This document shows, piece after piece, positions 1 through 64,000 of a DNA stretch of 64,000 nucleotides (position 1 is the stretch's first letter; every line of letters starts with the position of its first letter). Made by a program: the position numbers and the translations under genes. Location of the stretch: contig CAWHAZ010000003.1 in assembly GCA_963827475.1 (NCBI GenBank), forward strand, positions 64,001 to 128,000. Reading direction: 5' to 3'. Source of the stretch: an uncultured Chloroflexia bacterium. Lineage in GTDB: Bacteria; Chloroflexota; Limnocylindria; QHBO01. The notes under the pieces are model-generated. The model saw nothing but the letters and a program-made list of their open reading frames with translations, made no database searches and had not been told where the DNA came from.

Positions 1-345
1 GGCGAGCCCCGCCACCTCCTCGTCGCGGATGGTCAGCACCGTGTTGCCGCGGGCGAGGAGATCCACGCGCGCCGGCTTGTCCTCCGGCCCGTCGTCGCCC
101 TGCGACAGGCCGAACACGACGAGGTGGACGACATCGTCCAGCCGCATGAGGTCCGGCCGATCCGCGTCACCGGTCACGCGCTCGGAGGCGTTGCCGAATT
201 CGAGCGCCGTGAGGGCTTCGGAAATGGATTCGTCGCGCGCCACGTCGACCCACAGCAGCTCGCGGCGTCCCGGTGAGCGGGGGAGGTCGTGGAGGTCCTC
301 GATCTGTTCCTCATGCTGGCCGGCACGGAACAGGCGGGCGATCAC
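1..345 (-). CDS. CorA-family divalent cation transporter, N-terminal part (runs off window edge)
   Basis: Not in the ORF track. Manual translation from GTG at 345 gives MIARLFRAGQHEEQ...LLWVDVARD...VHLVVFGL...VDLLARGNTVLTIRD, open to position 1, resembling the CorA cytoplasmic domain. TACCCT -10-like hexamer 6 nt upstream. Confidence 0.6.
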   Translation of the reverse strand, partial: MIARLFRAGQHEEQIEDLHDLPRSPGRRELLWVDVARDESISEALTALEFGNASERVTGDADRPDLMRLDDVVHLVVFGLSQGDDGPEDKPARVDLLARGNTVLTIRDEEVAGLA

Positions 346-361
346 CGGTGCAGGGTACCTG

Positions 362-1618
362 TCAGGCGGGTTCGGCGGCCTGGATCGGGTCTGACGGCGC
401 TCGCTCCCGGCGTGCTAGGAACGAGAACGGGATGACCGCCGCGCTGATGATCCCGGCGAACACGTACGAGGTCGCATAGCCGAACACGTCCGCGGATCGC
501 CCGAGCAGCGGCTGCGCCACGACGCCACCAGCCGATCCCATGAGGGAGTCGAACGAGAGCACCGTCGCCCGCTGGTTGGACGGGATGACGCCGTTGATGA
601 ACGCCTGCTGCAGCGGTGAAACGAGCGCCAGGCGAGATGCACCAGGCTGCGAGCAGGGCGAGGGCGGCAACGAACTGGACGTCAAAGACCGATGACGTAC
701 CAGCAGGAGAGACGAGGCAATGGCGCCTCAGGATCAGGGCGTCCGTTCGACGGCGGAAGAAGCGGCGGAACCACGGGACGAGGGTCCCGCCCAGGATCTG
801 GGCGCCGGCGACCATCGCCGCCGCCAGGCCGGCGACGCCGTAGGCGGTCGGGATCGCCGAACAGCTCGAGGAGATAGGGCTGCATCGCGTAGAAGGCGTA
901 GATGCCTACGCCGGCGCTGAACGGCGCCGCGAGCATCAGCCAGCGGACGGGCGGGTTGCGGAGGCCGCCGTCGATGGCCCCGCTCACGACGTTCCGGACG
1001 GCCCCGATCGGGCTCGCGCCGCGCTGCGGCGTGAAGCCGATATCGCGCATGAACCACCAGGCGACAACGAAGGTCACGCCGAGCATCACGGCGCGAATGA
1101 TGTACGGCACGCCGAGGTTCGTGAGCTGGGCCACGAAACCACCCAGGACGGATCCACTGAGCATCGCCGCCCCCGCCAACGATCTGGGCCCGGGCGAAGA
1201 CCGACTCGAGGTTGCCGGTGAAATCGGAGGCGTGGAGGGCGTCGACCAGCCAGGCCTCCGTGGCGCCCGAGAAGAACGTGAACCCGAGCCCCAACAGGGC
1301 GGATGCGATCGCCCAACCCCAGAACGGCGCGTCGATATTCCACATCAGCAGATAGAGGAGGGTGGACACGAGGAGGGTGCCTGCCCCGAGGAGGAAGGAG
1401 AACCGACGGCCACGGGTATCGGCCACGACCCCGGTGGGCACCTCGAAGATGACCTGGCCGAGGGTGAAGAAGGCGTTCGCCGTAAAGGCCTCCGTGTTGC
1501 TCAGGCCCGCGTCGAGCAAGAAGAGGGTATTGATCCCCCAGATGAACGACGCGGCGAGCGTCGTCAGCAGGGTCAGGACCAGGAAGGTGCGCTGGACGAC
1601 GCGGGCCTGATCGGTCAC
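362..1618 (-). CDS. MFS transporter (frameshifted; probably sequence errors)
   Basis: MFS motif A-like EVPTGVVADTRGRRFS, FFSGATEAWLVD and C-terminal IPSNQRATVLSFDS. The protein is split over 4 ORFs (shifts near 1170, 850 and a garbled 600-720 stretch). Confidence 0.8.
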
Positions 1619-1658
1619 CGCGTCACGGTACCCGACCGCTCCGTGACCCGCCCGAGGC

Positions 1659-2648
1659 TCAGAAGGTGATCACGACCTTGCCCCGGGCCCGTCCCTCGTC
1701 GACGTACCGGAGCGCCTCGACCACCTCGCTCAACGGATACACCCGGTCGATGACCGGCTTCACCTTTCCGCTTGCCACCAGCTCGAGCAGCGTCGCGACG
1801 TCGTCCGCGTCGAACGGCTTCCACCACAGTAGGAGGCCGCTCCACCGGTCGCTGAACCGCGAGATCATCGGTCCGATCACCAGCGCGCTGAAGATCGGCA
1901 GGGTGTCCCCGCCCAGGGTGACGTAGACCCCACCCGGGGCGAGTGCCCGGCGGATGGCGAAGATCGAATGGTGCGAGTCGGTGTCCACGATCCAGTCGTA
2001 CCGCTCCCCGTTCCGGGTGTAGTTCACTTGCGTGTAGTCGAGCACGTGGTCCGCGCCGAGCGACCGGACGAGGTCCACCTTTGAGGTCTGACACACCCCG
2101 GTCACCTCCGCCCCCCACGCCCTGGCGATCTGGACCGCAAACGGACCGACATTGCCCGATGCGCCCCCGATGAGCACCCGGTCACCCGGGCCCACCGTTC
2201 TCCCGTTTCGCCGTCTCAGTCCCTGGAGCGCGAGGATCGCGGAGTGCGGCAGCGTAGCCGCCTCTTCGAACGTCATGCCTGCCGGTTTCCGGGCAAACAC
2301 CCGCTCGGAAGCACACGCGTACTCGGCGAACGCCGTCTGGCTGGCGAACAGGTCCCCGAACACCTCATCCCCAGGCCGGAATCGGGCGGCGGTCGACCCG
2401 ACGGCCTCCACGACCCCGGCGGCGTCGATGCCGACGCGCCGAATCTTTGGCGCCCGCAGACCGATGAACAGGCGAACGAATCCCGGCCGTGGACGTATCC
2501 CATCGAGATCGGCGCGGTTGACCGATGCGGCACGTACGCGAACGAGAATCTCGTCGTCTACTGGCACCGGGCGTTCGATCTCCCGCAGCTCGACGACGTC
2601 CGGCGAGCCATATCGGTCCTTGAACGCCGCCTTCATCAAGGGGGCCAT
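1659..2648 (-). CDS. NAD(P)-dependent MDR-family (quinone/alcohol) oxidoreductase
   Basis: MKAAFKDRYGSPDVV..VRVRAASVNRAD, Rossmann VLIGGASGNVG, C-terminal GRARGKVVI. Confidence 0.9.
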   Translation of the reverse strand: MAPLMKAAFKDRYGSPDVVELREIERPVPVDDEILVRVRAASVNRADLDGIRPRPGFVRLFIGLRAPKIRRVGIDAAGVVEAVGSTAARFRPGDEVFGDLFASQTAFAEYACASERVFARKPAGMTFEEAATLPHSAILALQGLRRRNGRTVGPGDRVLIGGASGNVGPFAVQIARAWGAEVTGVCQTSKVDLVRSLGADHVLDYTQVNYTRNGERYDWIVDTDSHHSIFAIRRALAPGGVYVTLGGDTLPIFSALVIGPMISRFSDRWSGLLLWWKPFDADDVATLLELVASGKVKPVIDRVYPLSEVVEALRYVDEGRARGKVVITF

Positions 2649-2765
2649 GGTCGTTCAGACCCTACTCCGGGTGCCGCACGGGCTGCCGGGGCACGAGTCT
2701 GAGGACCTCGCGCGCCACCTGCGGCGGATCGAGCAGGCGCCGTCCTGATGGCGTAGCGTTGGGCC

Positions 2766-3236
2766 GTGAGCCGGGACGTCGAGGATCAGAACCGGAGCCT
2801 CCTGCGCGCCCGCGACGCCATGGACCGCGCGTACGCCGAGCCACTCGACATCCGCGCGGTGGCCGCGGTGGCCCATGTCTCCCCCGCGCACTTCATCCGC
2901 AGCTTCCGCGCCGTCTTCGGGGAGACGCCACATCGGTACCTCCAGCGGAGACGGGTCGAGCGCTCGATGTTCCTCCTGCGCGAGACCAATCGCAGCGTCA
3001 CCGACATCTGTCTCGACGTTGGCTTCAACAGCCTGGGGACGTTCAGCCGCACGTTTCGGGAGATCGTGGGTGAGACGCCCTCGGCCTACCGAGAGGGGCA
3101 CGGACCGATGATTGCGCCCAACTGCTTCCAGATGGCGGCCACCCGGCCGTGGGCCGCTCCCCGTCCAGCCCCGCGGGTCACGCCGCAATCGAGCAGTTTT
3201 GGAGAAGCGGCCGAGCCTGCCGCTGCCGTAGCGTGA
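2766..3236 (+). CDS. AraC-family transcriptional regulator (HTH only, no sensor domain)
   Basis: LLRARDAMDRAYAEPLD..SPAHFIRSFRAVFGETPHRYL..SVTDICLDVGFNSLGTFSRTF. Confidence 0.92.
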   Translation: MSRDVEDQNRSLLRARDAMDRAYAEPLDIRAVAAVAHVSPAHFIRSFRAVFGETPHRYLQRRRVERSMFLLRETNRSVTDICLDVGFNSLGTFSRTFREIVGETPSAYREGHGPMIAPNCFQMAATRPWAAPRPAPRVTPQSSSFGEAAEPAAAVA

Positions 3237-3271
3237 CGGCATCCCCGTAGGAACCCTGCAAGGAGAACGAC

Positions 3272-3748
3272 ATGGCTGAGAAGCGGACGGCGACGAAGGC
3301 TGCGAAAAAGCCGACCAAGCGCACGGACGACGCCGTCACTCAATGGACCGACGAAGAAATCGCCGCGATGCAGGAGCACGCCAGGGAGCTGAAGAAGGCC
3401 AAGACCGGCAAACCAGACGGTGAGAGTGACCTGCTCGCGAAGATCGCCGAGATGCCGGACTCGGATCGGGCCATCGCCGAACGGATCCACGCGGTCATCA
3501 CCGCCGCTGCGCCCGACCTCGCGCCGAGGACCTATTACGGGATGCCCGCCTATGCCAAGGACGGCAAGGTCCTCTGCTTCTTCCAGCCCGCGGCGAAGTT
3601 CAAGGCGCGGTACGCGACTCTGGGCTTCGAAGGCGGCGCGAACCTCGACGACGGCACGATGTGGCCGACGTCGTGGGCGCTGACGAAGCTGACGCCGGCC
3701 GTCGAGGCGAAGATCGCCGCCCTCGTGAAGCAGGCGGTGAGCAAATGA
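3272..3748 (+). CDS. DUF1801/YdhG-like protein
   Basis: [49 protein letters not shown]; RBS AAGGAG upstream. Confidence 0.85.
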
Positions 3749-4179
3749 CCACCAAGCTCGCCGTCACATCGGTCAAGGTCCTCGACCAGGAGGAGGCGCT
3801 CGACTTCTATGTCAACAAGCTCGGGCTGGAGAAGGCCCAGGACATCAGGCAGGGCCCGTTCCGCTGGCTGACCGTGCGGTTTCCCGACAACCCCGACGTC
3901 GAGATCTTCCTGGAGGAGCCCGGTCCGCCGGTCCACGACGAGGCCACCGCGGCACAGCTGCGTGAGCTCATCACCAAGGGGGCCATGGGCTCGCTGGTGT
4001 TCTACACCGACGACGCGCACGGCCTGTACGAAACGCTCAAGGAGCGCGGCGTGACCGACTTCACCCAGGAGCCGATCGAGCACGGCTACGGCATCGACCT
4101 GGGGATCCGGGACCCCTTCGGCAACGCCATCCGGATCCTCCAGCCGGCCAAGGCTGCCCGTGCGGCGGCAACGACCTGA
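3745..4179 (+). CDS. VOC/glyoxalase/bleomycin-resistance family protein
   Basis: [36 protein letters not shown]; ATG overlaps the upstream stop (ATGA). Confidence 0.9.
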
Positions 4180-4193
4180 CCGATCCGCCGAGC

Positions 4194-6551
4194 TTGAACG
4201 AGCAGCCGCCCGCCTGGGGCGCCATCCAGATCCGCGGCGCGCGGGAGAACAACCTCCGCGACGTCAGCCTCGACATCCCGAAGCGGCAGCTGACGGTCTT
4301 CACCGGCGTGTCGGGCTCCGGCAAGAGCTCGCTGGTCTTCGAGACGATCGCCGCGGAGTCGCGCCGGCTGATCAACGAGACCTACACCGCGTTCGTCCAG
4401 GGCTTCATGGCCACCCCGGCGCGGCCGGACGTCGACTCGCTGGAGGGGCTGACGGCGGCGATCAGCGTGGACCAGGAGCGGATGGGCGCCAACCCGCGGT
4501 CGACGGTCGGCACCGTCACCGATGCCCACGCGATGCTCAGGATCATCTTCAGTCGCCTTGGAAAGCCGAAGATCGGGCCGGCAAGCGCGTTCAGCTTCAA
4601 CCTGCCGGCTGGATCGGTCGCCGGCACCGTCACCCTCGAGCGCAGCAGCGATGCGCAACCGGAATACCAGGAGCACGCGATCTACGGCGGCATGTGCGCC
4701 GAGTGCGAGGGACTGGGCCGAGTCTCGAGCGTCGACGTCGATGCGCTGGTGGATCGCGATAAGAGCCTCAACGAGGGCGCGATCACGTTTCCGGGGTTCA
4801 AGGTCGGAGGCTGGATGGTGCGGGCCTACGCCGAGTCCGGTCTCTTCCCCGCCGACAAGCCACTCCGCGACTTCACCGACGCCCAGTGGCAGCGCCTCCT
4901 CTATGGACCGGACACGAAAGTCAAGGTCCAGGGCATCAACCTCACTTACCAGGGCCTCGTCGACCGGATCCGGAGGGCGTACCTGGTCAAGGACGTGGAT
5001 TCGCTCCAGCCGAACATCCGGGCGGCCGTGGAGCGGATCGCGACGCACGGTCCGTGCCCGGAATGTGGCGGCACGCGGCTCAACGAGCTGGCGCGCTCCT
5101 CGAAGATCGGCGGCACATCCATCGCCGACGCCGCGGCGATGCAGATCAGCGACCTGGTCGAGTGGGTGCGCGGCATCGACGCGCCGGGCGCGAAGCCGGC
5201 GCTCGAGCAGCTCTCGACCGTCTTGGGCCACTTCGTCACGATCGGGCTCGGCTACCTGAGCCTGGAACGCGAGTCGTCGACGCTCTCCGGCGGCGAGTCG
5301 CAACGGACGCGGATGGTCCGGCACCTCGGCTCGGCGCTGACCGACGTGACGTACGTGTTCGACGAGCCGACGATCGGCCTGCATGCCCACGACGTCCAGC
5401 AGATGAACGGGTTGCTGCGGGAGCTGCGGGACAAGGGCAACACCGTCCTGGTGGTGGAGCACGAGCCGGATGTCATGGCCATCGCCGACCACATCGTCGA
5501 CATGGGGCCGGGCCCCGGTGTTCACGGCGGAGAGATCGTCTACGAGGGCTCGTTCGAGGGCCTGCGGGGATCGGAAACCGTCACCGGCGAGCACCTCGAG
5601 GTGCGCCAGGCGGTCAAGACATCGGTCCGGACGCCCATCGGTCACATCCCGATCCGCCACGCGAGCCTCCACAACCTGCAGGACGTCTCGGTCGACGTGC
5701 CTACCGGCGTGCTGGTCGCCGTCACCGGCGTTGCCGGCTCCGGCAAGAGCTCGCTCATCCACGGCTGCATGCCCCGGACCAATCCATCGGTCACCGTGAT
5801 CGACCAGTCGGCGATTCGTGGCTCGCGACGGTCCAATCCGGCGACCTACACCGGCATCCTGGAGCCGATCCGGAAAGCCTTCGCGACGGCCAACAAGGTC
5901 AAGCCGGCCCTGTTCAGCGCGAACTCGGAGGGCGCCTGCCCCGAATGCAAGGGCCTCGGCATGATCTACACGGACCTGGCGTTCATGGCGGGCGTGGTGT
6001 CTGTCTGCGAGGCCTGCGAGGGACGCCGGTTCAACGACGACGTGCTGGGCTACCGCCTCCGCGGGAAGAACATCGCCGATGTCCTCGACATGTCGGTCGA
6101 GGATGCGGCGGCCTTCTTCACCGAAAAGCCGGTCCGGGTCATGCTCGACCGCCTCCTCGACGTCGGGCTCGGGTACATCACCCTCGGGCAGATGCTGAAC
6201 ACGCTGTCCGGCGGCGAACGCCAGCGCCTGAAGCTCGCGATCGAGATCTCCGGCGACAGCGAGGTCTACGTCCTCGACGAGCCGACGACCGGGCTCCACA
6301 TGCAGGACGTCGACAACCTCATCGGCCTCCTCGACCGATTGGTGGAGTCAGGGCGGACGGTGATCGTCATCGAGCACAACCTCGACGTCGTGGTGCGAGC
6401 CGACTGGGTCATCGACCTGGGCCCCGGAGCGGGGCGCGACGGCGGGCGCGTGATCTTTGAGGGGCGGCCGTCGGAGCTCATCCGCGCCGAGGGGTCGCTG
6501 ACCGGCGAGCACCTCCGGCGTCGCGTCGAGGAGCCGGTCGCGGCGGCTTGA
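4194..6551 (+). CDS. UvrA-like (class II / DrrC-type) ABC ATPase
   Basis: Two Walker A motifs (GVSGSGKSS, GVAGSGKSS), LSGGE signatures and CxxC zinc motifs; at 785 aa it is shorter than canonical UvrA. Confidence 0.9.
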   Translation: MNEQPPAWGAIQIRGARENNLRDVSLDIPKRQLTVFTGVSGSGKSSLVFETIAAESRRLINETYTAFVQGFMATPARPDVDSLEGLTAAISVDQERMGANPRSTVGTVTDAHAMLRIIFSRLGKPKIGPASAFSFNLPAGSVAGTVTLERSSDAQPEYQEHAIYGGMCAECEGLGRVSSVDVDALVDRDKSLNEGAITFPGFKVGGWMVRAYAESGLFPADKPLRDFTDAQWQRLLYGPDTKVKVQGINLTYQGLVDRIRRAYLVKDVDSLQPNIRAAVERIATHGPCPECGGTRLNELARSSKIGGTSIADAAAMQISDLVEWVRGIDAPGAKPALEQLSTVLGHFVTIGLGYLSLERESSTLSGGESQRTRMVRHLGSALTDVTYVFDEPTIGLHAHDVQQMNGLLRELRDKGNTVLVVEHEPDVMAIADHIVDMGPGPGVHGGEIVYEGSFEGLRGSETVTGEHLEVRQAVKTSVRTPIGHIPIRHASLHNLQDVSVDVPTGVLVAVTGVAGSGKSSLIHGCMPRTNPSVTVIDQSAIRGSRRSNPATYTGILEPIRKAFATANKVKPALFSANSEGACPECKGLGMIYTDLAFMAGVVSVCEACEGRRFNDDVLGYRLRGKNIADVLDMSVEDAAAFFTEKPVRVMLDRLLDVGLGYITLGQMLNTLSGGERQRLKLAIEISGDSEVYVLDEPTTGLHMQDVDNLIGLLDRLVESGRTVIVIEHNLDVVVRADWVIDLGPGAGRDGGRVIFEGRPSELIRAEGSLTGEHLRRRVEEPVAAA

Positions 6552-6577
6552 GCCGAGGGTCGCGCGTCAGGGCGAGG

Positions 6578-6652
6578 TGGCTCCGGCGGTAGGATTCGAA
6601 CCTACGACCAAGCGGTTAACAGCCGCCCGCTCTACCACTGAGCTACGCCGGA
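6578..6652 (-). tRNA. tRNA-Asn (GTT)
   Basis: Reverse complement TCCGGCGTAGCTCAGTGGTAGAGCGGGCGGCTGTTAACCGCTTGGTCGTAGGTTCGAATCCTACCGCCGGAGCCA forms a cloverleaf with anticodon GTT and encoded CCA. Confidence 0.97.
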
Positions 6653-6662
6653 ACGCCGGCGG

Positions 6663-6668
6663 ATTATA
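6663..6668 (-). promoter_or_regulatory. -10 element (TATAAT) of tRNA-Asn promoter
   Basis: Perfect TATAAT 10 nt upstream of the tRNA 5' end in a very GC-rich background. Confidence 0.7.
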
Positions 6669-6707
6669 GGCCGATGGGCGGCGAGATCCGGAAATCCAGC
6701 CGGTCGA

Positions 6708-6893
6708 TCAGGCCGACTCGGCGTACTCGGCCGGATGGTCGGAACGGTCCTTCGCCTTCGTCCGCTCCATGATGTCGAGGGTTTCGGCCACCGATCGGCC
6801 GTTTTCCTCGGCTGCCGCTTCGATGTCCTCGTAGCGGATGTTGTGCTCCCCCATCTCGAGGTGAGCCTGCATACAGCCACAGGTCAGGCACAT
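6708..6893 (-). CDS. Small Cys/His-rich hypothetical protein (61 aa, MCLTCGC...)
   Basis: ATG at 6893 preceded by GGAGG; GC3-rich codons; CxxCGC..H..H N-terminus. Confidence 0.7.
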   Translation of the reverse strand: MCLTCGCMQAHLEMGEHNIRYEDIEAAAEENGRSVAETLDIMERTKAKDRSDHPAEYAESA

Positions 6894-6998
6894 CGGTGTC
6901 GCCTCCGAAGTTGCGAGTGCTGTTCGGAGCATGCGCCCCGGGCCGCAGTTGCGGCCTATCGGCCCCCAGGGAACTCCTTGCAGCCGCCTGGCAACGGA

Positions 6999-9230
6999 CT
7001 ACTCCAGGTAGTCCTTCAGCTTGCGACTTCGGCTCGGGTGCCGGAGCTTGCGCAGGGCCTTGGCTTCGATCTGGCGGATCCGCTCGCGGGTCACGTTGAA
7101 GTCGCGGCCTACCTCCTCGAGGGTCCGTGACCTTCCGTCCTCCAGGCCGAAGCGGAGCTGGAGGACGCGCCGTTCGCGCGGTGTGAGCGAGTCGAGCACA
7201 CCCTCCACCTGCTCCTTGAGCAGCTGGTGCGAGGCAGCATCCGCGGGCGCGACCGAAGCCAGGTCCGGGATGAAGTCGCCCAGGTGGGAGTCCTCCTCCT
7301 CGCCGATCGGCGTCTCGAGGCTGACCGGCTCCTGGGAGACCTTCATGATCTCGCGAACCTTCTCCGGGCTCACCGTCTGCGGCCCAGCCGCCTCGCGCTT
7401 GTCGACCTCGGCCTCGGTCGGCTCGCGCTCGAGCTTGTCGCGCAGCTCGCGGACGATCTCGTCGCGGCTCATCCGCCGCGCGATCTCCTCCACCGTCGGC
7501 TCGCGCCCGAGCTCCTGGAGCAGGGTGCGGCTGACCCGGATCAGGCGGTTGATGGTCTCCACCATGTGGACCGGGATCCGGATCGTCCGGGCCTGGTCGG
7601 CGATGGCGCGGGTGATCGCCTGCCGGATCCACCACGTCGCATAGGTCGAGAACTTGAAGCCCTTCTCGTACTCGAACTTCTCGACCGCCCGGATGAGGCC
7701 GATGTTCCCCTCCTGGATGAGGTCGAGGAAGCTCATCCCCCGCCCGATGTACTTCTTCGCGATGCTGACCACGAGCCGGAGGTTGGCCTCGGTCAGCCGG
7801 CGGCGGCCATCGGTGCTCTGCTCGACGAGGCGACCGGTGCGCCGCTCGAGCGGGACCTCCGGCGGGATGGCCGGGTCGTAGCCCATGGACTTCATGTACT
7901 CGGCGTCGTGGCCGGCCTCGATGTAGGCCCGGGTGATCCCTTGTGCGGTTTCACGCGCCCAGCGCTCGAGACCGTACAGCTCTTCCTTCCCGGGCTGTTC
8001 GAGGACCTTGAACCGATAGGTGTGACCGAACAGCACTGCGTCCTTCAGCGCCTGGCCCGGGTCGGTCGCCACCGACTTCAGGAGCGACTCGGCCTCGAGG
8101 ATCCGCTGACGGCCTTCGTCATCGAGTTCCGGGTCACGCCGCGCCTTCGTGAACCGGATGTTCGGCCGCTCGATGAGGTTCTTCTTCCTCTTCACCCACC
8201 AGTCGATCGCGTCGAGCGTGACGTGGGGCGAATCCTGGGGCAGGTCGAAGGCGCGCATGGCGGCCATCGCCCGCGCCTTCGGCTCCGAGTTCAGGGTGAC
8301 CCAGGTGTACAGGTTGGTCATCGCCCGCCCGGGGTCCTCGATCGCCAGCTCCCCGAGCTCGATGGCCTTGGCCAGGACGACCTCCTCCTCGGCGGTGAGC
8401 AGGGCGACCTTGCCGATCTCCTTGAGGTACATCCGGACCGGGTCGTCGATGCCGATCAGGTCGGCGGCGAGCGCCTCGAGGTCCTCCTCGGGTTCCTTCT
8501 CGGCCTTGCCTTCCGCCTCTTCCTCGCCGGGTAGCGAGACGGCGACGTCGTCGGCGGGCTCGCTGAACGTGGGCTGGTTCTCCGCGTCGAAGACCTCGAC
8601 CCCCTGCTCCTCGGCACCGGCGAACAGGTCCTCGACCGCCTCGAGGTTCGTCTCCGGGCTCGGAACGGCAGCCAGAATCTGGTCGTGGGTGATGAACCCG
8701 TCCTCGCGGCCGTGGGACAGGAGATCCTCGACAGCCGACGCCGCTTCCGGCGAAGCCTCGGACGAGATCGGCGTGGACGAGGCCTTTGTGGCCTTCCCCG
8801 ACTTGCGAGCGGCCGGCCCGGTTGGCACCGCGCCCTTGGCAGCGCCCTTCGAGGAGGTGACCTTCGTCGCCGTAGCCGTAGCCGTGGCCGTGGAGCCTGT
8901 GGCCTTGGTGGTCGTGGTCCTGGCCGGGGCCGCCGTCTTCGCCGGGGCAGCCTTTGCCGGGGCAGCAGCCTTCGCTGCAGCTGCCTTGGCGGTGGTCGGC
9001 TTCTCGGTCTTCGGTGCTGCCTTCAGTGTGGCCTTCGTCGCCGCCGACGCGGTACTCACCGCCTTGGCCGGTGGCTTGGCTGGCGCCTTGGCCGAGGCGG
9101 CCCTGGCCGCGGTCGCCTTCATCGGTGCGGCCTTCGTCGCCGCCGTCTTGGCTGACGCCGTCTTCTCAGGTGCCTTGGTTTCGGCCTTCGCGGACTTGGC
9201 CGGCTCACGGGTTGGGGTCTTCACCGCCAC
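6999..9230 (-). CDS. rpoD: Primary RNA polymerase sigma factor RpoD/SigA with Ala/Lys-rich N-terminal extension
   Basis: [81 protein letters not shown]; follows dnaG. Confidence 0.97.
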
Positions 9231-9232
9231 GT

Positions 9233-11050
9233 TCAGGATCCTCCTTGCGCCGGAACGGCCGGCGTCGCCAACATTCGGGTGACCTCGGCCTTCTCCCGGC
9301 CGAGCTGAGTGATGTGCGTTTCGATCTGCGCCAGGAGCTCGCGGTCGCCATCGCGTTCCGCGTCCTCCAGCAGGTTGCGCCCGTCGCCGATGGCCTCCTC
9401 GATCCTCGCCCGGCGCAGTCGCAGGCGGCAGACCCGCAGCGCCTCGGCAGCGATCGCCGGCTCGAGACGTGGCGCCGAAGCAGCGGCCTCGATCACGGCC
9501 CGCGCCAGCTCGGTGGAGACTGGATCGAGTCCGGTCAGGAAGCCTTCCACGTCGACCGGGCTCGATTCGGAAGCCGCGACCCAGCTGCGCCAGGCCTCGG
9601 CCAGGGACGCTGCCTCAGGGCGCCCCAAGGGCAGCGGGTTTGCCTCCAGGTCCACGGTGAGCGAGGGATGTCGGATGAGCAGGGCCAGGGTCTCGGTCTC
9701 GACCGCGTCCAGGGCGGGCGTCCCGGGTCCAACGGGCTCGGACTGCGCCGCTGCGGGTCGTCGCTGGAGCCGCGGCCGTGCCAGACCCTCGCGCAGGATC
9801 TTCTCGTCGACCTTCACGATGCGCGACAGCTCCTGGACGTAGAGATCCTGGACGACCGAATCGGTCACCCGCTGGAGCTTGGCCAGGACGCGTCCGGCCA
9901 TCTCGCGGCGGCCCGCGACGGTGTTCAGGTCCACGCGCGCGGCCTCGCGCTCCATGAAGTAGTCGATGAGCGGCTTGGCATTCTCGATCGCTTCGCGCCA
10001 CGCGTCGGGATCGGTCTGCAGGAGCTCGGCGGGATCCTTGCCGGCCGGGATCCGGATCACGCGCAGCTTGGTCACGCTCTGGCTCGGACCGAGCTCCTCG
10101 AGCAGCCCGCGCTCGGTCGCGGCCTCGCCGGCGAGGTCCACGTCGTAGGCAAGGGTGATGGCATCCGCGTAGCGGGTCACGATGTCCACCTGGCCGCGAG
10201 TCAGCGCGGTCCCCATGGATGCCACGACGTTCGTAAAACCAGCCTGGTGGGCGGCCATGACATCGGTGTAGCCCTCGACGATCACCGCCAGCTTCTCGCT
10301 GCGAATGGCGGCCCGCGCGAGGTCGATCCCGTACAGCGTGCGGCTCTTGTCGAAGAGTGGCGTGGCCGGGGAGTTCAGGTACTTCGGGCCCTCCCCATCC
10401 GGCATGACCCGGCCGCCAAGCCCGGTCGCTCGACCGGACGCGTCACGGATCGGGATGATGATCCGCCGTCGGAACCGATCCACCGGCCGACCACGCTGGC
10501 CCATCGACGCGAGGCCGGCCGCGACCATCTCCTCCGACGAGAAGCCGCGCGACGCGAGCCGCTTGACGAGGGCATCCCAGCTGTCGGGCGCGAAACCGAT
10601 GGCGAACCGATCCAGGGTCTCGTCGGAGAAGCCGCGCTCGGCGAGATAGCGACGGGCAGGCTCCGCCTGGCGGGCCTGGCGCAGGACCTCGCGGTACCAG
10701 GCGATGGCCGCCTCCAGGGCATCGCGCAGCCGCTTGCGACGACGATCCTCCCGAGCGCCAGCCGCGGACAGCTCCACGCCGGCTCGCTCGGCCAGGCGGC
10801 CGAGGGCCTCGCGGAACTCGATGCCGTCGCGCTTCATGACGAAGGTGAAGATGTCTCCGTGCTCGCCGCAGCCGAAGCAGTGCCACGACTCGCGCTCCGG
10901 GCTGACGGTGAACGACGGGGTCTTCTCGACGTGGAACGGGCAGAGGCCTTTCATCGTCGAGCCGGCACGTTTGAGCACGACCGTCTCGCCCACGATTTCG
11001 GCGACGGGCAGGCGGGATTTGATTTCGGCGACGGAGCCGGGTGAGCTCAT
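9233..11050 (-). CDS. dnaG: DNA primase
   Basis: CPFH..CFGC zinc finger, KYLNSP, TOPRIM VEGYTDV and YDVDLAG. Confidence 0.97.
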
Positions 11051-11079
11051 GGGAGGGTCCTGCGCGCCACTGGGGCGCG

Positions 11080-11141
11080 TGTCAAGTGATTTGTCAAGAG
11101 TTCTGTCAAGTGTCCAGACCCCATTTTAACCCATTGTCAAG
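11080..11141 (-). repeat. Four CTTGACA boxes (three at 12-bp period) between dnaG and the sigma-like gene
   Basis: TGTCAAG on + strand at 11080, 11092, 11104 and 11135, plus a 1-mismatch copy at 11111; locally AT-rich; TAAAAT on the minus strand at about 11123-11128. Confidence 0.8.
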
Positions 11142-11211
11142 CGATCCCAGCGCATTTGGTAGTCCACCCGCGTGACTGGAGTTCAAACGCCCGTGGGCTA
11201 CCATCCGTGAC

Positions 11212-11751
11212 GTGGAGGAGCACTCGCAGGAGCGGGACTTCGTCGAGCTGCACGGCGACCGTTTGCTGGGGTTCGCCATGCTCCTCACGCTCGGAGACGC
11301 GTCGCGGGCGGGGCGACTGACGTCCCAGGCGCTCGGCGCCGGCGTGAAGCGCATCGACCAGCTGCGGCATCCGGTGCGGGCGGCGGCATGGCTTCGGGGG
11401 CAGGTCACCCAGGCCGCGGGCCTCCCCGCGTGGGGGCAACGGCGTCCCAACGAGACAGAGCGACGAGATGCGCTCCGGTCGATGGGGGTGGACCCCGCGA
11501 CGTATGACGCCCTGGCCAGTCTGAACGTCCGCAGCCGCGCGGCAGTGGTCGCGACGGCGGTCGAGGGATTCGCCATCGCCGATGTGTTCGAGATCGTGGG
11601 CAGCGACGAGCGGGTGCGGACGGCGCGCCGCGACTTCCTCACCGCGTACCTCGCCGCCTCGGAGGCGCGCGACTCCACTCCTCCCTCGGGCGAGCTCACC
11701 GCGCGGGTGCGCGCCGCCGCCGGCGGGATCATGGCCGAGTCCCGGGAATGA
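11212..11751 (+). CDS. Degenerate ECF sigma-70-like protein
   Basis: Region-2-like FVELHGDRLLGFAMLLTLGD...QLRHP..AAWLR and region-4-like ALASLNVRSRAAVV..VEGFAIADVFEIVG; canonical AEDLVQ replaced by AGRLTSQ. Confidence 0.65.
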   Translation: MEEHSQERDFVELHGDRLLGFAMLLTLGDASRAGRLTSQALGAGVKRIDQLRHPVRAAAWLRGQVTQAAGLPAWGQRRPNETERRDALRSMGVDPATYDALASLNVRSRAAVVATAVEGFAIADVFEIVGSDERVRTARRDFLTAYLAASEARDSTPPSGELTARVRAAAGGIMAESRE

Positions 11752-12671
11752 CCGATTCGCACGATCTGCTCGAGTCCTGGCTGATCGAGGGGGCGGTGGG
11801 CGATCCGCCGCGGGAGCTGGCCGTTCACGCCGCCGTGTGCGACTCCTGTGGGCAGCGACTCGGCGCGTTCGACTCGCTGGCGGTCGTCGACGTGGCCGCC
11901 GCCGGCTCTCCGCCGCCGGTGGCCTCGCCATCGCGGGTGGTGGCCGCGCTCCTGTGGGCGCGCACCGGGACGGCCGTGGTGGCTACGGTCGCCGCCGGCG
12001 TCCTCGTCGTCGTGGCCGCGACACAGCTGGCGGGGATCGTTGGCGGCCTGCCGGCACCTTCGGACGGCGTGGCGTTCGAGACCGGCTCCGGCGCGCTCTC
12101 ATCGGACGAGTCGGGGTCGCGCGGTCCCGAGCCGGCGGGCGAACCCAGCGTCCCGGGGCCGACACCCACCCCGATCCCGACCTTCATTCCGCTGCCGACC
12201 GTCGCCCCCGGCGCAGCGCCCTTGGCCGCGCCGTCCGCTCCCATCCTGGTCCGGGGAGCGGTCACCCAGAGCTCGATCAACATGTTCTGGACGAATGGGA
12301 GCGGCGGCGGCCCGGTGCAAAAGTGGGACGTCTGGCGCCGCATCGGTACCGGGACGTGGCAGAAGCTCGGGGAGCTGCCCGCCGGCACGCACAGCATGAC
12401 GAACTCGGGGCTCGCGTCCGGCACGAGCTATTCGTACCGGATCCGGGCCGTCAACACCAGCGCGCTCGGCTCCTTCTCGAACACGATCACGGGCACGACC
12501 CTGTCTCCGCCGGCCCCGACCCCAACACCGGCCCCAACCCCGCCCCCACCGACGCCCACGCCGGAACCATCGATCCCGGACACGCCGCCGCCCACGCCGG
12601 AGCCGACACCCGAGCCAACCCCGGAACCAACGCCACCGCCGCCGACACCGGACCCGTCGGCGACGCCCTGA
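11748..12671 (+). CDS. Putative zinc anti-sigma (ZAS) membrane protein with extracytoplasmic fibronectin type III domain and Pro/Thr tail
   Basis: HAAVCDSC (HxxxCxxC), one hydrophobic helix, FN3 signature (W..., GLASGTSYSYRIRAVN..GSFS), PTPE repeats; ATGA-coupled to the upstream gene. Confidence 0.75.
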   Translation: MTDSHDLLESWLIEGAVGDPPRELAVHAAVCDSCGQRLGAFDSLAVVDVAAAGSPPPVASPSRVVAALLWARTGTAVVATVAAGVLVVVAATQLAGIVGGLPAPSDGVAFETGSGALSSDESGSRGPEPAGEPSVPGPTPTPIPTFIPLPTVAPGAAPLAAPSAPILVRGAVTQSSINMFWTNGSGGGPVQKWDVWRRIGTGTWQKLGELPAGTHSMTNSGLASGTSYSYRIRAVNTSALGSFSNTITGTTLSPPAPTPTPAPTPPPPTPTPEPSIPDTPPPTPEPTPEPTPEPTPPPPTPDPSATP

Positions 12672-12755
12672 CATCGGTCGAACCGGCGTGCGCGTGATGG
12701 CGCCGGTCGTGTAGAAGGGGCGCACCGGAATCGGTCCCATCCAGCGGAGGAACGC

Positions 12756-13928
12756 ATGGCTTTCGACATGTCCCTGGTCCAGCGAGGCGCGCGCCTGCGG
12801 CGGTCGCCCTTCTACGAGGCGGAGCAGGCCTACAGCCCGAAGGGCTACACCGTCTACAACCACATGCTGTTCCCGACCAACTACGACGACTTCGAGGCCG
12901 AGTACTGGCACCTCCTCAACCACGTGACCCTGTGGGACGTCGCGGTCGAGCGGAACCTGGAGATCCAGGGCCGGGACGGGTTCCGCTTCGCCCAGCTGTT
13001 GACCCCTCGGGACCTGTCGAAATGCGCGGTGGGCCAGGGCAAGTACGTGCTGATCACCGCGCCGGACGGGGGCATCGTCAACGACCCGGTGATGCTGCGC
13101 CTGGGCGACAACCACTTCTGGTTCGCACTCGCCAGCTCGGACGCGCTGCTGTACGCCATGGGGCTCGCCGCCAACCTCGGCTGGGACGTGCAGATCGGCG
13201 AGCCGGACGTGTCGCCGGTCCAGATCCAGGGCCCGCACTCGAGCGACGTGGTCGCCGCGCTCTTCGGCCCCGACATCCTGTCGCTGAAGTACTACTGGTT
13301 CCGTGAGCTGTCGCTGGACGGCATCCCGGTGATCGTGACCCGCACCGGCTGGACGGCCGAGGTCGGCTACGAGATCTACCTCCGTGACGGCCAGCACGGG
13401 ACCGCGCTGTGGGAGCGGATCATGGACGCCGGTCGACCGTTCCAGATCAAGCCAACCGGCCCGTCGGACATCCGGCGGGTGGAGGGCGGCATCCTGAACT
13501 GGGGCGCCGACATGGGCCTGGAGAACAACCCGTTCGAGGTGGGCCTCGAGCGGCTCTGCCATCTCGACGGCCAGTTCGAGTTCATGGGCAAGGCCGCGCT
13601 GCAGGAGATCCGCCACAACGGGGTCAGCCGCAAGCTGATCGGGGTCGAGATCGGCGGGGATCGGCTGGAGATGAACTTCACGAAGTGGCCGGTGACGGCC
13701 GACGGGGCACTGGTCGGCCAGGTGACGACCGCGCTGTGGTCGCCACGGCTGGAGCGGAACATCGGCTACGCGTGGCTGCCGATCGAGCGGGCGGTGGATG
13801 GCCATGCGGTGACGGTGACGACGCCCGACGGAGAGCGCGAGGCGACGGTCGTCCCGATGCCGTTCATCGACCCCGACAAGGAGATCCCGAAGGCGAAAAT
13901 CGCGGTCGGGGAGGTGGGCCTGCGCTGA
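12756..13928 (+). CDS. GcvT-family aminomethyltransferase / folate-dependent demethylase (DmdA-like)
   Basis: RLRRSPFY..YTVYNHM..LWDVAVER..LTPRDL..GGIVNDPV..TRTGWTAEVGYEIY..RRVEGG; RBS GGAGG. Confidence 0.88.
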   Translation: MAFDMSLVQRGARLRRSPFYEAEQAYSPKGYTVYNHMLFPTNYDDFEAEYWHLLNHVTLWDVAVERNLEIQGRDGFRFAQLLTPRDLSKCAVGQGKYVLITAPDGGIVNDPVMLRLGDNHFWFALASSDALLYAMGLAANLGWDVQIGEPDVSPVQIQGPHSSDVVAALFGPDILSLKYYWFRELSLDGIPVIVTRTGWTAEVGYEIYLRDGQHGTALWERIMDAGRPFQIKPTGPSDIRRVEGGILNWGADMGLENNPFEVGLERLCHLDGQFEFMGKAALQEIRHNGVSRKLIGVEIGGDRLEMNFTKWPVTADGALVGQVTTALWSPRLERNIGYAWLPIERAVDGHAVTVTTPDGEREATVVPMPFIDPDKEIPKAKIAVGEVGLR

Positions 13929-13941
13929 CGGGCCGCCGCGC

Positions 13942-14391
13942 TCAGGACCCGGGCTTGAACACCATGAGCGCGATGATGACGGCGAAGCTCACCAGCTCCA
14001 GCCGCGAGACCACGTACAGGCCCCGGATCAACTTCAGACCCGTGACCGATGTGGGCCCTTCCACCTCGAACGTGTCCGCCGCCCGCTTGGCCCGAGGCCC
14101 AAGGTAAAGGGCGCCGGCCACGGCCGACGCCACCCACAGGGCGACGGACACGGCGATCCAGACCTCGCCGAAGCTCCAGGCCTGGATGGTCATGGCGACG
14201 CCACTGATGATGATCACGAGGGATGCCGGCAGGAACAGCCACTTGCCGAGGCCTTCCATGTGGCGGGCGATTGCCGGCACGAAGGCCGGATCGGACCGTC
14301 CGATGCGAATCGCGAGCACCTGGATGGCGACGGCGCCACCGACCCAGATCACGGCCGCCACGATGTGCGCGTACAGCAACAGGTCATACAT
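13942..14391 (-). CDS. DUF2269-like integral membrane protein
   Basis: LLYAHIVAAVIWVGG, 4 TM segments, terminal LMVFKP. Confidence 0.8.
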   Translation of the reverse strand: MYDLLLYAHIVAAVIWVGGAVAIQVLAIRIGRSDPAFVPAIARHMEGLGKWLFLPASLVIIISGVAMTIQAWSFGEVWIAVSVALWVASAVAGALYLGPRAKRAADTFEVEGPTSVTGLKLIRGLYVVSRLELVSFAVIIALMVFKPGS

Positions 14392-14452
14392 TGGGCCAAG
14401 GATACCGATGGGCGCGGCGAACCCGGGCGCCCCACCGGTACGATGCCGGGCC

Positions 14453-14926
14453 ATGTGGAGAGCCGTGACGATCGAGGCGAGCATCGACTACCCACCCGAG
14501 CGGGTGTTTCCATACCTCGCCGATCCTGAGCGCTGGCCGGAGTTCGCGCCGGCGGTGGCATCACGGCGGCGGATCGGCGACGGATCGCCGGCGGTCGGGA
14601 GCCGATGGGCGGCGGTGGACCGCATCGGTCCGTTCCGCATCCGGTTCACCGATGAGCTCAGCGAGGTCGAACCCTACCGCGGCGTGGTCTGGCTCTCGAC
14701 CTCGCCATGGAACTCGCGAGTCGAGTACCGACTCCGGCCCGAGGCCGACGGGACGCGGATCCTGGCCAGCTACCAAGGCGACGTTGCCGGCTGGCTGCGG
14801 CTCGTCGCGCTCCTCCCCACGCGCGTGCTGGCCCGGATCCTCATGCGGGATTTCCACGGCCTCGGGCGCTGCCTGGACGCCGAGGAGCGATCCCCCGCCG
14901 TATTGGACGTCGCCAGTCCCGGTTGA
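14453..14926 (+). CDS. SRPBCC (polyketide cyclase/START-like) protein
   Basis: IDYPPERVFPYLADPERWPEF..VGSRW..EVEP..EADGTRI; alternative start GTG 14465. Confidence 0.8.
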   Translation: MWRAVTIEASIDYPPERVFPYLADPERWPEFAPAVASRRRIGDGSPAVGSRWAAVDRIGPFRIRFTDELSEVEPYRGVVWLSTSPWNSRVEYRLRPEADGTRILASYQGDVAGWLRLVALLPTRVLARILMRDFHGLGRCLDAEERSPAVLDVASPG

Positions 14927-14939
14927 TGCCGGGACCGGC

Positions 14940-16319
14940 TCAGCCGGCCGGCGGGATGTTCTGGTTCAAACGGAACAGGTTGGTCGGGTCGTACTTCGCC
15001 TTGATCGCCCGCAGGCGGTCCCAGGTGGCACCCGGGTAGGCAGCCCGGACGCGCGCCTCGCCCTCGTCGACGAGGAAATTCACGTAGGCGCCATCATCGC
15101 CCTGCCGAAGGTCGTCGACGAAGCCGGTGACCCACGCGCGCCGGCGCGGCCGGTCCTCCTCACCCTCGTAGAACGCGGCGACGTTCACCATGACCCGACT
15201 CGTGCGATGCGCGAACGCGGTCGCGTCCACCGGAACGTCGGCCATCGCGCCACCCAGCGGTCGGAGCTGCGCGACCCGCATCGGTGAGTCCGATGCCGCC
15301 AGCCGCTCGAGGATGAGCTCGGAAGCCGCGGCATCCACCCGGTCGACGAACATCGTCCGCGCCTCGGCCAGCGGCCGGTAGTCGGGATCGTCCGGCATGT
15401 AGATCTCCGGGTAGCCCATCGGCTTGAGCCCGTCCATGAGCGGCGCTGCGAGGGCCCGGAAGGGGGCGACCGCCCGCTCGGCGGCATCGGCATCGCCGGC
15501 GTAGCACATGATCGCCATGGCCACCATCTGGCCCACGGCCTCCTCGGGAATGCCCGGCATCGGTGGCGCCGGCATGACATTGAGGATCGACGAAAGCTCG
15601 TTGGAGGCCGCGTTCGAAGCGGCCATGAAGCCCTCGATCACCTCCGCCGTCGCGGGCAGGATCAGGATGCCGCCATACGCCTCGGGCACCTCGTGCAGCC
15701 GGAACTGGAATCGGGTGGCAACCCCGAAGTTGCCGCCGCCGCCGCGGATCGCCCAGAACAGGTCCGGCTCGGTGTCGGCGTCGACCCGCCGCAGCTCACC
15801 GTCGGCGGTGACGATGTCGGCCGCCAGGAGCGAATCGATCGTGAGGCCGAGCAGGCGGACGAGGTAGCCGACGCCGCCGCCGAGGGTCAGCCCGCCGAGC
15901 CCGACCGACCCGGTGTCGCCGAACCCGACGGCGAGCCCGTGCTCGCCGGCGGCATCGGTGAATGCTGCCGCCGTCAAGCCGCTGTCGGCCCAGGCCACCC
16001 GGGCCTCCGGATCAAGCTCGAGCGCGGTCAGCTCGCGGAGGTCGAGGACGATGCCGCCGTCGGTCGCCGAGTGGCCGGCCCCGCTGTGGCCGCCGCTGCG
16101 GACCGCCAGCTCGGCGCCGGTCTCCCGGGCCAGGTCGATGACCTCGGCAACGTCCGCGGCATCCGCCACGCGCACGATGAACGCGGGGTGGCGGTCGATG
16201 TGGCCGGCGACGACGGTTCGGGTGGCGTCGTAGTCCGGGTCCTCGGGCGTGATGATGCGGCCTCGCACGCGGCCTTCGAGAGCCGTCGCGGAGAGCGGAC
16301 TGGAAGCGGAAACGGACAT
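14940..16319 (-). CDS. FAD-binding oxidoreductase (berberine-bridge-enzyme like)
   Basis: LAVRSGGHS (covalent-FAD His), GLGGLTLGGGVG, DLFWAIRGGGGNFGV, C-terminal YVNF..KAKYDPTNLFRLNQNI. Confidence 0.92.
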   Translation of the reverse strand: MSVSASSPLSATALEGRVRGRIITPEDPDYDATRTVVAGHIDRHPAFIVRVADAADVAEVIDLARETGAELAVRSGGHSGAGHSATDGGIVLDLRELTALELDPEARVAWADSGLTAAAFTDAAGEHGLAVGFGDTGSVGLGGLTLGGGVGYLVRLLGLTIDSLLAADIVTADGELRRVDADTEPDLFWAIRGGGGNFGVATRFQFRLHEVPEAYGGILILPATAEVIEGFMAASNAASNELSSILNVMPAPPMPGIPEEAVGQMVAMAIMCYAGDADAAERAVAPFRALAAPLMDGLKPMGYPEIYMPDDPDYRPLAEARTMFVDRVDAAASELILERLAASDSPMRVAQLRPLGGAMADVPVDATAFAHRTSRVMVNVAAFYEGEEDRPRRRAWVTGFVDDLRQGDDGAYVNFLVDEGEARVRAAYPGATWDRLRAIKAKYDPTNLFRLNQNIPPAG

Positions 16320-16341
16320 CCTGGGATCCTCCGAGGACGAA

Positions 16342-19137
16342 TCAGCGGTCGCGCTCGTCGGCCTCCGCCAGGACGGCCTGGGCGGCCGCAAGACGGGCGA
16401 CGGGAACCCGGAACGGGGAGCACGACACGTAGTCGAGACCGATATCGTGACAGAACGCGATCGACGATGGGTCGCCGCCGTGTTCCCCGCAGATCCCGAC
16501 CTTGAGACCCGGGCGAGCCGCGCGGCCTCGCTCGGTGGCGATCCGGACCAGCTCCCCCACCCCCTCCCGGTCGAGGACCTGGAACGGGTTTTCGGGCAGG
16601 ATCTTGCGTTCGACGTAGCGCATGAGGAACTTCCCCTCCGCGTCGTCGCGCGAGTAGCCGAACGTCATCTGGGTCAGGTCGTTGGTGCCGAAGCTGAAGA
16701 ACTCGGCGTCCTGCGCGATCTCGCCGGCGGTCAGCGCCCCGCGCGGGACCTCGATCATGGTCCCGAACTTGTAGGCAACCGACTGCCCGGAGGCCTCGGC
16801 CACCGAACGTGCCTCCGCCTCGAGGGTGGCCCGCGTCTCGCGCAGCTCGTTGGCGTGGCCGACGAGCGGGATCATGATCTCGGGCAGCGGGGTGACGCCC
16901 TCGGCGGCCACTCGCGTGGCGGCGGCCAGGATGGCCCGGGTCTGCATCCGGACGATGTCGGGGATCATGAGCCCGAGGCGCACCCCGCGCATGCCGAGCA
17001 TCGGGTTCTGCTCGCGCATGGACTCGACCGCCGCCAGCGTCTCCTCCAGCTCCGCCAGCCGGGCGGCATCGGTCCCCCGCTCCTGCAGCCGGGTGACCTC
17101 GACCAGGAGCTCGTCGTGCGACGGGAGGAACTCGTGGAGCGGCGGGTCGATGAGGCGGATGACCACGGGCAGGCCGTCCATCGCTCGGAAGAGGCCGGCG
17201 AAGTCATCGGTCTGGGTCTGCTCGAGCGCGGCCAGCGCCGCGTCGAAGGTCGCGATCACCTCCACGTCCTCGGGGGTCAGGGCCTCTCCGGCCTCCCGCC
17301 GGACCTTGGCAGCGGTCGCGTCGGAGGCGACCAGGATCATCTGGCGGACGGTCGGCAGCCGCGACTCCTCGAAGAACATGTGCTCGGTCCGGCACAGACC
17401 GATGCCCTGCGCCCCGTAGGATCGGGCCCGCTCGGCGTCCCGCGGGTAGTCCGCGTTGGCCCACACCTGCAGGCGCCGCACGTCATCGGCCCAGCCCAGG
17501 AGGGTGGCGAGGTCCCGCTCCTCCGCGAAGTTGGGGTCGATGGTCGCGAGCGCGCCGGTGTACAGCTCGCCGGTGGTGCCGTCGATGCTGATCGTTTCTC
17601 CCTCGGCCACCGTCGTCGGCCCGACCCGCATCGTCCGCGCCTCGTAGTCGATGTCGAGCGCCTCGGCACCCGCCACGCAGGGCAGGCCGAGGGACCGGGC
17701 GACCACCGCCGCGTGGGACGTCGCGCCACCGCGCGCGGTGAGGACCCCCTTGGCCACCAGCATGCCGTGGACGTCGTCGGGGCTGGTCTCGATCCGGACG
17801 AGGATGACCGGGTCTCCGGCTTTTGACGCCTCCACCGCCCGGTCCGGGTCGAAGATCGCCCGCCCGGTTGCCGCGCCGGGGGATGCGTTCAGCCCGGTGC
17901 ACAGCCGCCGTTCCGCGGCGGCGCTCCGCGACGCATCGTCGAAGCGCGGCAGGAGGAGCTGGACGACCTGGGCGGGCTCGACGCGCTGGAGGGCCTCCTC
18001 GCGAGTGATGATCCCCTCATTCACCATCTCGACCGCGATCCGGACCGCGGCCGGCGCCGTCCGCTTCGCGGAACGGGTCTGGAGCATGTACAGCCGGCCG
18101 CGCTCGATCGTGAACTCGAGGTCCTGGACATCGCGGTAGTGGGCCTCCAGCCGCTCCCCGATGCGCTGGAACTCGTCGTAGACCTGCGGCATCTCGTCAC
18201 GGAGCGAAGCGATCGGCGAGGGGGTGCGGACGCCGGCCACCACGTCCTCGCCCTGGGCGTTGGTCAGGTACTCCCCGTAGAGCGCCTTTTCCCCGGTGTT
18301 CGGGTCCCGCGTGAACGCGACACCGGTCCCGCTGTCGCTGCCGAGATTGCCGTAGACCATGGCCACCACGTTCACCGCCGTGCCCAGGTCGTGGGGGATC
18401 TTGTTGTACTCGCGGTAGTCGTGGGCCCGGCGGCCGTACCACGAGGCGAACACGGCCTTCACCGCCAGGTCGAGCTGCTCGAGCGGTTCGGTCGGGAACT
18501 CGCGCCCGGAGTGGCTGCGGACCACGGCCAGGAACGACTCGGCCACCTCGCGCAGGGCGTCGGCGTCGAGGTCGCTGTCGGCCTCCACCCCTCGCGCCTC
18601 CTTCGCCTGCTCGAGGATCGGCTCGAACAGGGTGCCGTCGACGTCGAGCACGATCCGGCCGAACATCTGGATGAAGCGGCGATAGGCATCCCATCCGAAG
18701 CGGGGATCCCCGGTGAGCGCGATCAGCCCATCTCGGGTGTCGGGGTTGAGGCCGAGGTTGAGGACGGTGTCCATCATCCCGGGCATCGAGAATTTCGCTC
18801 CGGATCGGACCGAGACCAGGAGCGGGCTGGCCGGATCGCCGAAGCGCTTGGCGGTCTGGCGTTCCAGGGTGCCGACCGCTTCGAGGATGTCGTCCCACAG
18901 ACCCCCGGGGAGCTGCTCGCCGGCGGCGAAGTAATCGGTACAGGCAGCGGTCGTGATCGTGAACCCCGGTGGCACCGGCAGGCCGGCGTTGGTCATCTCC
19001 GCCAGGCCGGCACCCTTCCCGCCGAGGAGGTCTCGCATCGTGGCGTCGCCCTCGGCCTGCCCCTCGCCCCAGGCATAGATGTACCGCTTCGCGGCCCGAT
19101 GGGCGCGCTCGACGGCGGGGGTCACGGCTTCAGCCAC
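16342..19137 (-). CDS. ppdK: Pyruvate, phosphate dikinase
   Basis: LLGGKGAGLAEM, SVRSGAKFSMPGMMDTVLNLG, GGATSHAAVVAR, GTNDLTQ, GICGEHGGDP. Confidence 0.97.
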   Translation of the reverse strand: MAEAVTPAVERAHRAAKRYIYAWGEGQAEGDATMRDLLGGKGAGLAEMTNAGLPVPPGFTITTAACTDYFAAGEQLPGGLWDDILEAVGTLERQTAKRFGDPASPLLVSVRSGAKFSMPGMMDTVLNLGLNPDTRDGLIALTGDPRFGWDAYRRFIQMFGRIVLDVDGTLFEPILEQAKEARGVEADSDLDADALREVAESFLAVVRSHSGREFPTEPLEQLDLAVKAVFASWYGRRAHDYREYNKIPHDLGTAVNVVAMVYGNLGSDSGTGVAFTRDPNTGEKALYGEYLTNAQGEDVVAGVRTPSPIASLRDEMPQVYDEFQRIGERLEAHYRDVQDLEFTIERGRLYMLQTRSAKRTAPAAVRIAVEMVNEGIITREEALQRVEPAQVVQLLLPRFDDASRSAAAERRLCTGLNASPGAATGRAIFDPDRAVEASKAGDPVILVRIETSPDDVHGMLVAKGVLTARGGATSHAAVVARSLGLPCVAGAEALDIDYEARTMRVGPTTVAEGETISIDGTTGELYTGALATIDPNFAEERDLATLLGWADDVRRLQVWANADYPRDAERARSYGAQGIGLCRTEHMFFEESRLPTVRQMILVASDATAAKVRREAGEALTPEDVEVIATFDAALAALEQTQTDDFAGLFRAMDGLPVVIRLIDPPLHEFLPSHDELLVEVTRLQERGTDAARLAELEETLAAVESMREQNPMLGMRGVRLGLMIPDIVRMQTRAILAAATRVAAEGVTPLPEIMIPLVGHANELRETRATLEAEARSVAEASGQSVAYKFGTMIEVPRGALTAGEIAQDAEFFSFGTNDLTQMTFGYSRDDAEGKFLMRYVERKILPENPFQVLDREGVGELVRIATERGRAARPGLKVGICGEHGGDPSSIAFCHDIGLDYVSCSPFRVPVARLAAAQAVLAEADERDR

Positions 19138-19210
19138 GGGACGCAGGCTCCATACGGGGTCGCGCCGAGAATTCTAGAAGGTCCACCGCCGGGTAGTCTG
19201 CGCTACCGAT

Positions 19211-19570
19211 ATGGCGACGCTTCTGTGGCTGGCGGTCGGGGTCCTCGTCGCGCTGTTGACCTGGGTCCTTGCCGCGAGCCTTCCCGTCCTGGCCGTCGTG
19301 GGGCCACTGGTCGTGCTGGCCTTGGTCATCGTCGGATTTCTGGTCCCGCGAGACGTGACCGCGGCCGGGGCGAAGGTCGGGATCGGCTTCGGGGCCACAT
19401 ATCTCGTCCTGTTCGGGCCGAACGTCCTCCGCGACCCGCTGTCCGCGACCGGGGCTGCCTACCTCCTGTTCGGGGGCGGTCTGCTCATCGGGACCCTGGG
19501 TCTGGCGGCCGTGGTGCGGAACCGCCTGCGGCGGAGGCGGGAGCGGGAAGCCGCAATCGCCCAGCTCTGA
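19211..19570 (+). CDS. Hypothetical small membrane protein (about 4 TM)
   Basis: Strongly hydrophobic 119-aa ORF with basic C-terminus, divergent from ppdK. Confidence 0.6.
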   Translation: MATLLWLAVGVLVALLTWVLAASLPVLAVVGPLVVLALVIVGFLVPRDVTAAGAKVGIGFGATYLVLFGPNVLRDPLSATGAAYLLFGGGLLIGTLGLAAVVRNRLRRRREREAAIAQL

Positions 19571-20291
19571 GCGCGGCGGCGAACAGCGGCCGCACGGCGG
19601 CCAGCATGCGGCCCCCCAGACCCGCTCGGGAGCGGTACAGGGCGCGGCCCTTGTCCACCACGCGGGCCGCGATGACCGCATCGTCGCCGCCCGCCAACGC
19701 CGCATAGCCGGCGAGCGCGGCGGGCTCGTCACCGGCCAGCCAGCGGGCATCCGCGAGCGCCTCGCGCGCCGATCCGGCGTCCGGCATCAGCGTCACCGCT
19801 CGCTCGGCGGCGTCCAGCGCCGGCGTCGCCTGCCCCGCCCGGAGCAGCGCGCGGGTGAGGGTCAGCTGGGCGGCGGCGTCGGCGGGATCGAGGCGCAGCG
19901 CCCGCCGGGCGGCCTCCATCGCCTCCTCGGACTCGGCCGCTGCCAGCCGCTCGACGGCCTCGGCGCGTGTCCATGCGGCCTGGCGAGGGTCGAGGCGAGC
20001 GAGGCGGGCGTACTCCTCGGCCGACTCGCGGTGGGCCCCGGTCGCGGATAGGACCTCGGCCAGCAGCTCGCGGTAGCGGACCTCGTCGGGGTCGAGGCGG
20101 ACCGCGGACTGGGCGTCGGTTTCCGCGTCGGCCAGGTGCCCAAGCGCGAGATGTGCGCGGGCGCGCAGCTCGTGGGCCGCGTCGTTGCCCGGCTGGTCGG
20201 CCAGGATGTCGCCGGCCTGCCGGATGACCGCTGCGTGGTCGCCGCGGTCCGCCGCCGCCGTCAGACCGGCGAAGGCGGAGCCATCGCTCAT
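19485..20291 (-). CDS. Tetratricopeptide-repeat protein
   Basis: Repeated A...A..LDP helical motifs ([21 protein letters not shown]); start overlaps the glyQS stop; 3' end overlaps the convergent gene. Confidence 0.75.
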
Positions 20292-21657
20292 TCGGAAGCC
20301 GGCGCGGGGGCGCTCCCCGTCCACGACGCCGTCCCGTCGACCAGCTCGGCGACGCGCGACGGGATGGCATCGAGGGCGACCCGCTCCTGGGTCATCGAGT
20401 CGCGCTCGCGGATGGTGGCCGCGCCATCGGTCAGCGACTCGACGTCCACGGTCACGCAGAACGGGGTCCCGATCTCATCCTGGCGGCGATAGAGCTTGCC
20501 GATGGACGCGGTGTCGTCGTACATGGCGGCCATCGTCGTGCTTGAGGTCGGCGGTCAGCTTGCGAGCTACGTCCACGAGCTCGGGGCGGTTGCGCAGGAG
20601 GGGAAGGACGGCGACCGCCACCGGTGCCAGCGCGGGACGGATGCGGAGCACGACCCGCTTCTCGCCCGCCACCTGCTCCTCGTCGTAGCCGTCGACGAGC
20701 ACCGTCAGCGTCGCCCGATCCACGCCCATCGGCCGGCTCGATGACGTAGGGCACGATGTGCTCGCCGGTGGCCTCGTCGAAGACGGTCAGGCTCTTGCCG
20801 GAGGCGGCCGCGTGGGCGATCAGGTCGAAGTTCGTCCGGTCGGCGATGCCCTCCAGCTCGGACCAGCCCATCGGGAACGCGTACTCGATGTCCGTGGTCT
20901 GCCGGCTGTAATGCGACAGCTCGTCCGCGTCGTGGGGGCGGAGACGGAGGCGTTCGGAGTTGATGCCCATGACATCGGTCCACCAGCGCAGGCGCTCGTC
21001 GACCCAGTAGGCGAACCATCGGTCTTCGTCGGCCGGTGGGACGAAGTACTCCATCTCCATCTGCTCGAACTCGCGGAGGCGGAAGATGAAGTTGCCGGGC
21101 GTGATCTCGTTCCGGAAGCTCTTGCCGATCTGGGCGATCCCGAACGGCGGCTTGCGCCGCATCGATGTGGCCACGTTGGCGAAGTTCACGAAGATGCCCT
21201 GCGCCGTCTCGGGCCGCAGGTAGGCGAGGCTGGCGTCCTCCTCGACCGGCCCGACGTGGGTCTGGAACATGAGGTTGAACTGGCGGGCCTCGGTCAGGGT
21301 CCCGCGCTGGCCGCAGTCCGGGCACGCGATCTCCGCTGGCGGCCCCTTGAGGTCGCTCTCGCGGAACCGATGCTTGCAGTTGCGGCAGTCGACCATCGGG
21401 TCGGAGAAGCCGGCCACGTGGCCGGACGCCTCCCACACCCGCGGGTTCATGATGATCGCCGCGTCCAGGCCTTCGATGTCGTCTCGAAGGCGGACCATGG
21501 ATCGCCACCAGGCGGCCTTGATGTTGTTCTTCAGCTCGACGCCGAGCGGCCCGTAGTCCCAGAACCCGCCGATCCCGCCGTAGATCTCGCTCCCGCCGAA
21601 GACGAAACCCCGCCGCTTGGCGAGGCTGGCCAGGACGTCGAGGTTGGGCGCCGGCAT
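20288..21657 (-). CDS. glyQS: Glycine--tRNA ligase, alpha2 type (two apparent frameshifts)
   Basis: [68 protein letters not shown]; frame changes near 20730 and 20535. Confidence 0.93.
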
Positions 21658-21668
21658 GGCAGGCGAGT

Positions 21669-22484
21669 CTAGCGCAGGACCGATGTCGCGCCGGCCGTCG
21701 GCGAGGTGACCGTCTCGATCCGGCTGACCTCGTCGAGGAAGTCGCGGGTGCGCAGCTCGCGCTCGAGCACGGCCGAAACCGTGGCGTGGAGGTGGCGCTC
21801 CACCTCGCGACCGACGGGCCGGGTCATGGCCACCCGCCCCGCCTCGTCAAGCCGGACGCGCTGGAAGTGGCGCATCGCCTTCAGGGCGGCGGTCGAGATC
21901 GCGGCCGCGGTCAGCGAGGCATGGTCGCACTCCGGACCGACCACCCCGCCCGCCACCGCGGCGTAGACGTTCCGGCCCGGCTCGACCTCCGCCCCGCACT
22001 CGATGCACGACCCGAGCTCCGGCCGATAGCCCATGGCCTCGAGCAGGTGCAGCTCGAAGCCGCGGGCAATCGCGTCCCGAGCGGGAATGGTCGGCGCGGC
22101 GTCGAGGGCGGCCAGGCCCTCGTTGAGCAGCTCGAAGGCGGCCGCGCTCTCGGCGCGCTCCTCGCAGAAGCGGTCCGCCAGCTCGGCGAGGTACCACGCG
22201 GCGGCCGTCGCGTGGAGGTCTGCCCGCAGGCCGAGGTGCGGGTCGAGGAGCTGCGACTGGGTGACGACGTCGAAGGTCCGACCGACGGCCAGCACGAGGT
22301 CGACCCGGCCCAGCGGCTCCAGGCCGCCGCCGATCCGCGACCGGGGACGGCGCACGCCCTTGGCGATGACCCGCAGCTTGCCGAGGTGCGGGGTGAGGAC
22401 GGTGAGCACCCGGTCGGCCTCGCCCAGGTCCAGGCCCCGGAGGACGATGGCCTCGGTCTTGTACAGGCGTGAGCGTGGGCTCAC
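21669..22484 (-). CDS. recO: DNA repair protein RecO
   Basis: [23 protein letters not shown]...[10 protein letters not shown]; CxxC zinc site; start GTG 22484. Confidence 0.93.
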
Positions 22485-22511
22485 GAGCAGCCGGTCGAGT
22501 ACGCTTCGGAC

Positions 22512-23552
22512 GTGAACACTCGGGTCGAGTTTAGCCAGCTCATCGCGGACGTCGAGGCCGAGATGCAGTCCATCCTCGATGAGCATCGCGGCCCGGCCCG
22601 ACCGATGTACGACATGCTCGCCTACCACCTTGGGCTGGACGGCACGGACGGTTCGAGCGGGAAACGGATCCGTCCCCTGCTCGGCCTCCTCGTCATTCGC
22701 GCCCTGGGCCGTGACTACCGACGTGCCCTCGCCGGGGCGGCGGCCGTCGAGCTGGGCCACAACTTCAGCCTCGTCCACGACGACATCCAGGACGGTGACC
22801 GCGAACGCCGGCACCGGGCCACGCTGTGGGCCCGCTACGGGGTCCCGCAGGCGATCAACGCCGGCGACGCCCTGTTCGCCCTGTCCCGTCTCGCCCTGTA
22901 CCGCCTGAGCGCCGACGAGGACGACCCCGACGCACCCGAGCCTCGGCAGGTCATCGAGCTGATGCGGATCTATGACCAGACCTGCCTGTCGCTGTGCGAG
23001 GGCCAGTTCCTCGACATCAGCTTCGAGGCTCGCCTCGACGTGACCGTGGACGAGTACCTGCAGATGATCGAGCTGAAGACCGCGGCACTGATGGCGGCCG
23101 GCGTCGAGGCGGCGGCCATGCTCGCGTCCCATGATCCCGAGGTGGTCGGGCGCTTCCGTCGCTTCGGCGACCGGCTGGGTCTCGCGTTCCAGATGGCCGA
23201 CGACGTGAAGGGCGCGTTCTGGGACGAATCCGCCTCGGGCAAGGACGTGGCCGGCGACCTGCGGCGCCGGAAGAAGACGATGCCGGTCATCTGGGCCCTG
23301 AACCACGCGGCGGAGGCGGACCAGGCCCGGCTGCGCGAGCTGTTCGCCCAGCCACAGGATGGGCTCCAGCTGACCGATGCCGAGGTGGCGGAGGCGGCCG
23401 CCATCCTGGATCGATCCGGCGCGCGGGAGACGACCCTCCGGGAGGCCCGGCGCTACCGGGACGAGGCGCTGGCGGAGCTCGGGGATCTGCCGCTCGACAC
23501 GGCCGCGCGGGCCGAGCTCGAGCTATTCGTGGCGGGCGCGATCGCGGCCTAG
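22512..23552 (+). CDS. Polyprenyl (geranylgeranyl) diphosphate synthase
   Basis: [48 protein letters not shown]. Confidence 0.93.
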
Positions 23553-24922
23553 TCTTCCGCCTCGCGGCCGTTCGGGACCTGGACCGCCATCACCTTCGAC
23601 ACGCGCCGGGAGTCGGCGGCCAGGACGCGGAGCGTGACGTCGCGGTACTCGACCTCGGTCCCGACCAGGGGGATCCGGCCCACCCGGTGGATGATCAGCC
23701 CGCCGAGGGTGTCGTACGACTCCTCGTCGGGCTCCTCCAGGTCGCTGAGCTCGAACAGGTCCCGGAAGTCGTCCATCGTGACCCGACCGTCGAGCCGGAA
23801 GGCGCGGCGGTCGCCATCGGTCTCCACCGTCTCGACGAGGCTTTCCTCGATGTCGTACTCGTCCTGGATCTCGCCCACGATCTCCTCGACCAGGTCCTCG
23901 ATCGTGACCAGGCCGGCGGTCCCGCCGTACTCGTCCACGACGATGGCGATGTGGCGCCGGGCCGAACGCATCTCGGTCAGCATCTCGTCCACGCGTTTCG
24001 TTTCGGGCACGTACGCGGCGGGCCGGGCGAGGGATCGGATCTCGAGCGGCTCGCGCTGCTCGGCCGCCGGGAGCAGGTACGGCAGCATGTCCTTGGCGTA
24101 CAGGATGCCGACGATGTTGTCGAGGTTCTCGCGGTAGACCGGCACCCGCGAGTGGCCGGCTCGGACGATGAGGTCCAGGACCTCCTCGATCGGATCCTCG
24201 ACCTCGACCGCCTTGATCCCGATGCGAGGAATCATGACCTCGTGGATCTGCTTGTCGCCGAGCTCGATGACGCCGTGGATCATCTCCTTCTCGGCTTCCT
24301 CGATCTGGCCCTGGGCCGAACCGGTTTCCACCAGGAGCTTCAGCTCCTCCACCGACAGGAGCCCGGTCTGCGGGCGTTCCCGCCCACCAAAGAGTCGGAC
24401 GAGGAAGCCGCTGATCGTGGTCGTCAACCACACCAGCGGGGCCAGGAAGCGCTCCATGACGCTCAGCGGACGCGCGGCGAGGAGCGAGAAGCGCTCCGGG
24501 AAGTTCAGAGCCAGCGTCTTCGGAACCAGCTCCCCGACGATGATCGAGGTCAGCGCGATGAGCAGCGTGACGAAGATGAACGCGATCGACTCGGCCGCAT
24601 CCTGGATCGGCGCCCACGGGATGGCAGCGACCGCATCGGCGATGACCGCGCTGAACGCGATCGCGCCGATGGCCGACGCGAGGAAGCCGAGGAACGTGAT
24701 CGCGACCTGGATGGTGGCGAGGAAGCGCTGCGGATCGTCGACCAGGCGGGCCGCGGTCCGCGCGCCGCGGCGGCCCTCGTCGGCGAGCTGGTCAAGGCGC
24801 GTGCGGCGGACGGTAAGCAGGGCGATCTCGGCCGCGGCGAACACCCCGCCGATCAGGATCAGGACCAGGACGATGAGCAGGTCAATCCATGGGTTGCCGG
24901 TCCCGGCCGCGCCCTCAGGCAT
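23549..24922 (-). CDS. Hemolysin/CNNM-family transporter (DUF21-CBS-CBS-CorC)
   Basis: FAAAEIAL, FLATIQVAIT, GELVPK, HSRVPVY, VVDEYGGTAGLVTIEDLVEEIVGEIQDEYD. Confidence 0.93.
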   Translation of the reverse strand: MPEGAAGTGNPWIDLLIVLVLILIGGVFAAAEIALLTVRRTRLDQLADEGRRGARTAARLVDDPQRFLATIQVAITFLGFLASAIGAIAFSAVIADAVAAIPWAPIQDAAESIAFIFVTLLIALTSIIVGELVPKTLALNFPERFSLLAARPLSVMERFLAPLVWLTTTISGFLVRLFGGRERPQTGLLSVEELKLLVETGSAQGQIEEAEKEMIHGVIELGDKQIHEVMIPRIGIKAVEVEDPIEEVLDLIVRAGHSRVPVYRENLDNIVGILYAKDMLPYLLPAAEQREPLEIRSLARPAAYVPETKRVDEMLTEMRSARRHIAIVVDEYGGTAGLVTIEDLVEEIVGEIQDEYDIEESLVETVETDGDRRAFRLDGRVTMDDFRDLFELSDLEEPDEESYDTLGGLIIHRVGRIPLVGTEVEYRDVTLRVLAADSRRVSKVMAVQVPNGREAED

Positions 24923-26294
24923 CCGGAGGGTCACCCTCCCGTCGTCCCCGCCGCATCTCGATCGGCCGGGCAGGAACGCCGACCACCGTCTTGCCCGGCG
25001 CCACGTCGCGGGTGACGACGCTGCCGGCGCCGGTCTTCGCCCCGGGCCCGACGGTCACCGGGGCGCGCAGCATGGTGTCGACACCGATGAACGCGCCGTC
25101 GCCGATGACCGTCTCGTGCTTGGTCGTCCCGTCGAAGTTGGCGGTCACGGTGCCGGCCCCGATGTTCACGTCATCGCCGACCTGGGCGTCACCCAGGTAG
25201 CTGAAGTGGTGCTGCCGCACCCGCGCCCCGAGCCGGCTCTTCTTGACCTCCGCGTAGTTCCCGATCTCGGAGCCGGCACCGACCACGCTTCCCGGGCGGA
25301 GGTGGCTCATCGGTCCGACGTGGGCGTCCTCGCCCACCTCCGACTCCTCGACCCAGGAGCCGTACACGTGGGCCCGAGCGTCGATCCGACTGTCCCGAAT
25401 CCGGCTGCCCGGACCGATGACAGCCTCGGGACCGATGACCGTGCGCCCGCTGAGCACCGTCCAGGGCTCGATCCGCGCGTCCTGGCCGATCTCGACCGCG
25501 GAGTCGATGAACGTGCTCGCGGGGTCGACGATGGTGACCCCGGCCCGCATATGGTCCTCCGCAATGCGCGCTCGGAGCAGGCGATCCGCGGCGGCAAGCT
25601 GGACCCGATCGTTGATGCCCATGGCCAGCTCGGGGCGGGGCGCGGTCACCACCCGGACGACCTGTCCCTCGCCGGTCGCCAGGCCAACCAGGTCCGTCAG
25701 GTAGTACTCCCCGGACGGGCTGACCGGGACGCGAGCAACGTGGGAGCGCAGCCACGCCCCGTCGAAGCAGTAGGTTCCCGCGTTCACCTCGTCCAGGGCG
25801 CGGGTCGCGGAATCGGCGTCCGCTTCCTCGACGATCGCCTGGCAGCTGTCGTCGGGGGCCCGCACGATGCGCCCGTAGCCGGAGGGGTCCTGGAGCCGGG
25901 CGGAGAGCAGCACGATCGGGGCATCGGCCCGCGTCTGCTCGTCAACGAGCGCGCGAACCAGCTCCGGCGGCAGGAGCGGAACGTCGGCCATGGTCACCAG
26001 GACCTGGTGCACGGCCTCGGGGATGGCGGACAGCCCGACGCGCACCGCGTCGGCGGTGCCCCGCTGCGGCTCCTGGCGGACGGCCACCACGGCCGTGCTG
26101 TCCAGCGCGGGCTCCACCGCTTCGGCTTCGTGGCCGGTGACGACCACGATGGGGCTCGCCTCGAGGTCGGCGAGCAGGCCGAGCACATGGTGAATGAGAG
26201 GACGGCCGGCCAGCGGGTGGAGGACCTTGGGGAGCCGCGACCGCATCCGCGTCCCCTGGCCCGCGGCCAGCACGATGGCGGCGAGGCTGGGCAT
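24915..26294 (-). CDS. glmU: Bifunctional UDP-GlcNAc pyrophosphorylase / GlcN-1-P acetyltransferase
   Basis: LAAGQGTRMRSRLPKVLH, GYGRIVR, EYYLTD, hexapeptide repeats, NIGAGTVTANFDG. Confidence 0.96.
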   Translation of the reverse strand: MPSLAAIVLAAGQGTRMRSRLPKVLHPLAGRPLIHHVLGLLADLEASPIVVVTGHEAEAVEPALDSTAVVAVRQEPQRGTADAVRVGLSAIPEAVHQVLVTMADVPLLPPELVRALVDEQTRADAPIVLLSARLQDPSGYGRIVRAPDDSCQAIVEEADADSATRALDEVNAGTYCFDGAWLRSHVARVPVSPSGEYYLTDLVGLATGEGQVVRVVTAPRPELAMGINDRVQLAAADRLLRARIAEDHMRAGVTIVDPASTFIDSAVEIGQDARIEPWTVLSGRTVIGPEAVIGPGSRIRDSRIDARAHVYGSWVEESEVGEDAHVGPMSHLRPGSVVGAGSEIGNYAEVKKSRLGARVRQHHFSYLGDAQVGDDVNIGAGTVTANFDGTTKHETVIGDGAFIGVDTMLRAPVTVGPGAKTGAGSVVTRDVAPGKTVVGVPARPIEMRRGRREGDPPDA

Positions 26295-26331
26295 CAGAGG
26301 CGAGGATGGTAGGAGCGGGCTCGAACGAGCG

Positions 26332-26733
26332 TCAACTTGCGCCGGCTTCCTCCACGAGCGCCACGCACTCGATCTCGACCCGTCCGTCGCGGGGGAGGGC
26401 GCGGACCGCCACCGTCGTCCGCGCCGGATATGGCTCCGGGAACGCGGCCGCGTAGGCCTCGTTCATGGCCGCGAAGTCGGCCATGTCGACCAGGAACACG
26501 GTCGTTTTCAGGACACGGTCCAGGCTCGAGCCGGCCGCGTCGAGGATGGCCGACAGGTTGGCGACGGCGCGTGCGGTCTGCGGGCCCGCCCCGCCGGGGA
26601 CAAGCTCCCCGGTCGTCGGGTCGACCCCCAGGTTGCCGGCGGTGTACACCAGCCCGGCGCCGGCCATGCCCTGGCTGTAGGCGGCAATGGCGCCGCCCGC
26701 ACTCTCGGTGCGGATCGCGTGCCGAGTGCTCAC
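26332..26733 (-). CDS. ridA: RidA-family reactive intermediate deaminase
   Basis: YSQG, VLKTTVFLVDMADFAAMNEAY..F..PYPARTTV.V..LP....VEIE. Confidence 0.92.
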   Translation of the reverse strand: MSTRHAIRTESAGGAIAAYSQGMAGAGLVYTAGNLGVDPTTGELVPGGAGPQTARAVANLSAILDAAGSSLDRVLKTTVFLVDMADFAAMNEAYAAAFPEPYPARTTVAVRALPRDGRVEIECVALVEEAGAS

Positions 26734-26740
26734 GGCTGGC

Positions 26741-27611
26741 TCACCACGGCTCGATGCTAGCCGGTTCGGCTCTCAGGTGAGTGCGGGTTGCCGCCAGCCC
26801 GGCCCGCTCGACGCGGCGCGCCACGCCGTCTGCCCGTTCCGGGTCGTCGGTCAGCACGAACACGGTCGGGCCCGATCCGGTCAGGTGAGGCGCTCCCCCC
26901 GCCGCGGCCACCAACCGGAAGATGTCGTCGAGCTCAGGCCTCAGGCGGGATGCGGCCGGGAGCAGGTCGTTGCGCCCCGGGGCAGTCTCGGGCGCTTCCT
27001 GCGCGGTCGACCAGTCCGCAGGCCGCAGCTCGGCGAAGACCGATGCGGTTGACAGCCCGAACGGTGCGTGGACCAGCACGACCTCCTCGCCCGCGGGGAC
27101 CTCCGCCCTGGGCTGCACGAACTCACCGACGCCGCCGATCCGGGCCGCGGCTGCCTGGGCCGCAAAGAACGGAATGTCGGCCCCGATCCCGGCAAGAAGG
27201 CTCAGGGCCTCCGGGTCGGGCGGATCATCTGCCGCGCCTTGCGTCCGCCGTGCCAGGCGCCAGGCCGCGGCCGCGTCCGACGAGCCGCCGCCGAGCCCGG
27301 CCGCGACCGGGATCTGCTTGTCCACGGAGAGGCTGCCGGCGCCGGTTTCGGTCGACCGCCTCCGTGCCCAGGCCCGAGATCCAGCCACGCCAGGCCAGGT
27401 TCGTGCGGTCCTCGGCAACGTCCGCGGCGTGCGGACCGCTGACCTCCAGCTCCGGGCCGTCCGGCCCCACGCGCACGACATCGGCCAGCTTGAGGAGCAC
27501 CAGCAGCGACTCGAGCTCGTGGAAGCCATCCGGCCGACGCCCGACCACGCGCAGCCACAGGTTCAGCTTCGCCGGGGCTGCGAGTCGCCACCGCCCTACG
27601 CGATCAGGCAC
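26741..27611 (-). CDS. ispE: 4-diphosphocytidyl-2-C-methyl-D-erythritol kinase (frameshifted)
   Basis: APAKLNLWLRV..RRPDGFHELES in one frame; KQIPVAAGLGGGSSDAAA, GADIPFF and LTGSGPTVF in another; shift near 27350. Confidence 0.9.
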
Positions 27612-28482
27612 CGTTTTGCTCCAGGAATGGCTTCAGGGTCGCTGCCAGGCACGCCCATTCGGCCACGGACAACGTCTGCGGCCGACGGTCGGGCGTCACC
27701 GCGCAGCCGGCCAGGGCCCCGCCCACCGTGTCCCGGTCGACCGGCAGCTCGCGGACGAGGCTGTTGTGGATCTGCTTTCGCCGCTGCCGGAATGCGGCCT
27801 GCACCACGCGATGGAACGTCTCGCGCTCCTCGGCCGGCACTACGGGCGACGGGCGAACCATCAGCCGCAGGATCGCGGAGTCGACCTCCGGCGCCGGTTC
27901 GAAGGCGCCGGCCGGGACGCGAGCCACGACCTCTGCCTCCGCAAGGTCCTGGACGAACACGGACAGGTAGCTCATGCCCCCCGGCGTCGAGGCAATGCGG
28001 TCTGCGACCTCCGCCTGGACGAGCAGCACCGCCCGCACCGGGGGGTGGTCGGCACCGAGGAACTGGTGCAGCAGCGGGCTGGTGATGTGGTACGGGATGT
28101 TCGCCACCAGGGCGTATGGCTCGCCCGGGAACAACGTGGCCGGATCGATGGACAGCGCGTCGGCGTGGAGCAGGGTCAGGTCGTCGGCGTCGTCGAGCTC
28201 GCGGCGCAGGTAGCCGATCAGGTGCGGGTCGACCTCGATCGCTGTCACCGCACAGCCGGCGGCCAGCAGCCGCCGGGTCAGGACGCCAAGCCCGGGGCCG
28301 ATCTCCACCACACGGTCGCCGGAGCGCAGGTCGGCGGCGGCCACGATCGTGTCCAGTGCCTCCGCATCGGTCAGGAAGTTCTGGCTGAGGCCGTGCCGCG
28401 GACGCAGCCCCTCCTCGCGCAGCAGCCGCCGCAGCTCCCCGGGAGTGGGCGGCCGCAGCGGGTCGTCGGCGCCTCCTCCCAT
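27604..28482 (-). CDS. rsmA: 16S rRNA m6,2A dimethyltransferase
   Basis: LSQNFL, VVEIGPGLGVLT, VANIPYHITSP, F.PAPEVDSA, AAFRQRRK. Confidence 0.95.
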   Translation of the reverse strand: MGGGADDPLRPPTPGELRRLLREEGLRPRHGLSQNFLTDAEALDTIVAAADLRSGDRVVEIGPGLGVLTRRLLAAGCAVTAIEVDPHLIGYLRRELDDADDLTLLHADALSIDPATLFPGEPYALVANIPYHITSPLLHQFLGADHPPVRAVLLVQAEVADRIASTPGGMSYLSVFVQDLAEAEVVARVPAGAFEPAPEVDSAILRLMVRPSPVVPAEERETFHRVVQAAFRQRRKQIHNSLVRELPVDRDTVGGALAGCAVTPDRRPQTLSVAEWACLAATLKPFLEQNGA

Positions 28483-29568
28483 CAGGCTCCGTCCTGCCAG
28501 GGCAGGGCGAGGGAGGGCACGGCCTCCAGCTCCGGGCCGGCTCGCGCTCCGGCGGCGAAGCGGTGGGCCGCCGCCGCGCCGATCATCGCCCCGTTGTCGG
28601 TGCACCAGGCGGGTGGCGGGACCAGCAGGGGCAGCCCGCCGAGACGGTCCGCCAGCGTGCGCCGCAGGGCGCGGTTGGCCGCCACCCCGCCGCCGAGGGC
28701 CACCGCGGCCACGTCGTGCTCGCCGGCGGCCGCCACCGTTCGGCGCACGAGCTGGTCGACCACCGCGCGCTCGAACGCGGCGGCGATGCCGTCGACCGGG
28801 ATCGGCTCGCCCCGTGATCGATATCCCTCCACCTCGCGCAGGACGGCGGTCTTCAGGCCGGAGAACGAGAAGTCGTAGCGACCTCGCGTCCGCGCCAGCG
28901 GAAAGCGCGTCGCGGGGGCAGCTCCCTCGGCGGCGGCCGAGATGGCCGGTCCCCCGGGATACGCCAGCCCGAGCAGGCGCCCGACCTTGTCGAACGCCTC
29001 TCCGGCCGCGTCATCCACCGTCTGACCGAGCAGTCGGTACTGGCCGTGATCGGCCATCAGCACCAGCTGGGTGTGGCCCCCGGACACGACCAGGCACAGC
29101 AGGGGAAAGGGCGGCTCCGGCGGCTCGGGCAGGGAGTGGCCGGCTTCGGTTCCCCCGCCATTCGGTCGTTCCGCCATCGGTCGTTCCGCCATCGGTCAGC
29201 CAATTGGCGTAGATGTGCCCCTCGATGTGGTTGACCGGGACCAGGGGGAGGTCGTGGCTGGCCGCCAGGCCCTTGCCCACGTTGACCCCCACCAGCAGCG
29301 AACCGATGAGCCCGGGCCCGTAGGTGACCGCAATGGCGTCGAGGTCGGTCCAGTCGACCTCGGCCTCGCGCAGGGCGGCCTCCAGGCTCGGCACGATCCA
29401 GCGCAGCTGCTGGCGGGCCGCGACCTCTGGAACGATGCCGCCCGTCGTCGCATGCAGCGCGACCTGGCTGGCGACGACGTTGGCCTCGATCCGGCGACCA
29501 CCGGTCACCACCGCCACGCCGGTCTCGTCGCAGCTGGTCTCGATGGCCAGGATGCGCGGGCCGCTCAC
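28482..29568 (-). CDS. tsaD: tRNA t6A transferase TsaD (single-base frameshift)
   Basis: ILAIETSCDET, GGIVPEVAAR, NHIEGH; then VSGGHT, DDAAGEAFDK, FSFSGLKTAV, CTDNGAMI; one extra base near 29161. Confidence 0.94.
29155..29197. repeat. 15-bp tandem repeat (about 2.7 copies) in the TsaD linker
   Basis: ccgcca(t)tcggtcgtt ccgccatcggtcgtt ccgccatcggtc, encoding TDGGT repeats. Confidence 0.85.
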
Positions 29569-30107
29569 CGGTCGGCGGCCTCCTCGTCCCGGGCGTCGTC
29601 GGCCGCCGCCGCGCGGGCCGCGGCCATCGACTCGCGCATGGCCCGGCTGTCGAGCGGCGGCGTGGTCATGATGTAGGCGTCCTCGCCGTCGTCGGTGTAG
29701 TAGCGCTCCCGGCGACCGGCAACGGCGAAGCCGTGGGCCGCGTACAGCGCCTGGGCAGCGAGGTTGGAGACGCGGACCTCGAGCGTCATCGTGGCCGCGC
29801 CGAGCTCCTCGGCCACGACCAGCAGGGCGAGCAGCAGCCGGCGTCCGACGCCCTGCCGTCGCCAGTCGGGGTGTACGGCAAAGGTGGTGATGTGGGCCTC
29901 GTCGACCATGAGCCACACCCCGGCGTACCCCACCACCGCCCCGCCCTGGCGGGCGACCGTGTAGCGGGCGAGGCGGTTGTGCCGGAGCTCCTGGTGGAAG
30001 GCCTCAGGCGGCCAGGGTGTCGTGAAGCTCGCCCGCTCGATCTCGAGGACGGCGGGTATGTCGTCCAGAACCATCGTCCCGATCCGGACCGCGGCGGTCA
30101 GAGCCAT
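29565..30107 (-). CDS. rimI: Ribosomal-protein-alanine N-acetyltransferase
   Basis: IERASFTTPW, EAHITTFAVHPDWRRQGVG, LEVRVSN..AQALY..GF...GRRERYY. Confidence 0.93.
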   Translation of the reverse strand: MALTAAVRIGTMVLDDIPAVLEIERASFTTPWPPEAFHQELRHNRLARYTVARQGGAVVGYAGVWLMVDEAHITTFAVHPDWRRQGVGRRLLLALLVVAEELGAATMTLEVRVSNLAAQALYAAHGFAVAGRRERYYTDDGEDAYIMTTPPLDSRAMRESMAAARAAAADDARDEEAADR

Positions 30108-30733
30108 GTCACCGGCACCTCGGCTCCCTCGACTACGCCCCGCGGCGGGCGCAGATAGACCGGCTCGAGGGCCGACAGGTCATCCGCCGTTCCCGCTGCG
30201 AACCGAGGCGCCGCGAGACGGGCGACGGCAACTGCTGCGCCGTCCGGCGGGATCGCGTGGCTGAGGCCGAGCGTGTCGGCCAGCTCCCGGGGGGCGACCA
30301 GGCGGGAGGCGCGGCCGTCGGCCGAGATGGCGTCGAACGCGACGAGGCGCGGATCTGGTTCGTCGCGCGAGCGAGCCCACCCCTCCGCAGCCCCGGCGCG
30401 GACCAGCGCAGCGACGGCCTCGGGCACGCTGTCCAACCACGCCTCCAGGCTGGGGATCCCGACGATCGGCACGGCGAGGCCCCATGCCAGGCCTTTGGCC
30501 AGGGCCAGACCGACGCGCAGCCCGGTGAACGAGCCGGGACCGAGGCCCACCGCCACGCCCTGGACGTCGGCCAGGGTCGCGCCCCGGTCGTCGAGCAGGC
30601 CGAGGATGCGGGGCAGCAGCTCGCTGCCCTGGCCCCGAGTCGTGCTCCAGGCCGCATCCGCGAGCGGGGCCCCGGTGAAATCCGCCAGGGCGACCGACTG
30701 GTCGGGCGAGGCGCTGTCGAGGGCGATGATCAC
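30098..30733 (-). CDS. tsaB: tRNA t6A biosynthesis protein TsaB
   Basis: IIALDSA, GPGSFTGLRVG, GIPSLEA, LEPVYLR. Confidence 0.93.
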   Translation of the reverse strand: MIIALDSASPDQSVALADFTGAPLADAAWSTTRGQGSELLPRILGLLDDRGATLADVQGVAVGLGPGSFTGLRVGLALAKGLAWGLAVPIVGIPSLEAWLDSVPEAVAALVRAGAAEGWARSRDEPDPRLVAFDAISADGRASRLVAPRELADTLGLSHAIPPDGAAVAVARLAAPRFAAGTADDLSALEPVYLRPPRGVVEGAEVPVTWL

Positions 30734-31233
30734 GCTGCTGTGCCGTCCTCGAGGGCGCGGGCCAACGCCACGTGCGGATCACCGACGGCCTGCCAGCGGA
30801 TCAGACGATGCTCCGGTTCATCGTCGACGAGCTCGAGCTCGATGCGCAGAACGTCGGCCGCCAGCCAGCCCTCGAGGCGATCGGCCCACTCGATGACGGT
30901 CACCCCCTCCGCCTGCCGTTCATCGAAGACGCCGGCCTGGCGGGCCTCATCGGCATCGGTCAGACGATAGGCGTCGACATGGAACAGGGGCAGGCGGCCG
31001 GCGTGCTCGTTGACGATGATGAAGGTCGGGCTGTTGACCACGCTCCGCACGCCGAGCCCCTCGGCCACGCCCTTCGCCAGCTGGGTCTTGCCCGCGCCGA
31101 GCGGTCCGACGAGCGCGAGCCGTGTCCCCGGCAGCGCGGCACGGCCGAGCCGTCGGCCGACCCGCCGGGTTGCCGCCGCCGAGCCGGACACCAGCTGGCC
31201 ACTTGTTGCGGTGTGGTTCACGCTCGCCGTCAC
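30730..31233 (-). CDS. tsaE: tRNA t6A biosynthesis ATPase TsaE
   Basis: GPLGAGKT, VNSPTF, HVDAYRL, VIEWAD; start GTG 31233. Confidence 0.93.
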   Translation of the reverse strand: MTASVNHTATSGQLVSGSAAATRRVGRRLGRAALPGTRLALVGPLGAGKTQLAKGVAEGLGVRSVVNSPTFIIVNEHAGRLPLFHVDAYRLTDADEARQAGVFDERQAEGVTVIEWADRLEGWLAADVLRIELELVDDEPEHRLIRWQAVGDPHVALARALEDGTAA

Positions 31234-31247
31234 GCGCCGCGAGTATC

Positions 31248-32282
31248 TCAGGACGGCTGCGGGCTGGCCTCCAGGTTGGCGAGGGCGATCGCCACCGTGC
31301 GCCCCGTATCGAGCCGCACCAGGCCGCACAAGGCGCTGATCCCGGATCCGATGGCCATCGGCTGGCTCGGAACCTCGCGCAACATGCCGACCTGGCCGCG
31401 GCCCGGGCCGGTGACGACGACCACGCGATCCCCGACCGCGGCTCGAGACACCCGCTCTGGAGCCGGCGCCGCGTCGTAGACGAGCAGGCGGCGCTGGTCG
31501 CCGAGGATCGTGACCGACCGATCGGCATGGGCCTGGAGCCAGGCGAAGCGGGCGGGGTCCATCCCGGATCGACCGAATCCGTCGAGCGCAAGCACCGCGA
31601 ACGGCGGGGCGGCGGTGCCGAGCAGGCTCCGTCGATGCTGGAGACCGGCGAAGTCCGCCAGGTCGCGGGCGTGGAGCCCGCCAACCACGATGCCGGCCAC
31701 GCCGACCGCGCGCGCCCGGGTGATGGCCTCGGCCGACGCCCACGATCCGCCGACGATGACCCGACCCGCGGCGTCCGCGTCGATCACGGCCGGATCGAGC
31801 GGGGTCTCGGGGTGGCTGACCGCCATCATCAGCTGGCCGTGCACCGCGGGCCCGGTACCGCCCGCGCATGCCAGCTCGACGGCGGGCACGGCGATCGTGA
31901 TCGCGTCCGGGCCGACCTCCATGACCACGCCACGGACGTTGCTCGCGATCGGTTGGGGGTCACCGAGGGTGAGCAGCTGGGCGTTTCCCCGCGTCGGGTC
32001 GTACGCCAGGAAGTAGCCATTGGCCGGGGAGCGGACCTCGCGCTCCGGCGTGCGTGCGAGGGGTTGATCGGCACGGACCCGCGTCCCGGGCGTCACCAGC
32101 AGGAGATCGACGACCTCCGGCTTTCGGCGGCGCAGGGGTCGCGCGATGGAAACCGACTGGCTGGCCGCCAGGCGGGCCACGGTCGCGACCGGATCCCCTG
32201 GTCGGACCTCGTCGCCGACATTGACCACCGGCTCGGCGCCGGACGGCAGACGGAGGCGGTGGCGGTACGGTCCGGGAGTCAT
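31248..32282 (-). CDS. Uncharacterised protein: barrel-sandwich-hybrid-like repeats, alpha/beta core, KOW-like C-terminus
   Basis: VVNVGDEVRPGDPVA and LVTPGTRVRADQPLA..EVRSPANG (BSH-like), GVAGIVVGG, LDGFG..M, VGDRVVVVTGPGRGQVG (KOW-like), terminal ANLE; ATG overlaps the upstream stop. Confidence 0.75.
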   Translation of the reverse strand: MTPGPYRHRLRLPSGAEPVVNVGDEVRPGDPVATVARLAASQSVSIARPLRRRKPEVVDLLLVTPGTRVRADQPLARTPEREVRSPANGYFLAYDPTRGNAQLLTLGDPQPIASNVRGVVMEVGPDAITIAVPAVELACAGGTGPAVHGQLMMAVSHPETPLDPAVIDADAAGRVIVGGSWASAEAITRARAVGVAGIVVGGLHARDLADFAGLQHRRSLLGTAAPPFAVLALDGFGRSGMDPARFAWLQAHADRSVTILGDQRRLLVYDAAPAPERVSRAAVGDRVVVVTGPGRGQVGMLREVPSQPMAIGSGISALCGLVRLDTGRTVAIALANLEASPQPS

Positions 32283-33935
32283 CCGGCGGCGCTGGCGCGC
32301 GGCTCGCGCCGGAGGGCTTCCCGCCAGGACTGGATCATCGTCCGGGCATCGCCGGGCCGCCCCGGGAGCTGGATCGGATCTCCACGCGCATCGAGGATGA
32401 TGCCCACCGCTCCTCCAGTGACGGCTGCCCGCAGGCGCGGGCCGCGGACGGGCGCTCCGACATGCACGCCGCGCTCGAGCTCGATCTCGAGGTCGCCCGA
32501 CCCCCCGCGCTCGAGGGGGAGGACGGCGATCGACCCGGCCCGAACGTCGACCGGCGGAATGTCCGGCCATCCGGGCCGGTGCAGCCGAGCACGAAACGCG
32601 AGCTGGCCGGGCTGGCCGCCCGCCGACCGGACGGAGGTGCCGAGCGGGACGAGCAGGTCATCGCGGAGCGTCTCCAGGCCCTCGTTGACGTCATCGTCGG
32701 CCAGCGCGCCGAGCGGCCCACAGATGCCCCACGGGTCGATCGCCAGTTGGGTGACACCGGGTGGTCGCAGCCCGTCGAGCAGGACGAGGGCGGCATCGGC
32801 AGGGTGCGGGGCTGCGGCGAGGAGCCGCCCGCCGCCCACGATCAAGTCCACGGCCGGACCGCCGCCCATCAGGTGGCGAGCGGCCGCGAGGCGGTCGACG
32901 CCAACCGCCTGCGCGATCGCGGACTCGACCGACGTGGCCGGAAGACCGGAACGGTGCATCTCGAGCCCCGCCATGGCATCGGTGGTGGTGAACTCGTCCG
33001 CGTCGGCCGGCAGGATCTCGGCCGCTGCCCGTGAGCCCGGCGGCAGGGTGCGCTCGGTGCGTGGCGGCCAGGATGGCCGTGCGGCCCGGAGAGCCGCTCT
33101 CGCGCCAGGCGAGCCACGACGCGCCGAGGTCGACCCCGAGGACCGTGATTCCCAGGCCCTCGGACAGCGCGTCCATGGCACGACCGAAGGCGACTGGCGT
33201 GGCGCTGCGCGCCTCGTTGATCTGGTTCAGCACGGTGAGCTCCCGCACCAGGGCGCCGGTCAGGCCCTCGTCAAGAGCCTCGGCGACGGACTCGGCGCGC
33301 GTCCCGAACAGCTGGACCAGCTCGCCCACCTCGTCCGGGCGGCCGACGACGAGGACGCGAGCGCGGGATGCCCCGAGCGCGGCGGCCACCAGTCCCCAGA
33401 GCGGCCCCGGGCCGAGGGCGGGTGACGGGACCGCCAGCCAGGTGTCGACGTCGGCCGCGCGCAGAAGCTCCAGTCGCTCGGCATCGGTCCGACGGTCGTC
33501 GCCGGCCACGCCGGCCTCGACGGTCCAGCCGCCGCGGATCGCCAGGGCCGTCGCCGCATCCAGCCTGGCCGTGGTGTCGGCCGCCACGGCCAGGCGCCCG
33601 GGTCGCCGCGGGGAGCGGCAGGTGATGCGCGGAGCTTCCCGCACCAGCAGCGGCAGCCGGCGATGCAGTCGAGAGTCGGCATGCGGGGTGAGCCGGCCGA
33701 CGAGGTCCTCGACCAGTACCGCGTCCCCCCAGGCCGTCGGCTGCGCGGCGCCTGACACGATCCGCCACCGGCCGCCCGCGCGCCCGACGAGGGCCGCCTT
33801 GGTCCACGCGCTGCCGACGTCGAGGAGCAGGGTGAGCTCCGTCTCGGGCGTGACCCGCACCGGAGTCGGGGCGGGCCTGGGCCTCGCCGCGGCGGCCGTG
33901 GGCGATGTCGAGGTTGCGTGGTCCACCGAGGTCAT
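32279..33935 (-). CDS. GlmL (glutamate mutase L)-like actin-fold ATPase (frameshift near 33060)
   Basis: Phosphate-1 LLLDVGSAWTKA, phosphate-2 VLGVDLGAS, adenosine-like DLIVGGG.LLAAAP, LLDGLRP.G, GIILDARG.P; coupled to the alr stop. Confidence 0.7.
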
Positions 33936-35062
33936 CGGTTCACGTGCCTCCTTGGGAGACGGCGGCGGAGCATGGTCGTCACTTCGTAGTTGATCGTGCC
34001 CCTCTGTGCCGCCACCTCGTCGGCGGTGATCTCGTCGTCGCCCTGGCGACCGATGAGCACGAACTCGTCGTCGAGGCCCACCGACCCCGCATCGCTCACG
34101 TCGACCACCAGACCGTCCATGCTGATCGCACCCACCATCGGCGCCCGCTGCCCGCGAACCAGGGCCGAGCCATTGTTCAAGTGGCTGCGGGGCCAGCCGT
34201 CACCGTACCCGATCGGCAGGGTGGCCAGTCGGCATGTACGCCGCGCGGTCCAGCGCATCCCATAGCCGATCGGCGTTCCCGACGCGACCTCGACCACCCG
34301 AAGCGGCAGCGCCCGCAGCGCCAACGCCGGGGTCAGGCCGGCGGTGGCGGGCTCGAACGGGTCGGGGCAGAGCCCGTACAGGCCCACGCCCGGTCGCACG
34401 GCGTCGGCATCGGTGCCCACGCCGGCCAGGATGGCGCCCGTTCCGCCGACGTGGACGATCCCTGGATCGATCCCGGAGGCGCGCATGGCGTCGAGGACGG
34501 AGGCCATGCGATCGAGCTGGGTCTCGGTATGGGACTCGTCCTCAGGCGCGGCGAGGTGGGTCATCGTGCCGGCCAGGTGCAGATGGCGGCTGGCCGCGAT
34601 CTGGCCGGCCAGCTCGAGCGCGGATTCGGGCTCGATCCCCTGTCGGCCCAGACCGCTGTCGACCTTGAGGTGAACGCCGAGCCGCGTCCTCGTGGCAGCG
34701 GCCGCGGTACCCAGGATCGCGACCGCGGCTGCACCATCGACGATCGGCTCGAGGTTCGCCCTCGCCACCGCCTCCGCGTCGCTCTGATCGAATCCGCCCC
34801 ATAAGACCAGGATCGGGCCGCCCAGTCCGGCGTCGCGCAGCTCGGTCGCCTCCGACACGGTGGCCACCGCGAGGCGTTCGACGTTCAGGTCGATCAGGGT
34901 GGCCGCCACCTCGACTGCTCCGTGCCCGTACGCGTTCGCCTTGACCACGCCGATGACCTGCGTGCCCTCTCCCGCCCGCTGGCGCAACAGGGCGAGGTTC
35001 GCCGCGATTGCGGCGTGGTCGATCTCGACCCAGGCCCGATGGCGATAGGCTTCCGGGTCCAT
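33932..35062 (-). CDS. alr: Alanine racemase
   Basis: VVKANAYGHG (PLP Lys), HLKVDSGLGRQG, VRPGVGLYG, PIGYGDG, VGAISMD, INYEV. Confidence 0.96.
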   Translation of the reverse strand: MDPEAYRHRAWVEIDHAAIAANLALLRQRAGEGTQVIGVVKANAYGHGAVEVAATLIDLNVERLAVATVSEATELRDAGLGGPILVLWGGFDQSDAEAVARANLEPIVDGAAAVAILGTAAAATRTRLGVHLKVDSGLGRQGIEPESALELAGQIAASRHLHLAGTMTHLAAPEDESHTETQLDRMASVLDAMRASGIDPGIVHVGGTGAILAGVGTDADAVRPGVGLYGLCPDPFEPATAGLTPALALRALPLRVVEVASGTPIGYGMRWTARRTCRLATLPIGYGDGWPRSHLNNGSALVRGQRAPMVGAISMDGLVVDVSDAGSVGLDDEFVLIGRQGDDEITADEVAAQRGTINYEVTTMLRRRLPRRHVNR

Positions 35063-35973
35063 CAGGCGCCGCTGGCGCCGCCACGAAGCACGGACATCGC
35101 CTCCGGGAGCAGGCCGGCAACGTCGGAGGCGAGGGCCCCGGCCACCCCGATCCGCTGCTCGGCGAGCAGGCCGGCCGCCGCGTGCACCGCCACCGCCACC
35201 CCGGCGGCGTCAACCGGCTCGAGACCGGCCGCGAGCATCGCCCCGATCGCGCCGGCCAGCACGTCGCCGCTGCCGGCGGTCGCCAGGGCCGGCGTCGCAA
35301 CGGCCGAACGGAGGATCCTGCCGTCAGGCGCAGCCACCACGGTGTTCGCGCCCTTCAGGATGACGACGTGCTCCCACAGCCGCGCGGCTTGCGCCGCGGC
35401 CGCTTCCCGGGCTGCGTCGTCTTCCTCGGGCGGGGGCGGCGCGCCGCCGCCGAGGAGACGGGCGAACTCACCCGGGTGCGGGCTCAGTACCGCGGTCGTG
35501 TTCAGCGTCCGCCACCAGCGGTCCCGTGCGGCGAGGGCGGTCAACCCGTCCGCATCGACGACCACCGGTCGTCGGAGCTCACTGATGAGGTGCGCCGTCC
35601 GACGGAGGGTGGCCGCGTGGCGGCCGAGTCCCGGCCCGACCACGATCGCGTCATAAGCGCCGGCAGCCGCCGTCAGCTGCCGCCAGCCGGCGGGCGCGAC
35701 GAGCCCCACGGCCTCCTCCGGCAGCAGGAGCGAGGTGAGCTCCGGCACGAGCCCCAGCAGCCGGAGGCCGACGGTCTCCGGCGTCGCCAGGCACACCAGC
35801 CCGGCCCCGCTCCGCGCGGCCCCGAGTCCGGTGAGCAGCGCCGCACCGGCGTACTCCAGCGAGCCGGCCACGACGAGGACCCGACCGAACGTGCCCTTGT
35901 GGCTGATCGGGGGCCGCGACGGGAGGTGATCGGCGACCCAGCGCGGGGTGAGCGTGGTGGCACCGCCGGGCAT
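35062..35973 (-). CDS. nnrD: ADP-dependent NAD(P)H-hydrate dehydratase
   Basis: HKGTFGRVLVVAGS, GPGLG, VVDADGL, SPHPGEFARL, LATAGSGDVLAG; no fused epimerase domain. Confidence 0.93.
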   Translation of the reverse strand: MPGGATTLTPRWVADHLPSRPPISHKGTFGRVLVVAGSLEYAGAALLTGLGAARSGAGLVCLATPETVGLRLLGLVPELTSLLLPEEAVGLVAPAGWRQLTAAAGAYDAIVVGPGLGRHAATLRRTAHLISELRRPVVVDADGLTALAARDRWWRTLNTTAVLSPHPGEFARLLGGGAPPPPEEDDAAREAAAAQAARLWEHVVILKGANTVVAAPDGRILRSAVATPALATAGSGDVLAGAIGAMLAAGLEPVDAAGVAVAVHAAAGLLAEQRIGVAGALASDVAGLLPEAMSVLRGGASGA

Positions 35974-35979
35974 TGGTGC

Positions 35980-36360
35980 TCAGGCCTCCGCGGGCCGATC
36001 GGCGATGGCGACCGCGACGGCCATCCGCCGTTCGTGAGAGATCGAGACGGTGACCTCACCGATGCCGAGGCGGGCCGCCCGGGCAGCGGCACGGCCATGG
36101 AGCAGGACCTGCGGCTGCCCGGCGAAGTTGGGCAGGACCTCGATCTCGCGCCAGCCGACGCCCCGCACGCCGAGGCCGAGCACCTTGCTGACCGCCTCCT
36201 TCGCCGCCCAGCGGCCGGCGACCCGCTCGATCTTGTCGCCGCAGTAGCGGTCCTCGCGCTCGGTGAGCACACGGCGCCGAAATCGCTCCGGATAGCGGGA
36301 GAGCGTCCGCGCGATCCGGTCGATGTCGATGAGATCGACGCCGAGCTCGTGGCGGCTCAT
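35980..36360 (-). CDS. acpS: Holo-ACP synthase
   Basis: GVDLIDIDRI, AGRWAAKEAVSK, VSISHE. Confidence 0.95.
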   Translation of the reverse strand: MSRHELGVDLIDIDRIARTLSRYPERFRRRVLTEREDRYCGDKIERVAGRWAAKEAVSKVLGLGVRGVGWREIEVLPNFAGQPQVLLHGRAAARAARLGIGEVTVSISHERRMAVAVAIADRPAEA

Positions 36361-36381
36361 CGGGCGTCGCCCACCCGGCAG

Positions 36382-38217
36382 CTACTCGACAGTGACCGAC
36401 TTGGCGAGGTTGCGAGGCTGGTCGACATCGGTCCCGCGCGATACGGCGACCTCGTAGGCGAGGAGCTGGAGCGGCACGATGCTGATCACCGGAGACAGCT
36501 CTTCCAGCGTCTCGGGGACGACGAGGACGTCCTCGGCGAGCTTCCCGATCTGCTCGTCGCCGGCCGTCGCCACCGCCAGCACCGGCGCCTGACGGGCCCG
36601 GGCCTCGGAGACGTTGGACAGGATCTTCTCGTAGACCGCGCCGCGGGTCACGATCGCCACGAGGGGGGTGTCGGCATCAAGGAGGGCGATCGGGCCGTGC
36701 TTCAGCTCGCCGGCGGCATACCCCTCGGCGTGCACGTAGGACAGCTCCTTGAGCTTCAGGGCGCCCTCCATCGCGATCGGGAAGCCCACCCCGCGACCGA
36801 TGTACATCACGTCCTGTACGTTCAGCGCCGCCCAGCGAGCCGCGATCTCGCGCACCTGCGGGGCACAGTCGAGGGCAGCCACCGCCGCCCGGGGAAGTGC
36901 CCGCAGGCCCAGGCCGTAGGTCGCCAGCTGGGCATGGGTCATCGTCCCGCGCAACCGGGCAACATGCAGGGCCAGCATCTGGAGGACGAGGACCTGGGTC
37001 GCGAAGGCCTTGGTGGAGGCGACCCCGATCTCAGGCCCGGCCTGGAGGTAGACGGTCGCGTCGCCGTCGCGGGCCAAGGCGCTGCCCACGACATTGGTCA
37101 CGACGACCACCGTCGCACCTCGCTCTCGCGCCAGGCGGGTGGGGGCGATGGTGTCCGCCGTCTCCCCCGACTGGCTGACGCTGACGACCACGGTCCGGTC
37201 GGTGATCGGCGGTGGCGCGTAGCGCATCTCGGAGCCGATGACCGAGACGGCCGGCACGCCGGCCCACTGCTGGAGGAGGTAGGCACCCACGTCGGAGGCG
37301 TAGTGCGCCGTACCGCAGGCGACCAGGTAGATGCGGTCCGCCTCCCGCAGCTTGTCCTCGACGGCGTCCAGCTCCGGCAGGTGGAGCACGCCCCGGCCAT
37401 CCACCCGCCCGCGAAGGGCCTCCTGGATCGCGTGCGGCTGCTCGTAGATCTCCTTCAGGGTGAAGTGCGAGAACCCACCCTTCTCCGCGGCCTCCAGGTT
37501 CCAGGTGATCTCGGTCACCTCGCGATCGAGCTCATCGCCCTCGAGGTCGATCACCGTCGTCCCCTCCGGTGTCACCGCAGCGATATCCCCCTCGTGGAGG
37601 ATCACCACCCGCCGGGTGTGCTCGAGGATGGCCGGCACGTCGCTCGCCAGGAACCCCTCGCCCTCGCCCAGCCCGACGATGAGCGGCACGTTCATCCGGG
37701 CCCCGACGATGAGGTCGGGGTGATCGGTGTGCATGACCCCGATGGCGTAGGCACCCTGGACCTGTCCGAGCGCCCGTCGCACTGCCTCGACCAGGTCGCC
37801 TTGGTAGGCCTCCTCGATCAGGTGGGCGAGGACCTCGGTGTCGGTCTCCGAGCTGAAGGCGTGGCCGGACGCGGCGAGACGGTCGCGGACCTCGGCGTAG
37901 TTTTCGATGATCCCGTTGTGGATCAGGGCCAGCTTGCCCGTGCAGTCGGCGTGGGGATGGGCGTTGAGGTCGGTCGGGGCGCCGTGCGTGGCCCACCGGG
38001 TATGGGCGATGCCGGGATGGCCGTGGGGCGTGGAGCCGTTGAGCTGATCGGTCAGGTTGTGGAGCTTGCCGGCCTTCTTTTCGACGAAGACGGTGCCGGC
38101 ATCCGTCCGGATCGCGATGCCCGCCGAGTCGTAGCCGCGGTACTCCAGTCGACGCAGGCCCTCGAGCAGGATGGGCGCCGCATCACGCGGTCCGACGTAG
38201 CCGACGATCCCACACAT
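36382..38217 (-). CDS. glmS: Glutamine--fructose-6-phosphate transaminase
   Basis: MCGIVGY, LEYRGYDSAG, HTRWATHG, SQSGETADT, PRNLAKSVTVE. Confidence 0.98.
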   Translation of the reverse strand: MCGIVGYVGPRDAAPILLEGLRRLEYRGYDSAGIAIRTDAGTVFVEKKAGKLHNLTDQLNGSTPHGHPGIAHTRWATHGAPTDLNAHPHADCTGKLALIHNGIIENYAEVRDRLAASGHAFSSETDTEVLAHLIEEAYQGDLVEAVRRALGQVQGAYAIGVMHTDHPDLIVGARMNVPLIVGLGEGEGFLASDVPAILEHTRRVVILHEGDIAAVTPEGTTVIDLEGDELDREVTEITWNLEAAEKGGFSHFTLKEIYEQPHAIQEALRGRVDGRGVLHLPELDAVEDKLREADRIYLVACGTAHYASDVGAYLLQQWAGVPAVSVIGSEMRYAPPPITDRTVVVSVSQSGETADTIAPTRLARERGATVVVVTNVVGSALARDGDATVYLQAGPEIGVASTKAFATQVLVLQMLALHVARLRGTMTHAQLATYGLGLRALPRAAVAALDCAPQVREIAARWAALNVQDVMYIGRGVGFPIAMEGALKLKELSYVHAEGYAAGELKHGPIALLDADTPLVAIVTRGAVYEKILSNVSEARARQAPVLAVATAGDEQIGKLAEDVLVVPETLEELSPVISIVPLQLLAYEVAVSRGTDVDQPRNLAKSVTVE

Positions 38218-38236
38218 GACGTGTTCTGGCGCTCGA

Positions 38237-39568
38237 CTAGTTCAAGCGCGCGGTGGCCAGGTCCGCGAGCTCCCGGGCAATGGTGGCGATCTCGTCTGGC
38301 TCCTCACCTTCGACCATGATCCGCAGCCGGGGCTCGGTGCCCGAGGCGCGGACGAGAATCCGTCCCCGGCTGCCAAGCCGGGCGGTCGCCCGTGCCACGG
38401 CGTCCGCAAAGAGCGGGTCGACCTGCCACTGATCCTTGTGGCGGACGGCCGAGTTTATCACCACCTGCGGAAGCCTCGGAATTCGGGCGGCCAGGGTCGA
38501 GAGGCTCGCCCCGGGCGCGGCCCGGAGGGCGGCGACCAGCTGGATGGCGGTCAGCAGCCCGTCTCCGGTGGCGGCCAGGTCGCGGAAGATCACGTGGCCT
38601 GACTGCTCGCCGCCGAGCATGGCGCCCGAGCGCTCCATGGCCTCCAGGATGTGGCGATCGCCCACCGGCGCCCGAATGACGCGGCCTCCGGCCGCCTCCA
38701 CGACCCGCACCAGCCCGTCGTTGCTCATGACCGATACCACCAGCGTCTGCTCGGCGAGCGTGCCCGCCTCGAGGCGTTCCAGGGCGCAGATCCCCATCAC
38801 TCCGTCGCCGTCGACCACCTCCCCCGCCTCGGTGACGGCGATGAGCCGATCCGCGTCGCCGTCGAACGCAAAGCCGAGGTCCAGCCCGTTGACGCGGACG
38901 AGGTCCGCGAGGGAGGCGGGGTCCGTCGCGCCGCCACCGACGTTGATGTTCGTCCCATCGGGATCGCAGTGGATGGTCGTGACATCCGCCCCCAGGCTCC
39001 GCAGCAGGTCCGGGCCGAAGGAGGAGAGCGAGCCGTTGGCCGCGTCGAGGCCCACCCGCAGCCCGGTGAGCTGGTCGCCGGCGATGGCGACGAGATGCTC
39101 CCGGTAGAGGGCGACCGCCTCGGGGTCGCGGCTGACGCGGCCGAGGCCCGCGTTGGTCGGACCGGGGAGTGCTTCGGCCTGGAAGATGAGGTGCTCGAGC
39201 TGCTCCTCGGCCTCGTCGTCCATCTTCCGGCCGCCCGACACCACCTTCAGCCCGTTGTCGTCGGGCGGGTTGTGCGAGGCGGAGACCATGACCCCCGCCA
39301 CGTGCTCGCCGGTCTCGGCCACGAACGCGAGGCACGGGGTCGGGACGACGCCGAGGTCGAGGACATCGGTCCCGACCGAGGTCAGCCCGGCGGTCAGTGC
39401 GGAGACGAGCATCTCTCCCGATCGCCGTGTGTCGCGGCCGACGACCACGCTCCGGCCGGCGCCTTCGACGTAGTGGCCCAGCGCGCGGCCGAGGTCGTAG
39501 GCAAGGGTCGGAGTCAGGTCGACATTGGCGACACCGCGGATGCCGTCGGTGCCGAACAGGCGGCCCAT
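38237..39568 (-). CDS. glmM: Phosphoglucosamine mutase
   Basis: FGTDGIRG, SASHNP, FDGDADR, GGEQSGH, RASGTEP. Confidence 0.96.
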   Translation of the reverse strand: MGRLFGTDGIRGVANVDLTPTLAYDLGRALGHYVEGAGRSVVVGRDTRRSGEMLVSALTAGLTSVGTDVLDLGVVPTPCLAFVAETGEHVAGVMVSASHNPPDDNGLKVVSGGRKMDDEAEEQLEHLIFQAEALPGPTNAGLGRVSRDPEAVALYREHLVAIAGDQLTGLRVGLDAANGSLSSFGPDLLRSLGADVTTIHCDPDGTNINVGGGATDPASLADLVRVNGLDLGFAFDGDADRLIAVTEAGEVVDGDGVMGICALERLEAGTLAEQTLVVSVMSNDGLVRVVEAAGGRVIRAPVGDRHILEAMERSGAMLGGEQSGHVIFRDLAATGDGLLTAIQLVAALRAAPGASLSTLAARIPRLPQVVINSAVRHKDQWQVDPLFADAVARATARLGSRGRILVRASGTEPRLRIMVEGEEPDEIATIARELADLATARLN

Positions 39569-39584
39569 CGTGCGCTCGGTCGGG

Positions 39585-40796
39585 TTACGGGCCGCCGGCG
39601 GTGAGCGTCACCGTCACCGGGGCGAGGGGTTGGACGAGGGTGATCCCGGCCGGAAGGTTCACGGTCGGTGTGACCTGGTGCGTGCCCTCGCCCAGCCCCG
39701 CCATGTTCAGGATCGGGGTGACCTGGGCCGGGGTGAGGGCCGCCACCGCGGACCTCGTCCCACTGACCGTGACCGGGATCTGGCCCGCGGCCGGCTCGCA
39801 GGTCAACCCGGCGCCCACGTTGGTGCAGACCGGTCCGGCGAGGATCGTGCGGCTCGCGAACTCCGGGGCGACGTCGACCGTCACCGAGGCCACCGGCTCC
39901 ACCCCGTCGGCGAGACGGGTCTGGTCCGGAATGGTGAGCGCGACCTCGATCACGGTGTCGGCGGTGACGGTCGCGAGGTTGATGGGCGCCGTGGAAACGC
40001 TCGCGATCGACGCAAGCACCGCCGGCGGGCCGAAGATCGTGACCGCGGCTGGTTCGGCACTGACCGCGGTCAGGGTCAGACCGACCGGCGGGCTGCCCTC
40101 GAGGTCGAGGGCGACCGGTACCGTCTTCGAGGTCTCGGCGGTGCTGACCTCGATGTCGACCGACGCCGCGTTGGGCGACAGCTCGACCGCCGGCACGGGC
40201 TCGCCGTCGACATTGACCGGGACGAGGTCGACCTGCTCGTGCACGTCGATCCCGGAGGGGTCGATCCGCACCCGGGCGAGGGCACGGGTCACGAGCCGCA
40301 GGCGGCTCTCCGGGCCCTGTGCCTGGACCGTGGACGGCATGACGTTCTGCGACGTGATCTCCAGCCCGGCCGGGATCTCGCCGCGGTCGACGACCACCTG
40401 CACCGTCCGCACCCCGAGCCGGTCGAGGATGACCGACACCTCGAGCGGGGCGTAGTCGAGCACCTCGACCTCCTCGTCCAGGGAGCGGACGTCGACGGGC
40501 AGGAGCTGCGGCTCGCCCGCCTGGGTCATGTCATAGACCTCGAGGTCGACGGATACGCTGAAGGTGGTGGCCGTTACCCCGCCGGCGGCCGCGGCTGATG
40601 CGCGGTATCCGATGTCGACCGTGCCAAGGTCGCCGGTGAGCAGATACGTGTTCAGCGGCTGGTTCACCGCCCGAATCGCCACCCCGGTAACCTGCTGCTC
40701 GGTGAACGAGCCGGAGTACACCAGGCCGGCGTAGAGCAGGACCGACAGGAGCAGGGCGCCCAGCTTCAGCGGCCAGTTGCGCAGCAGCCAGGCCAT
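39585..40796 (-). CDS. cdaR: CdaR/YbbR-like c-di-AMP regulator
   Basis: NWPLKLGALLLSVLLY TM helix followed by beta-rich YbbR repeats (P..V...GP); lies between cdaA and glmM. Confidence 0.85.
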   Translation of the reverse strand: MAWLLRNWPLKLGALLLSVLLYAGLVYSGSFTEQQVTGVAIRAVNQPLNTYLLTGDLGTVDIGYRASAAAAGGVTATTFSVSVDLEVYDMTQAGEPQLLPVDVRSLDEEVEVLDYAPLEVSVILDRLGVRTVQVVVDRGEIPAGLEITSQNVMPSTVQAQGPESRLRLVTRALARVRIDPSGIDVHEQVDLVPVNVDGEPVPAVELSPNAASVDIEVSTAETSKTVPVALDLEGSPPVGLTLTAVSAEPAAVTIFGPPAVLASIASVSTAPINLATVTADTVIEVALTIPDQTRLADGVEPVASVTVDVAPEFASRTILAGPVCTNVGAGLTCEPAAGQIPVTVSGTRSAVAALTPAQVTPILNMAGLGEGTHQVTPTVNLPAGITLVQPLAPVTVTLTAGGP

Positions 40797-41851
40797 CAGG
40801 CGCGGCGGTCTCCGCTGGCCACCGGCGCCGCGGGGTCGGACGGGTCCGGCGCAGGAGTGGCAGGTTTCTGCGCCTGGGCGGCGGTCTTCTTCGTCTGGGC
40901 GGCGGGCTTCTGCCCCGGAGAGGTCGCGTCAGCCGGCGGCGCGACGGAGGTGACCACCCGGTCGTCGGGGTCGATCGGCGCCTCGACCGGCTCGTCCTCG
41001 GGCATGCCCCATCGACCCTCCAGCGTGCGCCGCAGGAGCGGCGCTGCTTCGCGCGGGGCCTGGGGCCGGATGAGGCTGAAGATCCGGCGCCGAAGCCGGT
41101 CCTCGCTGAGGTTCCGCTCGATGCGCCCCCGGACGACGAGCGAGATGGAACCGGTTTCCTCGCTGACGACCACGATCAGGGCATCGGTCTGCTCGCTGAT
41201 GCCGATCGCCGCCCGGTGGCGGGTCCCGTACCGCTCGCTGTCGAGCACGTTCTGGCTGAGCGGGAGCAGGACGCCGGCAGCGACGATCCGGTTGCCGGAG
41301 ACGACCACCGCGCCATCGTGCAGCGCGGTGCCGTGGTAGAAGATCGTGGCCAGCAGCTCGGCATGGAGATCGGCGTTGATCGGCACGCCGGACTCGGCGG
41401 TCAGGTCATGGAGGCCGGTCTCGCGCTCGATCACGATCAGTGCCCCGTGGCGCGACCCGGCCAGCAGGCGCGCGGCTCGCGACACCTCGCGGGCCACGCT
41501 GTCGGCCGCGGAGACCTCGGACGACACGAACAGACGGTTCAGGGAGCCCATCCGGCCGATCTGCTCGAGTCCACGACGCAGCTCCGGCTGGAAGACGACG
41601 ACCACCGCGAACAGGCCGACCACCGCCCCGGCCTGGAGCAGGGTCGAGAGCAGGACGAGATCGAAGGCCTGGGCGGCGATGTAGACCAGGGCCACGATGG
41701 ACAGGCCGATCAGGATCCGGACCGCGCGCGTGCCCCGAATGAGCACGAACAGCCAGTAGATCAGGACGGCGACGACGATGATGTCGATGATCGAGGTCAG
41801 CGGCGTGCCGCGCAGGAAGGTGTCGAGGAAGTCGCTGATGCTCTCCGGCAC
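40796..41851 (-). CDS. cdaA: Diadenylate cyclase CdaA/DacA
   Basis: 3 TM helices, VFQPELRR.LEQIG, HDGAV, GTRHRAAIGISE, VVSEETG. Confidence 0.95.
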   Translation of the reverse strand: MPESISDFLDTFLRGTPLTSIIDIIVVAVLIYWLFVLIRGTRAVRILIGLSIVALVYIAAQAFDLVLLSTLLQAGAVVGLFAVVVVFQPELRRGLEQIGRMGSLNRLFVSSEVSAADSVAREVSRAARLLAGSRHGALIVIERETGLHDLTAESGVPINADLHAELLATIFYHGTALHDGAVVVSGNRIVAAGVLLPLSQNVLDSERYGTRHRAAIGISEQTDALIVVVSEETGSISLVVRGRIERNLSEDRLRRRIFSLIRPQAPREAAPLLRRTLEGRWGMPEDEPVEAPIDPDDRVVTSVAPPADATSPGQKPAAQTKKTAAQAQKPATPAPDPSDPAAPVASGDRRA

Positions 41852-41885
41852 GTTCAGACAGGAGCTCCCCTTCGGTCGGGGGACA

Positions 41886-41894
41886 ATGGTAGCA
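41886..41894 (-). promoter_or_regulatory. Extended -10 promoter (TGcTACCAT) for cdaA
   Basis: TGn + TACCAT about 35 nt upstream of the cdaA GTG; GGGGAG RBS follows. Confidence 0.55.
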
Positions 41895-41939
41895 AAGGCC
41901 CCCGAGCGTTCCCCCGGAACGGTCCGGGAGCGGTCCTGA

Positions 41940-42332
41940 TCAGCGCTTGGTGTACTGCGGCGCCTTGCGAGCTCGCTTCAGGCCGTACTTCTTGCGCTCC
42001 TTCGCCCGGGGATCACGGGTGAGCAACCCCGCCTCGCGGAGGGCGCCGCGGAAGTCGGGATGGCCAGCGAGCAACGCGCGGGCAATCCCGTGGCGGATGG
42101 CCCCCGCCTGGCCGGACGTTCCGCCACCGGCAACCAGCACGCTGGCCGCGTAGCGGCCCTCGGTATCGGTCACCCGGAAGGGCAGGCGGATCGGGGCCAC
42201 TCGGGCCTCGCCGCCGAAGTACTCATCGGCCGGCTTGCCGTTCACGGTCATCGCCCCGTCACCGGGGAGGAGCCGGACTCGGGCCACCGAGGTCTTGCGA
42301 CGCCCGGTCCCGTACAGGTAGTTGACGCTCAC
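41940..42332 (-). CDS. rpsI: 30S ribosomal protein S9
   Basis: [39 protein letters not shown]; start GTG 42332. Confidence 0.97.
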
Positions 42333-42775
42333 GACGCCTCCTCGGGCTGCTCGTCGGCCGGGCGCGGAAGCTGGGCCTTGTGGGGATGGTCCGCTCCGGG
42401 ATAAACCTTCAACTTGCGGTACATCGCGTTGCCGAGCCGGTTGTGGGGCAGCATGCCCTTGACCGCCATCTCGATCACGCGCTCGGGCTTCCGGGCGAGG
42501 AGGTCGCCGAGCGACTCCTCGCGCAGCCCGCCGGGGTAGTTGGAATGGCGGTAGTACCGCTTCTGGGCGAGCTTGTTGCCGGTCACCCGCACGCGCGCGG
42601 CATTGACCACCACCACGTGGTCCCCGCTGTCGAGGTGCGGCGACCAGGTCGCCTTGTGCTTGCCGGCCAGGAGCGTCGCGACGCGCGTGGCCAACCGCCC
42701 GAGCGGCTGATCCGTGGCGTCGATGAGCCACCAGCCCCGGTCGATCTCGCTGGCCTTGACCGCGTAGGTCTTCAC
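42329..42775 (-). CDS. rplM: 50S ribosomal protein L13
   Basis: [31 protein letters not shown]. Confidence 0.97.
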
Positions 42776-43557
42776 GTTCGTCTCTCGTCTCCTGTCGTTC
42801 CGAAGCTGATCCGCTCGAGCGTGAGCCCCAGGGCCGGGGCGGCCCGCCCGTACAGGGCGCGCTGCCGGGCCTCGAGGATCTGCTCGACGTCGGCCGAGGC
42901 CATCTGGCCCCGCCCCACGGCGAGCAACACCGCCACCAGGCTTCGCACCATCCGGCGGAGGAACGCGTTGCCCTCGACCGTGACCTCGACCAGCGTCCCG
43001 CGCTGCCGGACCGTGACCGCCGCCAGGTGGCGGACCGTCTGGCCCCGCGCGTCGCTGCCGAGGGCGGCGAAGTCGCGTTCCCCCACCATCCGGGCCGCGG
43101 CATCGCGCATGGCGGCTACGTCCAGGTGGTCGGGGATCTCGAGCGTCCGATGCCGGTCCGTCGGGCGGCGGTCGCCGTCCTGCCGGATCCGGTAGCAGTA
43201 GGTCCGCGCCACGGCCGCGCGACGGGGATCGAACCCCGTTCCCGCGCTCCGCAGGGAGCGGATCACCACATCCGGCGCCAGCGCCGCGTTCAGGCGTCGC
43301 CGCAGCTCTGCCATTCCGATCCGCTCCCCGCGGGGGCGGCTCGGCAGGCAGAAGGCGATCACCTGACCGGTGGCGTGCACGCCGGCATCGGTGCGCCCGG
43401 CGAATCGGACCGTGATCCGCTCGCCGGTCAGCTTGTTAAGCGCGTCCTCCAGCTCGCCCTGCACCGTCCGCTGTCGCGGCTGGCGCTGCGAGCCGGCGAA
43501 CGCCGTCCCGTCGTACTCGATCACCGCCCGGGCGCATCGTCGCGCCACGGGAGGCAT
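42772..43557 (-). CDS. truA: tRNA pseudouridine(38-40) synthase
   Basis: [37 protein letters not shown]. Confidence 0.95.
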
Positions 43558-43592
43558 CGGTTCTTCGGTTGTTCGGCCGGTCGAGCGCGCCC

Positions 43593-43946
43593 TCAGACGA
43601 GCTCGATCTGCACCATCGGCGCCGCGTCGCCGGCCCGGGGTCCGAGACGCGTGATCCGCGTGAACCCCGACCCCCGGTCGGCGTACTTGGTCGCCAGTTC
43701 GCCCATCAGCTTCTCGATGATGAGCGGCTCATTCGGCAGCTGGGCCACCAGCCGCCGTCGGGCCGGCAGGTCGCCGCGCTTGGCGGTGACGATCAGCCGG
43801 TCCACCATGCCCCGCACCTCCTTGGCCTTCGCCTCGGTCGTCTTCAGCCGTTCGTAGCGGAGGACGGCCACGGCCAGGTTGGCGAGCATGTGCTCGCGGT
43901 GGGCCGTGGGCCGGCTCAGCTTCCGGCCGGCGATGCGGTGCGGCAT
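43593..43946 (-). CDS. rplQ: 50S ribosomal protein L17
   Basis: RKLSR..AHR..ML.NL..TTEAKAKE..GFTRI..GDAAPM. Confidence 0.97.
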   Translation of the reverse strand: MPHRIAGRKLSRPTAHREHMLANLAVAVLRYERLKTTEAKAKEVRGMVDRLIVTAKRGDLPARRRLVAQLPNEPLIIEKLMGELATKYADRGSGFTRITRLGPRAGDAAPMVQIELV

Positions 43947-43957
43947 CGTTCGGTTTC

Positions 43958-44977
43958 CTAGGCCTCGCGGTTCAGCTCGGCGGCAACGGCCTCGTCGAGC
44001 TCGGCGGCGGCCGGCAGGTCGGCCTCGTCCGCCGTCGGGGTCCCATCCTCGGGCGGGATGAACCCGCGCAGGGCGAGGCGCTCTTTCATGTCGTCGAGGC
44101 TCTTCTTGCCGAAGTTCCGCATCCGAAGCAGCTCGTCGTCTCCGAGCGCCAGGAGCTGGCCGATCTTCGTGATGTTGTTGCGCTTCAGGCTGTTGTAGGC
44201 CCGCATCGGGAGATCGAGCTCCTCGATCGGGGCGTCGAGCAGGCTGGCCGCCAGCGGCGCGGGGACGTCGTCCCCGGTCGCCATCGCCGGCCGTCCGATC
44301 TCGGCGAAGCGGGAGAACTCGCGGACGAGGATCCCCGCCGCCTGGGCGAGCGCTGCCTGGGGGGTGCTGGTCCCATCGGTTTCGATCTCGAGGGTCAGCT
44401 TGTCGAAGTTCGTCATCTGGCCGACCCGGGTGTTCTCGACCGAGAAGTTCACGTTGCGCACCGGGGAGAAGATCGCGTCGACCGGGATGACCCCGATCGG
44501 CATCTCTTCCGTGTGCTCCGCGGCGCGGTAGCCGACACCGGTTTCGATCGTGATGTCCATGTCGATCGAGCCCGCATCCGAATCCAGGGTGAGCAGCTCG
44601 AGGTCGGGGTTCACGATCTCGACGTCTGCCGACTCGGCGATGTCGCCGGCGGTGACGAGCCCGGCGCCGTGCTTGGCGAGCTTGAGCGTCACCGGGTGCG
44701 GGGCGAAGGACCGGAGCCGGATCTTCTTCATGTTCAGCACGATCTGGGTCACGTCTTCCTTGACGGCCGGGATGGTGCTGAACTCGTGGTAGACGTTGGC
44801 GACCTGGATGGAGGTCACGGCCGCCCCCTCGAGCGACGAGAGCAGGACGCGGCGCAGGGCGTTGCCCAGGGTGACCCCGTAGCCGGCGGCGAGGGGCTGG
44901 ATCTCGAATCGGCCCGCAGCGCCATGCGCCTCGACCTCTTCAATACGCGGGGTGGACTCGGGTTCGATCATCAGCAA
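43958..44977 (-). CDS. rpoA: RNA polymerase alpha subunit
   Basis: GYGVTLGNALRRVLLSSLEG, HEFSTIP.VKEDV, IPVDAIFSPV, RAYNSLKR, RNFGKKS. Confidence 0.97.
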   Translation of the reverse strand: MLMIEPESTPRIEEVEAHGAAGRFEIQPLAAGYGVTLGNALRRVLLSSLEGAAVTSIQVANVYHEFSTIPAVKEDVTQIVLNMKKIRLRSFAPHPVTLKLAKHGAGLVTAGDIAESADVEIVNPDLELLTLDSDAGSIDMDITIETGVGYRAAEHTEEMPIGVIPVDAIFSPVRNVNFSVENTRVGQMTNFDKLTLEIETDGTSTPQAALAQAAGILVREFSRFAEIGRPAMATGDDVPAPLAASLLDAPIEELDLPMRAYNSLKRNNITKIGQLLALGDDELLRMRNFGKKSLDDMKERLALRGFIPPEDGTPTADEADLPAAAELDEAVAAELNREA

Positions 44978-44986
44978 GGGGGACTC

Positions 44987-45613
44987 CTAGCGCGAGTAGT
45001 ACTCGACGACGAGCTGTTCGTTGAACTCCATGGGCATCTGCTCACGGGTTGGTTCGGCGGTGACGGTTCCGGAGAGCTTGGTCGGATCCGCGCTCACCCA
45101 GTCCGGGACCTGGGCGGCACGCATGGACTCGGGCGCAGCCTGGAAATAGGTGCGGCTGCGGCGCGTGTCGCGGACCTCGACACGGTCGCCCACCGAGACC
45201 TGGCGGCTCGGGGACTTGGTCGCCCGGCCGTTGACGTTGAAGTGGCCGTGGGTGACCAGCTGGCGCGCCTGGGCGCGCGAGGTCGCGAAGCCCATGCGAT
45301 ACACGACGTTGTCGAGGCGCATCTCGAGCATGCGCAGCAGGTTCTCGCCGGTCATCCCCTTCTGGCGGGCGGCTTCGCGGAAGTAGTTGCGGAACTGGCG
45401 CTCCATGACCGAGTAGCTGCGCCGGACCCGCTGCTTCTCACGCATCTGGAGCCCGTACTCGCTCACCTTCCGCCGGCGGGTGGGGTTCATGCCGGGCGGC
45501 GTGCTGCGTCGTTCGAACGAGCACTTCTTCGAGTAGCAGCGGCTCCCCTTCAGGAAGAGCTTCAGCCCCTCGCGACGGCAGATGCGGCAGACCGGATCCG
45601 TGTAGCGCGCCAT
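44987..45613 (-). CDS. rpsD: 30S ribosomal protein S4 (zinc type)
   Basis: MARYTDPVCRICRREG, LEMRLDNVVYRMG, LVVEYYSR. Confidence 0.98.
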   Translation of the reverse strand: MARYTDPVCRICRREGLKLFLKGSRCYSKKCSFERRSTPPGMNPTRRRKVSEYGLQMREKQRVRRSYSVMERQFRNYFREAARQKGMTGENLLRMLEMRLDNVVYRMGFATSRAQARQLVTHGHFNVNGRATKSPSRQVSVGDRVEVRDTRRSRTYFQAAPESMRAAQVPDWVSADPTKLSGTVTAEPTREQMPMEFNEQLVVEYYSR

Positions 45614-45616
45614 GGC

Positions 45617-46012
45617 TCAGACCCGCCGCCGCTTCGGTGGGCGGCAGCCGTTGTGCGGAATGGGCGTGACGTCGGTGATGGCGGTGACCTCCAGGCCGGC
45701 GGCCTGCAGCGAACGGATGGCCTGCTCGCGGCCGGCCCCCGGGCCCTTCACGAAGACCTCGACCTGGCGGACGCCGTGCTCCATCGCCTTGCGGGCGGCG
45801 AGCTCGGCGGTCTGGGCCGCGGCGTACGGCGTGCTCTTGCGCGAGCCCTTGAAGCCGACCAGCCCCGCGCTGCCCCAGGCGATCACGCCACCACCAGGAT
45901 CGGTGATGGTGACGATCGTGTTGTTGAACGTGGCCTGGATGTGGGCGTGCCCGGACGGGACGTTCTTCTTCTCGCGCTTCTTGGTGCGCGTTTTCGTCTT
46001 GCGTTCAGCCAT
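45617..46012 (-). CDS. rpsK: 30S ribosomal protein S11
   Basis: [41 protein letters not shown]. Confidence 0.98.
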
Positions 46013-46030
46013 GGATCTCGCTGCTACTCG

Positions 46031-46402
46031 TTACTTCTTGCGCCGGATGCCGACGGTTCGGCGCGAGCCGCGCCGCTGGCGAGCGTTGGTCTTGGTCCGC
46101 TGCCCCCGGGAGGGCAGGTTTCGCCGATGACGAACGCCGCGATAGGCGCCGATCTCCATCAGGCGCTTGATGTTCATGCTGACCTCGCGGCGGACGTCAC
46201 CCTCGACGCGGTACCGCTTGTCGATGATGTCGCGGAGGCGGGTGACCTCGTCCTCGGTGAGATCGCGGACCCGCGCGTCAGGCGACACGTTGGCCGCGGT
46301 CACGACCTTGGCCGCGGTGGCCGGGCCGATGCCGTGGATGTAGGTCAGGGACACGATCACCCGCTTCTCGCGGGGAATGTCCACGCCGGCGATGCGCGCC
46401 AT
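46031..46402 (-). CDS. rpsM: 30S ribosomal protein S13
   Basis: [31 protein letters not shown]. Confidence 0.98.
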
Positions 46403-46411
46403 CAGCTGCCC

Positions 46412-46525
46412 CTAGCCCTGCCGCTGGCGGTGCTTGGGGATGCGGCAGATGACCAGCACCACACCCGAGCGCCGAATGACCTTGCAGCGCTCGCAGCGGG
46501 GCTTGACCGAAGCAGAAACCTTCAT
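46412..46525 (-). CDS. rpmJ: 50S ribosomal protein L36
   Basis: Below the ORF-track cutoff; manual translation [37 protein letters not shown]. Confidence 0.96.
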
Positions 46526-46740
46526 CGCATCCTGTACGTGATCCGACCTCGGGTGAGGTCGTAGGGACTGAGCTCGACTCGAACGGTGTCGCCGGGCAGG
46601 ATGCGGATGAAGTTCTTGCGGAGCTTCCCCGAGATGTGGGCCAGGACTTCGTGGCCGTTCTCGAGGCGCACCTTGAACATCGCGTTCGGCAAGGGGAGGA
46701 TCACCTCGCCCTCGACCTCAATGGCATCCTTCTTCGGCAA
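46522..46740 (-). CDS. infA: Translation initiation factor IF-1
   Basis: [37 protein letters not shown]; TTG start. Confidence 0.98.
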
Positions 46741-46826
46741 GCGCTACGCACCCTCGTTCGCGGTCTATCTACTCTCAATTGGGGGGACACACCGAAAGGC
46801 CGCCGCACGCGGCGACCGGATCGAAG

Positions 46827-46855
46827 AGTATACATCCGGCCCCGATTTCGGGCAA
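46827..46855 (-). promoter_or_regulatory. Sigma-70 promoter for the infA-alpha operon
   Basis: TTGCCC-17 nt-TATACT. Confidence 0.7.
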
Positions 46856-46869
46856 TCGGCGGCCTGGTT

Positions 46870-47673
46870 TCATGCCGGCACCGTCCGCCCGGTCAGGCGC
46901 TCCGCGCCGTCTGGTCCGATGACGATGGTGTCCTCGAAATGCGCGGACAGCGAACCGTCCGCGGTCACCACCGTCCACCCGTCGTCCATCAGCCGAACAT
47001 CGTCACCACCGAGGTTGAACATCGGTTCGATGGCGAGGCACATCCCCGGCTCGAGCCGCATCCCGGTCCCCGGCCGGCCGTAGTTCGGCACCTGCGGCTC
47101 CTCGTGCATGGCAGAACCGATGCCGTGGCCCACGAACGGCCGGACGATCCCGTAACCGCGGGCGTTGGCCACGGCTTCGATGGCGGCCCCGATGTCCCCC
47201 AGCCGGTTTCCCGGCAGCGCCACCTCGATGCCGGCGGCCAGGGCGGCTCGGGTGGCCTCCACCAGGGCGATTGCCCGGGGATCGACCGTCCCCACCGTGA
47301 AGGTCCGCGCGCAGTCGGCGTGCCAGCCTTCCCAGATGCAGCCGACGTCGAGGCTGACGAGGTCGCCGTCACGGATCCGGCGTTGTGACGAGGGAATGCC
47401 GTGCACCACCTCGTCGTTGAGCGAGGTGCAGATCGTGCCCGGGAAGGGCGGGTTGGACCCGTAGCCCTTGAAGGAGGAGACGGCGCCGGCGTCGCGAATG
47501 TGATCGACGGCCAGCGCGTCCAGCTCGGCGGTGGTCACCCCCGGGGCGAGCGCCGCTTCCAGCCGGTCGAGGAGCGCGACCAGGATCTCGCCCGCGCGGC
47601 GCATGTTCGCCACTTCCTCGGGTCGCTTGATCGTGGCGCTCGCGTGCCGGAGGGGAATGCCCACGGAGACCAA
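46870..47673 (-). CDS. map: Methionine aminopeptidase type I
   Basis: CTSLNDEVVHGIP, GHGIG..MHEEP, AIEPM, SAHFEDT; exact start uncertain. Confidence 0.96.
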   Translation of the reverse strand: MVSVGIPLRHASATIKRPEEVANMRRAGEILVALLDRLEAALAPGVTTAELDALAVDHIRDAGAVSSFKGYGSNPPFPGTICTSLNDEVVHGIPSSQRRIRDGDLVSLDVGCIWEGWHADCARTFTVGTVDPRAIALVEATRAALAAGIEVALPGNRLGDIGAAIEAVANARGYGIVRPFVGHGIGSAMHEEPQVPNYGRPGTGMRLEPGMCLAIEPMFNLGGDDVRLMDDGWTVVTADGSLSAHFEDTIVIGPDGAERLTGRTVPA

Positions 47674-47674
47674 C

Positions 47675-48355
47675 CTACTCGCTGCCCGCGGGTTCGTCGC
47701 CAGACGTCCCGACCTCGCCGACGGCCTCGCTGATCGCGGCGGTCACCGCGTCGATCCGCTGGCGGCCGTCGACTCGCGACAGCAGGCCGCGCGCGTCGTA
47801 GTAGTCCGCGACGTCGTACATCGGCGGCAGCTGCTCGCGGAGCCGCGCCCGGAAGACCTCCGGCTTGTCGTCCTCGCGCTGGACGAGCGCGGTCCCGTCG
47901 CGATTGCACACGCCGGCCGCGCGCGGCGGATCGTCGGTGGCGTGGTACGGCGTCCCGCACTCGGGGCAGACCCATCGCCCGGCGACGCGCTCGACGAGAA
48001 CCTCCTCGGGCACGTCGATCAGGATCGCGCGGTCGATGGCTCTTCCCTGCTCGGCGAGGAGCGCATCCAGCGCCTTCGCCTGCTCGAGCGTGCGCGGGAA
48101 GCCATCGAACACCACTCCGCCGGCGGCCGCCGTTCCGGACAGGGCCTCCCCCACCATGCGCACCGTGATCTCGTCCGGGACGAGCTCCCCGCGGCGCATG
48201 TAGCCCTGGGCCACCTCGCCGAGCGGGCTGCCCTCGCGCTTCGCGCGGCGAAACAGATCGCCCGTGGAGAGATGGAGCAGCCCGTTGTCGCGGGCCGCGA
48301 TGGCCGCCTGGGTTCCCTTTCCGGCCGCCACCGGGCCGAGCATGACGAGCATCAC
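47675..48355 (-). CDS. adk: Adenylate kinase
   Basis: GPVAAGKGTQA, STGDLFR, DGFPRT, zinc LID CPEC..C..D, QREDD. Confidence 0.96.
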   Translation of the reverse strand: MMLVMLGPVAAGKGTQAAIAARDNGLLHLSTGDLFRRAKREGSPLGEVAQGYMRRGELVPDEITVRMVGEALSGTAAAGGVVFDGFPRTLEQAKALDALLAEQGRAIDRAILIDVPEEVLVERVAGRWVCPECGTPYHATDDPPRAAGVCNRDGTALVQREDDKPEVFRARLREQLPPMYDVADYYDARGLLSRVDGRQRIDAVTAAISEAVGEVGTSGDEPAGSE

Positions 48356-49635
48356 CGGATGAAGCCCTCGTAGTTGCGCATCATCATCTGCGCTTCGAGC
48401 TGTTTCATGGTCTCGACCACGACCGCGACCACGATCAGGACGCTCGTCCCACCCAGCCGGATCGCCTCGGTGCCCGGGATGAAGGCGGAGATGATCAGCG
48501 GCGTGACCGCCACGCCACCGAGGAACAGCGCCCCGCCGAGGGTGATTCGGTTGGCGACGCGAGCCAGGAAGTCCTCCGTCGGACGCCCGGGCCGGATGCC
48601 GGGGATGAAGCCACCGTTCTTCCGCAGGAAGTCAGCCGTCTGGTCCGGCTTGAACTGGAACGCCGTGTAGAAGTAGGTGAAGAACACGACCAGCACAAAG
48701 TACAGCGCCCCGTACACGATCGGCGTCTGCGGGCTCAGGACCGTGCTGATCCAGGTCGCGACCTGGGCCACCAGCTCGTTGGAGCTGGTGGTGAAGTACT
48801 GCGCGATCTGGGCCGGGAACAGCAGGATGCTGACCGCGAAGATGATCGGGATCACGCCGGCCATGGTCACCTTCATCGGCAGGTACTGGGTCTGGCCCTG
48901 GTACATGCGCCGGCCGCGCACCCGGGAGGCGTACTGGACCGGGATCCGCCGCTGACCCTCGTTCACGAACACGACCGCGGCGATGATCAGGATCGCGACC
49001 ACGATGAACGGCAGGAGGCGAAGGAGGCCGTCCGGCGCGGAGAGGATCGGCCCGGCCTGGTCCGGCAACCGCCCGACGATGCCGGCGAAGATGATGAAGC
49101 TGATGCCGTTGCCCAGGCCCCGCTCGCTGATGAGCTCGCCGAGCCACATCAGGAGGATCGTGCCCGCCGTCCAGGCGATGAGCAGCGAGAACGTCTCGAA
49201 GCTGAGGAACGGGGTGGCCGGGATGACGCCGGCGTTCTGGAGCAGGACGGAGAAGCCGAATCCCTGGGCAAAGGCCAGGGGAACGGTCAGGTAGCGGGTG
49301 TACTGCTGGAGCCGGTTCCGACCGTACTCACCTTCCCGCTGCAGCTCCTGGAGCCGGGGGATGACCCCCTGCATGAGCTGCATGATGATGCTGGCGTTGA
49401 TGTAGGGGTTGAGGCCCAGACCGATGATCGAGGCCGTGGCCAGGCCGCCGCCGGAGAAGATGTCGAGCAGGGCGAGCAGCTGGTTGGTGGCGAACAGCTC
49501 CGCCAGTCGGGCCTGGTCGACGTTCGGGACCGGAACCGCGGTCAGGATCCTGAAGATCAGGAGGATGAACGCGGTGAAGAGGATCTTGCGCCGGATGTCC
49601 GGCGCCTGGATGGCGGTGACGACCGACTGAATCAC
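48352..49635 (-). CDS. secY: Preprotein translocase SecY
   Basis: LGLNPYINASIIMQL, WLGELISERGLGNGISFIIFAGIV, GVIPIIFA, FIPGIRPG, GGTSVLIVV. Confidence 0.98.
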   Translation of the reverse strand: MIQSVVTAIQAPDIRRKILFTAFILLIFRILTAVPVPNVDQARLAELFATNQLLALLDIFSGGGLATASIIGLGLNPYINASIIMQLMQGVIPRLQELQREGEYGRNRLQQYTRYLTVPLAFAQGFGFSVLLQNAGVIPATPFLSFETFSLLIAWTAGTILLMWLGELISERGLGNGISFIIFAGIVGRLPDQAGPILSAPDGLLRLLPFIVVAILIIAAVVFVNEGQRRIPVQYASRVRGRRMYQGQTQYLPMKVTMAGVIPIIFAVSILLFPAQIAQYFTTSSNELVAQVATWISTVLSPQTPIVYGALYFVLVVFFTYFYTAFQFKPDQTADFLRKNGGFIPGIRPGRPTEDFLARVANRITLGGALFLGGVAVTPLIISAFIPGTEAIRLGGTSVLIVVAVVVETMKQLEAQMMMRNYEGFIR

Positions 49636-50309
49636 TCGGTCGCGCCCTCGACGTCAGCCTCCTCCACCTCGTTCGTCGCCTCGGCCGGCGCGTCGTCGTC
49701 GTCCGGTGCCGCCGCGGCCTCGCCGCCGGCCTTCTCGCCATCGGAATCGGCCTTCTTGGCGCCGCCCTTCTTCCGCTTGCGCTTCGCGGCCTTCTCGGCC
49801 GCCTCGGCCGCCGCCTTGGCCTCCGCCTCCTCGTCGATGGGGTCGCCGTCGGGCCAGCTGATCCGCTGCGCGGTCGAGCCGACCGCGGCCAGCTTGTCGA
49901 GGGCCGAGCGGGAGAAGGCGTGGGCATGGATCGTCACGCCCTTCGGGGCGTCGCCGACGCCGAGGATCTTCACCGGCAGGGCCTTCGACTTCGAGCGACG
50001 GAGAAGGCCGTCGTGGACGAGGACGTCCGGGGTGATCAGGGTCCCCGCCTCGGCATCGGTCAGCCGGCCGAGGTTCACCGGCGCGTACTCGACCCGGCCC
50101 CGGTTGCGGAAGCCGTGGAGCTTCGGGGTGCGGACGTGGAGCGGCGTCTGGCCGCCCTCGAACCAGGCCGGGATCGAGGCCCCGGCCCGCGACTTCTGGC
50201 CCTTCGTCCCGCGTCCGGCGGTCTTGCCCTTGCCCGAGCCGTGGCCGCGTCCGACGCGGCGTGCCGGGGTGTGCGACCCGGGAGCCGGCTTCAGGTCGTG
50301 CAGCTTCAT
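49632..50309 (-). CDS. rplO: 50S ribosomal protein L15 with charged C-terminal extension
   Basis: [41 protein letters not shown]; start ATG 50309. Confidence 0.96.
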   Translation of the reverse strand: MKLHDLKPAPGSHTPARRVGRGHGSGKGKTAGRGTKGQKSRAGASIPAWFEGGQTPLHVRTPKLHGFRNRGRVEYAPVNLGRLTDAEAGTLITPDVLVHDGLLRRSKSKALPVKILGVGDAPKGVTIHAHAFSRSALDKLAAVGSTAQRISWPDGDPIDEEAEAKAAAEAAEKAAKRKRKKGGAKKADSDGEKAGGEAAAAPDDDDAPAEATNEVEEADVEGATE

Positions 50310-50533
50310 TCGGACGTCCCCTCGCCACCGGGCTCGGTGACCTCGACCAGGAAGGCGACCCGGCGGAGCATGCCGCGGATCTGGGGCGTGTCCGCGACCA
50401 CCACGGTGTGATGCAGGCGGCGCAGGCCGAGCGCTCGGATCGTGCCGCGGGCGGCCGCCTTGTGACCGATCTCGGAGCGGACCCACTTCACCTTGATCGT
50501 GCGCGGGTTGGACGAGGTGCGCTTAGCGGCCAC
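50306..50533 (-). CDS. rpmD: 50S ribosomal protein L30
   Basis: [28 protein letters not shown]. Confidence 0.95.
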
Positions 50534-51113
50534 GCGGCGGGCCTCCGGGGAAGTTCATGGGCTCGGGCCGCTCGCGGTAGACGTGGGGCTGGCGGGCCGC
50601 TTCCGCGCCGCGCTTGCCGAGCAGCTGCTCGGCGGTCTTGCCGCGGCGGGCGGCCATGTCGTCGGCGGAGTGCAGGTTGGCGAGGCAGTCGAGCGTGGCC
50701 CGCACGACGTTGACCGGGTTCGTGCTGCCCATCGTCTTGGACAGCAGGTCGTGGATGCCGGCCACCTCGACCACGGCCCGCACGGAACCGCCGGCGATGA
50801 CGCCGGTGCCCGCCGATGCCGGGCGAAGGAGGACGCGCGAGGCGCCGAAGTCACGCTGGATGGTGTGCGGGATGGTGCTGCCCACCAGCGGGACGCGGAT
50901 GAGGTGCTTCTTGGCATCCTCCACGCCCTTGCGGATGGCCTCCGGGACCTCGCCCGCCTTGCCCAGCCCGGCGCCGACCACGCCGCGGCCGTCGCCGACG
51001 ACCACGATGGCGCTGAAGCTGAACCGCCGGCCGCCCTTGACGACCTTGGCGACCCGGTTGATCTGGACGACCTTCTCTTCGAGGCTGAGCTTGGTGGGAT
51101 CGATACGTGGCAT
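50523..51113 (-). CDS. rpsE: 30S ribosomal protein S5
   Basis: [36 protein letters not shown]. Confidence 0.97.
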
Positions 51114-51125
51114 GGGTTCTCCGCT

Positions 51126-51485
51126 CTACAGTTCGAGGCCGCCCTGGCGGGCGCCCTCGGCGAGCGAGCGAACCCGCCCGTGATACCGATATCCGCCGCG
51201 GTCGAGGACGACCTGGGTCACGCCGGCAGCGCGGGCCCGCTCGGCGAGCGCCTTGCCCACCGCCTCGGCGGCGGCCACCGTCCCACCGGAGCCGGTCAGG
51301 CTGGGCTCGCGGCTGGAGGCCGCGGCCAGGGTGCGGCCGGTGCTGTCGTCGATGACCTGGGCGTAGATGAATCGCGAGCTGCGGAACACGCTCAGCCGGG
51401 GCCGCTCGGGGCTTCCGGCCAGGCGGAGCCGGAGCCGGGCGTGACGCTTGCGGCGCAGCGCGTCGCGCGAGGTCTTCTTGATCAT
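51126..51485 (-). CDS. rplR: 50S ribosomal protein L18
   Basis: [28 protein letters not shown]. Confidence 0.97.
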
Positions 51486-52036
51486 CAGGCCGCGCCTCCG
51501 ACCTTGCCGGCCTTGCCGGCCTTGCGTCGGATCTGCTCCCCGGCGTACTTGATGCCCTTGCCCTTGTACGGCTCAGGCTTGCGCCGGGCGCGGATGGCGG
51601 CGGCCACCTGGCCGACCAGCTCGCGGTCGGGCCCGCTCACCGCCAGGCGGGTCGGGGTCTCGACGGTGAAGGTGATGCCCTCCGGCGGTTTGACCTCGAC
51701 CGGATGCGAGAAGCCGAGGGCCAGGACGAGCATGTCGCCCTGGAGCTGGGCGCGGTACCCGACGCCACTGATCTCGAGATTCTTGGTGAACCCGCTGGTC
51801 ACGCCGGTCACCATGTTGGCGACGAGCGACCGGGTCAGACCATGCAGGGCCCGGTGGCGCGGAGCGTCGGACGGGCGCTCGACGCGAAGCACGCCGTCCT
51901 CGTGGACGAGGGTCATCTCGGGGTGCACGTCACGCTCGAGGGTCCCGAGGGGGCCCGTGATGCTGACGTGCTGGCGGTCGAGGGAGACCTCGACGCCGTC
52001 CGGGATGGGGATGGGCAGACGCCCGATACGTGACAT
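51485..52036 (-). CDS. rplF: 50S ribosomal protein L6
   Basis: [28 protein letters not shown]. Confidence 0.98.
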
Positions 52037-52042
52037 CGGTCC

Positions 52043-52441
52043 CTACCAGACGTAGCAGATCACTTCGCCGCCCAGGTTCAGCTTCCGGGCCTGCTGCCCG
52101 GTCATGATCCCGTGGGAGGTGGAGAGGATGGCCACGCCCAGGCCGCCCAGGACGCGGGGAATCTCGGTCTTGCGCGCGTAGACCCGCAGGCCGGGCTTGC
52201 TGATCCGCTTCAGGCCGGTGACGACGGGGGTCTTGCCCTCGACGTACTTGAGGGTCAGCACGAGGTGGTCGTGTCCGTCCTCGACCCGGTTCTGGTACGA
52301 GCCGATGAAGCCTTCCTCGACCAGGATGCGGGCGATCTCGGTCTTCACCCGTGAGCCGGGGAGCACGACCTCGCTGTGCCGCGCCAGGCTCGCGTTCCGG
52401 ACCCGGGTCAGCATGTCGGCGATGGGATCGGTGACGTTCAT
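52043..52441 (-). CDS. rpsH: 30S ribosomal protein S8
   Basis: [35 protein letters not shown]; start ATG 52441. Confidence 0.97.
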
Positions 52442-52443
52442 CG

Positions 52444-52629
52444 CTACCAGCTCGACTTCGTGACGCCGGGCAGCATCCCGTCGAGGGCCCGCTCCCGGAA
52501 GCAGATCCGGCACAGGGCGAATCGGCGCATGTAGGCGCGCGGCCGGCCGCACACCGTGCAGCGGTTGTGGCCGCGGACCGGGAACTTCGGCTTGCGTTGG
52601 GCCTTGGCGATCATTGATTTCTTGGCCAT
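52444..52629 (-). CDS. rpsN: 30S ribosomal protein S14 (type Z)
   Basis: [25 protein letters not shown]. Confidence 0.97.
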
Positions 52630-52647
52630 GTCTATCGGTCCTCAGGC

Positions 52648-53373
52648 TCAGGTGGCGGAGAAGGGCATGCCCAGCAGGGCGAGGAGGCGACGGCCTTCCT
52701 CGTCGGTGGGGGCGGTGGTGACGATGCTGATCTCGAAGCCGCGAAGGCGGTCGATCTTGTCGTAGTCGATTTCGGGGTACATGAGCTGCTCGCGGAGACC
52801 GAGGCTGAAGTTGCCGCGGCCGTCGAACGAGCGCGGCGAGACTCCCCGGAAGTCGCGGATGCGGGGCAGGGCCAGGCGCATCGTCCGCTCGAGGAAGTCG
52901 TACATCCGCTGGCCGCGGAGGGTGACCTTGGCCCCCACCGGCATCCCGGTCCGCAGCCGGAACTGGGCGATGGAGCGGGTGGCCCGGGTCACGATCGGCT
53001 TCTGGCCGGTGATGGTCGCGAGGTCGCCGACGGCGGCGTCGATTGCCTTCGCGTTCTGGATGGCTTCGCCCAGGCCGATGTTCACGACGACCTTGTCCAG
53101 GCGCGGGACCTGCATCGGGTTCGCGTAGCCGAACTCCCGCTGGAGCGCGGGCACGACCTCGTCGCGGTAGCGCAGGCGCAGACCGACGGGCTCCCGTCGG
53201 CCGGCGGCCGACTTCTTCGACGCGGCTGCCTTCGCGGGTGCGGCTTCGGCGTCGGCCGGTGCCGCGGTCTTGGCGGCCGGCTTGCGAGCGGCGGGCTTCC
53301 GAGCGGCCGCCTTGCGGTCCGCTGGATTGCGGTCGGCCGGCTTGCGCGCCGCCTTTGTCGGCTCGTCGGTCAC
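52648..53373 (-). CDS. rplE: 50S ribosomal protein L5 with Ala/Lys/Arg-rich N-terminal extension
   Basis: [37 protein letters not shown]; about 60-aa leader with KPAARK repeats. Confidence 0.96.
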
Positions 53374-53705
53374 GTGCCCACCTCCAGCTGCTCGCCGCAG
53401 TGGCGACAGACGCGGACCCGGGTCTTGTGCGCGTCATCGAGCCGGGCATGGCCGATGCGGGTCGGCTTGTCGCAGTTGGGACAGACCACCATCACGTTGC
53501 TGATCTGGATCGGGATCGGCAGGTCGATGATGCCCGCCGTCTGCTGGCGGCCACCGCGGGATTTCTGGTGACGCTTGGCCATGTTCAGCCCGGGAACCAC
53601 GACCGCCAGGCCACGGCGCGTGCGCTGGACGCGCTCCACCTTGCCCCGCTTGCCGCGGTCCTTGCCGGCCAGGACCATCACCGTGTCACCTTTCCGGACG
53701 GCCAT
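53370..53705 (-). CDS. rplX: 50S ribosomal protein L24
   Basis: [32 protein letters not shown]. Confidence 0.96.
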
Positions 53706-54073
53706 CACAGCACCTCCGGAGCGAGCGAGATGATCTTCATGTAGTTCCGCTCCCGCAGCTCGCGGGCGACCGGGCCGAAGATGCGCGTCCCGCGCGGGTT
53801 GCCCTGGGGCGTGATCAGGACCGCGGCGTTCTCGTCGAAGCGGATGTGGCTGCCGTCGGGCCGGCCGTAGCCCTTGGTGGTCCGCACGATCACGGCGCGG
53901 ACGACCTCGCCCTTCTTGACCCCGGAGTTGGGCATGGCCTGCTTGACGCTGGCGACGATGACGTCACCGACCGAGGCGGTCTCGCTCGTGGAGCGGCCGA
54001 CCACGGTGATGCACATCAGCTCGCGCGCGCCGGTGTTGTCGGCCACCCGCAGCCGGGTCTGGCGTCGGATCAC
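53705..54073 (-). CDS. rplN: 50S ribosomal protein L14
   Basis: [37 protein letters not shown]. Confidence 0.98.
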
Positions 54074-54429
54074 GCGGGCTCTCCCTCGACCGCGGCCGGC
54101 TCAGCCTCGGCCTCCGCCTCGACGGCTGGCTCCGGGTGCAGGATCGCCTCGTCGGCCATCGGCTCGGCGGCCGACTCCGAGATCCCGTGGCCGAGGATCT
54201 CGACCAGACGCCAGCGCTTGTCGCGCGACAGCGGCCGGCTCTCCTCGATCCGGACGGTGTCGCCGACCTTGGCCGCGTTCTCCGCGTCGTGGGCCTTGAA
54301 CTTCGTCGAGCGTCGAATGACGCGCTTGTAGATCGGGTGGCGCTGCAGGCGCTCGACGCTGACCACCACCGTCTTGTCCATCTTGTCGGACACGACGCGT
54401 CCGACCTTCGTTCGTCGCTTGCCGGCCAT
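54070..54429 (-). CDS. rpsQ: 30S ribosomal protein S17 with acidic tail
   Basis: [34 protein letters not shown]. Confidence 0.97.
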
Positions 54430-54647
54430 CACGCAGTCTCCTGGGTAGCGGCTGCGGCGGCGCGCTCACGCTCGGTCATGACGGTCAGGATGCGGGCGAT
54501 CCGCTGCCGCGTCGCCGGCAGGCGGCTGTAGTTCTTCTCCTGGCGCGTGGCCAGGTCGAAGCGGATCTTCCACAGCTCCTGCTTGGCATCGGCCAGGGCG
54601 ACGACCAGGTCGGCGTCGCTGAGGGCGCGGACCTCACTGATGTCCAT
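54429..54647 (-). CDS. rpmC: 50S ribosomal protein L29
   Basis: [22 protein letters not shown]; operon position. Confidence 0.95.
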
Positions 54648-55062
54648 GTTCGACGCCCTCCTTGATCACGAATTTCGTCGAGATCGGCAGCTTGTGGCTG
54701 GCCAGCCGCATCGCCTCGCGAGCGATCGGCTCCGGCACCCCGGACATCTCGAACATCACCCGGCCCGGCTTGACGACCGCGACCCAGTGATCCGGGGCCC
54801 CCTTGCCCGATCCCATCCGGACCTCCGCCGGCTTCTTGGTGACCGGCTTGTCGGGGAAGACGCGGATCCAGACCCGCCCGCCTCGCTTGATGTGGTGGGT
54901 CATCGCCCGTCGGGCAGCCTCGATCTGGCGGCTGGTCAACCAGCACACCTCTTCGGCCACCAGGCCGTAGTCCCCGAACGACACGGTCGTCCCACCCTTG
55001 GCCAGCCCGGCTCGGCGGCCGCGCTGGACCTTGCGGTGCTTGACACGCTTCGGTAGCAGCAT
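54634..55062 (-). CDS. rplP: 50S ribosomal protein L16
   Basis: [38 protein letters not shown]; start ATG 55062. Confidence 0.97.
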
Positions 55063-55063
55063 G

Positions 55064-56192
55064 TCAGTCCTTGCCCTTTGGCTTGGCCCTGGGCTTGGCC
55101 GGAGTCTTCGGCTTGGCCGGAGTCTTCGGCTTAGTCTTCGGCTTGGCCGGAGTCTTCGGCTTGGCCCTGGGCTTGGCCTTCGGCTTCGATTCGGCTGCGG
55201 CGCTGGCCTCGGGCTCAGGCTCGGGCTGAACCGATGCCGGCTCGGGCTCGCCGGCCGCGACGGTTGCCACCTCGGTTTCGGCTGCAGCCGCCACCTCCGG
55301 CTCCACCTCGGCCTCGGGCTGGGGCTCCACCGATGCCGGCTTGGCGACTGGCGAACCTCGGCGACCACCTCTTGGCGACCACCTCCTCGGCGGCAACCGC
55401 GGGTTCCGTGACCGTTCCGGTGTCGACCGCGACCTCGGGCTCGGCCACGGCCACTGGAGACTCCGGCGCCTCTCCGTCCTCCGCAGCGGCGGCCCGTCCG
55501 CGGGCCTTGGGTCGTGCCCGTGTGCTCCGCGCCTCGCGCGGCTCCGTCCGGGCCGAGCCCGGCATGTCGGCCAGGGTCTCGCCTCGGTAGATCCAGACCT
55601 TGACCCCGATCCGGCCATAGGTCGTGGCGGCGTGGACGACGCCGTAGCTGATATCGGCCCGGAGCGTGCCGAGAGGAATGCGACCCTCCTTGTCCCACTC
55701 GCGGCGGGACATCTCGGTGCCGCCGAGGCGCCCGGAGACCTGGATCTTCACGCCCTTGGCCCCGGCCTTGATGCTGCGCTGCACGCCCTGCTTCACGGCC
55801 TTGCGGAACGCGATCCGTCGCTCGAGCTGTCCGGCGATGCTCTGGGCCACGAGGACGGCATCCAGCTCGGGCTGGAGGACCTCCTTGATCTCGAGCTTGA
55901 CCTTCTTATCGGTCAGCTTGCCGATCGAGTTGCGGAGCAGCTCGACGTTGGCGCCGCCCTTGCCGATGACAATCCCCGGCTTCGCGGTGTGGACGGTCAC
56001 GGTCACGTGGTTGATGCCGCGCTCGATCTCGACCTGGCTCACGCTGGCGTTCGCCAGCTGCTTGGCGACCAGGCCGCGGATCTTCATGTCCTCCTGGAGC
56101 AGCGTCGCGTAGTCGCGGTCGGCGTACCACTTCGCCAGCCACGGCTTGTTGATGCCGATCCGGTAGCCGTAGGGGTGAACCTTGTGGCCCAT
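55064..56192 (-). CDS. rpsC: 30S ribosomal protein S3 with long acidic-then-basic C-terminal tail (frameshift in tail)
   Basis: [42 protein letters not shown]; the tail continues in the 55064 frame after a garbled stretch near 55350-55380. Confidence 0.93.
55078..55185. repeat. 18-bp-unit repeats encoding KPKTPA in the S3 tail
   Basis: ggcttggccggagtcttc repeated three times, with degenerate flanking copies. Confidence 0.85.
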
Positions 56193-56533
56193 CAGCTGTC
56201 ACCTCGGTCAGCGACCGAGACCGTGATGTGGCTCGTGCGCTTCAGAATCTGGAAGGCGCGCCCCTGGGCGCGTGGTCGAATGCGTTTCAGGGTTGGTCCC
56301 TCGTTGGCGATGGCGGACTCCACGTGGAGCTCGTCGGCGGTCAGGTTGAAGTTGTTCTCCGCGTTCGCGGTCGCGCTGCGCAGGACCTTGGCCACGTCGC
56401 GCGCCGCCGCGTTCGGCAGGAAGCGGAGGATGGCCGCGGCTTCCTCCACCGGGCGGCCGACGATCATGTCGGTTACCAGGCGCACCTTGCGGGCGCTGAT
56501 CCGGACATACCTGGCGGTGGCGGAGACGCGCAT
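56192..56533 (-). CDS. rplV: 50S ribosomal protein L22
   Basis: [35 protein letters not shown]. Confidence 0.97.
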
Positions 56534-56543
56534 CGGTCTGGTC

Positions 56544-56828
56544 CTACTTCAGCGCCGAGCTGCGCTCGGTGTGCCGGCCGTGGCCGCGGAAGTGGCGGGT
56601 CGGGGCGAACTCGCCCAGGCGGTGGCCGACCATGTTCTCGGTCATGAAGACCGGGACGTGGCGGCGTCCGTCGTGGACGGCGATGGTGTGGCCGATCATG
56701 GCCGGGAAGATGACCGAGGCCCGTGACCAGGTCTTCAGCACCTTGCGCTCGTTGCGCTTGTTCATGTCCTCGATCCGACCCAGCAGCCGCGGGTCGACGA
56801 AGGGACCTTTCTTGACGGAACGGCTCAT
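56544..56828 (-). CDS. rpsS: 30S ribosomal protein S19
   Basis: [30 protein letters not shown]. Confidence 0.98.
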
Positions 56829-56837
56829 GTCGTCTCC

Positions 56838-57668
56838 TTACCCGCGTCCGTAGCGGCGGCGGACGATCAGCCGATCGCTCGCCTGGTGGCGCCGGGTGCG
56901 CAGGCCCATGGCGGGCTTGCCCCACGGGGTCTTCGGTGGCATGCCGATCGGCGACTTGCCCTCGCCACCACCGTGCGGGTGGTCGTTGGGGTTCATCACG
57001 ACGCCTCGGACCGATGGCCGGCGGCCGAGGTGCCGGTTGCGGCCGGCCTTGCCGATCTTCTGGTTCTCGTGCTCGAGGTTGCTCACCTGGCCGACGGTGG
57101 CCATGCAGGCCGCCCGCACGCGGCGCACCTCGCCGGACGGAAGACGGATGGTGGCCATCTCCCCTTCCTTGGCGAGCAGCTGGGCCGCGCTGCCGGCGCT
57201 GCGCACGATCTGGCCGCCGCGGCCGGCGACCAGCTCGACGTTGTGGATCTGGGTCCCGAGCGGGATCCGGGACAGCGGCAGGGCGTTGCCGACCCGCGCC
57301 TCGACGTCTGGGCCGGCGGCGACCTGGTCGCCGACCTTCAGGCCGTGGGGCAGGAGCATGTAGCGCTTCTCCCCGTCGGCGTAGTGGAGCAGGGCGATCC
57401 GCGCCGACCGGTTCGGGTCGTACTCGACCGTCGCGATCCGGGCCGGCACCCCGTGCTTGTCTCGCCGCCAGTCGATGACCCGGTACATGCGCTTGTGCCC
57501 GCCACCCTGGTGGCGAACCGTGAGCTTGCCCTGTGAGTTCCGACCGGCCTTCGAGTTCAGGTTCTCGGTCAATGGCTTGTGCGGCTTGTCGGTCGTGATC
57601 TCCTCGAACGTCGATCGCGTCATCTGCCGCAGGGACGGGGTGTTGGGCCGATAGCTGCGCAGGGGCAT
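56838..57668 (-). CDS. rplB: 50S ribosomal protein L2
   Basis: [42 protein letters not shown]. Confidence 0.98.
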
Positions 57669-57670
57669 CG

Positions 57671-57967
57671 TCACACCACCTCGAACAGTTCGATCTTGTC
57701 GCCGTCGGCGATGGTCACGACCGCCTTGCGCCAGCCACTGACCATGCCCTTCGTCCGGCGGCCGCGGCTCTTCTGCTTGGGGTGCACGGTCTGGACCCGC
57801 ACCCCGAGCACGGTGACCTTGAACTCGGCTTCGACGGCGGCCTTGATCTGGAACTTGTTGGCGTCGGTCCGAACCGCAAACGTGTAGTTGTTGCGCTCGA
57901 TCTCGGCCACCGACTTCTCGCTGACCACGGGGCGCAGGAGCACGTCGTGGATGGTGCGCGCCGTCAT
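57671..57967 (-). CDS. rplW: 50S ribosomal protein L23
   Basis: [31 protein letters not shown]; start ATG 57967. Confidence 0.96.
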
Positions 57968-58587
57968 GCGAACACCTCCTCGGCGCGTACGACCGCGTCG
58001 CGGGTGAAGACGATCGTGTCCGCCTCGAGGAGGTCGACCACGTTGAGGCTGTCGGCCAGGATGATGCGGACCTCGCGGAGGTTGGCCGCCGAGCGCTCGA
58101 CGATCTCGTCGCGGGCCGCCAGCACCAGGAGCACGCGACCAGCGGCCTCCCAGGCGGCCAGGCGCTCGATCATGGCCCTGGTCTGGATCTTCTCCAACCC
58201 AAAGCCCTCGACGACCTTGACCGCCCCATCGGCGGCCTTCGCGCTCAGCGTCCCGCGCAGCGCGGCGCGGCGCACCTTGGCGTTGACCTTGACGCCGAAG
58301 TCGCGTGGATGCGGCCCGAAGACCACTCCCCCGCCGCGCCACTGCGGTGAGTTCTTGCTGCCCTGGCGGGCGCGACCGGTCCCCTTCTGGCGCCACGGCT
58401 TGCGGCCGCCGCCCCGCACCTCGCCGCGGGTCTTCGTGTCCGACGTGCCCACCCGGCGGCCGGCCAGCTGGGCCATGGCCGCCTGGTGGATGAGCGGCGT
58501 CCGGACCGGCGCGGCGAACAGCGAGTCGGCGAGCTCGATCGAGCCCTTCGTGCTGCCGGTGGGAGTCAGGATCGGTGCGGAGGGCAT
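57964..58587 (-). CDS. rplD: 50S ribosomal protein L4
   Basis: [35 protein letters not shown]. Confidence 0.97.
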
Positions 58588-59213
58588 CAGCCTTCCACCT
58601 TCCGGATGATCAGCAGCGCGTTCCGCGCACCGGGCACCGCGCCGCGGACGAGCAGCAGGGAGCGCTCGGCATCCACCTTCACGACCTCGAGCTTCTGCAC
58701 CGTGATCCGCTCGTCGCCCATGTGACCGCTCATCCGGGTGCCCTTGAAGACCCGGCCCGGCGTGGTGCCAGCCCCGATCGAGCCCGGCTGGCGGGTATTG
58801 GTCGAGCCGTGGGTCACTGGTCCGCGGTGGAAATGATGGCGCTTGACCGTGCCGGCGAAGCCGCGCCCCTTGCTCGTGCCGGTCACGTCGACCAGGTCAC
58901 CGACCGCGAACAGGCTCACGTCCAGGGCTTGACCAGGCTCGAAACCTTCCGTCGAGTCGACCCGGAATTCGCGCAACACCGATGGTCGCGGCGCGTCCTT
59001 GTCCAATGCCTTCAGCTGGCCGGCGACGGGCTTCGTGACACGGCGTGCCGACCCGGCGCCGACCTGGACGGCGGCATAGCCGTCGCGTTCGACGTTCCGG
59101 ATCATCGTCACCGTGTTCGGGGCAGCGGCGATGACGCTCACCGGGACGACACTGCCGTCCTCGGCGAAGAGCCGCGTCATGCCGAGCTTGCGCCCGATCA
59201 ACCCAACCGTCAC
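58587..59213 (-). CDS. rplC: 50S ribosomal protein L3
   Basis: GRKLGMT, DGYAAVQVG, SKGRGFAG.VKRH, PGRVFKG.RMSGHMG. Confidence 0.97.
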   Translation of the reverse strand: MTVGLIGRKLGMTRLFAEDGSVVPVSVIAAAPNTVTMIRNVERDGYAAVQVGAGSARRVTKPVAGQLKALDKDAPRPSVLREFRVDSTEGFEPGQALDVSLFAVGDLVDVTGTSKGRGFAGTVKRHHFHRGPVTHGSTNTRQPGSIGAGTTPGRVFKGTRMSGHMGDERITVQKLEVVKVDAERSLLLVRGAVPGARNALLIIRKVEG

Positions 59214-59220
59214 CCCAACC

Positions 59221-59529
59221 TCACATCTTGATCTCGATGTCGACGCCCGCCGCCAGCGAGAGCCGCATCAGCGCATCGACCGTCTTCGACGAGGGATCGA
59301 TGATGTCGATCAGCCGCTTGTGCGTTCGAATCTCGAACTGCTCCCGACCGTCCTTGTGGATGAACGGGCCGCGGATGACCGTGAACTTCTCGATCCGCGT
59401 CGGCAACGGAACGGGGCCGACGATCTCGGCGCCCGTCCGCTGGGCCGTGTCCACGATCTGCTCGGCCGACTGGTCGAGCAGCTTGTGGTCGTAGGCCCGA
59501 AGCCGGATGCGGATGCGCTGCTTGGCCAT
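59221..59529 (-). CDS. rpsJ: 30S ribosomal protein S10
   Basis: [32 protein letters not shown]. Confidence 0.98.
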
Positions 59530-59535
59530 CGGTAC

Positions 59536-60738
<1,203 letters not shown>

Positions 60739-60770
60739 GGTGCTTGCTTGTTGCTCCTCCTAGGTGGGTG

Positions 60771-62846
<2,076 letters not shown>

Positions 62847-62878
62847 CTCGGTCCCCTTGGTTCGCGGGGCGGTCGCGA

Positions 62879-63352
62879 CTACCACCGGAAGTGGCTGAAG
62901 GCCTTGTTGGCCTCCGCCATTCGGTGCGTGTCTTCGCGGCGCTTGACGGCGGCGCCCAGGCCGTTGGAGGCGTCGATCAGCTCGGCCGCCAGCTTCTCGC
63001 TCATCGAGCGACCGTTCCGCTTGCGCGCGGCCTCGATCAGCCAGCGCATGCCAAGCGAAACGCGCCGGTCGGCGCGCACTTCGACGGGGATCTGGTAGGT
63101 CGAGCCCCCGACCCGCTTGGGCTTGACCTCGATCATCGGCATGGCGTTGCGCATGGCTCCCTCGAGGACCTCGATCCCCGACCGCCCAGCCTGCGACTCG
63201 GCGCGGCTGAGCGCGTCTTCCAGGATGCGCGACGCGAGCTGTCGCTTGCCGCCGCGCATGAGTTTGTTCGTGAACTGGTCCATGGTCAGCGCGGTGCCGG
63301 ACAGGGTCTCGTCGTACTTCGACTTGCGCGCGACGGTGGGGCGGCGCGGCAT
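62879..63352 (-). CDS. rpsG: 30S ribosomal protein S7
   Basis: [36 protein letters not shown]. Confidence 0.97.
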
Positions 63353-63355
63353 GGC

Positions 63356-63775
63356 TTACGCCTTCCCCGCCGACTTGGCGCCGTACTTGCTCCGTCCCTG
63401 CTGCCGGTCGCGCACGCCGGCCGCGTCGAGCGGGCCACGGATGATGTGGTATTTCACCGCCGGCAGGTCCGGCACACGGCCGCCACGGACCAGGACCACC
63501 GAGTGCTCCTGGAGGTTGTGACCGATGCCCGGGATGTAGGCCGTGACCTCCATCCCGTTGGTCAGGCGGACGCGCGCGACCTTGCGCAGGGCGGAGTTCG
63601 GCTTCTTGGGCGTGCGAGTCATGACCTGCAGGCAGACACCGCGTCGCTGGGGCGCACCGCGCCCCTCCGATGCGGTCTGGGTCAGGTTGTTGAACGTCCG
63701 CCGCAGGGCGGGCGCCTTGACCTTCTTCCGAACCGGCTTGCGGCCCTTGCGGACCAGCTGGTTGATGGTCGGCAA
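63356..63775 (-). CDS. rpsL: 30S ribosomal protein S12
   Basis: (L)[48 protein letters not shown]; TTG start at 63775 after GAGG. Confidence 0.97.
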
Positions 63776-63926
63776 CCGATACCTCGCGCTTGTCTGCGCT
63801 GCTACATTGGATTGACTCGTTCCGCACCGTTCCGCCGCGCCCGGGCGGGGCGCGGACCCCGAGGGTCGAACCCTCTTGGCGGAACACACACGAACGGCGT
63901 CCCGCGGCTCGGGACACCGACCTCGG

Positions 63927-63955
63927 AGTATAGGTCGCCTGCTACGCGACTGCAA
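63927..63955 (-). promoter_or_regulatory. Sigma-70 promoter of the str operon
   Basis: TTGCAG-17 nt-TATACT about 150 nt upstream of rpsL. Confidence 0.75.
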
Positions 63956-64000
63956 GACGCGCCCCTCGGATTGTTGCTCCCCCGCCCGGCGAGCGCCGGT

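Follow-up and report, generated by a model that had tools for sequence, protein, structure and literature searches.

The window, i.e. the whole stretch of 64,000 nucleotides that was analysed, holds two overlapping genes, here called gene 1 and gene 2, that lie opposite dnaG and rpoD. In brief, gene 1 encodes a sigma-like protein and gene 2 encodes a membrane protein with a zinc motif. The features of the locus are as follows.

6999 to 11050, minus strand: dnaG-rpoD, the conserved divergent neighbour of gene 1 (Pfam and synteny)
6999 to 9230, minus strand: rpoD, a group-1 sigma with regions 1.1, 1.2, 2, 3 and 4 (Pfam)
9233 to 11050, minus strand: dnaG, the DnaG primase, facing gene 1 (Pfam)
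11051 to 11211, no strand: the intergenic region common to dnaG and gene 1, given as context and not assigned to the module
11212 to 11751, plus strand: gene 1, an ORF with a GTG start encoding 179 aa, with a sigma-2-like domain, a sigma-4-like domain and an extra C-terminal helix
11748 to 12671, plus strand: gene 2, an ORF with an ATG start encoding a single-pass membrane protein of 307 aa

According to the ORF list of the window, the stop codon of gene 1 and the start codon of gene 2 share 4 nt (ATGA). The ORFs and the Pfam matches confirm the two-gene, ATGA-coupled unit opposite dnaG-rpoD that was described in the original prediction. We found the gene pair again in 99 related loci, and none of its features is due to chance. 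The pair is single-copy in one Limnocylindria family, which belongs to a soil lineage of the Chloroflexota. A downstream ORF with the HxxxCxxC motif is present in 94 of the 99 relatives and overlaps gene 1 by 4 nt in 84 of these 94; in two further relatives (L039 and L072) the sequence with the motif is fused in frame to gene 1. Both genes are absent from genome G051, indicating a joint loss. The patristic distances of gene 1 and of the gene 2 N-terminus are correlated with r 0.66. The predicted linkage to dnaG-rpoD is kept in relatives, as dnaG adjoins the gene pair in 20 of 20 loci of one set and in 77 of 80 loci of another, and gcvT, the downstream neighbour of the pair, is retained in only 7 of 99 loci.

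Gene 1 is under purifying selection, with dN/dS values of 0.06-0.34 over 24 pairs (0-0.39 for the gene 2 N-terminus), and it is not a decaying copy, in agreement with what had been proposed. It is a fast gene all the same. Over 64 loci its tree length is 33.3 compared to 11.2 for dnaG. Its rate is 2-3 times that of dnaG, and it also outpaces a canonical ECF sigma from the same genomes. Contigs from RNA libraries span both genes and their junction in 4 of 4 runs, all from one study.

The features that we recognize within gene 1 are the following.

11305 to 11328, plus strand: residues 32-39 (RAGRLTSQ), located where canonical ECF sigmas have the acidic sigma-2.2 motif (D)AED..QE, by hhalign mapping
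11362 to 11397, plus strand: residues 51-62 (LRHPVRAAAWLR), a near-invariant patch that runs from the end of the specificity loop into the beginning of the helix after it, by conservation
11575 to 11649, plus strand: residues 122-146, a sigma-4.2-like helix-turn-helix whose recognition helix lacks 5 residues at its start
11689 to 11745, plus strand: residues 160-178, an extra C-terminal helix (G-x-L-x-x-R-V-x-x-x-A), modelled as a helix over residues 161-178

The gene 1 protein has the two-domain fold of an ECF sigma, yet it fails the Pfam sigma models. The AlphaFold2 model (pLDDT 94.4, pTM 0.85) aligns by VIA with EcfG from the NepR complex (Z 13.8, rmsd 3.3 over 149 residues), and with SigG1 and SigW at Z 12.7 and 12.5. 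The best 12 VIA rows are ECF sigmas or PhyR sigma-like domains only, at Z 8.7-13.8, and PhyR structures as a group score Z 8.0-11.9. An hhalign comparison of the gene 1 profile with nine canonical ECF sigmas of the same genome gave a probability of 97.6% and an E value of 1.7e-11 over 153 columns. The sigma fold, earlier proposed from an alignment by eye, is thus borne out by the model, the VIA alignments and hhalign.

Curated sequence models give a different picture. The NCBIfam model TIGR02983 (SigE family) matches residues 6-130 of gene 1 with an E value of 7.5e-9, at 35.7 bits where the cut-off is 141.55. The only Pfam match is PhyR_sigma-like (E 0.0018), with no match to Sigma70_r2 or r4_2 at E<=1. 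Six-frame searches of the genome with PF04542 and PF08281 at E<=1 also miss gene 1; the same searches found 12 and 13 other places above the cut-offs. Among 65 members of the gene 1 family, Sigma70_r2 matches none and r4_2 matches 21, and the PhyR sigma-like models PF22233 and NF006623 match 18 and 22, respectively. The best PDB profile match is RT-PhyR (9by5_A, E 1.6e-6), and even the canonical sigma of its own genome that comes closest to gene 1 is only remotely similar (E 0.045). Pfam, NCBIfam and the structure model all indicate that the 179-aa protein has no receiver domain. Our literature search gave no description of the gene 1/gene 2 family, and a search of the protein atlas gave solely unnamed clusters, or clusters with partial r4_2 membership, which are leads and not evidence. 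The ECF classification 2.0, as described in the available part of its text, excluded proteins whose sigma-2 or sigma-4 domains miss the Pfam models (PMC7826278), and on that account gene 1 cannot have been placed in a described ECF group.

Region 2.2 has lost the residues that canonical sigmas use for docking. The hhalign mapping sets R32-A-G-R35 of gene 1 opposite the (D)AED of the ECF sigmas of its own genome, where 11 of 11 ORFs around Sigma70_r2 matches (one of them below the cut-off) have D or E at the matching position. Among 100 orthologues of gene 1, 5 have an acidic residue at position 35 and 49 have Arg there; 17 are acidic at position 34, and in 97 the net charge over positions 32, 34 and 35 is zero or positive. 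Position 39, the E of the 'QE', is acidic in 57 of the 100, and position 38 is mostly Ala, Gly or Ser. The absence of the acidic (D)AED motif, which had been noted for the single protein, is therefore family-wide and conserved. The partner surface on the polymerase has not gone the same way: the beta-prime of the same genome retains its clamp-helix stretch, YRRVINRNNRLSRLL. For sigma-ShbA, the portion of the report available describes D60 and E64 as paired with three Arg of the beta-prime coiled coil (PMC12019637).

The regions that would read a promoter are conserved very unevenly. The 12-residue patch LRHPERAAAWLR is almost invariant among the orthologues, and residues 51-62 have a mean conservation of 0.98 over 100 of them, compared to 0.84 for region 2.1, 0.44 for residues 63-78 and 0.49 for residues 130-137. 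In sigma-ShbA the region matching residues 51-62 reads the -10 element, according to the part of that study at hand (PMC12019637). The position of the patch thus argues for a retained site for nucleic acid or for a partner. A control ECF sigma in 14 genomes has a mean column conservation of 0.81, most columns of its regions 2.2 and 2.4 and of its 4.2 helix reaching at least 0.9, whereas gene 1 in the same 14 genomes has a mean of 0.57, with residues 63-78 and 130-137 at 0.2-0.7.

Region 4 of gene 1 superposes on region 4 of sigma-E (2h27_D) with Z 5.3 and rmsd 2.0 over 62 residues. An hhalign comparison with the ECF sigmas of the same genome places a 5-residue gap in its region-4.2 helix. The spacing from G130 to A138 is 7 residues in 8 of 100 orthologues, 12 in 91 and 9 in one. 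The shortened recognition helix that had been suspected is hence a real deletion, restricted to the clade of the window. The C-terminal helix has no counterpart in the canonical ECF sigmas of the same genome, the hhalign match stopping at residue 160; G160 itself is retained in 96 of 100 orthologues.

Gene 2 encodes the following parts.

11748 to 11912, plus strand: residues 1-55, a cytoplasmic anti-sigma-like domain with a zinc motif (H5, H27, C31, C34), by alignment, profile and model
11973 to 12029, plus strand: residues 76-94, a transmembrane helix, the sole hydrophobic stretch (Kyte-Doolittle maximum 2.24 at residue 76)
12249 to 12494, plus strand: residues 168-249, an FN3 domain, accessory (Pfam fn3, E 7.3e-8)
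12495 to 12668, plus strand: residues 250-307, a Pro/Thr-rich low-complexity tail, by composition

The motif H27-x3-C31-x2-C34 is read straight from the translation of gene 2, and H5, W11, R22, H27, A28, C31, C34 and D42 are invariant in 57 gene 2 sequences. The N-terminal domain is modelled with a pLDDT of 90.5 as three helices (residues 2-13, 22-30 and 32-46). Class I ZAS domains are defined by Hx3Cx2C over helices 2 and 3 with a further ligand in helix 1, as given in the available text of PMC7406223, and gene 2 has both the Hx3Cx2C motif and the helix-1 ligand. A search of the PDB with the N-terminal profile gave two ChrR sequences, matched at the motif with E values of 0.0094 and 0.0098; these were the only rows at E<=0.1, and the third row, 9r8w_Q (E 1.3), is unrelated. 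Together, the invariant H5, H27, C31 and C34 and the ChrR match bear out a ZAS-type partner for gene 1. The structural matches of the domain are weak. Foldseek gave RseA-N alone, at E 8.7, and all VIA matches have Z <5, with RsiW at Z 4.0 (rank 2) and RslA at Z 3.2 (rank 28), level with unrelated helical proteins. We found no match to zf-HC2 or similar Pfam models at E<=0.01 in 88 orthologues, nor at E<=1 in the protein of the window. A fourth helix is suspected ahead of the membrane helix, where W70, A71 and R72 are conserved.

The membrane helix is a general property of the family: a 19-residue hydropathy window of at least 1.6 is found in 93 of 95 orthologues, at residues 67-88 in all but one. 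The tail has 23% Pro and 14% Thr, and tails of 12 orthologues inspected have 10-33% Pro. The fn3 domain is found in only 8 of 88 complete orthologues. Of the FN3 receptor that had been proposed, the ZAS motif, the single membrane helix, the fn3 domain and the Pro/Thr tail are all present in the window, but the FN3 domain is not conserved, and sensing through it is not supported.

The intergenic region contains four direct TGTCAAG boxes, at 11080, 11092, 11104 and 11135, and an ATTTTAA stretch at 11123-11129. On the dnaG strand the boxes match the sigma-A -35 hexamer of the same genome; on the gene-1 strand they resemble the GTC-type -10 elements of ECF sigmas. The boxes are also found in genomes without the pair (G051 and family f3), and they are older than the gene pair. 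Because of their presence in such genomes we rejected them as gene-1-dependent targets, and a role of gene 1 in repressing dnaG-rpoD is not supported. They do not look like ordinary sigma-A promoters either. The pattern elsewhere in the genome is TTGACA-N17-TAnnnT; none of the boxes is followed by a TAnnnT at a distance of 16-18 nt, and a consensus scan gave 0 promoters. A regulon marked by tandem boxes was likewise rejected, since each genome, that of the window and 5 of 5 others, has a single TTGTCAA tandem. Upstream of gene 1 we found no conserved ECF-type -35/-10 pair. A TA[CGA]A[CA]T hexamer recurs there in 81 of 93 loci, and the 45 columns upstream of it in 38 alignable loci contain a few single G/C columns at 60% or above and no hexamer.

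The gene pair has much in common with the known pairs of an ECF sigma and a class I ZAS anti-sigma, such as SigW-RsiW, sigma-E-ChrR and SigH-RshA. Shared features are the two-domain sigma-2/sigma-4 fold of gene 1, an anti-sigma gene directly downstream and translationally coupled, a bundle of three helices in which Hx3Cx2C extends over helices 2 and 3 and a further His lies in helix 1, and one membrane helix after the zinc domain; in addition, the predicted compact state of gene 1 superposes on anti-sigma-bound sigmas. Unlike these pairs, gene 1 scores under every curated sigma model, has neutral or basic residues in place of the acidic beta-prime contact, an unconstrained -35 helix and an extra C-terminal helix, and has no conserved ECF-type promoter upstream. 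The extracytoplasmic part of gene 2 differs as well, being mostly a low-complexity Pro/Thr/Ser tail.

We tentatively suggest, at slightly less than an even chance, that the gene 1 protein derives from a sigma factor, has ceased to act as a standard ECF initiation factor and is sequestered by a membrane anti-sigma. This suggestion builds on what was observed of the fold and the motifs, of the pattern of conservation, of synteny and gene coupling, of selection, and of the coverage by contigs from RNA libraries. Genes 1 and 2 would be a vertically inherited, co-transcribed pair, descended from a pair of ECF sigma and class I zinc anti-sigma. Gene 2 would sit in the membrane with its three-helix, zinc-motif N-terminal domain on the cytoplasmic side, where this domain probably binds the gene 1 protein. 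Gene 1 appears to have kept the sigma-2/sigma-4 fold while losing the acidic residues that dock on beta-prime and leaving the -35 helix free to vary. Because of these two changes it is most likely not a standard promoter-specific initiation factor but a pseudo-sigma, and it has presumably lost canonical holoenzyme formation. Selection seems to maintain the region-2.1 helix, the basic/aromatic patch LRHPERAAAWLR located where a sigma has its -10 reader, and the extra C-terminal helix. The region-2.1 helix is the surface normally covered by helix 4 of an anti-sigma. The likely logic would be sequestration and release, where a change at the zinc/thiol site or cleavage of the membrane anchor frees the sigma-like protein, which may then act through the invariant patch on nucleic acid or protein. 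Against this suggestion, we found no downstream partner or target of a pseudo-sigma in this analysis.

The main rival explanation is that gene 1 is a working, if atypical, ECF sigma, held by the ZAS domain and released by an envelope or redox signal, that makes other core contacts, reads mainly a -10-type element through the invariant patch and serves a very small regulon, possibly its own operon or the adjacent operon of the primary sigma, a kind of target known from sigma-ShbA of Streptomyces. We consider this quite possible, although somewhat doubtful. Several observations count for it, and some of them also against a pseudo-sigma. The predicted fold of both sigma domains is intact, and both domains and the linker are under purifying selection (dN/dS 0.06-0.34, 24 pairs). 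Residues 51-62 fall exactly on the site that reads and melts the -10 element in ECF sigmas, and a working sigma-2 would show the same near-invariance, which is in line with the contacts described for ShbA in the part of PMC12019637 at hand. Position 39 is still acidic in 57 of 100 orthologues, and sharing an operon with the anti-sigma gene is classic for such sigmas. For the gene 2 anti-sigma domain the structural match is weak (all Z <5), a point against the pseudo-sigma reading. The place beside dnaG-rpoD is fixed (77/80 and 20/20 loci) compared to that of gcvT (7/99). There is also a precedent, as far as the available text of PMC12019637 goes, for an ECF sigma that transcribes the principal sigma gene and has two targets only.

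Against a working sigma stands the reversed charge at the beta-prime contact position. Its -35 head is unconstrained and carries an indel, but the -35 head of a sigma with a single target or a few could drift along with its promoter. An ECF-type -35/-10 pair upstream of gene 1 is not conserved, the sole strongly conserved elements of the dnaG promoter are also present in genomes without gene 1, and the evolutionary rate of gene 1 is 2-3 times that of dnaG and exceeds that of the canonical ECF sigma. Gene 1 resembles sigma-ShbA (ECF40s2), which transcribes hrdB in Streptomyces, in being tied to the primary sigma gene, here by position only. Unlike gene 1, ShbA keeps D60, Q63 and E64 for contact with the beta-prime coiled coil, and in the portion of the report available it lacks an anti-sigma and its gene does not adjoin hrdB (PMC12019637). 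Unlike ShbA-hrdB, no sigma-specific promoter for rpoD was found at the gene-1 locus.

A more specific proposal starts from the same loss of polymerase contact. Gene 1 could be a free-standing sigma mimic gated by a zinc anti-sigma, which forms no holoenzyme and uses its -10-reader patch at the control region of dnaG-rpoD and gene 1, or on RNAP, to tune the primary-sigma operon to the envelope or redox state. We regard this as unlikely.

It is quite improbable that gene 1 is a PhyR-like decoy that competes with a true ECF sigma for the gene 2 domain, its level setting the activity of that sigma. PhyR sigma-like models and structures are among the best matches (PF22233 in 18/65, NF006623 in 22/65, 9by5_A, Z 8.0-11.9), and the sigma functional motifs are degenerate, as described for sigma mimicry in the available part of PMC7826278. 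As in PhyR-NepR-EcfG, a degenerate two-domain sigma-like module has an anti-sigma partner, which in the case of gene 1 it would probably bind. However, gene 1 has no receiver domain or other switch, its partner is a membrane protein of the ZAS type and not a small NepR, it belongs to the Chloroflexota, and no true-sigma client is evident. Even the nearest canonical sigma encoded in the genome is remote from gene 1 (E 0.045), and a second client is thus not obvious there. The translational coupling and the fusions mean that a dedicated 1:1 pair fits better than a competitor, and the joint loss of both genes from G051 also argues against a decoy.

A sigma of the ECF43 or EcfP type, in which phosphorylation of Ser or Thr supplies the missing negative charge of region 2.2, had also been proposed, and is very improbable. 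As in EcfP-PknT and other ECF43 sigmas, which are inactive before phosphorylation, gene 1 lacks the DAED of sigma-2.2 (PMC8999054, in the part available), and the protein of the window has T37 and S38 inside the place of the motif. But Ala is the commonest residue at both positions among the orthologues, and Ser/Thr at positions 32-39 peaks at 33 of 100, at position 37, so that no motif Ser or Thr is conserved. The conserved unit contains an anti-sigma and no kinase, the neighbours being dnaG and a variable gene, whereas ECF43-type groups lack anti-sigmas as far as the text at hand of PMC8999054 describes them.

That the pair is a decaying, non-functional remnant beside dnaG by chance is hardly conceivable: its fast evolution and the failure of the curated sigma models would fit, but the reading is already contradicted by the selection data (dN/dS 0.06-0.34 for gene 1 and 0-0.39 for the gene 2 N-terminus), by frames open in 99 related loci, by the invariance of the 12-residue patch and the four zinc-ligand positions, and by RNA-library contigs over both genes and the junction in 4/4 runs of one study.

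Few signalling devices of bacteria are as common as pairs of ECF sigma and anti-sigma, and these have been catalogued largely through Pfam matches. The gene 1 family sits outside such catalogues. The state that it shows is conserved and under selection: the fold and the anti-sigma partner remain, but neither the polymerase contact nor the -35 head is kept. If the gene 1 protein is a free-standing sigma mimic, such mimicry would no longer be limited to PhyR and would include a receiver-less protein from another phylum; should it still work as a sigma, the acidic beta-prime contact would be dispensable without phosphorylation. Either outcome matters for predicting the function of sigmas from their sequence. 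Practical use is limited, since the lineage is uncultured and the function is inferred.

Finally, the TACCAT hexamer at 11199-11204, just upstream of gene 1, was considered as the promoter of a leaderless transcript. We rejected this since the RNA-library contigs start at 11176 and 11180. The sequence GGCTACCATC is conserved in the clade of the window.

Genes 1 and 2 form a real, conserved and selected module derived from an ECF sigma/ZAS anti-sigma pair, and the loss of the canonical polymerase contact in the sigma-like protein encoded by gene 1 is itself conserved. The locus comprises the following features (window coordinates).

Gene 1, 11212..11751, + strand: ORF with GTG start, 179 aa
Gene 2, 11748..12671, + strand: ORF with ATG start, 307 aa
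dnaG, 9233..11050, - strand: Pfam DnaG primase zinc ribbon, catalytic core, Toprim and DnaB-binding domains
rpoD, 6999..9230, - strand: Pfam group-1 sigma, regions 1.1, 1.2, 2, 3 and 4

The window is C3:64001-128000 of a 1.92 Mb genome (completeness 90%), and the close protein relatives and related contigs carry the source names Candidatus Limnocylindria or Chloroflexota. As originally noted, the two genes are coupled, with a 4-nt overlap in the ORF list. The linkage to dnaG is kept in relatives. A divergent dnaG upstream and a gene-2 N-terminus downstream were found at all 20 gene-1 loci from the search of 61 genomes of the class (own locus counted). In 80 further loci from species-representative genomes, dnaG adjoins gene 1 in 77 and tblastn finds the gene-2 N-terminus in 78 (exceptions L063 and L100). 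The three exceptions for dnaG are L072, where it is absent from a 4 kb flank, and L112 and L125, with flanks below 650 nt. GCV_T-family and DUF2269 genes (Pfam) follow the pair; gcvT is the downstream neighbour in just 7 of 99 relatives (L027, L029, L047-L051), and the dnaG side is thus far more stable than the other. Ahead of region 1.1 (Pfam start at residue 165), the 743-aa rpoD product is extended at its N-terminus by about 160-190 residues with an Ala-, Lys-, Thr- and Pro-rich composition.

In 94 of the 99 relatives a scripted search found a downstream ORF whose first 70 residues include HxxxCxxC, and in 84 of those 94 gene 2 starts 4 nt ahead of the gene-1 stop. In L039 (310-975, - strand) and L072 (3947-4666, + strand) both genes share a reading frame and form one ORF with HxxxCxxC kept; in L063 they are fused in frame, with the motif missing and the membrane helix and tail retained. 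These fusions may be natural or may be assembly errors. L066 has the motif, with no start codon picked by the script, and L100 stops at the contig end.

A word-indexed search gave 66 gene-1 relatives at E<=1e-3, and an exhaustive search gave 164 cluster representatives (E<=1e-10 for 129). We built a close-clade alignment from the window protein and 17 of the 66 relatives, and a wider one from the window protein and 64 near-full-length proteins chosen among 150 listed of the 164 representatives. The close-clade profile, run against 61 genomes of the class, matched 19/20 in family f1, 1/19 in f2 (weakly, E 1.8e-7), 0/17 in f3, 0/3 in f4 and 0/1 in f5. In f3 the wider profile gave merely weak cross-matches to other sigmas in four genomes (E 6e-8 or worse). 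It had no match in the f1 genome G051 (completeness 92%), where neither gene 1 nor the gene-2 N-terminus was found; the control genome G003 gave one match, in the expected place.

Sequence comparison makes gene 1 a homologue of ECF sigmas that lies outside the curated models. Its sole Pfam match is PhyR_sigma-like (E 0.0018, residues 101-134), and NCBIfam TIGR02983 matches at E 7.5e-9 with 35.7 bits against a cut-off of 141.55; 51 of the 65 proteins in the wider alignment likewise match TIGR02983 below its threshold. Six-frame searches of the genome placed 12 Sigma70_r2 and 13 Sigma70_r4_2 matches over the cut-offs, and gene 1 is not listed in these searches at E<=1. Among the 65 proteins, Sigma70_r2 matches none at E<=0.01, Sigma70_r4_2 matches 21 and PhyR_sigma-like 18. 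Aligned with nine canonical ECF sigmas of the same genome, the wider profile matched over 153 columns spanning both domains (hhalign 97.6%, E 1.7e-11). Against PDB sequences its matches are almost confined to region 4, the best being RT-PhyR (E 1.6e-6) and Mycobacterium tuberculosis SigE (E 2.6e-5). ECF classification 2.0 excludes ECF-like proteins whose sigma-2 or sigma-4 miss the Pfam models (PMC7826278), and under that rule the gene-1 family cannot have been grouped there. Our literature searches, including the lineage together with 'sigma factor', found no description of the family; the one paper retrieved by that combination restricts itself to counting sigma factors (PMC13212565).

The AlphaFold2 model of gene 1, built from the wider alignment, has nine helices (pLDDT 94.4, pTM 0.85). 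The top Foldseek rows are ECF sigmas (best E 2e-3, none at E<=0.001). VIA-align superposed the model on EcfG from its NepR complex (Z 13.8, rmsd 3.3, 149 residues), SigG1 (Z 12.7), SigW-RsiW (12.5), PhyR-NepR (11.9) and CnrH-CnrY (11.8), and residues 94-155 on DNA-bound sigma-E region 4 (Z 5.3, rmsd 2.0, 62 residues). The model thus shows sigma-2 and sigma-4 paired compactly, as in anti-sigma complexes.

In the hhalign mapping, R32-A33-G34-R35 of the window protein aligns with the (D)AED motif and S38-Q39 with the QE pair. The replacement of the acidic motif, originally noted in the window protein, extends to the family: of 100 orthologues, 5 have an acidic residue and 49 an Arg at position 35, 17 are acidic at position 34, and in 97 the net charge over positions 32, 34 and 35 is zero or above. 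At position 39 an acidic residue occurs in 57 of the 100. The 11 ORFs listed around Sigma70_r2 matches of the genome (one match below the cut-off) all carry D or E at the equivalent of position 35, and the clamp-helix stretch YRRVINRNNRLSRLL is retained in the genome's beta-prime. Sigma-ShbA, in its open complex, uses D60 and E64 to pair with three Arg of the beta-prime coiled coil and Q63 to bond to E370 (PMC12019637). ECF43 sigmas without DAED are described as inactive until phosphorylated (PMC8999054); at positions 32-39 of gene 1 no Ser/Thr is conserved in more than 33 of 100 orthologues. The originally noted shortening of the 4.2 helix is a real 5-residue deletion in the window's clade, but is limited to 8 of 100 orthologues.

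Mean conservation of gene-1 segments in 100 orthologues
Region-2.1 helix: 0.84
2.2 motif: 0.58
Residues 51-62 (LRHPERAAAWLR): 0.98
Residues 63-78: 0.44
4.2 recognition helix, start: 0.49
C-terminal helix: 0.52

As a control we used a canonical ECF sigma (C5:995590-996198) and its orthologues in the 14 genomes with loci for both proteins. None of the 14 carries an unpublished flag; the tally of 41/41 genomes in the control's own search counts four that do (G062, G068, G074 and G082), and nothing else here draws on those four. The control shows 67-85% identity to the window genome's copy and a mean column conservation of 0.81, and most of its values in the 2.2 motif, the 2.3-2.4 helix and the 4.2 helix are at least 0.9; the values for gene 1 are 38-65% and 0.57. 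We tentatively favour, at somewhat less than even chances, a pseudo-sigma, an ECF-derived protein that is no longer a standard initiation factor. That gene 1 is a working, if atypical, sigma is a serious possibility that we rate a little lower. The invariant 12-mer at residues 51-62 corresponds to the specificity-loop end and the start of the next helix, the part that in sigma-ShbA reads and opens the -10 element (PMC12019637). A working sigma-2 would show the same, and both readings are graded as they are because of this 12-mer.

Among 57 gene-2 N-termini (the window protein and 56 of 94 relatives), H5, W11, R22, H27, A28, C31, C34 and D42 are invariant. Their profile matched two PDB sequence entries of the zinc anti-sigma ChrR, with E 0.0094 and 0.0098 and the alignment falling on the motif; the one remaining row (E 1.3) is unrelated. 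In the N-terminus model (pLDDT 90.5, pTM 0.66; helices 2-13, 22-30, 32-46 and 49-52), the motif His would fall within helix 2 and the two Cys at the N-terminal end of helix 3, the same placement that defines the class-I zinc anti-sigma domain (PMC7406223). Fold searches with this model gave no clear match: Foldseek listed RseA-N alone, at E 8.7, and every VIA Z value was below 5. No zinc anti-sigma model of Pfam matched the 88 complete orthologues (of 94) at E<=0.01. The membrane helix originally noted for gene 2 recurs across the family: a 19-residue hydrophobic window of at least 1.6 occurs in 93 of 95 orthologues, located at residues 67-88 in all but one. Past this helix the proteins diverge. 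Pfam finds fn3 in 8 of the 88, TSP3-type repeats in 3 and no domain in 77, so FN3 counts as an accessory domain found in certain lineages, the window's included. The tails of 12 orthologues examined are 10-33% Pro and rich in Thr, Ser and Ala. Some orthologues (P0072, P0086, P0091, P0093, P0095, P0096, P0100 and P0101) carry repeated C-terminal Cys/Asp-rich units, C-x-D-G-x-D-N-D-x-D-G, which replace or follow the FN3 domain and are TSP3-type by Pfam in 3/88; in sequence they resemble calcium-binding repeats.

Purifying selection is indicated by dN/dS (Nei-Gojobori; 24 non-overlapping pairs from 79 candidates): gene 1 has values of 0.06-0.34, codons 1-60 of gene 2 have 0-0.39, and dnaG has 0.04-0.19. 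Trees from the 64 loci for which data are complete have lengths of 33.3 for gene 1, 33.1 for the gene-2 N-terminus and 11.2 for dnaG. Patristic distances of gene 1 correlate with those of dnaG (r 0.64) and gene 2 (r 0.66), which fits vertical descent and joint change of the pair. In four rRNA-depleted metatranscriptome runs of a single rhizosphere study, contigs 90-99% alike extend over both genes and, in 4/4 runs, across the junction at 11748. This supports expression short of proof, since contigs hide starts, ends and strand and RNA libraries may contain DNA. Summed contig depth is lowest in 11135-11201 (6.9, 0, 2.6 and 3.9).

The 161-bp dnaG/gene-1 spacer holds four direct TGTCAAG boxes (array 11080-11141); the whole window has 5 against 2.2 expected. 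Each of the 93 related spacers with definable limits contains the box. In 92 of them three boxes follow one another at intervals of 11-12 bp and 30-32 bp, anchored some 30 nt from the start of dnaG. Read on the dnaG strand, the boxes (CTTGACA) are identical to the sigma-A -35 consensus of the genome, which at other sites lies 17 nt from TAnnnT. In the layout of the 92 spacers, ATTCTA/ATTTTA stands 7 nt ahead of the distal GTCAA core, giving TTGACA-N6-TAGAAT on the dnaG strand; the TAGAAT/TAAAAT hexamer is just 6 nt from the distal CTTGACA box. The tandem pair occurs once in the genome, and its TTGTCAA form once in each of 5/5 other f1 genomes. Boxes also lie upstream of dnaG in G051 (neighbour there: pyruvate-phosphate dikinase) and, partly as an inverted repeat, in four f3 genomes. 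These five genomes lack the gene pair, so the boxes predate genes 1 and 2 and do not depend on them. With the RNA-library contigs on the dnaG side ending at 11106 and 11110, three of the boxes may be part of the dnaG 5' leader. The array is a candidate for an operator or an autoregulatory element controlling the primary-sigma operon.

Upstream of gene 1 the sole recurring element is a TA[CGA]A[CA]T hexamer (81 of 93 loci); 38 alignable loci have no conserved -35 hexamer there. In the window's clade only (11190-11208; L027, L029, L047-L051), GGCTACCATC is conserved 8-19 nt ahead of the gene-1 start and does not match a Shine-Dalgarno sequence. We rejected it as the -10 of the observed transcripts because the RNA-library contigs begin further upstream.

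The beta-prime subunit, encoded outside the window (G000:C3:131001-135404, - strand, 1468 aa), is enlarged by some 250 inserted residues. The inserted stretch has an Ala-, Glu- and Lys-rich composition and is probably helical; it falls approximately between residues 150 and 400, just before the clamp helices.

Follow-up and report, generated by a model that had tools for sequence, protein, structure and literature searches.

Two adjacent genes of a soil Chloroflexota, here designated A and B, are considered somewhat likely to encode an ATP-dependent two-protein module which started out as the cytoplasmic component of a membrane complex. Both are on the minus strand between alr and tsaE in the window, a 64,000-nt stretch of the Limnocylindria contig CAWHAZ010000003.1, to whose positions all coordinates given here refer. 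Under this reading A would be a divergent actin-fold nucleotide-binding protein of the MutL/GlmL family with an extra C-terminal beta domain, and B would be a four-domain adaptor made up of barrel-sandwich-like beta domains, a swivel-type alpha/beta domain and a KOW domain. The two would be produced together by way of an ATGA stop-start overlap, and either ATP-driven closure of the lobes of A would move B or B would gate the ATPase of A. In most Limnocylindria A and B appear to end a six-gene cluster which is opened by four membrane-protein genes (designated X1 to X4), and it is this context that suggests that the module once formed the cytoplasmic side of such a complex; the membrane link comes from the gene context of other genomes. 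In the clade to which the window belongs, only A and B would be left, joined directly to the alr reading frame, and the pair would act there either independently of X1-X4 or together with copies from another locus.

Layout of the locus and the break in gene A

Gene A is preceded by alr (alanine racemase; 33932..35062, minus strand; TIGR00492, 308.5 bits against a cutoff of 168) and followed by gene B (31248..32282, minus strand), which encodes 344 amino acids, is 99% identical to P0001 and has 53 further relatives. Downstream of B is tsaE (30730..31233, minus strand; TIGR00150, 89.4 bits against a cutoff of 60.1), with a GTG start at approximately 31233, some 14 nt past the stop of gene B (31248); tsaB, rimI and tsaD come after tsaE, and the gene string that contains alr, A and B also includes glmM, glmS and glmU. 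The translational coupling of alr to A and of A to B which had been claimed in a first-pass annotation of this DNA can be read directly in the sequence as two ATGA overlaps, one between the alr stop (33934-33932) and the ATG of gene A (33935-33933) and the other between the gene A stop (32281-32279) and the ATG of gene B (32282-32280). A scan of positions 28000-40000 returned neither promoter-like nor terminator-like sites.

Gene A is split over two frames in the window. The N-terminal frame (33060..33935, minus strand; residues 1-292) ends at T292 (codon 33062-33060) and the C-terminal frame (32279..33058, minus strand; residues 293-551) restarts at 33058. The frameshift which had been noticed near 33060 was located at 33059..33060 (minus strand), where the window carries one extra base compared to P0055, an intact homologue of 551 amino acids; the extra base is either the c at 33059 or the g at 33060, and the same protein results whichever is removed. 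P0055 was found to be identical on each side of the break (292 of 292 residues in the N-terminal part, and the whole stretch from TERTLPPGS onwards), and a one-base gap was placed at 33059/33060 by MAFFT in all three relatives aligned. Two further genes within 7 kb, tsaD and ispE, are also frame-broken in the window, at approximately 29161 and 27355, respectively, and are in single frames in relatives. Because an intact P0055 exists and tsaD and ispE are broken likewise, the extra base most probably arose during sequencing or assembly, and a genuine disrupting frameshift, which had been named beforehand as a finding that would count against the annotation, is unlikely. A programmed frameshift was also rejected, as gene A was in a single frame in 71 of 72 related loci, the exception (L068) being outside the window's clade.

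Compared to relatives, which reach E-values as low as 1e-213, both halves of A and the whole of B are under purifying selection (dN/dS 0.11-0.43; 0.11-0.19 for the C-terminal part of A and 0.12-0.29 for B), resembling alr, tsaE and tsaB. It would be possible to regard A-B in the window's lineage as a decaying remnant in which X1-X4 were lost and A is a true pseudogene, and the frameshift, the missing X1-X4, the disappearance of glycine-rich motifs from A in this clade and a somewhat raised between-clade divergence of A and B (ratio 1.26-1.44 compared to 1.01-1.25 for neighbouring genes) are all in keeping with it. This is very improbable, however, given the dN/dS values, the single split among the 72 related loci, the identity of the intact protein on either side of the break and the similar damage to the essential genes tsaD and ispE, which points to assembly error.

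Family and domains of the two proteins

Gene A had been described as GlmL/MutL-like, and the intact homologue P0055 does reach the Pfam family PF13941 (MutL) with 35.3 bits (E = 7.8e-9; gathering cutoff 27 bits), as does P0115, a relative from a clade with X1-X4 (115.2 bits). The separate pieces of A in the window scored 23.2 (N-terminal) and 14.0 bits, under the cutoff of 27, because the frameshift splits the gene. The HMM comparison with the MutL/GlmL family which had been suggested therefore placed A within the Pfam family but outside the GlmL-type models of NCBIfam (NF040745, TIGR01319 and NF040744), as P0055 had no match to these at E ≤1, the window pieces had none, and P0115 scored 49.6, 44.4 and 22.4 bits against cutoffs of 475, 204 and 600, respectively.

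The two ASKHA motifs which had been reported for A are present, the phosphate-1 motif DVGSAWTK at residues 39-46 in lobe I of the actin-fold (ASKHA) core and the phosphate-2 motif DLGAS at residues 269-273 at the start of lobe II, and they fall in columns which are invariant across relatives (D39, G41, T45, K46, D269, G271, G367 and G369 in 28 of 28 aligned sequences). The C-terminal frame completes lobe II, which includes the adenosine motif IVGGGR, and goes on to a beta domain (approximately residues 429-515) and a final helix. The AlphaFold2 model of A (pLDDT 79.2, pTM 0.81) had 80 PDB fold matches at E ≤0.001 using Foldseek, and the 50 listed included proteins of the acetone carboxylase/hydantoinase A type, PilM, Ppx/GppA, sugar kinases and Hsp70; the actin-fold matches span E-values of 4.5e-8 to 6e-4, with low global TM-scores for the fold matches of A and B alike (0.11-0.34). 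Neither A nor its profile had a match when the PDB was searched by sequence. Gene A thus encodes a divergent, two-lobed actin-fold (ASKHA) protein of PF13941, which would be expected to use ATP. In the window VPSPAL stands where the X1-X4 clade has GGFDGG after DAWL, and a short insert containing SGGL is missing from the window's clade; with the glycine-rich stretch and this insert lost, the nucleotide cycle of A may differ in this clade. Anti-phage defence was considered separately for both proteins using PADLOC; no model matched A, and B had one marginal match to ZorF (E = 0.0051 over 29 residues) which was not credible.

There is no Pfam family for gene B, which belongs to a sizeable protein family (2159 representative clusters at E ≤0.001, of which 1270 remain at E ≤1e-10 and 184 at E ≤1e-30). 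In the AlphaFold2 model (mean pLDDT 87.7) a beta-rich, barrel-sandwich-like N-terminal part (approximately residues 6-153) is followed by a swivel-type alpha/beta domain (approximately 175-270) and a KOW/SH3-like domain (approximately 280-340), and the protein ends in a conserved ANLE. Of the features proposed for B from the sequence (barrel-sandwich-like repeats, an alpha/beta core, a KOW-like end and the ANLE terminus), beta-rich N-terminal domains, the alpha/beta core and the KOW-like end are supported by this model and by fold and profile searches. The best fold match was NusG of Thermotoga maritima with its inserted domain and KOW (2xhc, E = 2.3e-5), and further Foldseek matches were to the hybrid domain of RNA polymerase beta-prime (E = 6e-4, low TM), to KOW domains (E = 4e-3 to 1e-2) and to the swivel domains of RraA and UPF0107. 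A profile of 31 distant members, which aligns to the family of B itself over 313 columns (E = 1.6e-52), matched the KOW domains of Spt5 (1.8e-8), NusG (1.5e-4) and uL24 (1.5e-4). Single-sequence Pfam matches were below cutoff for KOW (PF00467; E = 0.12-0.38 on close relatives and 0.23 on B) and for Biotin_lipoyl, RnfC_N and RPOC_hybrid on B and P0001 (E = 0.037-0.16); among relatives of B, RPOC_hybrid matched P0034 with 27.8 bits (cutoff 27) and RnfC_N matched P0317 at E = 1.6e-7.

A PEP-utilising phosphohistidine domain was also considered for the centre of B and was rejected; hhalign against the pyruvate phosphate dikinase of the window gave a probability of 0.1 (E = 0.5), and the family alignment has no invariant histidine in the central stretch. 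What the central domain of B has in common with the PEP-utilising mobile domain is only the general swivel fold.

Gene context in related loci and the predicted complex

Gene A was found directly 5' of B, and tsaE directly 3' of B, in 78 of the 80 related loci with genomic context (the remaining two end at a contig edge); all 80 are Limnocylindria-type, and an order conserved within one class is not independent evidence. The stop of A overlaps the start of B in 71 of 78 loci, by 4 nt in 68 and by 1 nt in three. When A and B were modelled together, scores of 0.87, 0.88 and 0.87 were obtained in three runs compared to 0.16 for the best of three controls, the score being the model's own confidence from alignments built for this analysis; the score mark for complexes is passed by 116 of 157 solved complexes and by 2 of 215 mismatched pairs. 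The conserved two-protein pair which had been postulated was thus recovered both in gene neighbourhoods and in the structure prediction, and A and B are predicted to bind each other. The three runs share at least 95% of contacts, with a partner pLDDT of at least 88, and all domains of B are predicted to be spread over both lobes of A, with contacts on A at residues 65-80 and 150-190 (lobe I) and 314-338 and 374-376 (lobe II). On B, the predicted interface includes residues 38-41, 64-68, 90-104, 204-209 and 310-318, and the KOW domain touches A in the prediction through B residues 279-294, 306-318 and 332-336. The PDB sequence search with A and its profile returned no solved complex of this kind.

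Outside the window's clade, X1-X4 were found to be collinear and directly 5' of A in all 51 loci whose sequence extends 3.3 kb or more upstream. X1 belongs to DUF6754 (PF20539; 52.8 bits, cutoff 27) and is bitopic at both ends; judged from hydrophobic segments, X2 and X4 are polytopic and X3 is bitopic at both ends. No match to X1-X4 was found in NCBIfam, none in Pfam for 14 members of X3, and the X1 profile had only a chance match in the PDB (E = 0.89). Matches of the X3 profile to WD40 proteins were discarded, as there was no passing stretch and they look like repeat bias. In the window's clade X1-X4 are present at none of nine loci; profile HMMs of the four, which recover a held-out control at 1e-80 to 1e-118, found nothing at E ≤10 in the 64-kb window or in the nine 21-kb loci of the clade. 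The B tree has a three-way split among the window's clade and two clades with X1-X4, the monophyly of the latter having a support of only 76 in a quick tree; a loss of X1-X4 and a later gain would both be in keeping with it. This membrane-gene context was missing from the first-pass annotation.

The distance from alr to A follows the same division. In eight of the nine loci of the window's clade alr adjoins A (the ninth, L002, has a larger gap between the matches), whereas in the 51 loci outside it the median distance between the two genes is 3730 nt, a space which contains X1-X4 and, in 33 of the 51, a macro-domain gene as well. Because X1-X4, and often the macro-domain gene, separate alr from A elsewhere, the alr-A coupling, going by gene order, would be peculiar to the window's clade and a secondary product of deletion or rearrangement. 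This bears on the proposal that A-B regulate or assist the supply of peptidoglycan precursors (alr, glmS, glmM, glmU). The ATGA overlap of alr and A, the adjacency in eight of nine loci and the presence of glmM, glmS and glmU in the gene string speak for such a role, but it was judged highly unlikely given the wide spacing outside the window's clade and the fact that the domains of A and B are unlike any peptidoglycan enzyme, the one fold match to LdcA (E = 7.4e-3) being to the swivel domain of B.

The tsaE side of the locus raises a role in tRNA t6A synthesis or translation. In this case the ligand of the KOW domain would be RNA or else a ribosome or polymerase partner, and A-B would work alongside TsaE, TsaB and TsaD. 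Besides the position of tsaE directly after B in 78 of 80 loci (median projected gap 25 nt), this accords with the terminator-free stretch from 28000 to 40000, with the profile matches of the KOW domain and with four database ORFs (P0245, P0268, P0314 and P0276) which span B into TsaE, one of them also TsaB; TsaB and TsaD are themselves actin-fold proteins. The adjacency may however be historical, as it is seen in one class only and with the whole order from glmM to tsaD frozen, and in mycobacteria the order alr-tsaE-tsaB-rimI-tsaD presumably occurs without A-B. The B-TsaE 'fusions', one of which covers three genes, have the look of read-through calls on contigs prone to error, KOW and SH3-like barrels also make protein contacts, as the KOW domain does with A in the predicted complex, and TsaD and Kae1 are absent from the 50 listed fold matches of A. 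A function in t6A synthesis or translation is accordingly rated as improbable. The two roles put forward in the first-pass annotation, in envelope synthesis or RNA metabolism, were not confirmed, as they draw on gene order in a single class and the coupling of alr to A is clade-specific.

Comparison with known systems and distribution

GlmL/MutL and the GlmL-related ornithine-degradation protein (PF13941; NF040745, TIGR01319, NF040744) have the Pfam family and the actin-type fold in common with A, which also keeps the N-terminal DxGS..TK and the second DxG motif. Unlike them, A is far under the NCBIfam cutoffs or has no match, exceeds them by approximately 100 residues and carries a beta domain at its C-terminus, has no mutase gene nearby and always occurs with B and mostly with the four membrane-protein genes. 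The window was also screened for B12-binding and mutase domains, and none was detected using Pfam (52 further ORFs) or NCBIfam (11 and 7 operon ORFs), the ORF list having small gaps of which the largest (approximately 2.2 kb) is inside the ribosomal spc operon. No cobalamin riboswitch was found in the whole window using Rfam, which reported one tRNA only, and the earlier statement that glutamate mutase and B12 genes are absent from the window holds in all three databases. In 79 of the 80 related loci no stretch longer than 900 nt was left unaccounted for by housekeeping genes and X1-X4.

By context, then, A-B is not the reactivase of an adjoining B12 mutase. A could instead, with B, be a GlmL/MutL-type reactivating chaperone whose target in trans would be a B12-dependent mutase from another part of the genome, as the membership of A in PF13941 and the label 'glutamate mutase L' given in NCBI records to relatives from the X1-X4 clades might suggest. 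We consider this unlikely in view of the window and the 79 fully explained loci, the missing GlmL match of P0055 at E ≤1 and the 49.6 bits of P0115 against 475, and constant neighbours which are membrane proteins and tsaE, with no enzyme among them. The diol dehydratase reactivase DdrA is a B12-enzyme reactivase in which an Hsp70-like ATPase is joined to a swivel-fold domain, a combination which A plus B would reproduce by analogy; it does not, however, appear in the 50 fold matches listed for either protein.

Returning to the membrane-linked module, the layout may be likened to PilM-PilN assemblies, in which an actin-fold ATP-binding protein is docked to bitopic membrane proteins. The A model matches PilM (E = 6e-7 to 5e-6) and relatives encode A together with bitopic membrane proteins, but the X3 profile did not match PilN significantly (E = 0.11), the TM-scores are 0.21-0.34, there are no pilus genes and PilM has no B-like partner; the likeness would not go beyond the layout. 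In fold, A came closest to the ATPase subunits of hydantoinase A, acetone carboxylase beta and N-methylhydantoinase (E = 4.5e-8 to 1.6e-6), from which A differs in fold overlap (TM 0.23-0.32), identity (11-12%), the lack of a hydantoinase B-type partner and the lack of a PDB sequence match. Similarly, B resembles the KOW and inserted beta domain of T. maritima NusG but has no NGN domain, has an overall TM of 0.15 and contains a swivel-type alpha/beta domain which is absent from NusG. Glutamate mutase is named among the actin-fold families in one publication (PMC5597319).

Proteins of PF13941 are routinely annotated as 'glutamate mutase L', and for the A subfamily the name is likely misleading because there is no mutase nearby, the partner B is fixed and the other partners are mostly membrane proteins. 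A more far-reaching version of the module, which we regard as doubtful, makes A-B the soluble ATPase part of a so far undescribed membrane machine of six proteins. Its other members would be the DUF6754 protein, a second bitopic protein and two small polytopic proteins, B would be its clamp, and it would occur across Chloroflexota and perhaps also in Planctomycetota, Myxococcota and Bacillota. In the window's clade the module would work alone after losing its membrane parts; were this reading correct, MutL/GlmL would not primarily be a B12-reactivase family. No long-standing question is settled by A-B, and metagenomes are the only source from which these organisms are known. The confident predicted complex nevertheless offers a concrete biochemical test, and the lineages with and without X1-X4 form a natural contrast for the role of the module.

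No description of the A-B pair or of the six-gene cluster was found in the literature when searched by family and domain names, and tblastn against 72,556 plasmids gave no match to a distant B relative or an A relative. The recurrence of the pair in several anaerobic lineages, which had been mentioned in the first-pass annotation, was not seen, as all 80 loci with context are Limnocylindria-type; B relatives in other phyla (Planctomycetota, Myxococcota and Bacillota) are language-model leads only. A profile search for distant relatives of B identified 13 proteins, of which one bears a name (Anaerolineae).

Pairing of genes A and B

The minus strand of the window (G+C of approximately 68-75%) carries a housekeeping string in the order cdaA, a ybbR-like gene, glmM, glmS, acpS, NAD(P)HX dehydratase, alr, gene A, gene B, tsaE, tsaB, rimI, tsaD, rsmA, ispE, a ridA-like gene and glmU, with names taken from NCBIfam or Pfam matches. 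Gene A (33935-32279, minus strand) begins with an ATG at 33935 overlapping the alr stop as ATGA, while gene B begins with an ATG at 32282 (minus strand) overlapping the gene A stop, likewise as ATGA, and ends at 31248, with a possible GTG start for tsaE approximately 14 nt downstream. These coordinates and overlaps, together with the motifs DVGSAWTK, DLGAS and ANLE, had been listed in the first-pass annotation and were all found to be present. The first three genes of the string, cdaA (diadenylate cyclase), the YbbR-domain gene and glmM, follow one another at 38237-41851 (minus strand), which would match the gene order associated with c-di-AMP control in Firmicutes.

A scan using one genome per species identified at least 290 relatives among at least 599 pattern matches, and loci were drawn up for the best 80 relatives (L001-L080). 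All of these best 80 of at least 290 loci displayed Limnocylindria-type synteny, and in 78/80 of them A was directly upstream of B and tsaE directly downstream of B, the exceptions being cut at a contig end. The A stop and B start overlapped by 4 nt in 68/78 loci and by 1 nt in 3/78. Six loci (L027, L042, L049, L051, L056 and L058) have record titles naming Steroidobacteraceae, Binatia or Methylomirabilota. Their gene order is nevertheless that of Limnocylindria, and their B proteins are almost the same as those from Chloroflexota MAGs (L049 versus L056 is one example); these are probably mis-binned or mislabelled contigs.

Complex prediction for A and B gave scores of 0.87, 0.88 and 0.87 in three runs, compared to a highest value of 0.16 among 3 controls; the mark used for such scores was attained by 116/157 solved complexes and 2/215 mismatched pairs, counts which are only rough here as our own alignments were used. 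The three runs agreed on at least 95% of contacts, with partner pLDDT values of at least 88. Every domain of B was predicted to contact A, at sites on both A lobes (residues 65-80 and 150-190, and residues 314-338 and 374-376), and no solved complex resembling A-B was found by sequence searches of the PDB. The prediction supports, but does not prove, binding of A to B, and the conserved pair proposed in the first-pass annotation is supported by the adjacency (78/80 of the best loci, all with Limnocylindria-type synteny).

Families and folds of the two proteins

The intact gene A protein passed the cutoff for Pfam family PF13941 'MutL' (35.3 versus 27 bits) and gave no match to the NCBIfam GlmL models, while a relative 42% identical to A scored 49.6 bits against a GlmL cutoff of 475 (NCBIfam). 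A is a PF13941 member outside GlmL proper. The AlphaFold2 model (mean pLDDT 79.2, pTM 0.81) has a two-lobed actin-type core (residues ~32-427), after which come a beta domain (C-terminal, ~429-515) and a closing helix. Foldseek returned 80 PDB matches at E<=0.001, those listed being actin-fold proteins led by acetone carboxylase, hydantoinase-type subunits and PilM, with low global TM-scores; sequence searches of the PDB with A found nothing. The phosphate-1, phosphate-2 and adenosine positions of A were invariant in 28/28 aligned relatives.

No family was assigned to B at cutoff by Pfam, NCBIfam or PADLOC. Its model is confident (mean pLDDT 87.7) and comprises beta strands (residues 6-153), an alpha/beta domain (~175-270) and a small beta barrel (~280-340). 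The best fold match (E 2.3e-5) was to Thermotoga maritima NusG, which has both KOW and an inserted beta domain; others were to the beta-prime hybrid-domain region of RNA polymerase, the swivel domains of RraA and UPF0107, and the KOW domains of Spt5 and ribosomal proteins, every match being partial and of low global TM. A profile built from 31 distant B-family members was homologous to B's own family across 313 columns (E 1.6e-52) and matched the KOW sequences of Spt5 (1.8e-8), NusG (1.5e-4) and uL24 (1.5e-4). Taken together, the model, fold matches and KOW profile suggest that the domain sketch originally drawn for B (barrel-sandwich-like repeats, alpha/beta core and KOW-like end) was essentially right. 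An apparent likeness of B to the phosphohistidine domain of PEP-utilising enzymes did not survive direct profile comparison with the pyruvate phosphate dikinase encoded in the window.

The B family is large: of 1.84 billion representatives, 2159 clusters matched it at E<=0.001, of which 1270 passed E<=1e-10 and 184 passed E<=1e-30. In four long database ORFs (P0245, P0268, P0314 and P0276) a TsaE domain comes after the B-family stretch, and one of the four continues into a TsaB/TsaD-family stretch; they resemble gene calls that read through on error-prone contigs, the alternative being rare fusions.

Membrane-protein genes and other neighbours

The best 80 loci fell into two groups. In nine window-like loci (L001-L009, which with the window form its clade) B was 66-88% identical to that of the window and alr adjoined A, while in the other 71 (L010-L080) B was 40-47% identical and extra genes lay between alr and A (for example L025, 4541-8328). 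Four collinear same-strand genes (X1-X4) preceded A in 51/51 of the non-window-clade loci whose sequence extended 3.3 kb or more upstream of A, and a macro-domain gene was also present between alr and A in 33/51. X1 belongs to DUF6754 (52.8 bits versus a cutoff of 27) and, like X3, has one hydrophobic segment at either terminus; in X3 these flank a soluble domain of ~220 amino acids. X2 and X4 are both small and polytopic. Profile HMMs for X1-X4, which recovered a held-out control locus at 1e-80 to 1e-118, gave no match at E<=10 when run on the window and L001-L009 translated in six frames. The alr-A-B-tsaE slot described in the first-pass annotation holds for the window's clade; in the 51 loci outside it with enough upstream sequence, X1-X4 intervene (51/51). 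Language-model look-alikes of B and X3 in Planctomycetota, Myxococcota and Bacillota clusters are leads only as to a wider spread.

This membrane-gene context outside the window's clade changes the picture of the A-B pair. Named PF13941 members are described in PMC4682846 as a chaperone for glutamate mutase reactivation; A differs from these GlmL-type members in its constant partners, which are B and, in most relatives, X1-X4. The likeliest reading, at slightly better than even odds, is that A-B would be an ATP-driven module which began as the cytoplasmic portion of a small membrane complex. No description of the A-B pair or DUF6754 was found in the literature searched, which consisted mostly of papers outside subscription journals.

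A quick tree of B recovered the window's clade as monophyletic (support 99), its stem being long (1.09 changes per site), and gave a three-way split between this clade and two X1-X4 clades. Between-clade divergence was slightly higher for A and B (ratio 1.26-1.44) than for neighbouring genes (1.01-1.25). A GGFDGG stretch and short insert of A were kept in the other clade and missing in the window's clade; the GGFDGG stretch borders the predicted B interface.

No B12-binding or mutase domain was detected in the window ORFs tested, and neither a cobalamin riboswitch nor a glmS ribozyme was found in the window (Rfam, gathering score), in agreement with the earlier statement that B12 genes are absent from it. 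No unaccounted stretch exceeded 900 nt in 79/80 loci, L024 having one of 1038 nt. An envelope role had been suggested from the neighbouring glmM, glmS and alr; the adjacency of alr to A is limited to the window's clade, and the peptidoglycan link is secondary because a median of 3730 nt separates alr and A in the other clade. As to a t6A role, the tsaE link is constant, but only within one class in which the whole gene order is frozen.

The break in gene A

Gene A occupies two frames, the N-terminal frame running to T292 (codon 33062-33060) and the C-terminal frame from 33058 to 32279. A frameshift had been noted near 33060, and comparison with an intact 551-amino-acid protein from a public collection (P0055) placed the extra single base at 33059, the g at 33060 being an equally valid choice; P0055 is identical to the window over 292/292 N-terminal residues and again from TERTLPPGS through the last residue. 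A one-base gap was seen at this site in DNA alignments with 3/3 relatives. A genuine disruption is disfavoured by the intact P0055, by a single stop-free frame for gene A in 71/72 related loci, by dN/dS values against five relatives (0.18-0.43 for the N half, 0.11-0.19 for the C half), which reflect purifying selection on both halves, and by breaks in two nearby essential genes. The t6A gene tsaD (28482-29916, minus strand), unbroken in 68/69 related loci, is split into two frames near 29161, in a 15-nt tandem repeat array (2.8 copies, 29155-29197) encoding a TTDGG-type linker, the third unit reading GAATGG versus GATGG in units one and two. The ispE gene (26741-27611, minus strand) is in two frames with a break near 27355, its pieces covering positions 3-69 and 88-269 of the TIGR00154 model; both matching pieces share one frame in L001. 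With three genes broken inside 7 kb, the assembly appears liable to insertion and deletion errors, and the gene A break is most likely not biological.

The spc-operon ribosomal genes were missing from the crude gene list of the window, and that region may hide more frame breaks. A 520-amino-acid ORF at 50493-52055 (plus strand), with high third-position G+C and no Pfam match, is probably an antisense artefact, since these ribosomal genes are expected there on the opposite strand. The sole Rfam match at gathering score in the whole window was one tRNA gene (6581-6652, minus strand), and 4194-6551 (plus strand) encodes an apparent UvrA paralogue of 785 amino acids, in which a UvrA DNA-binding domain accompanies two ABC ATPase regions.
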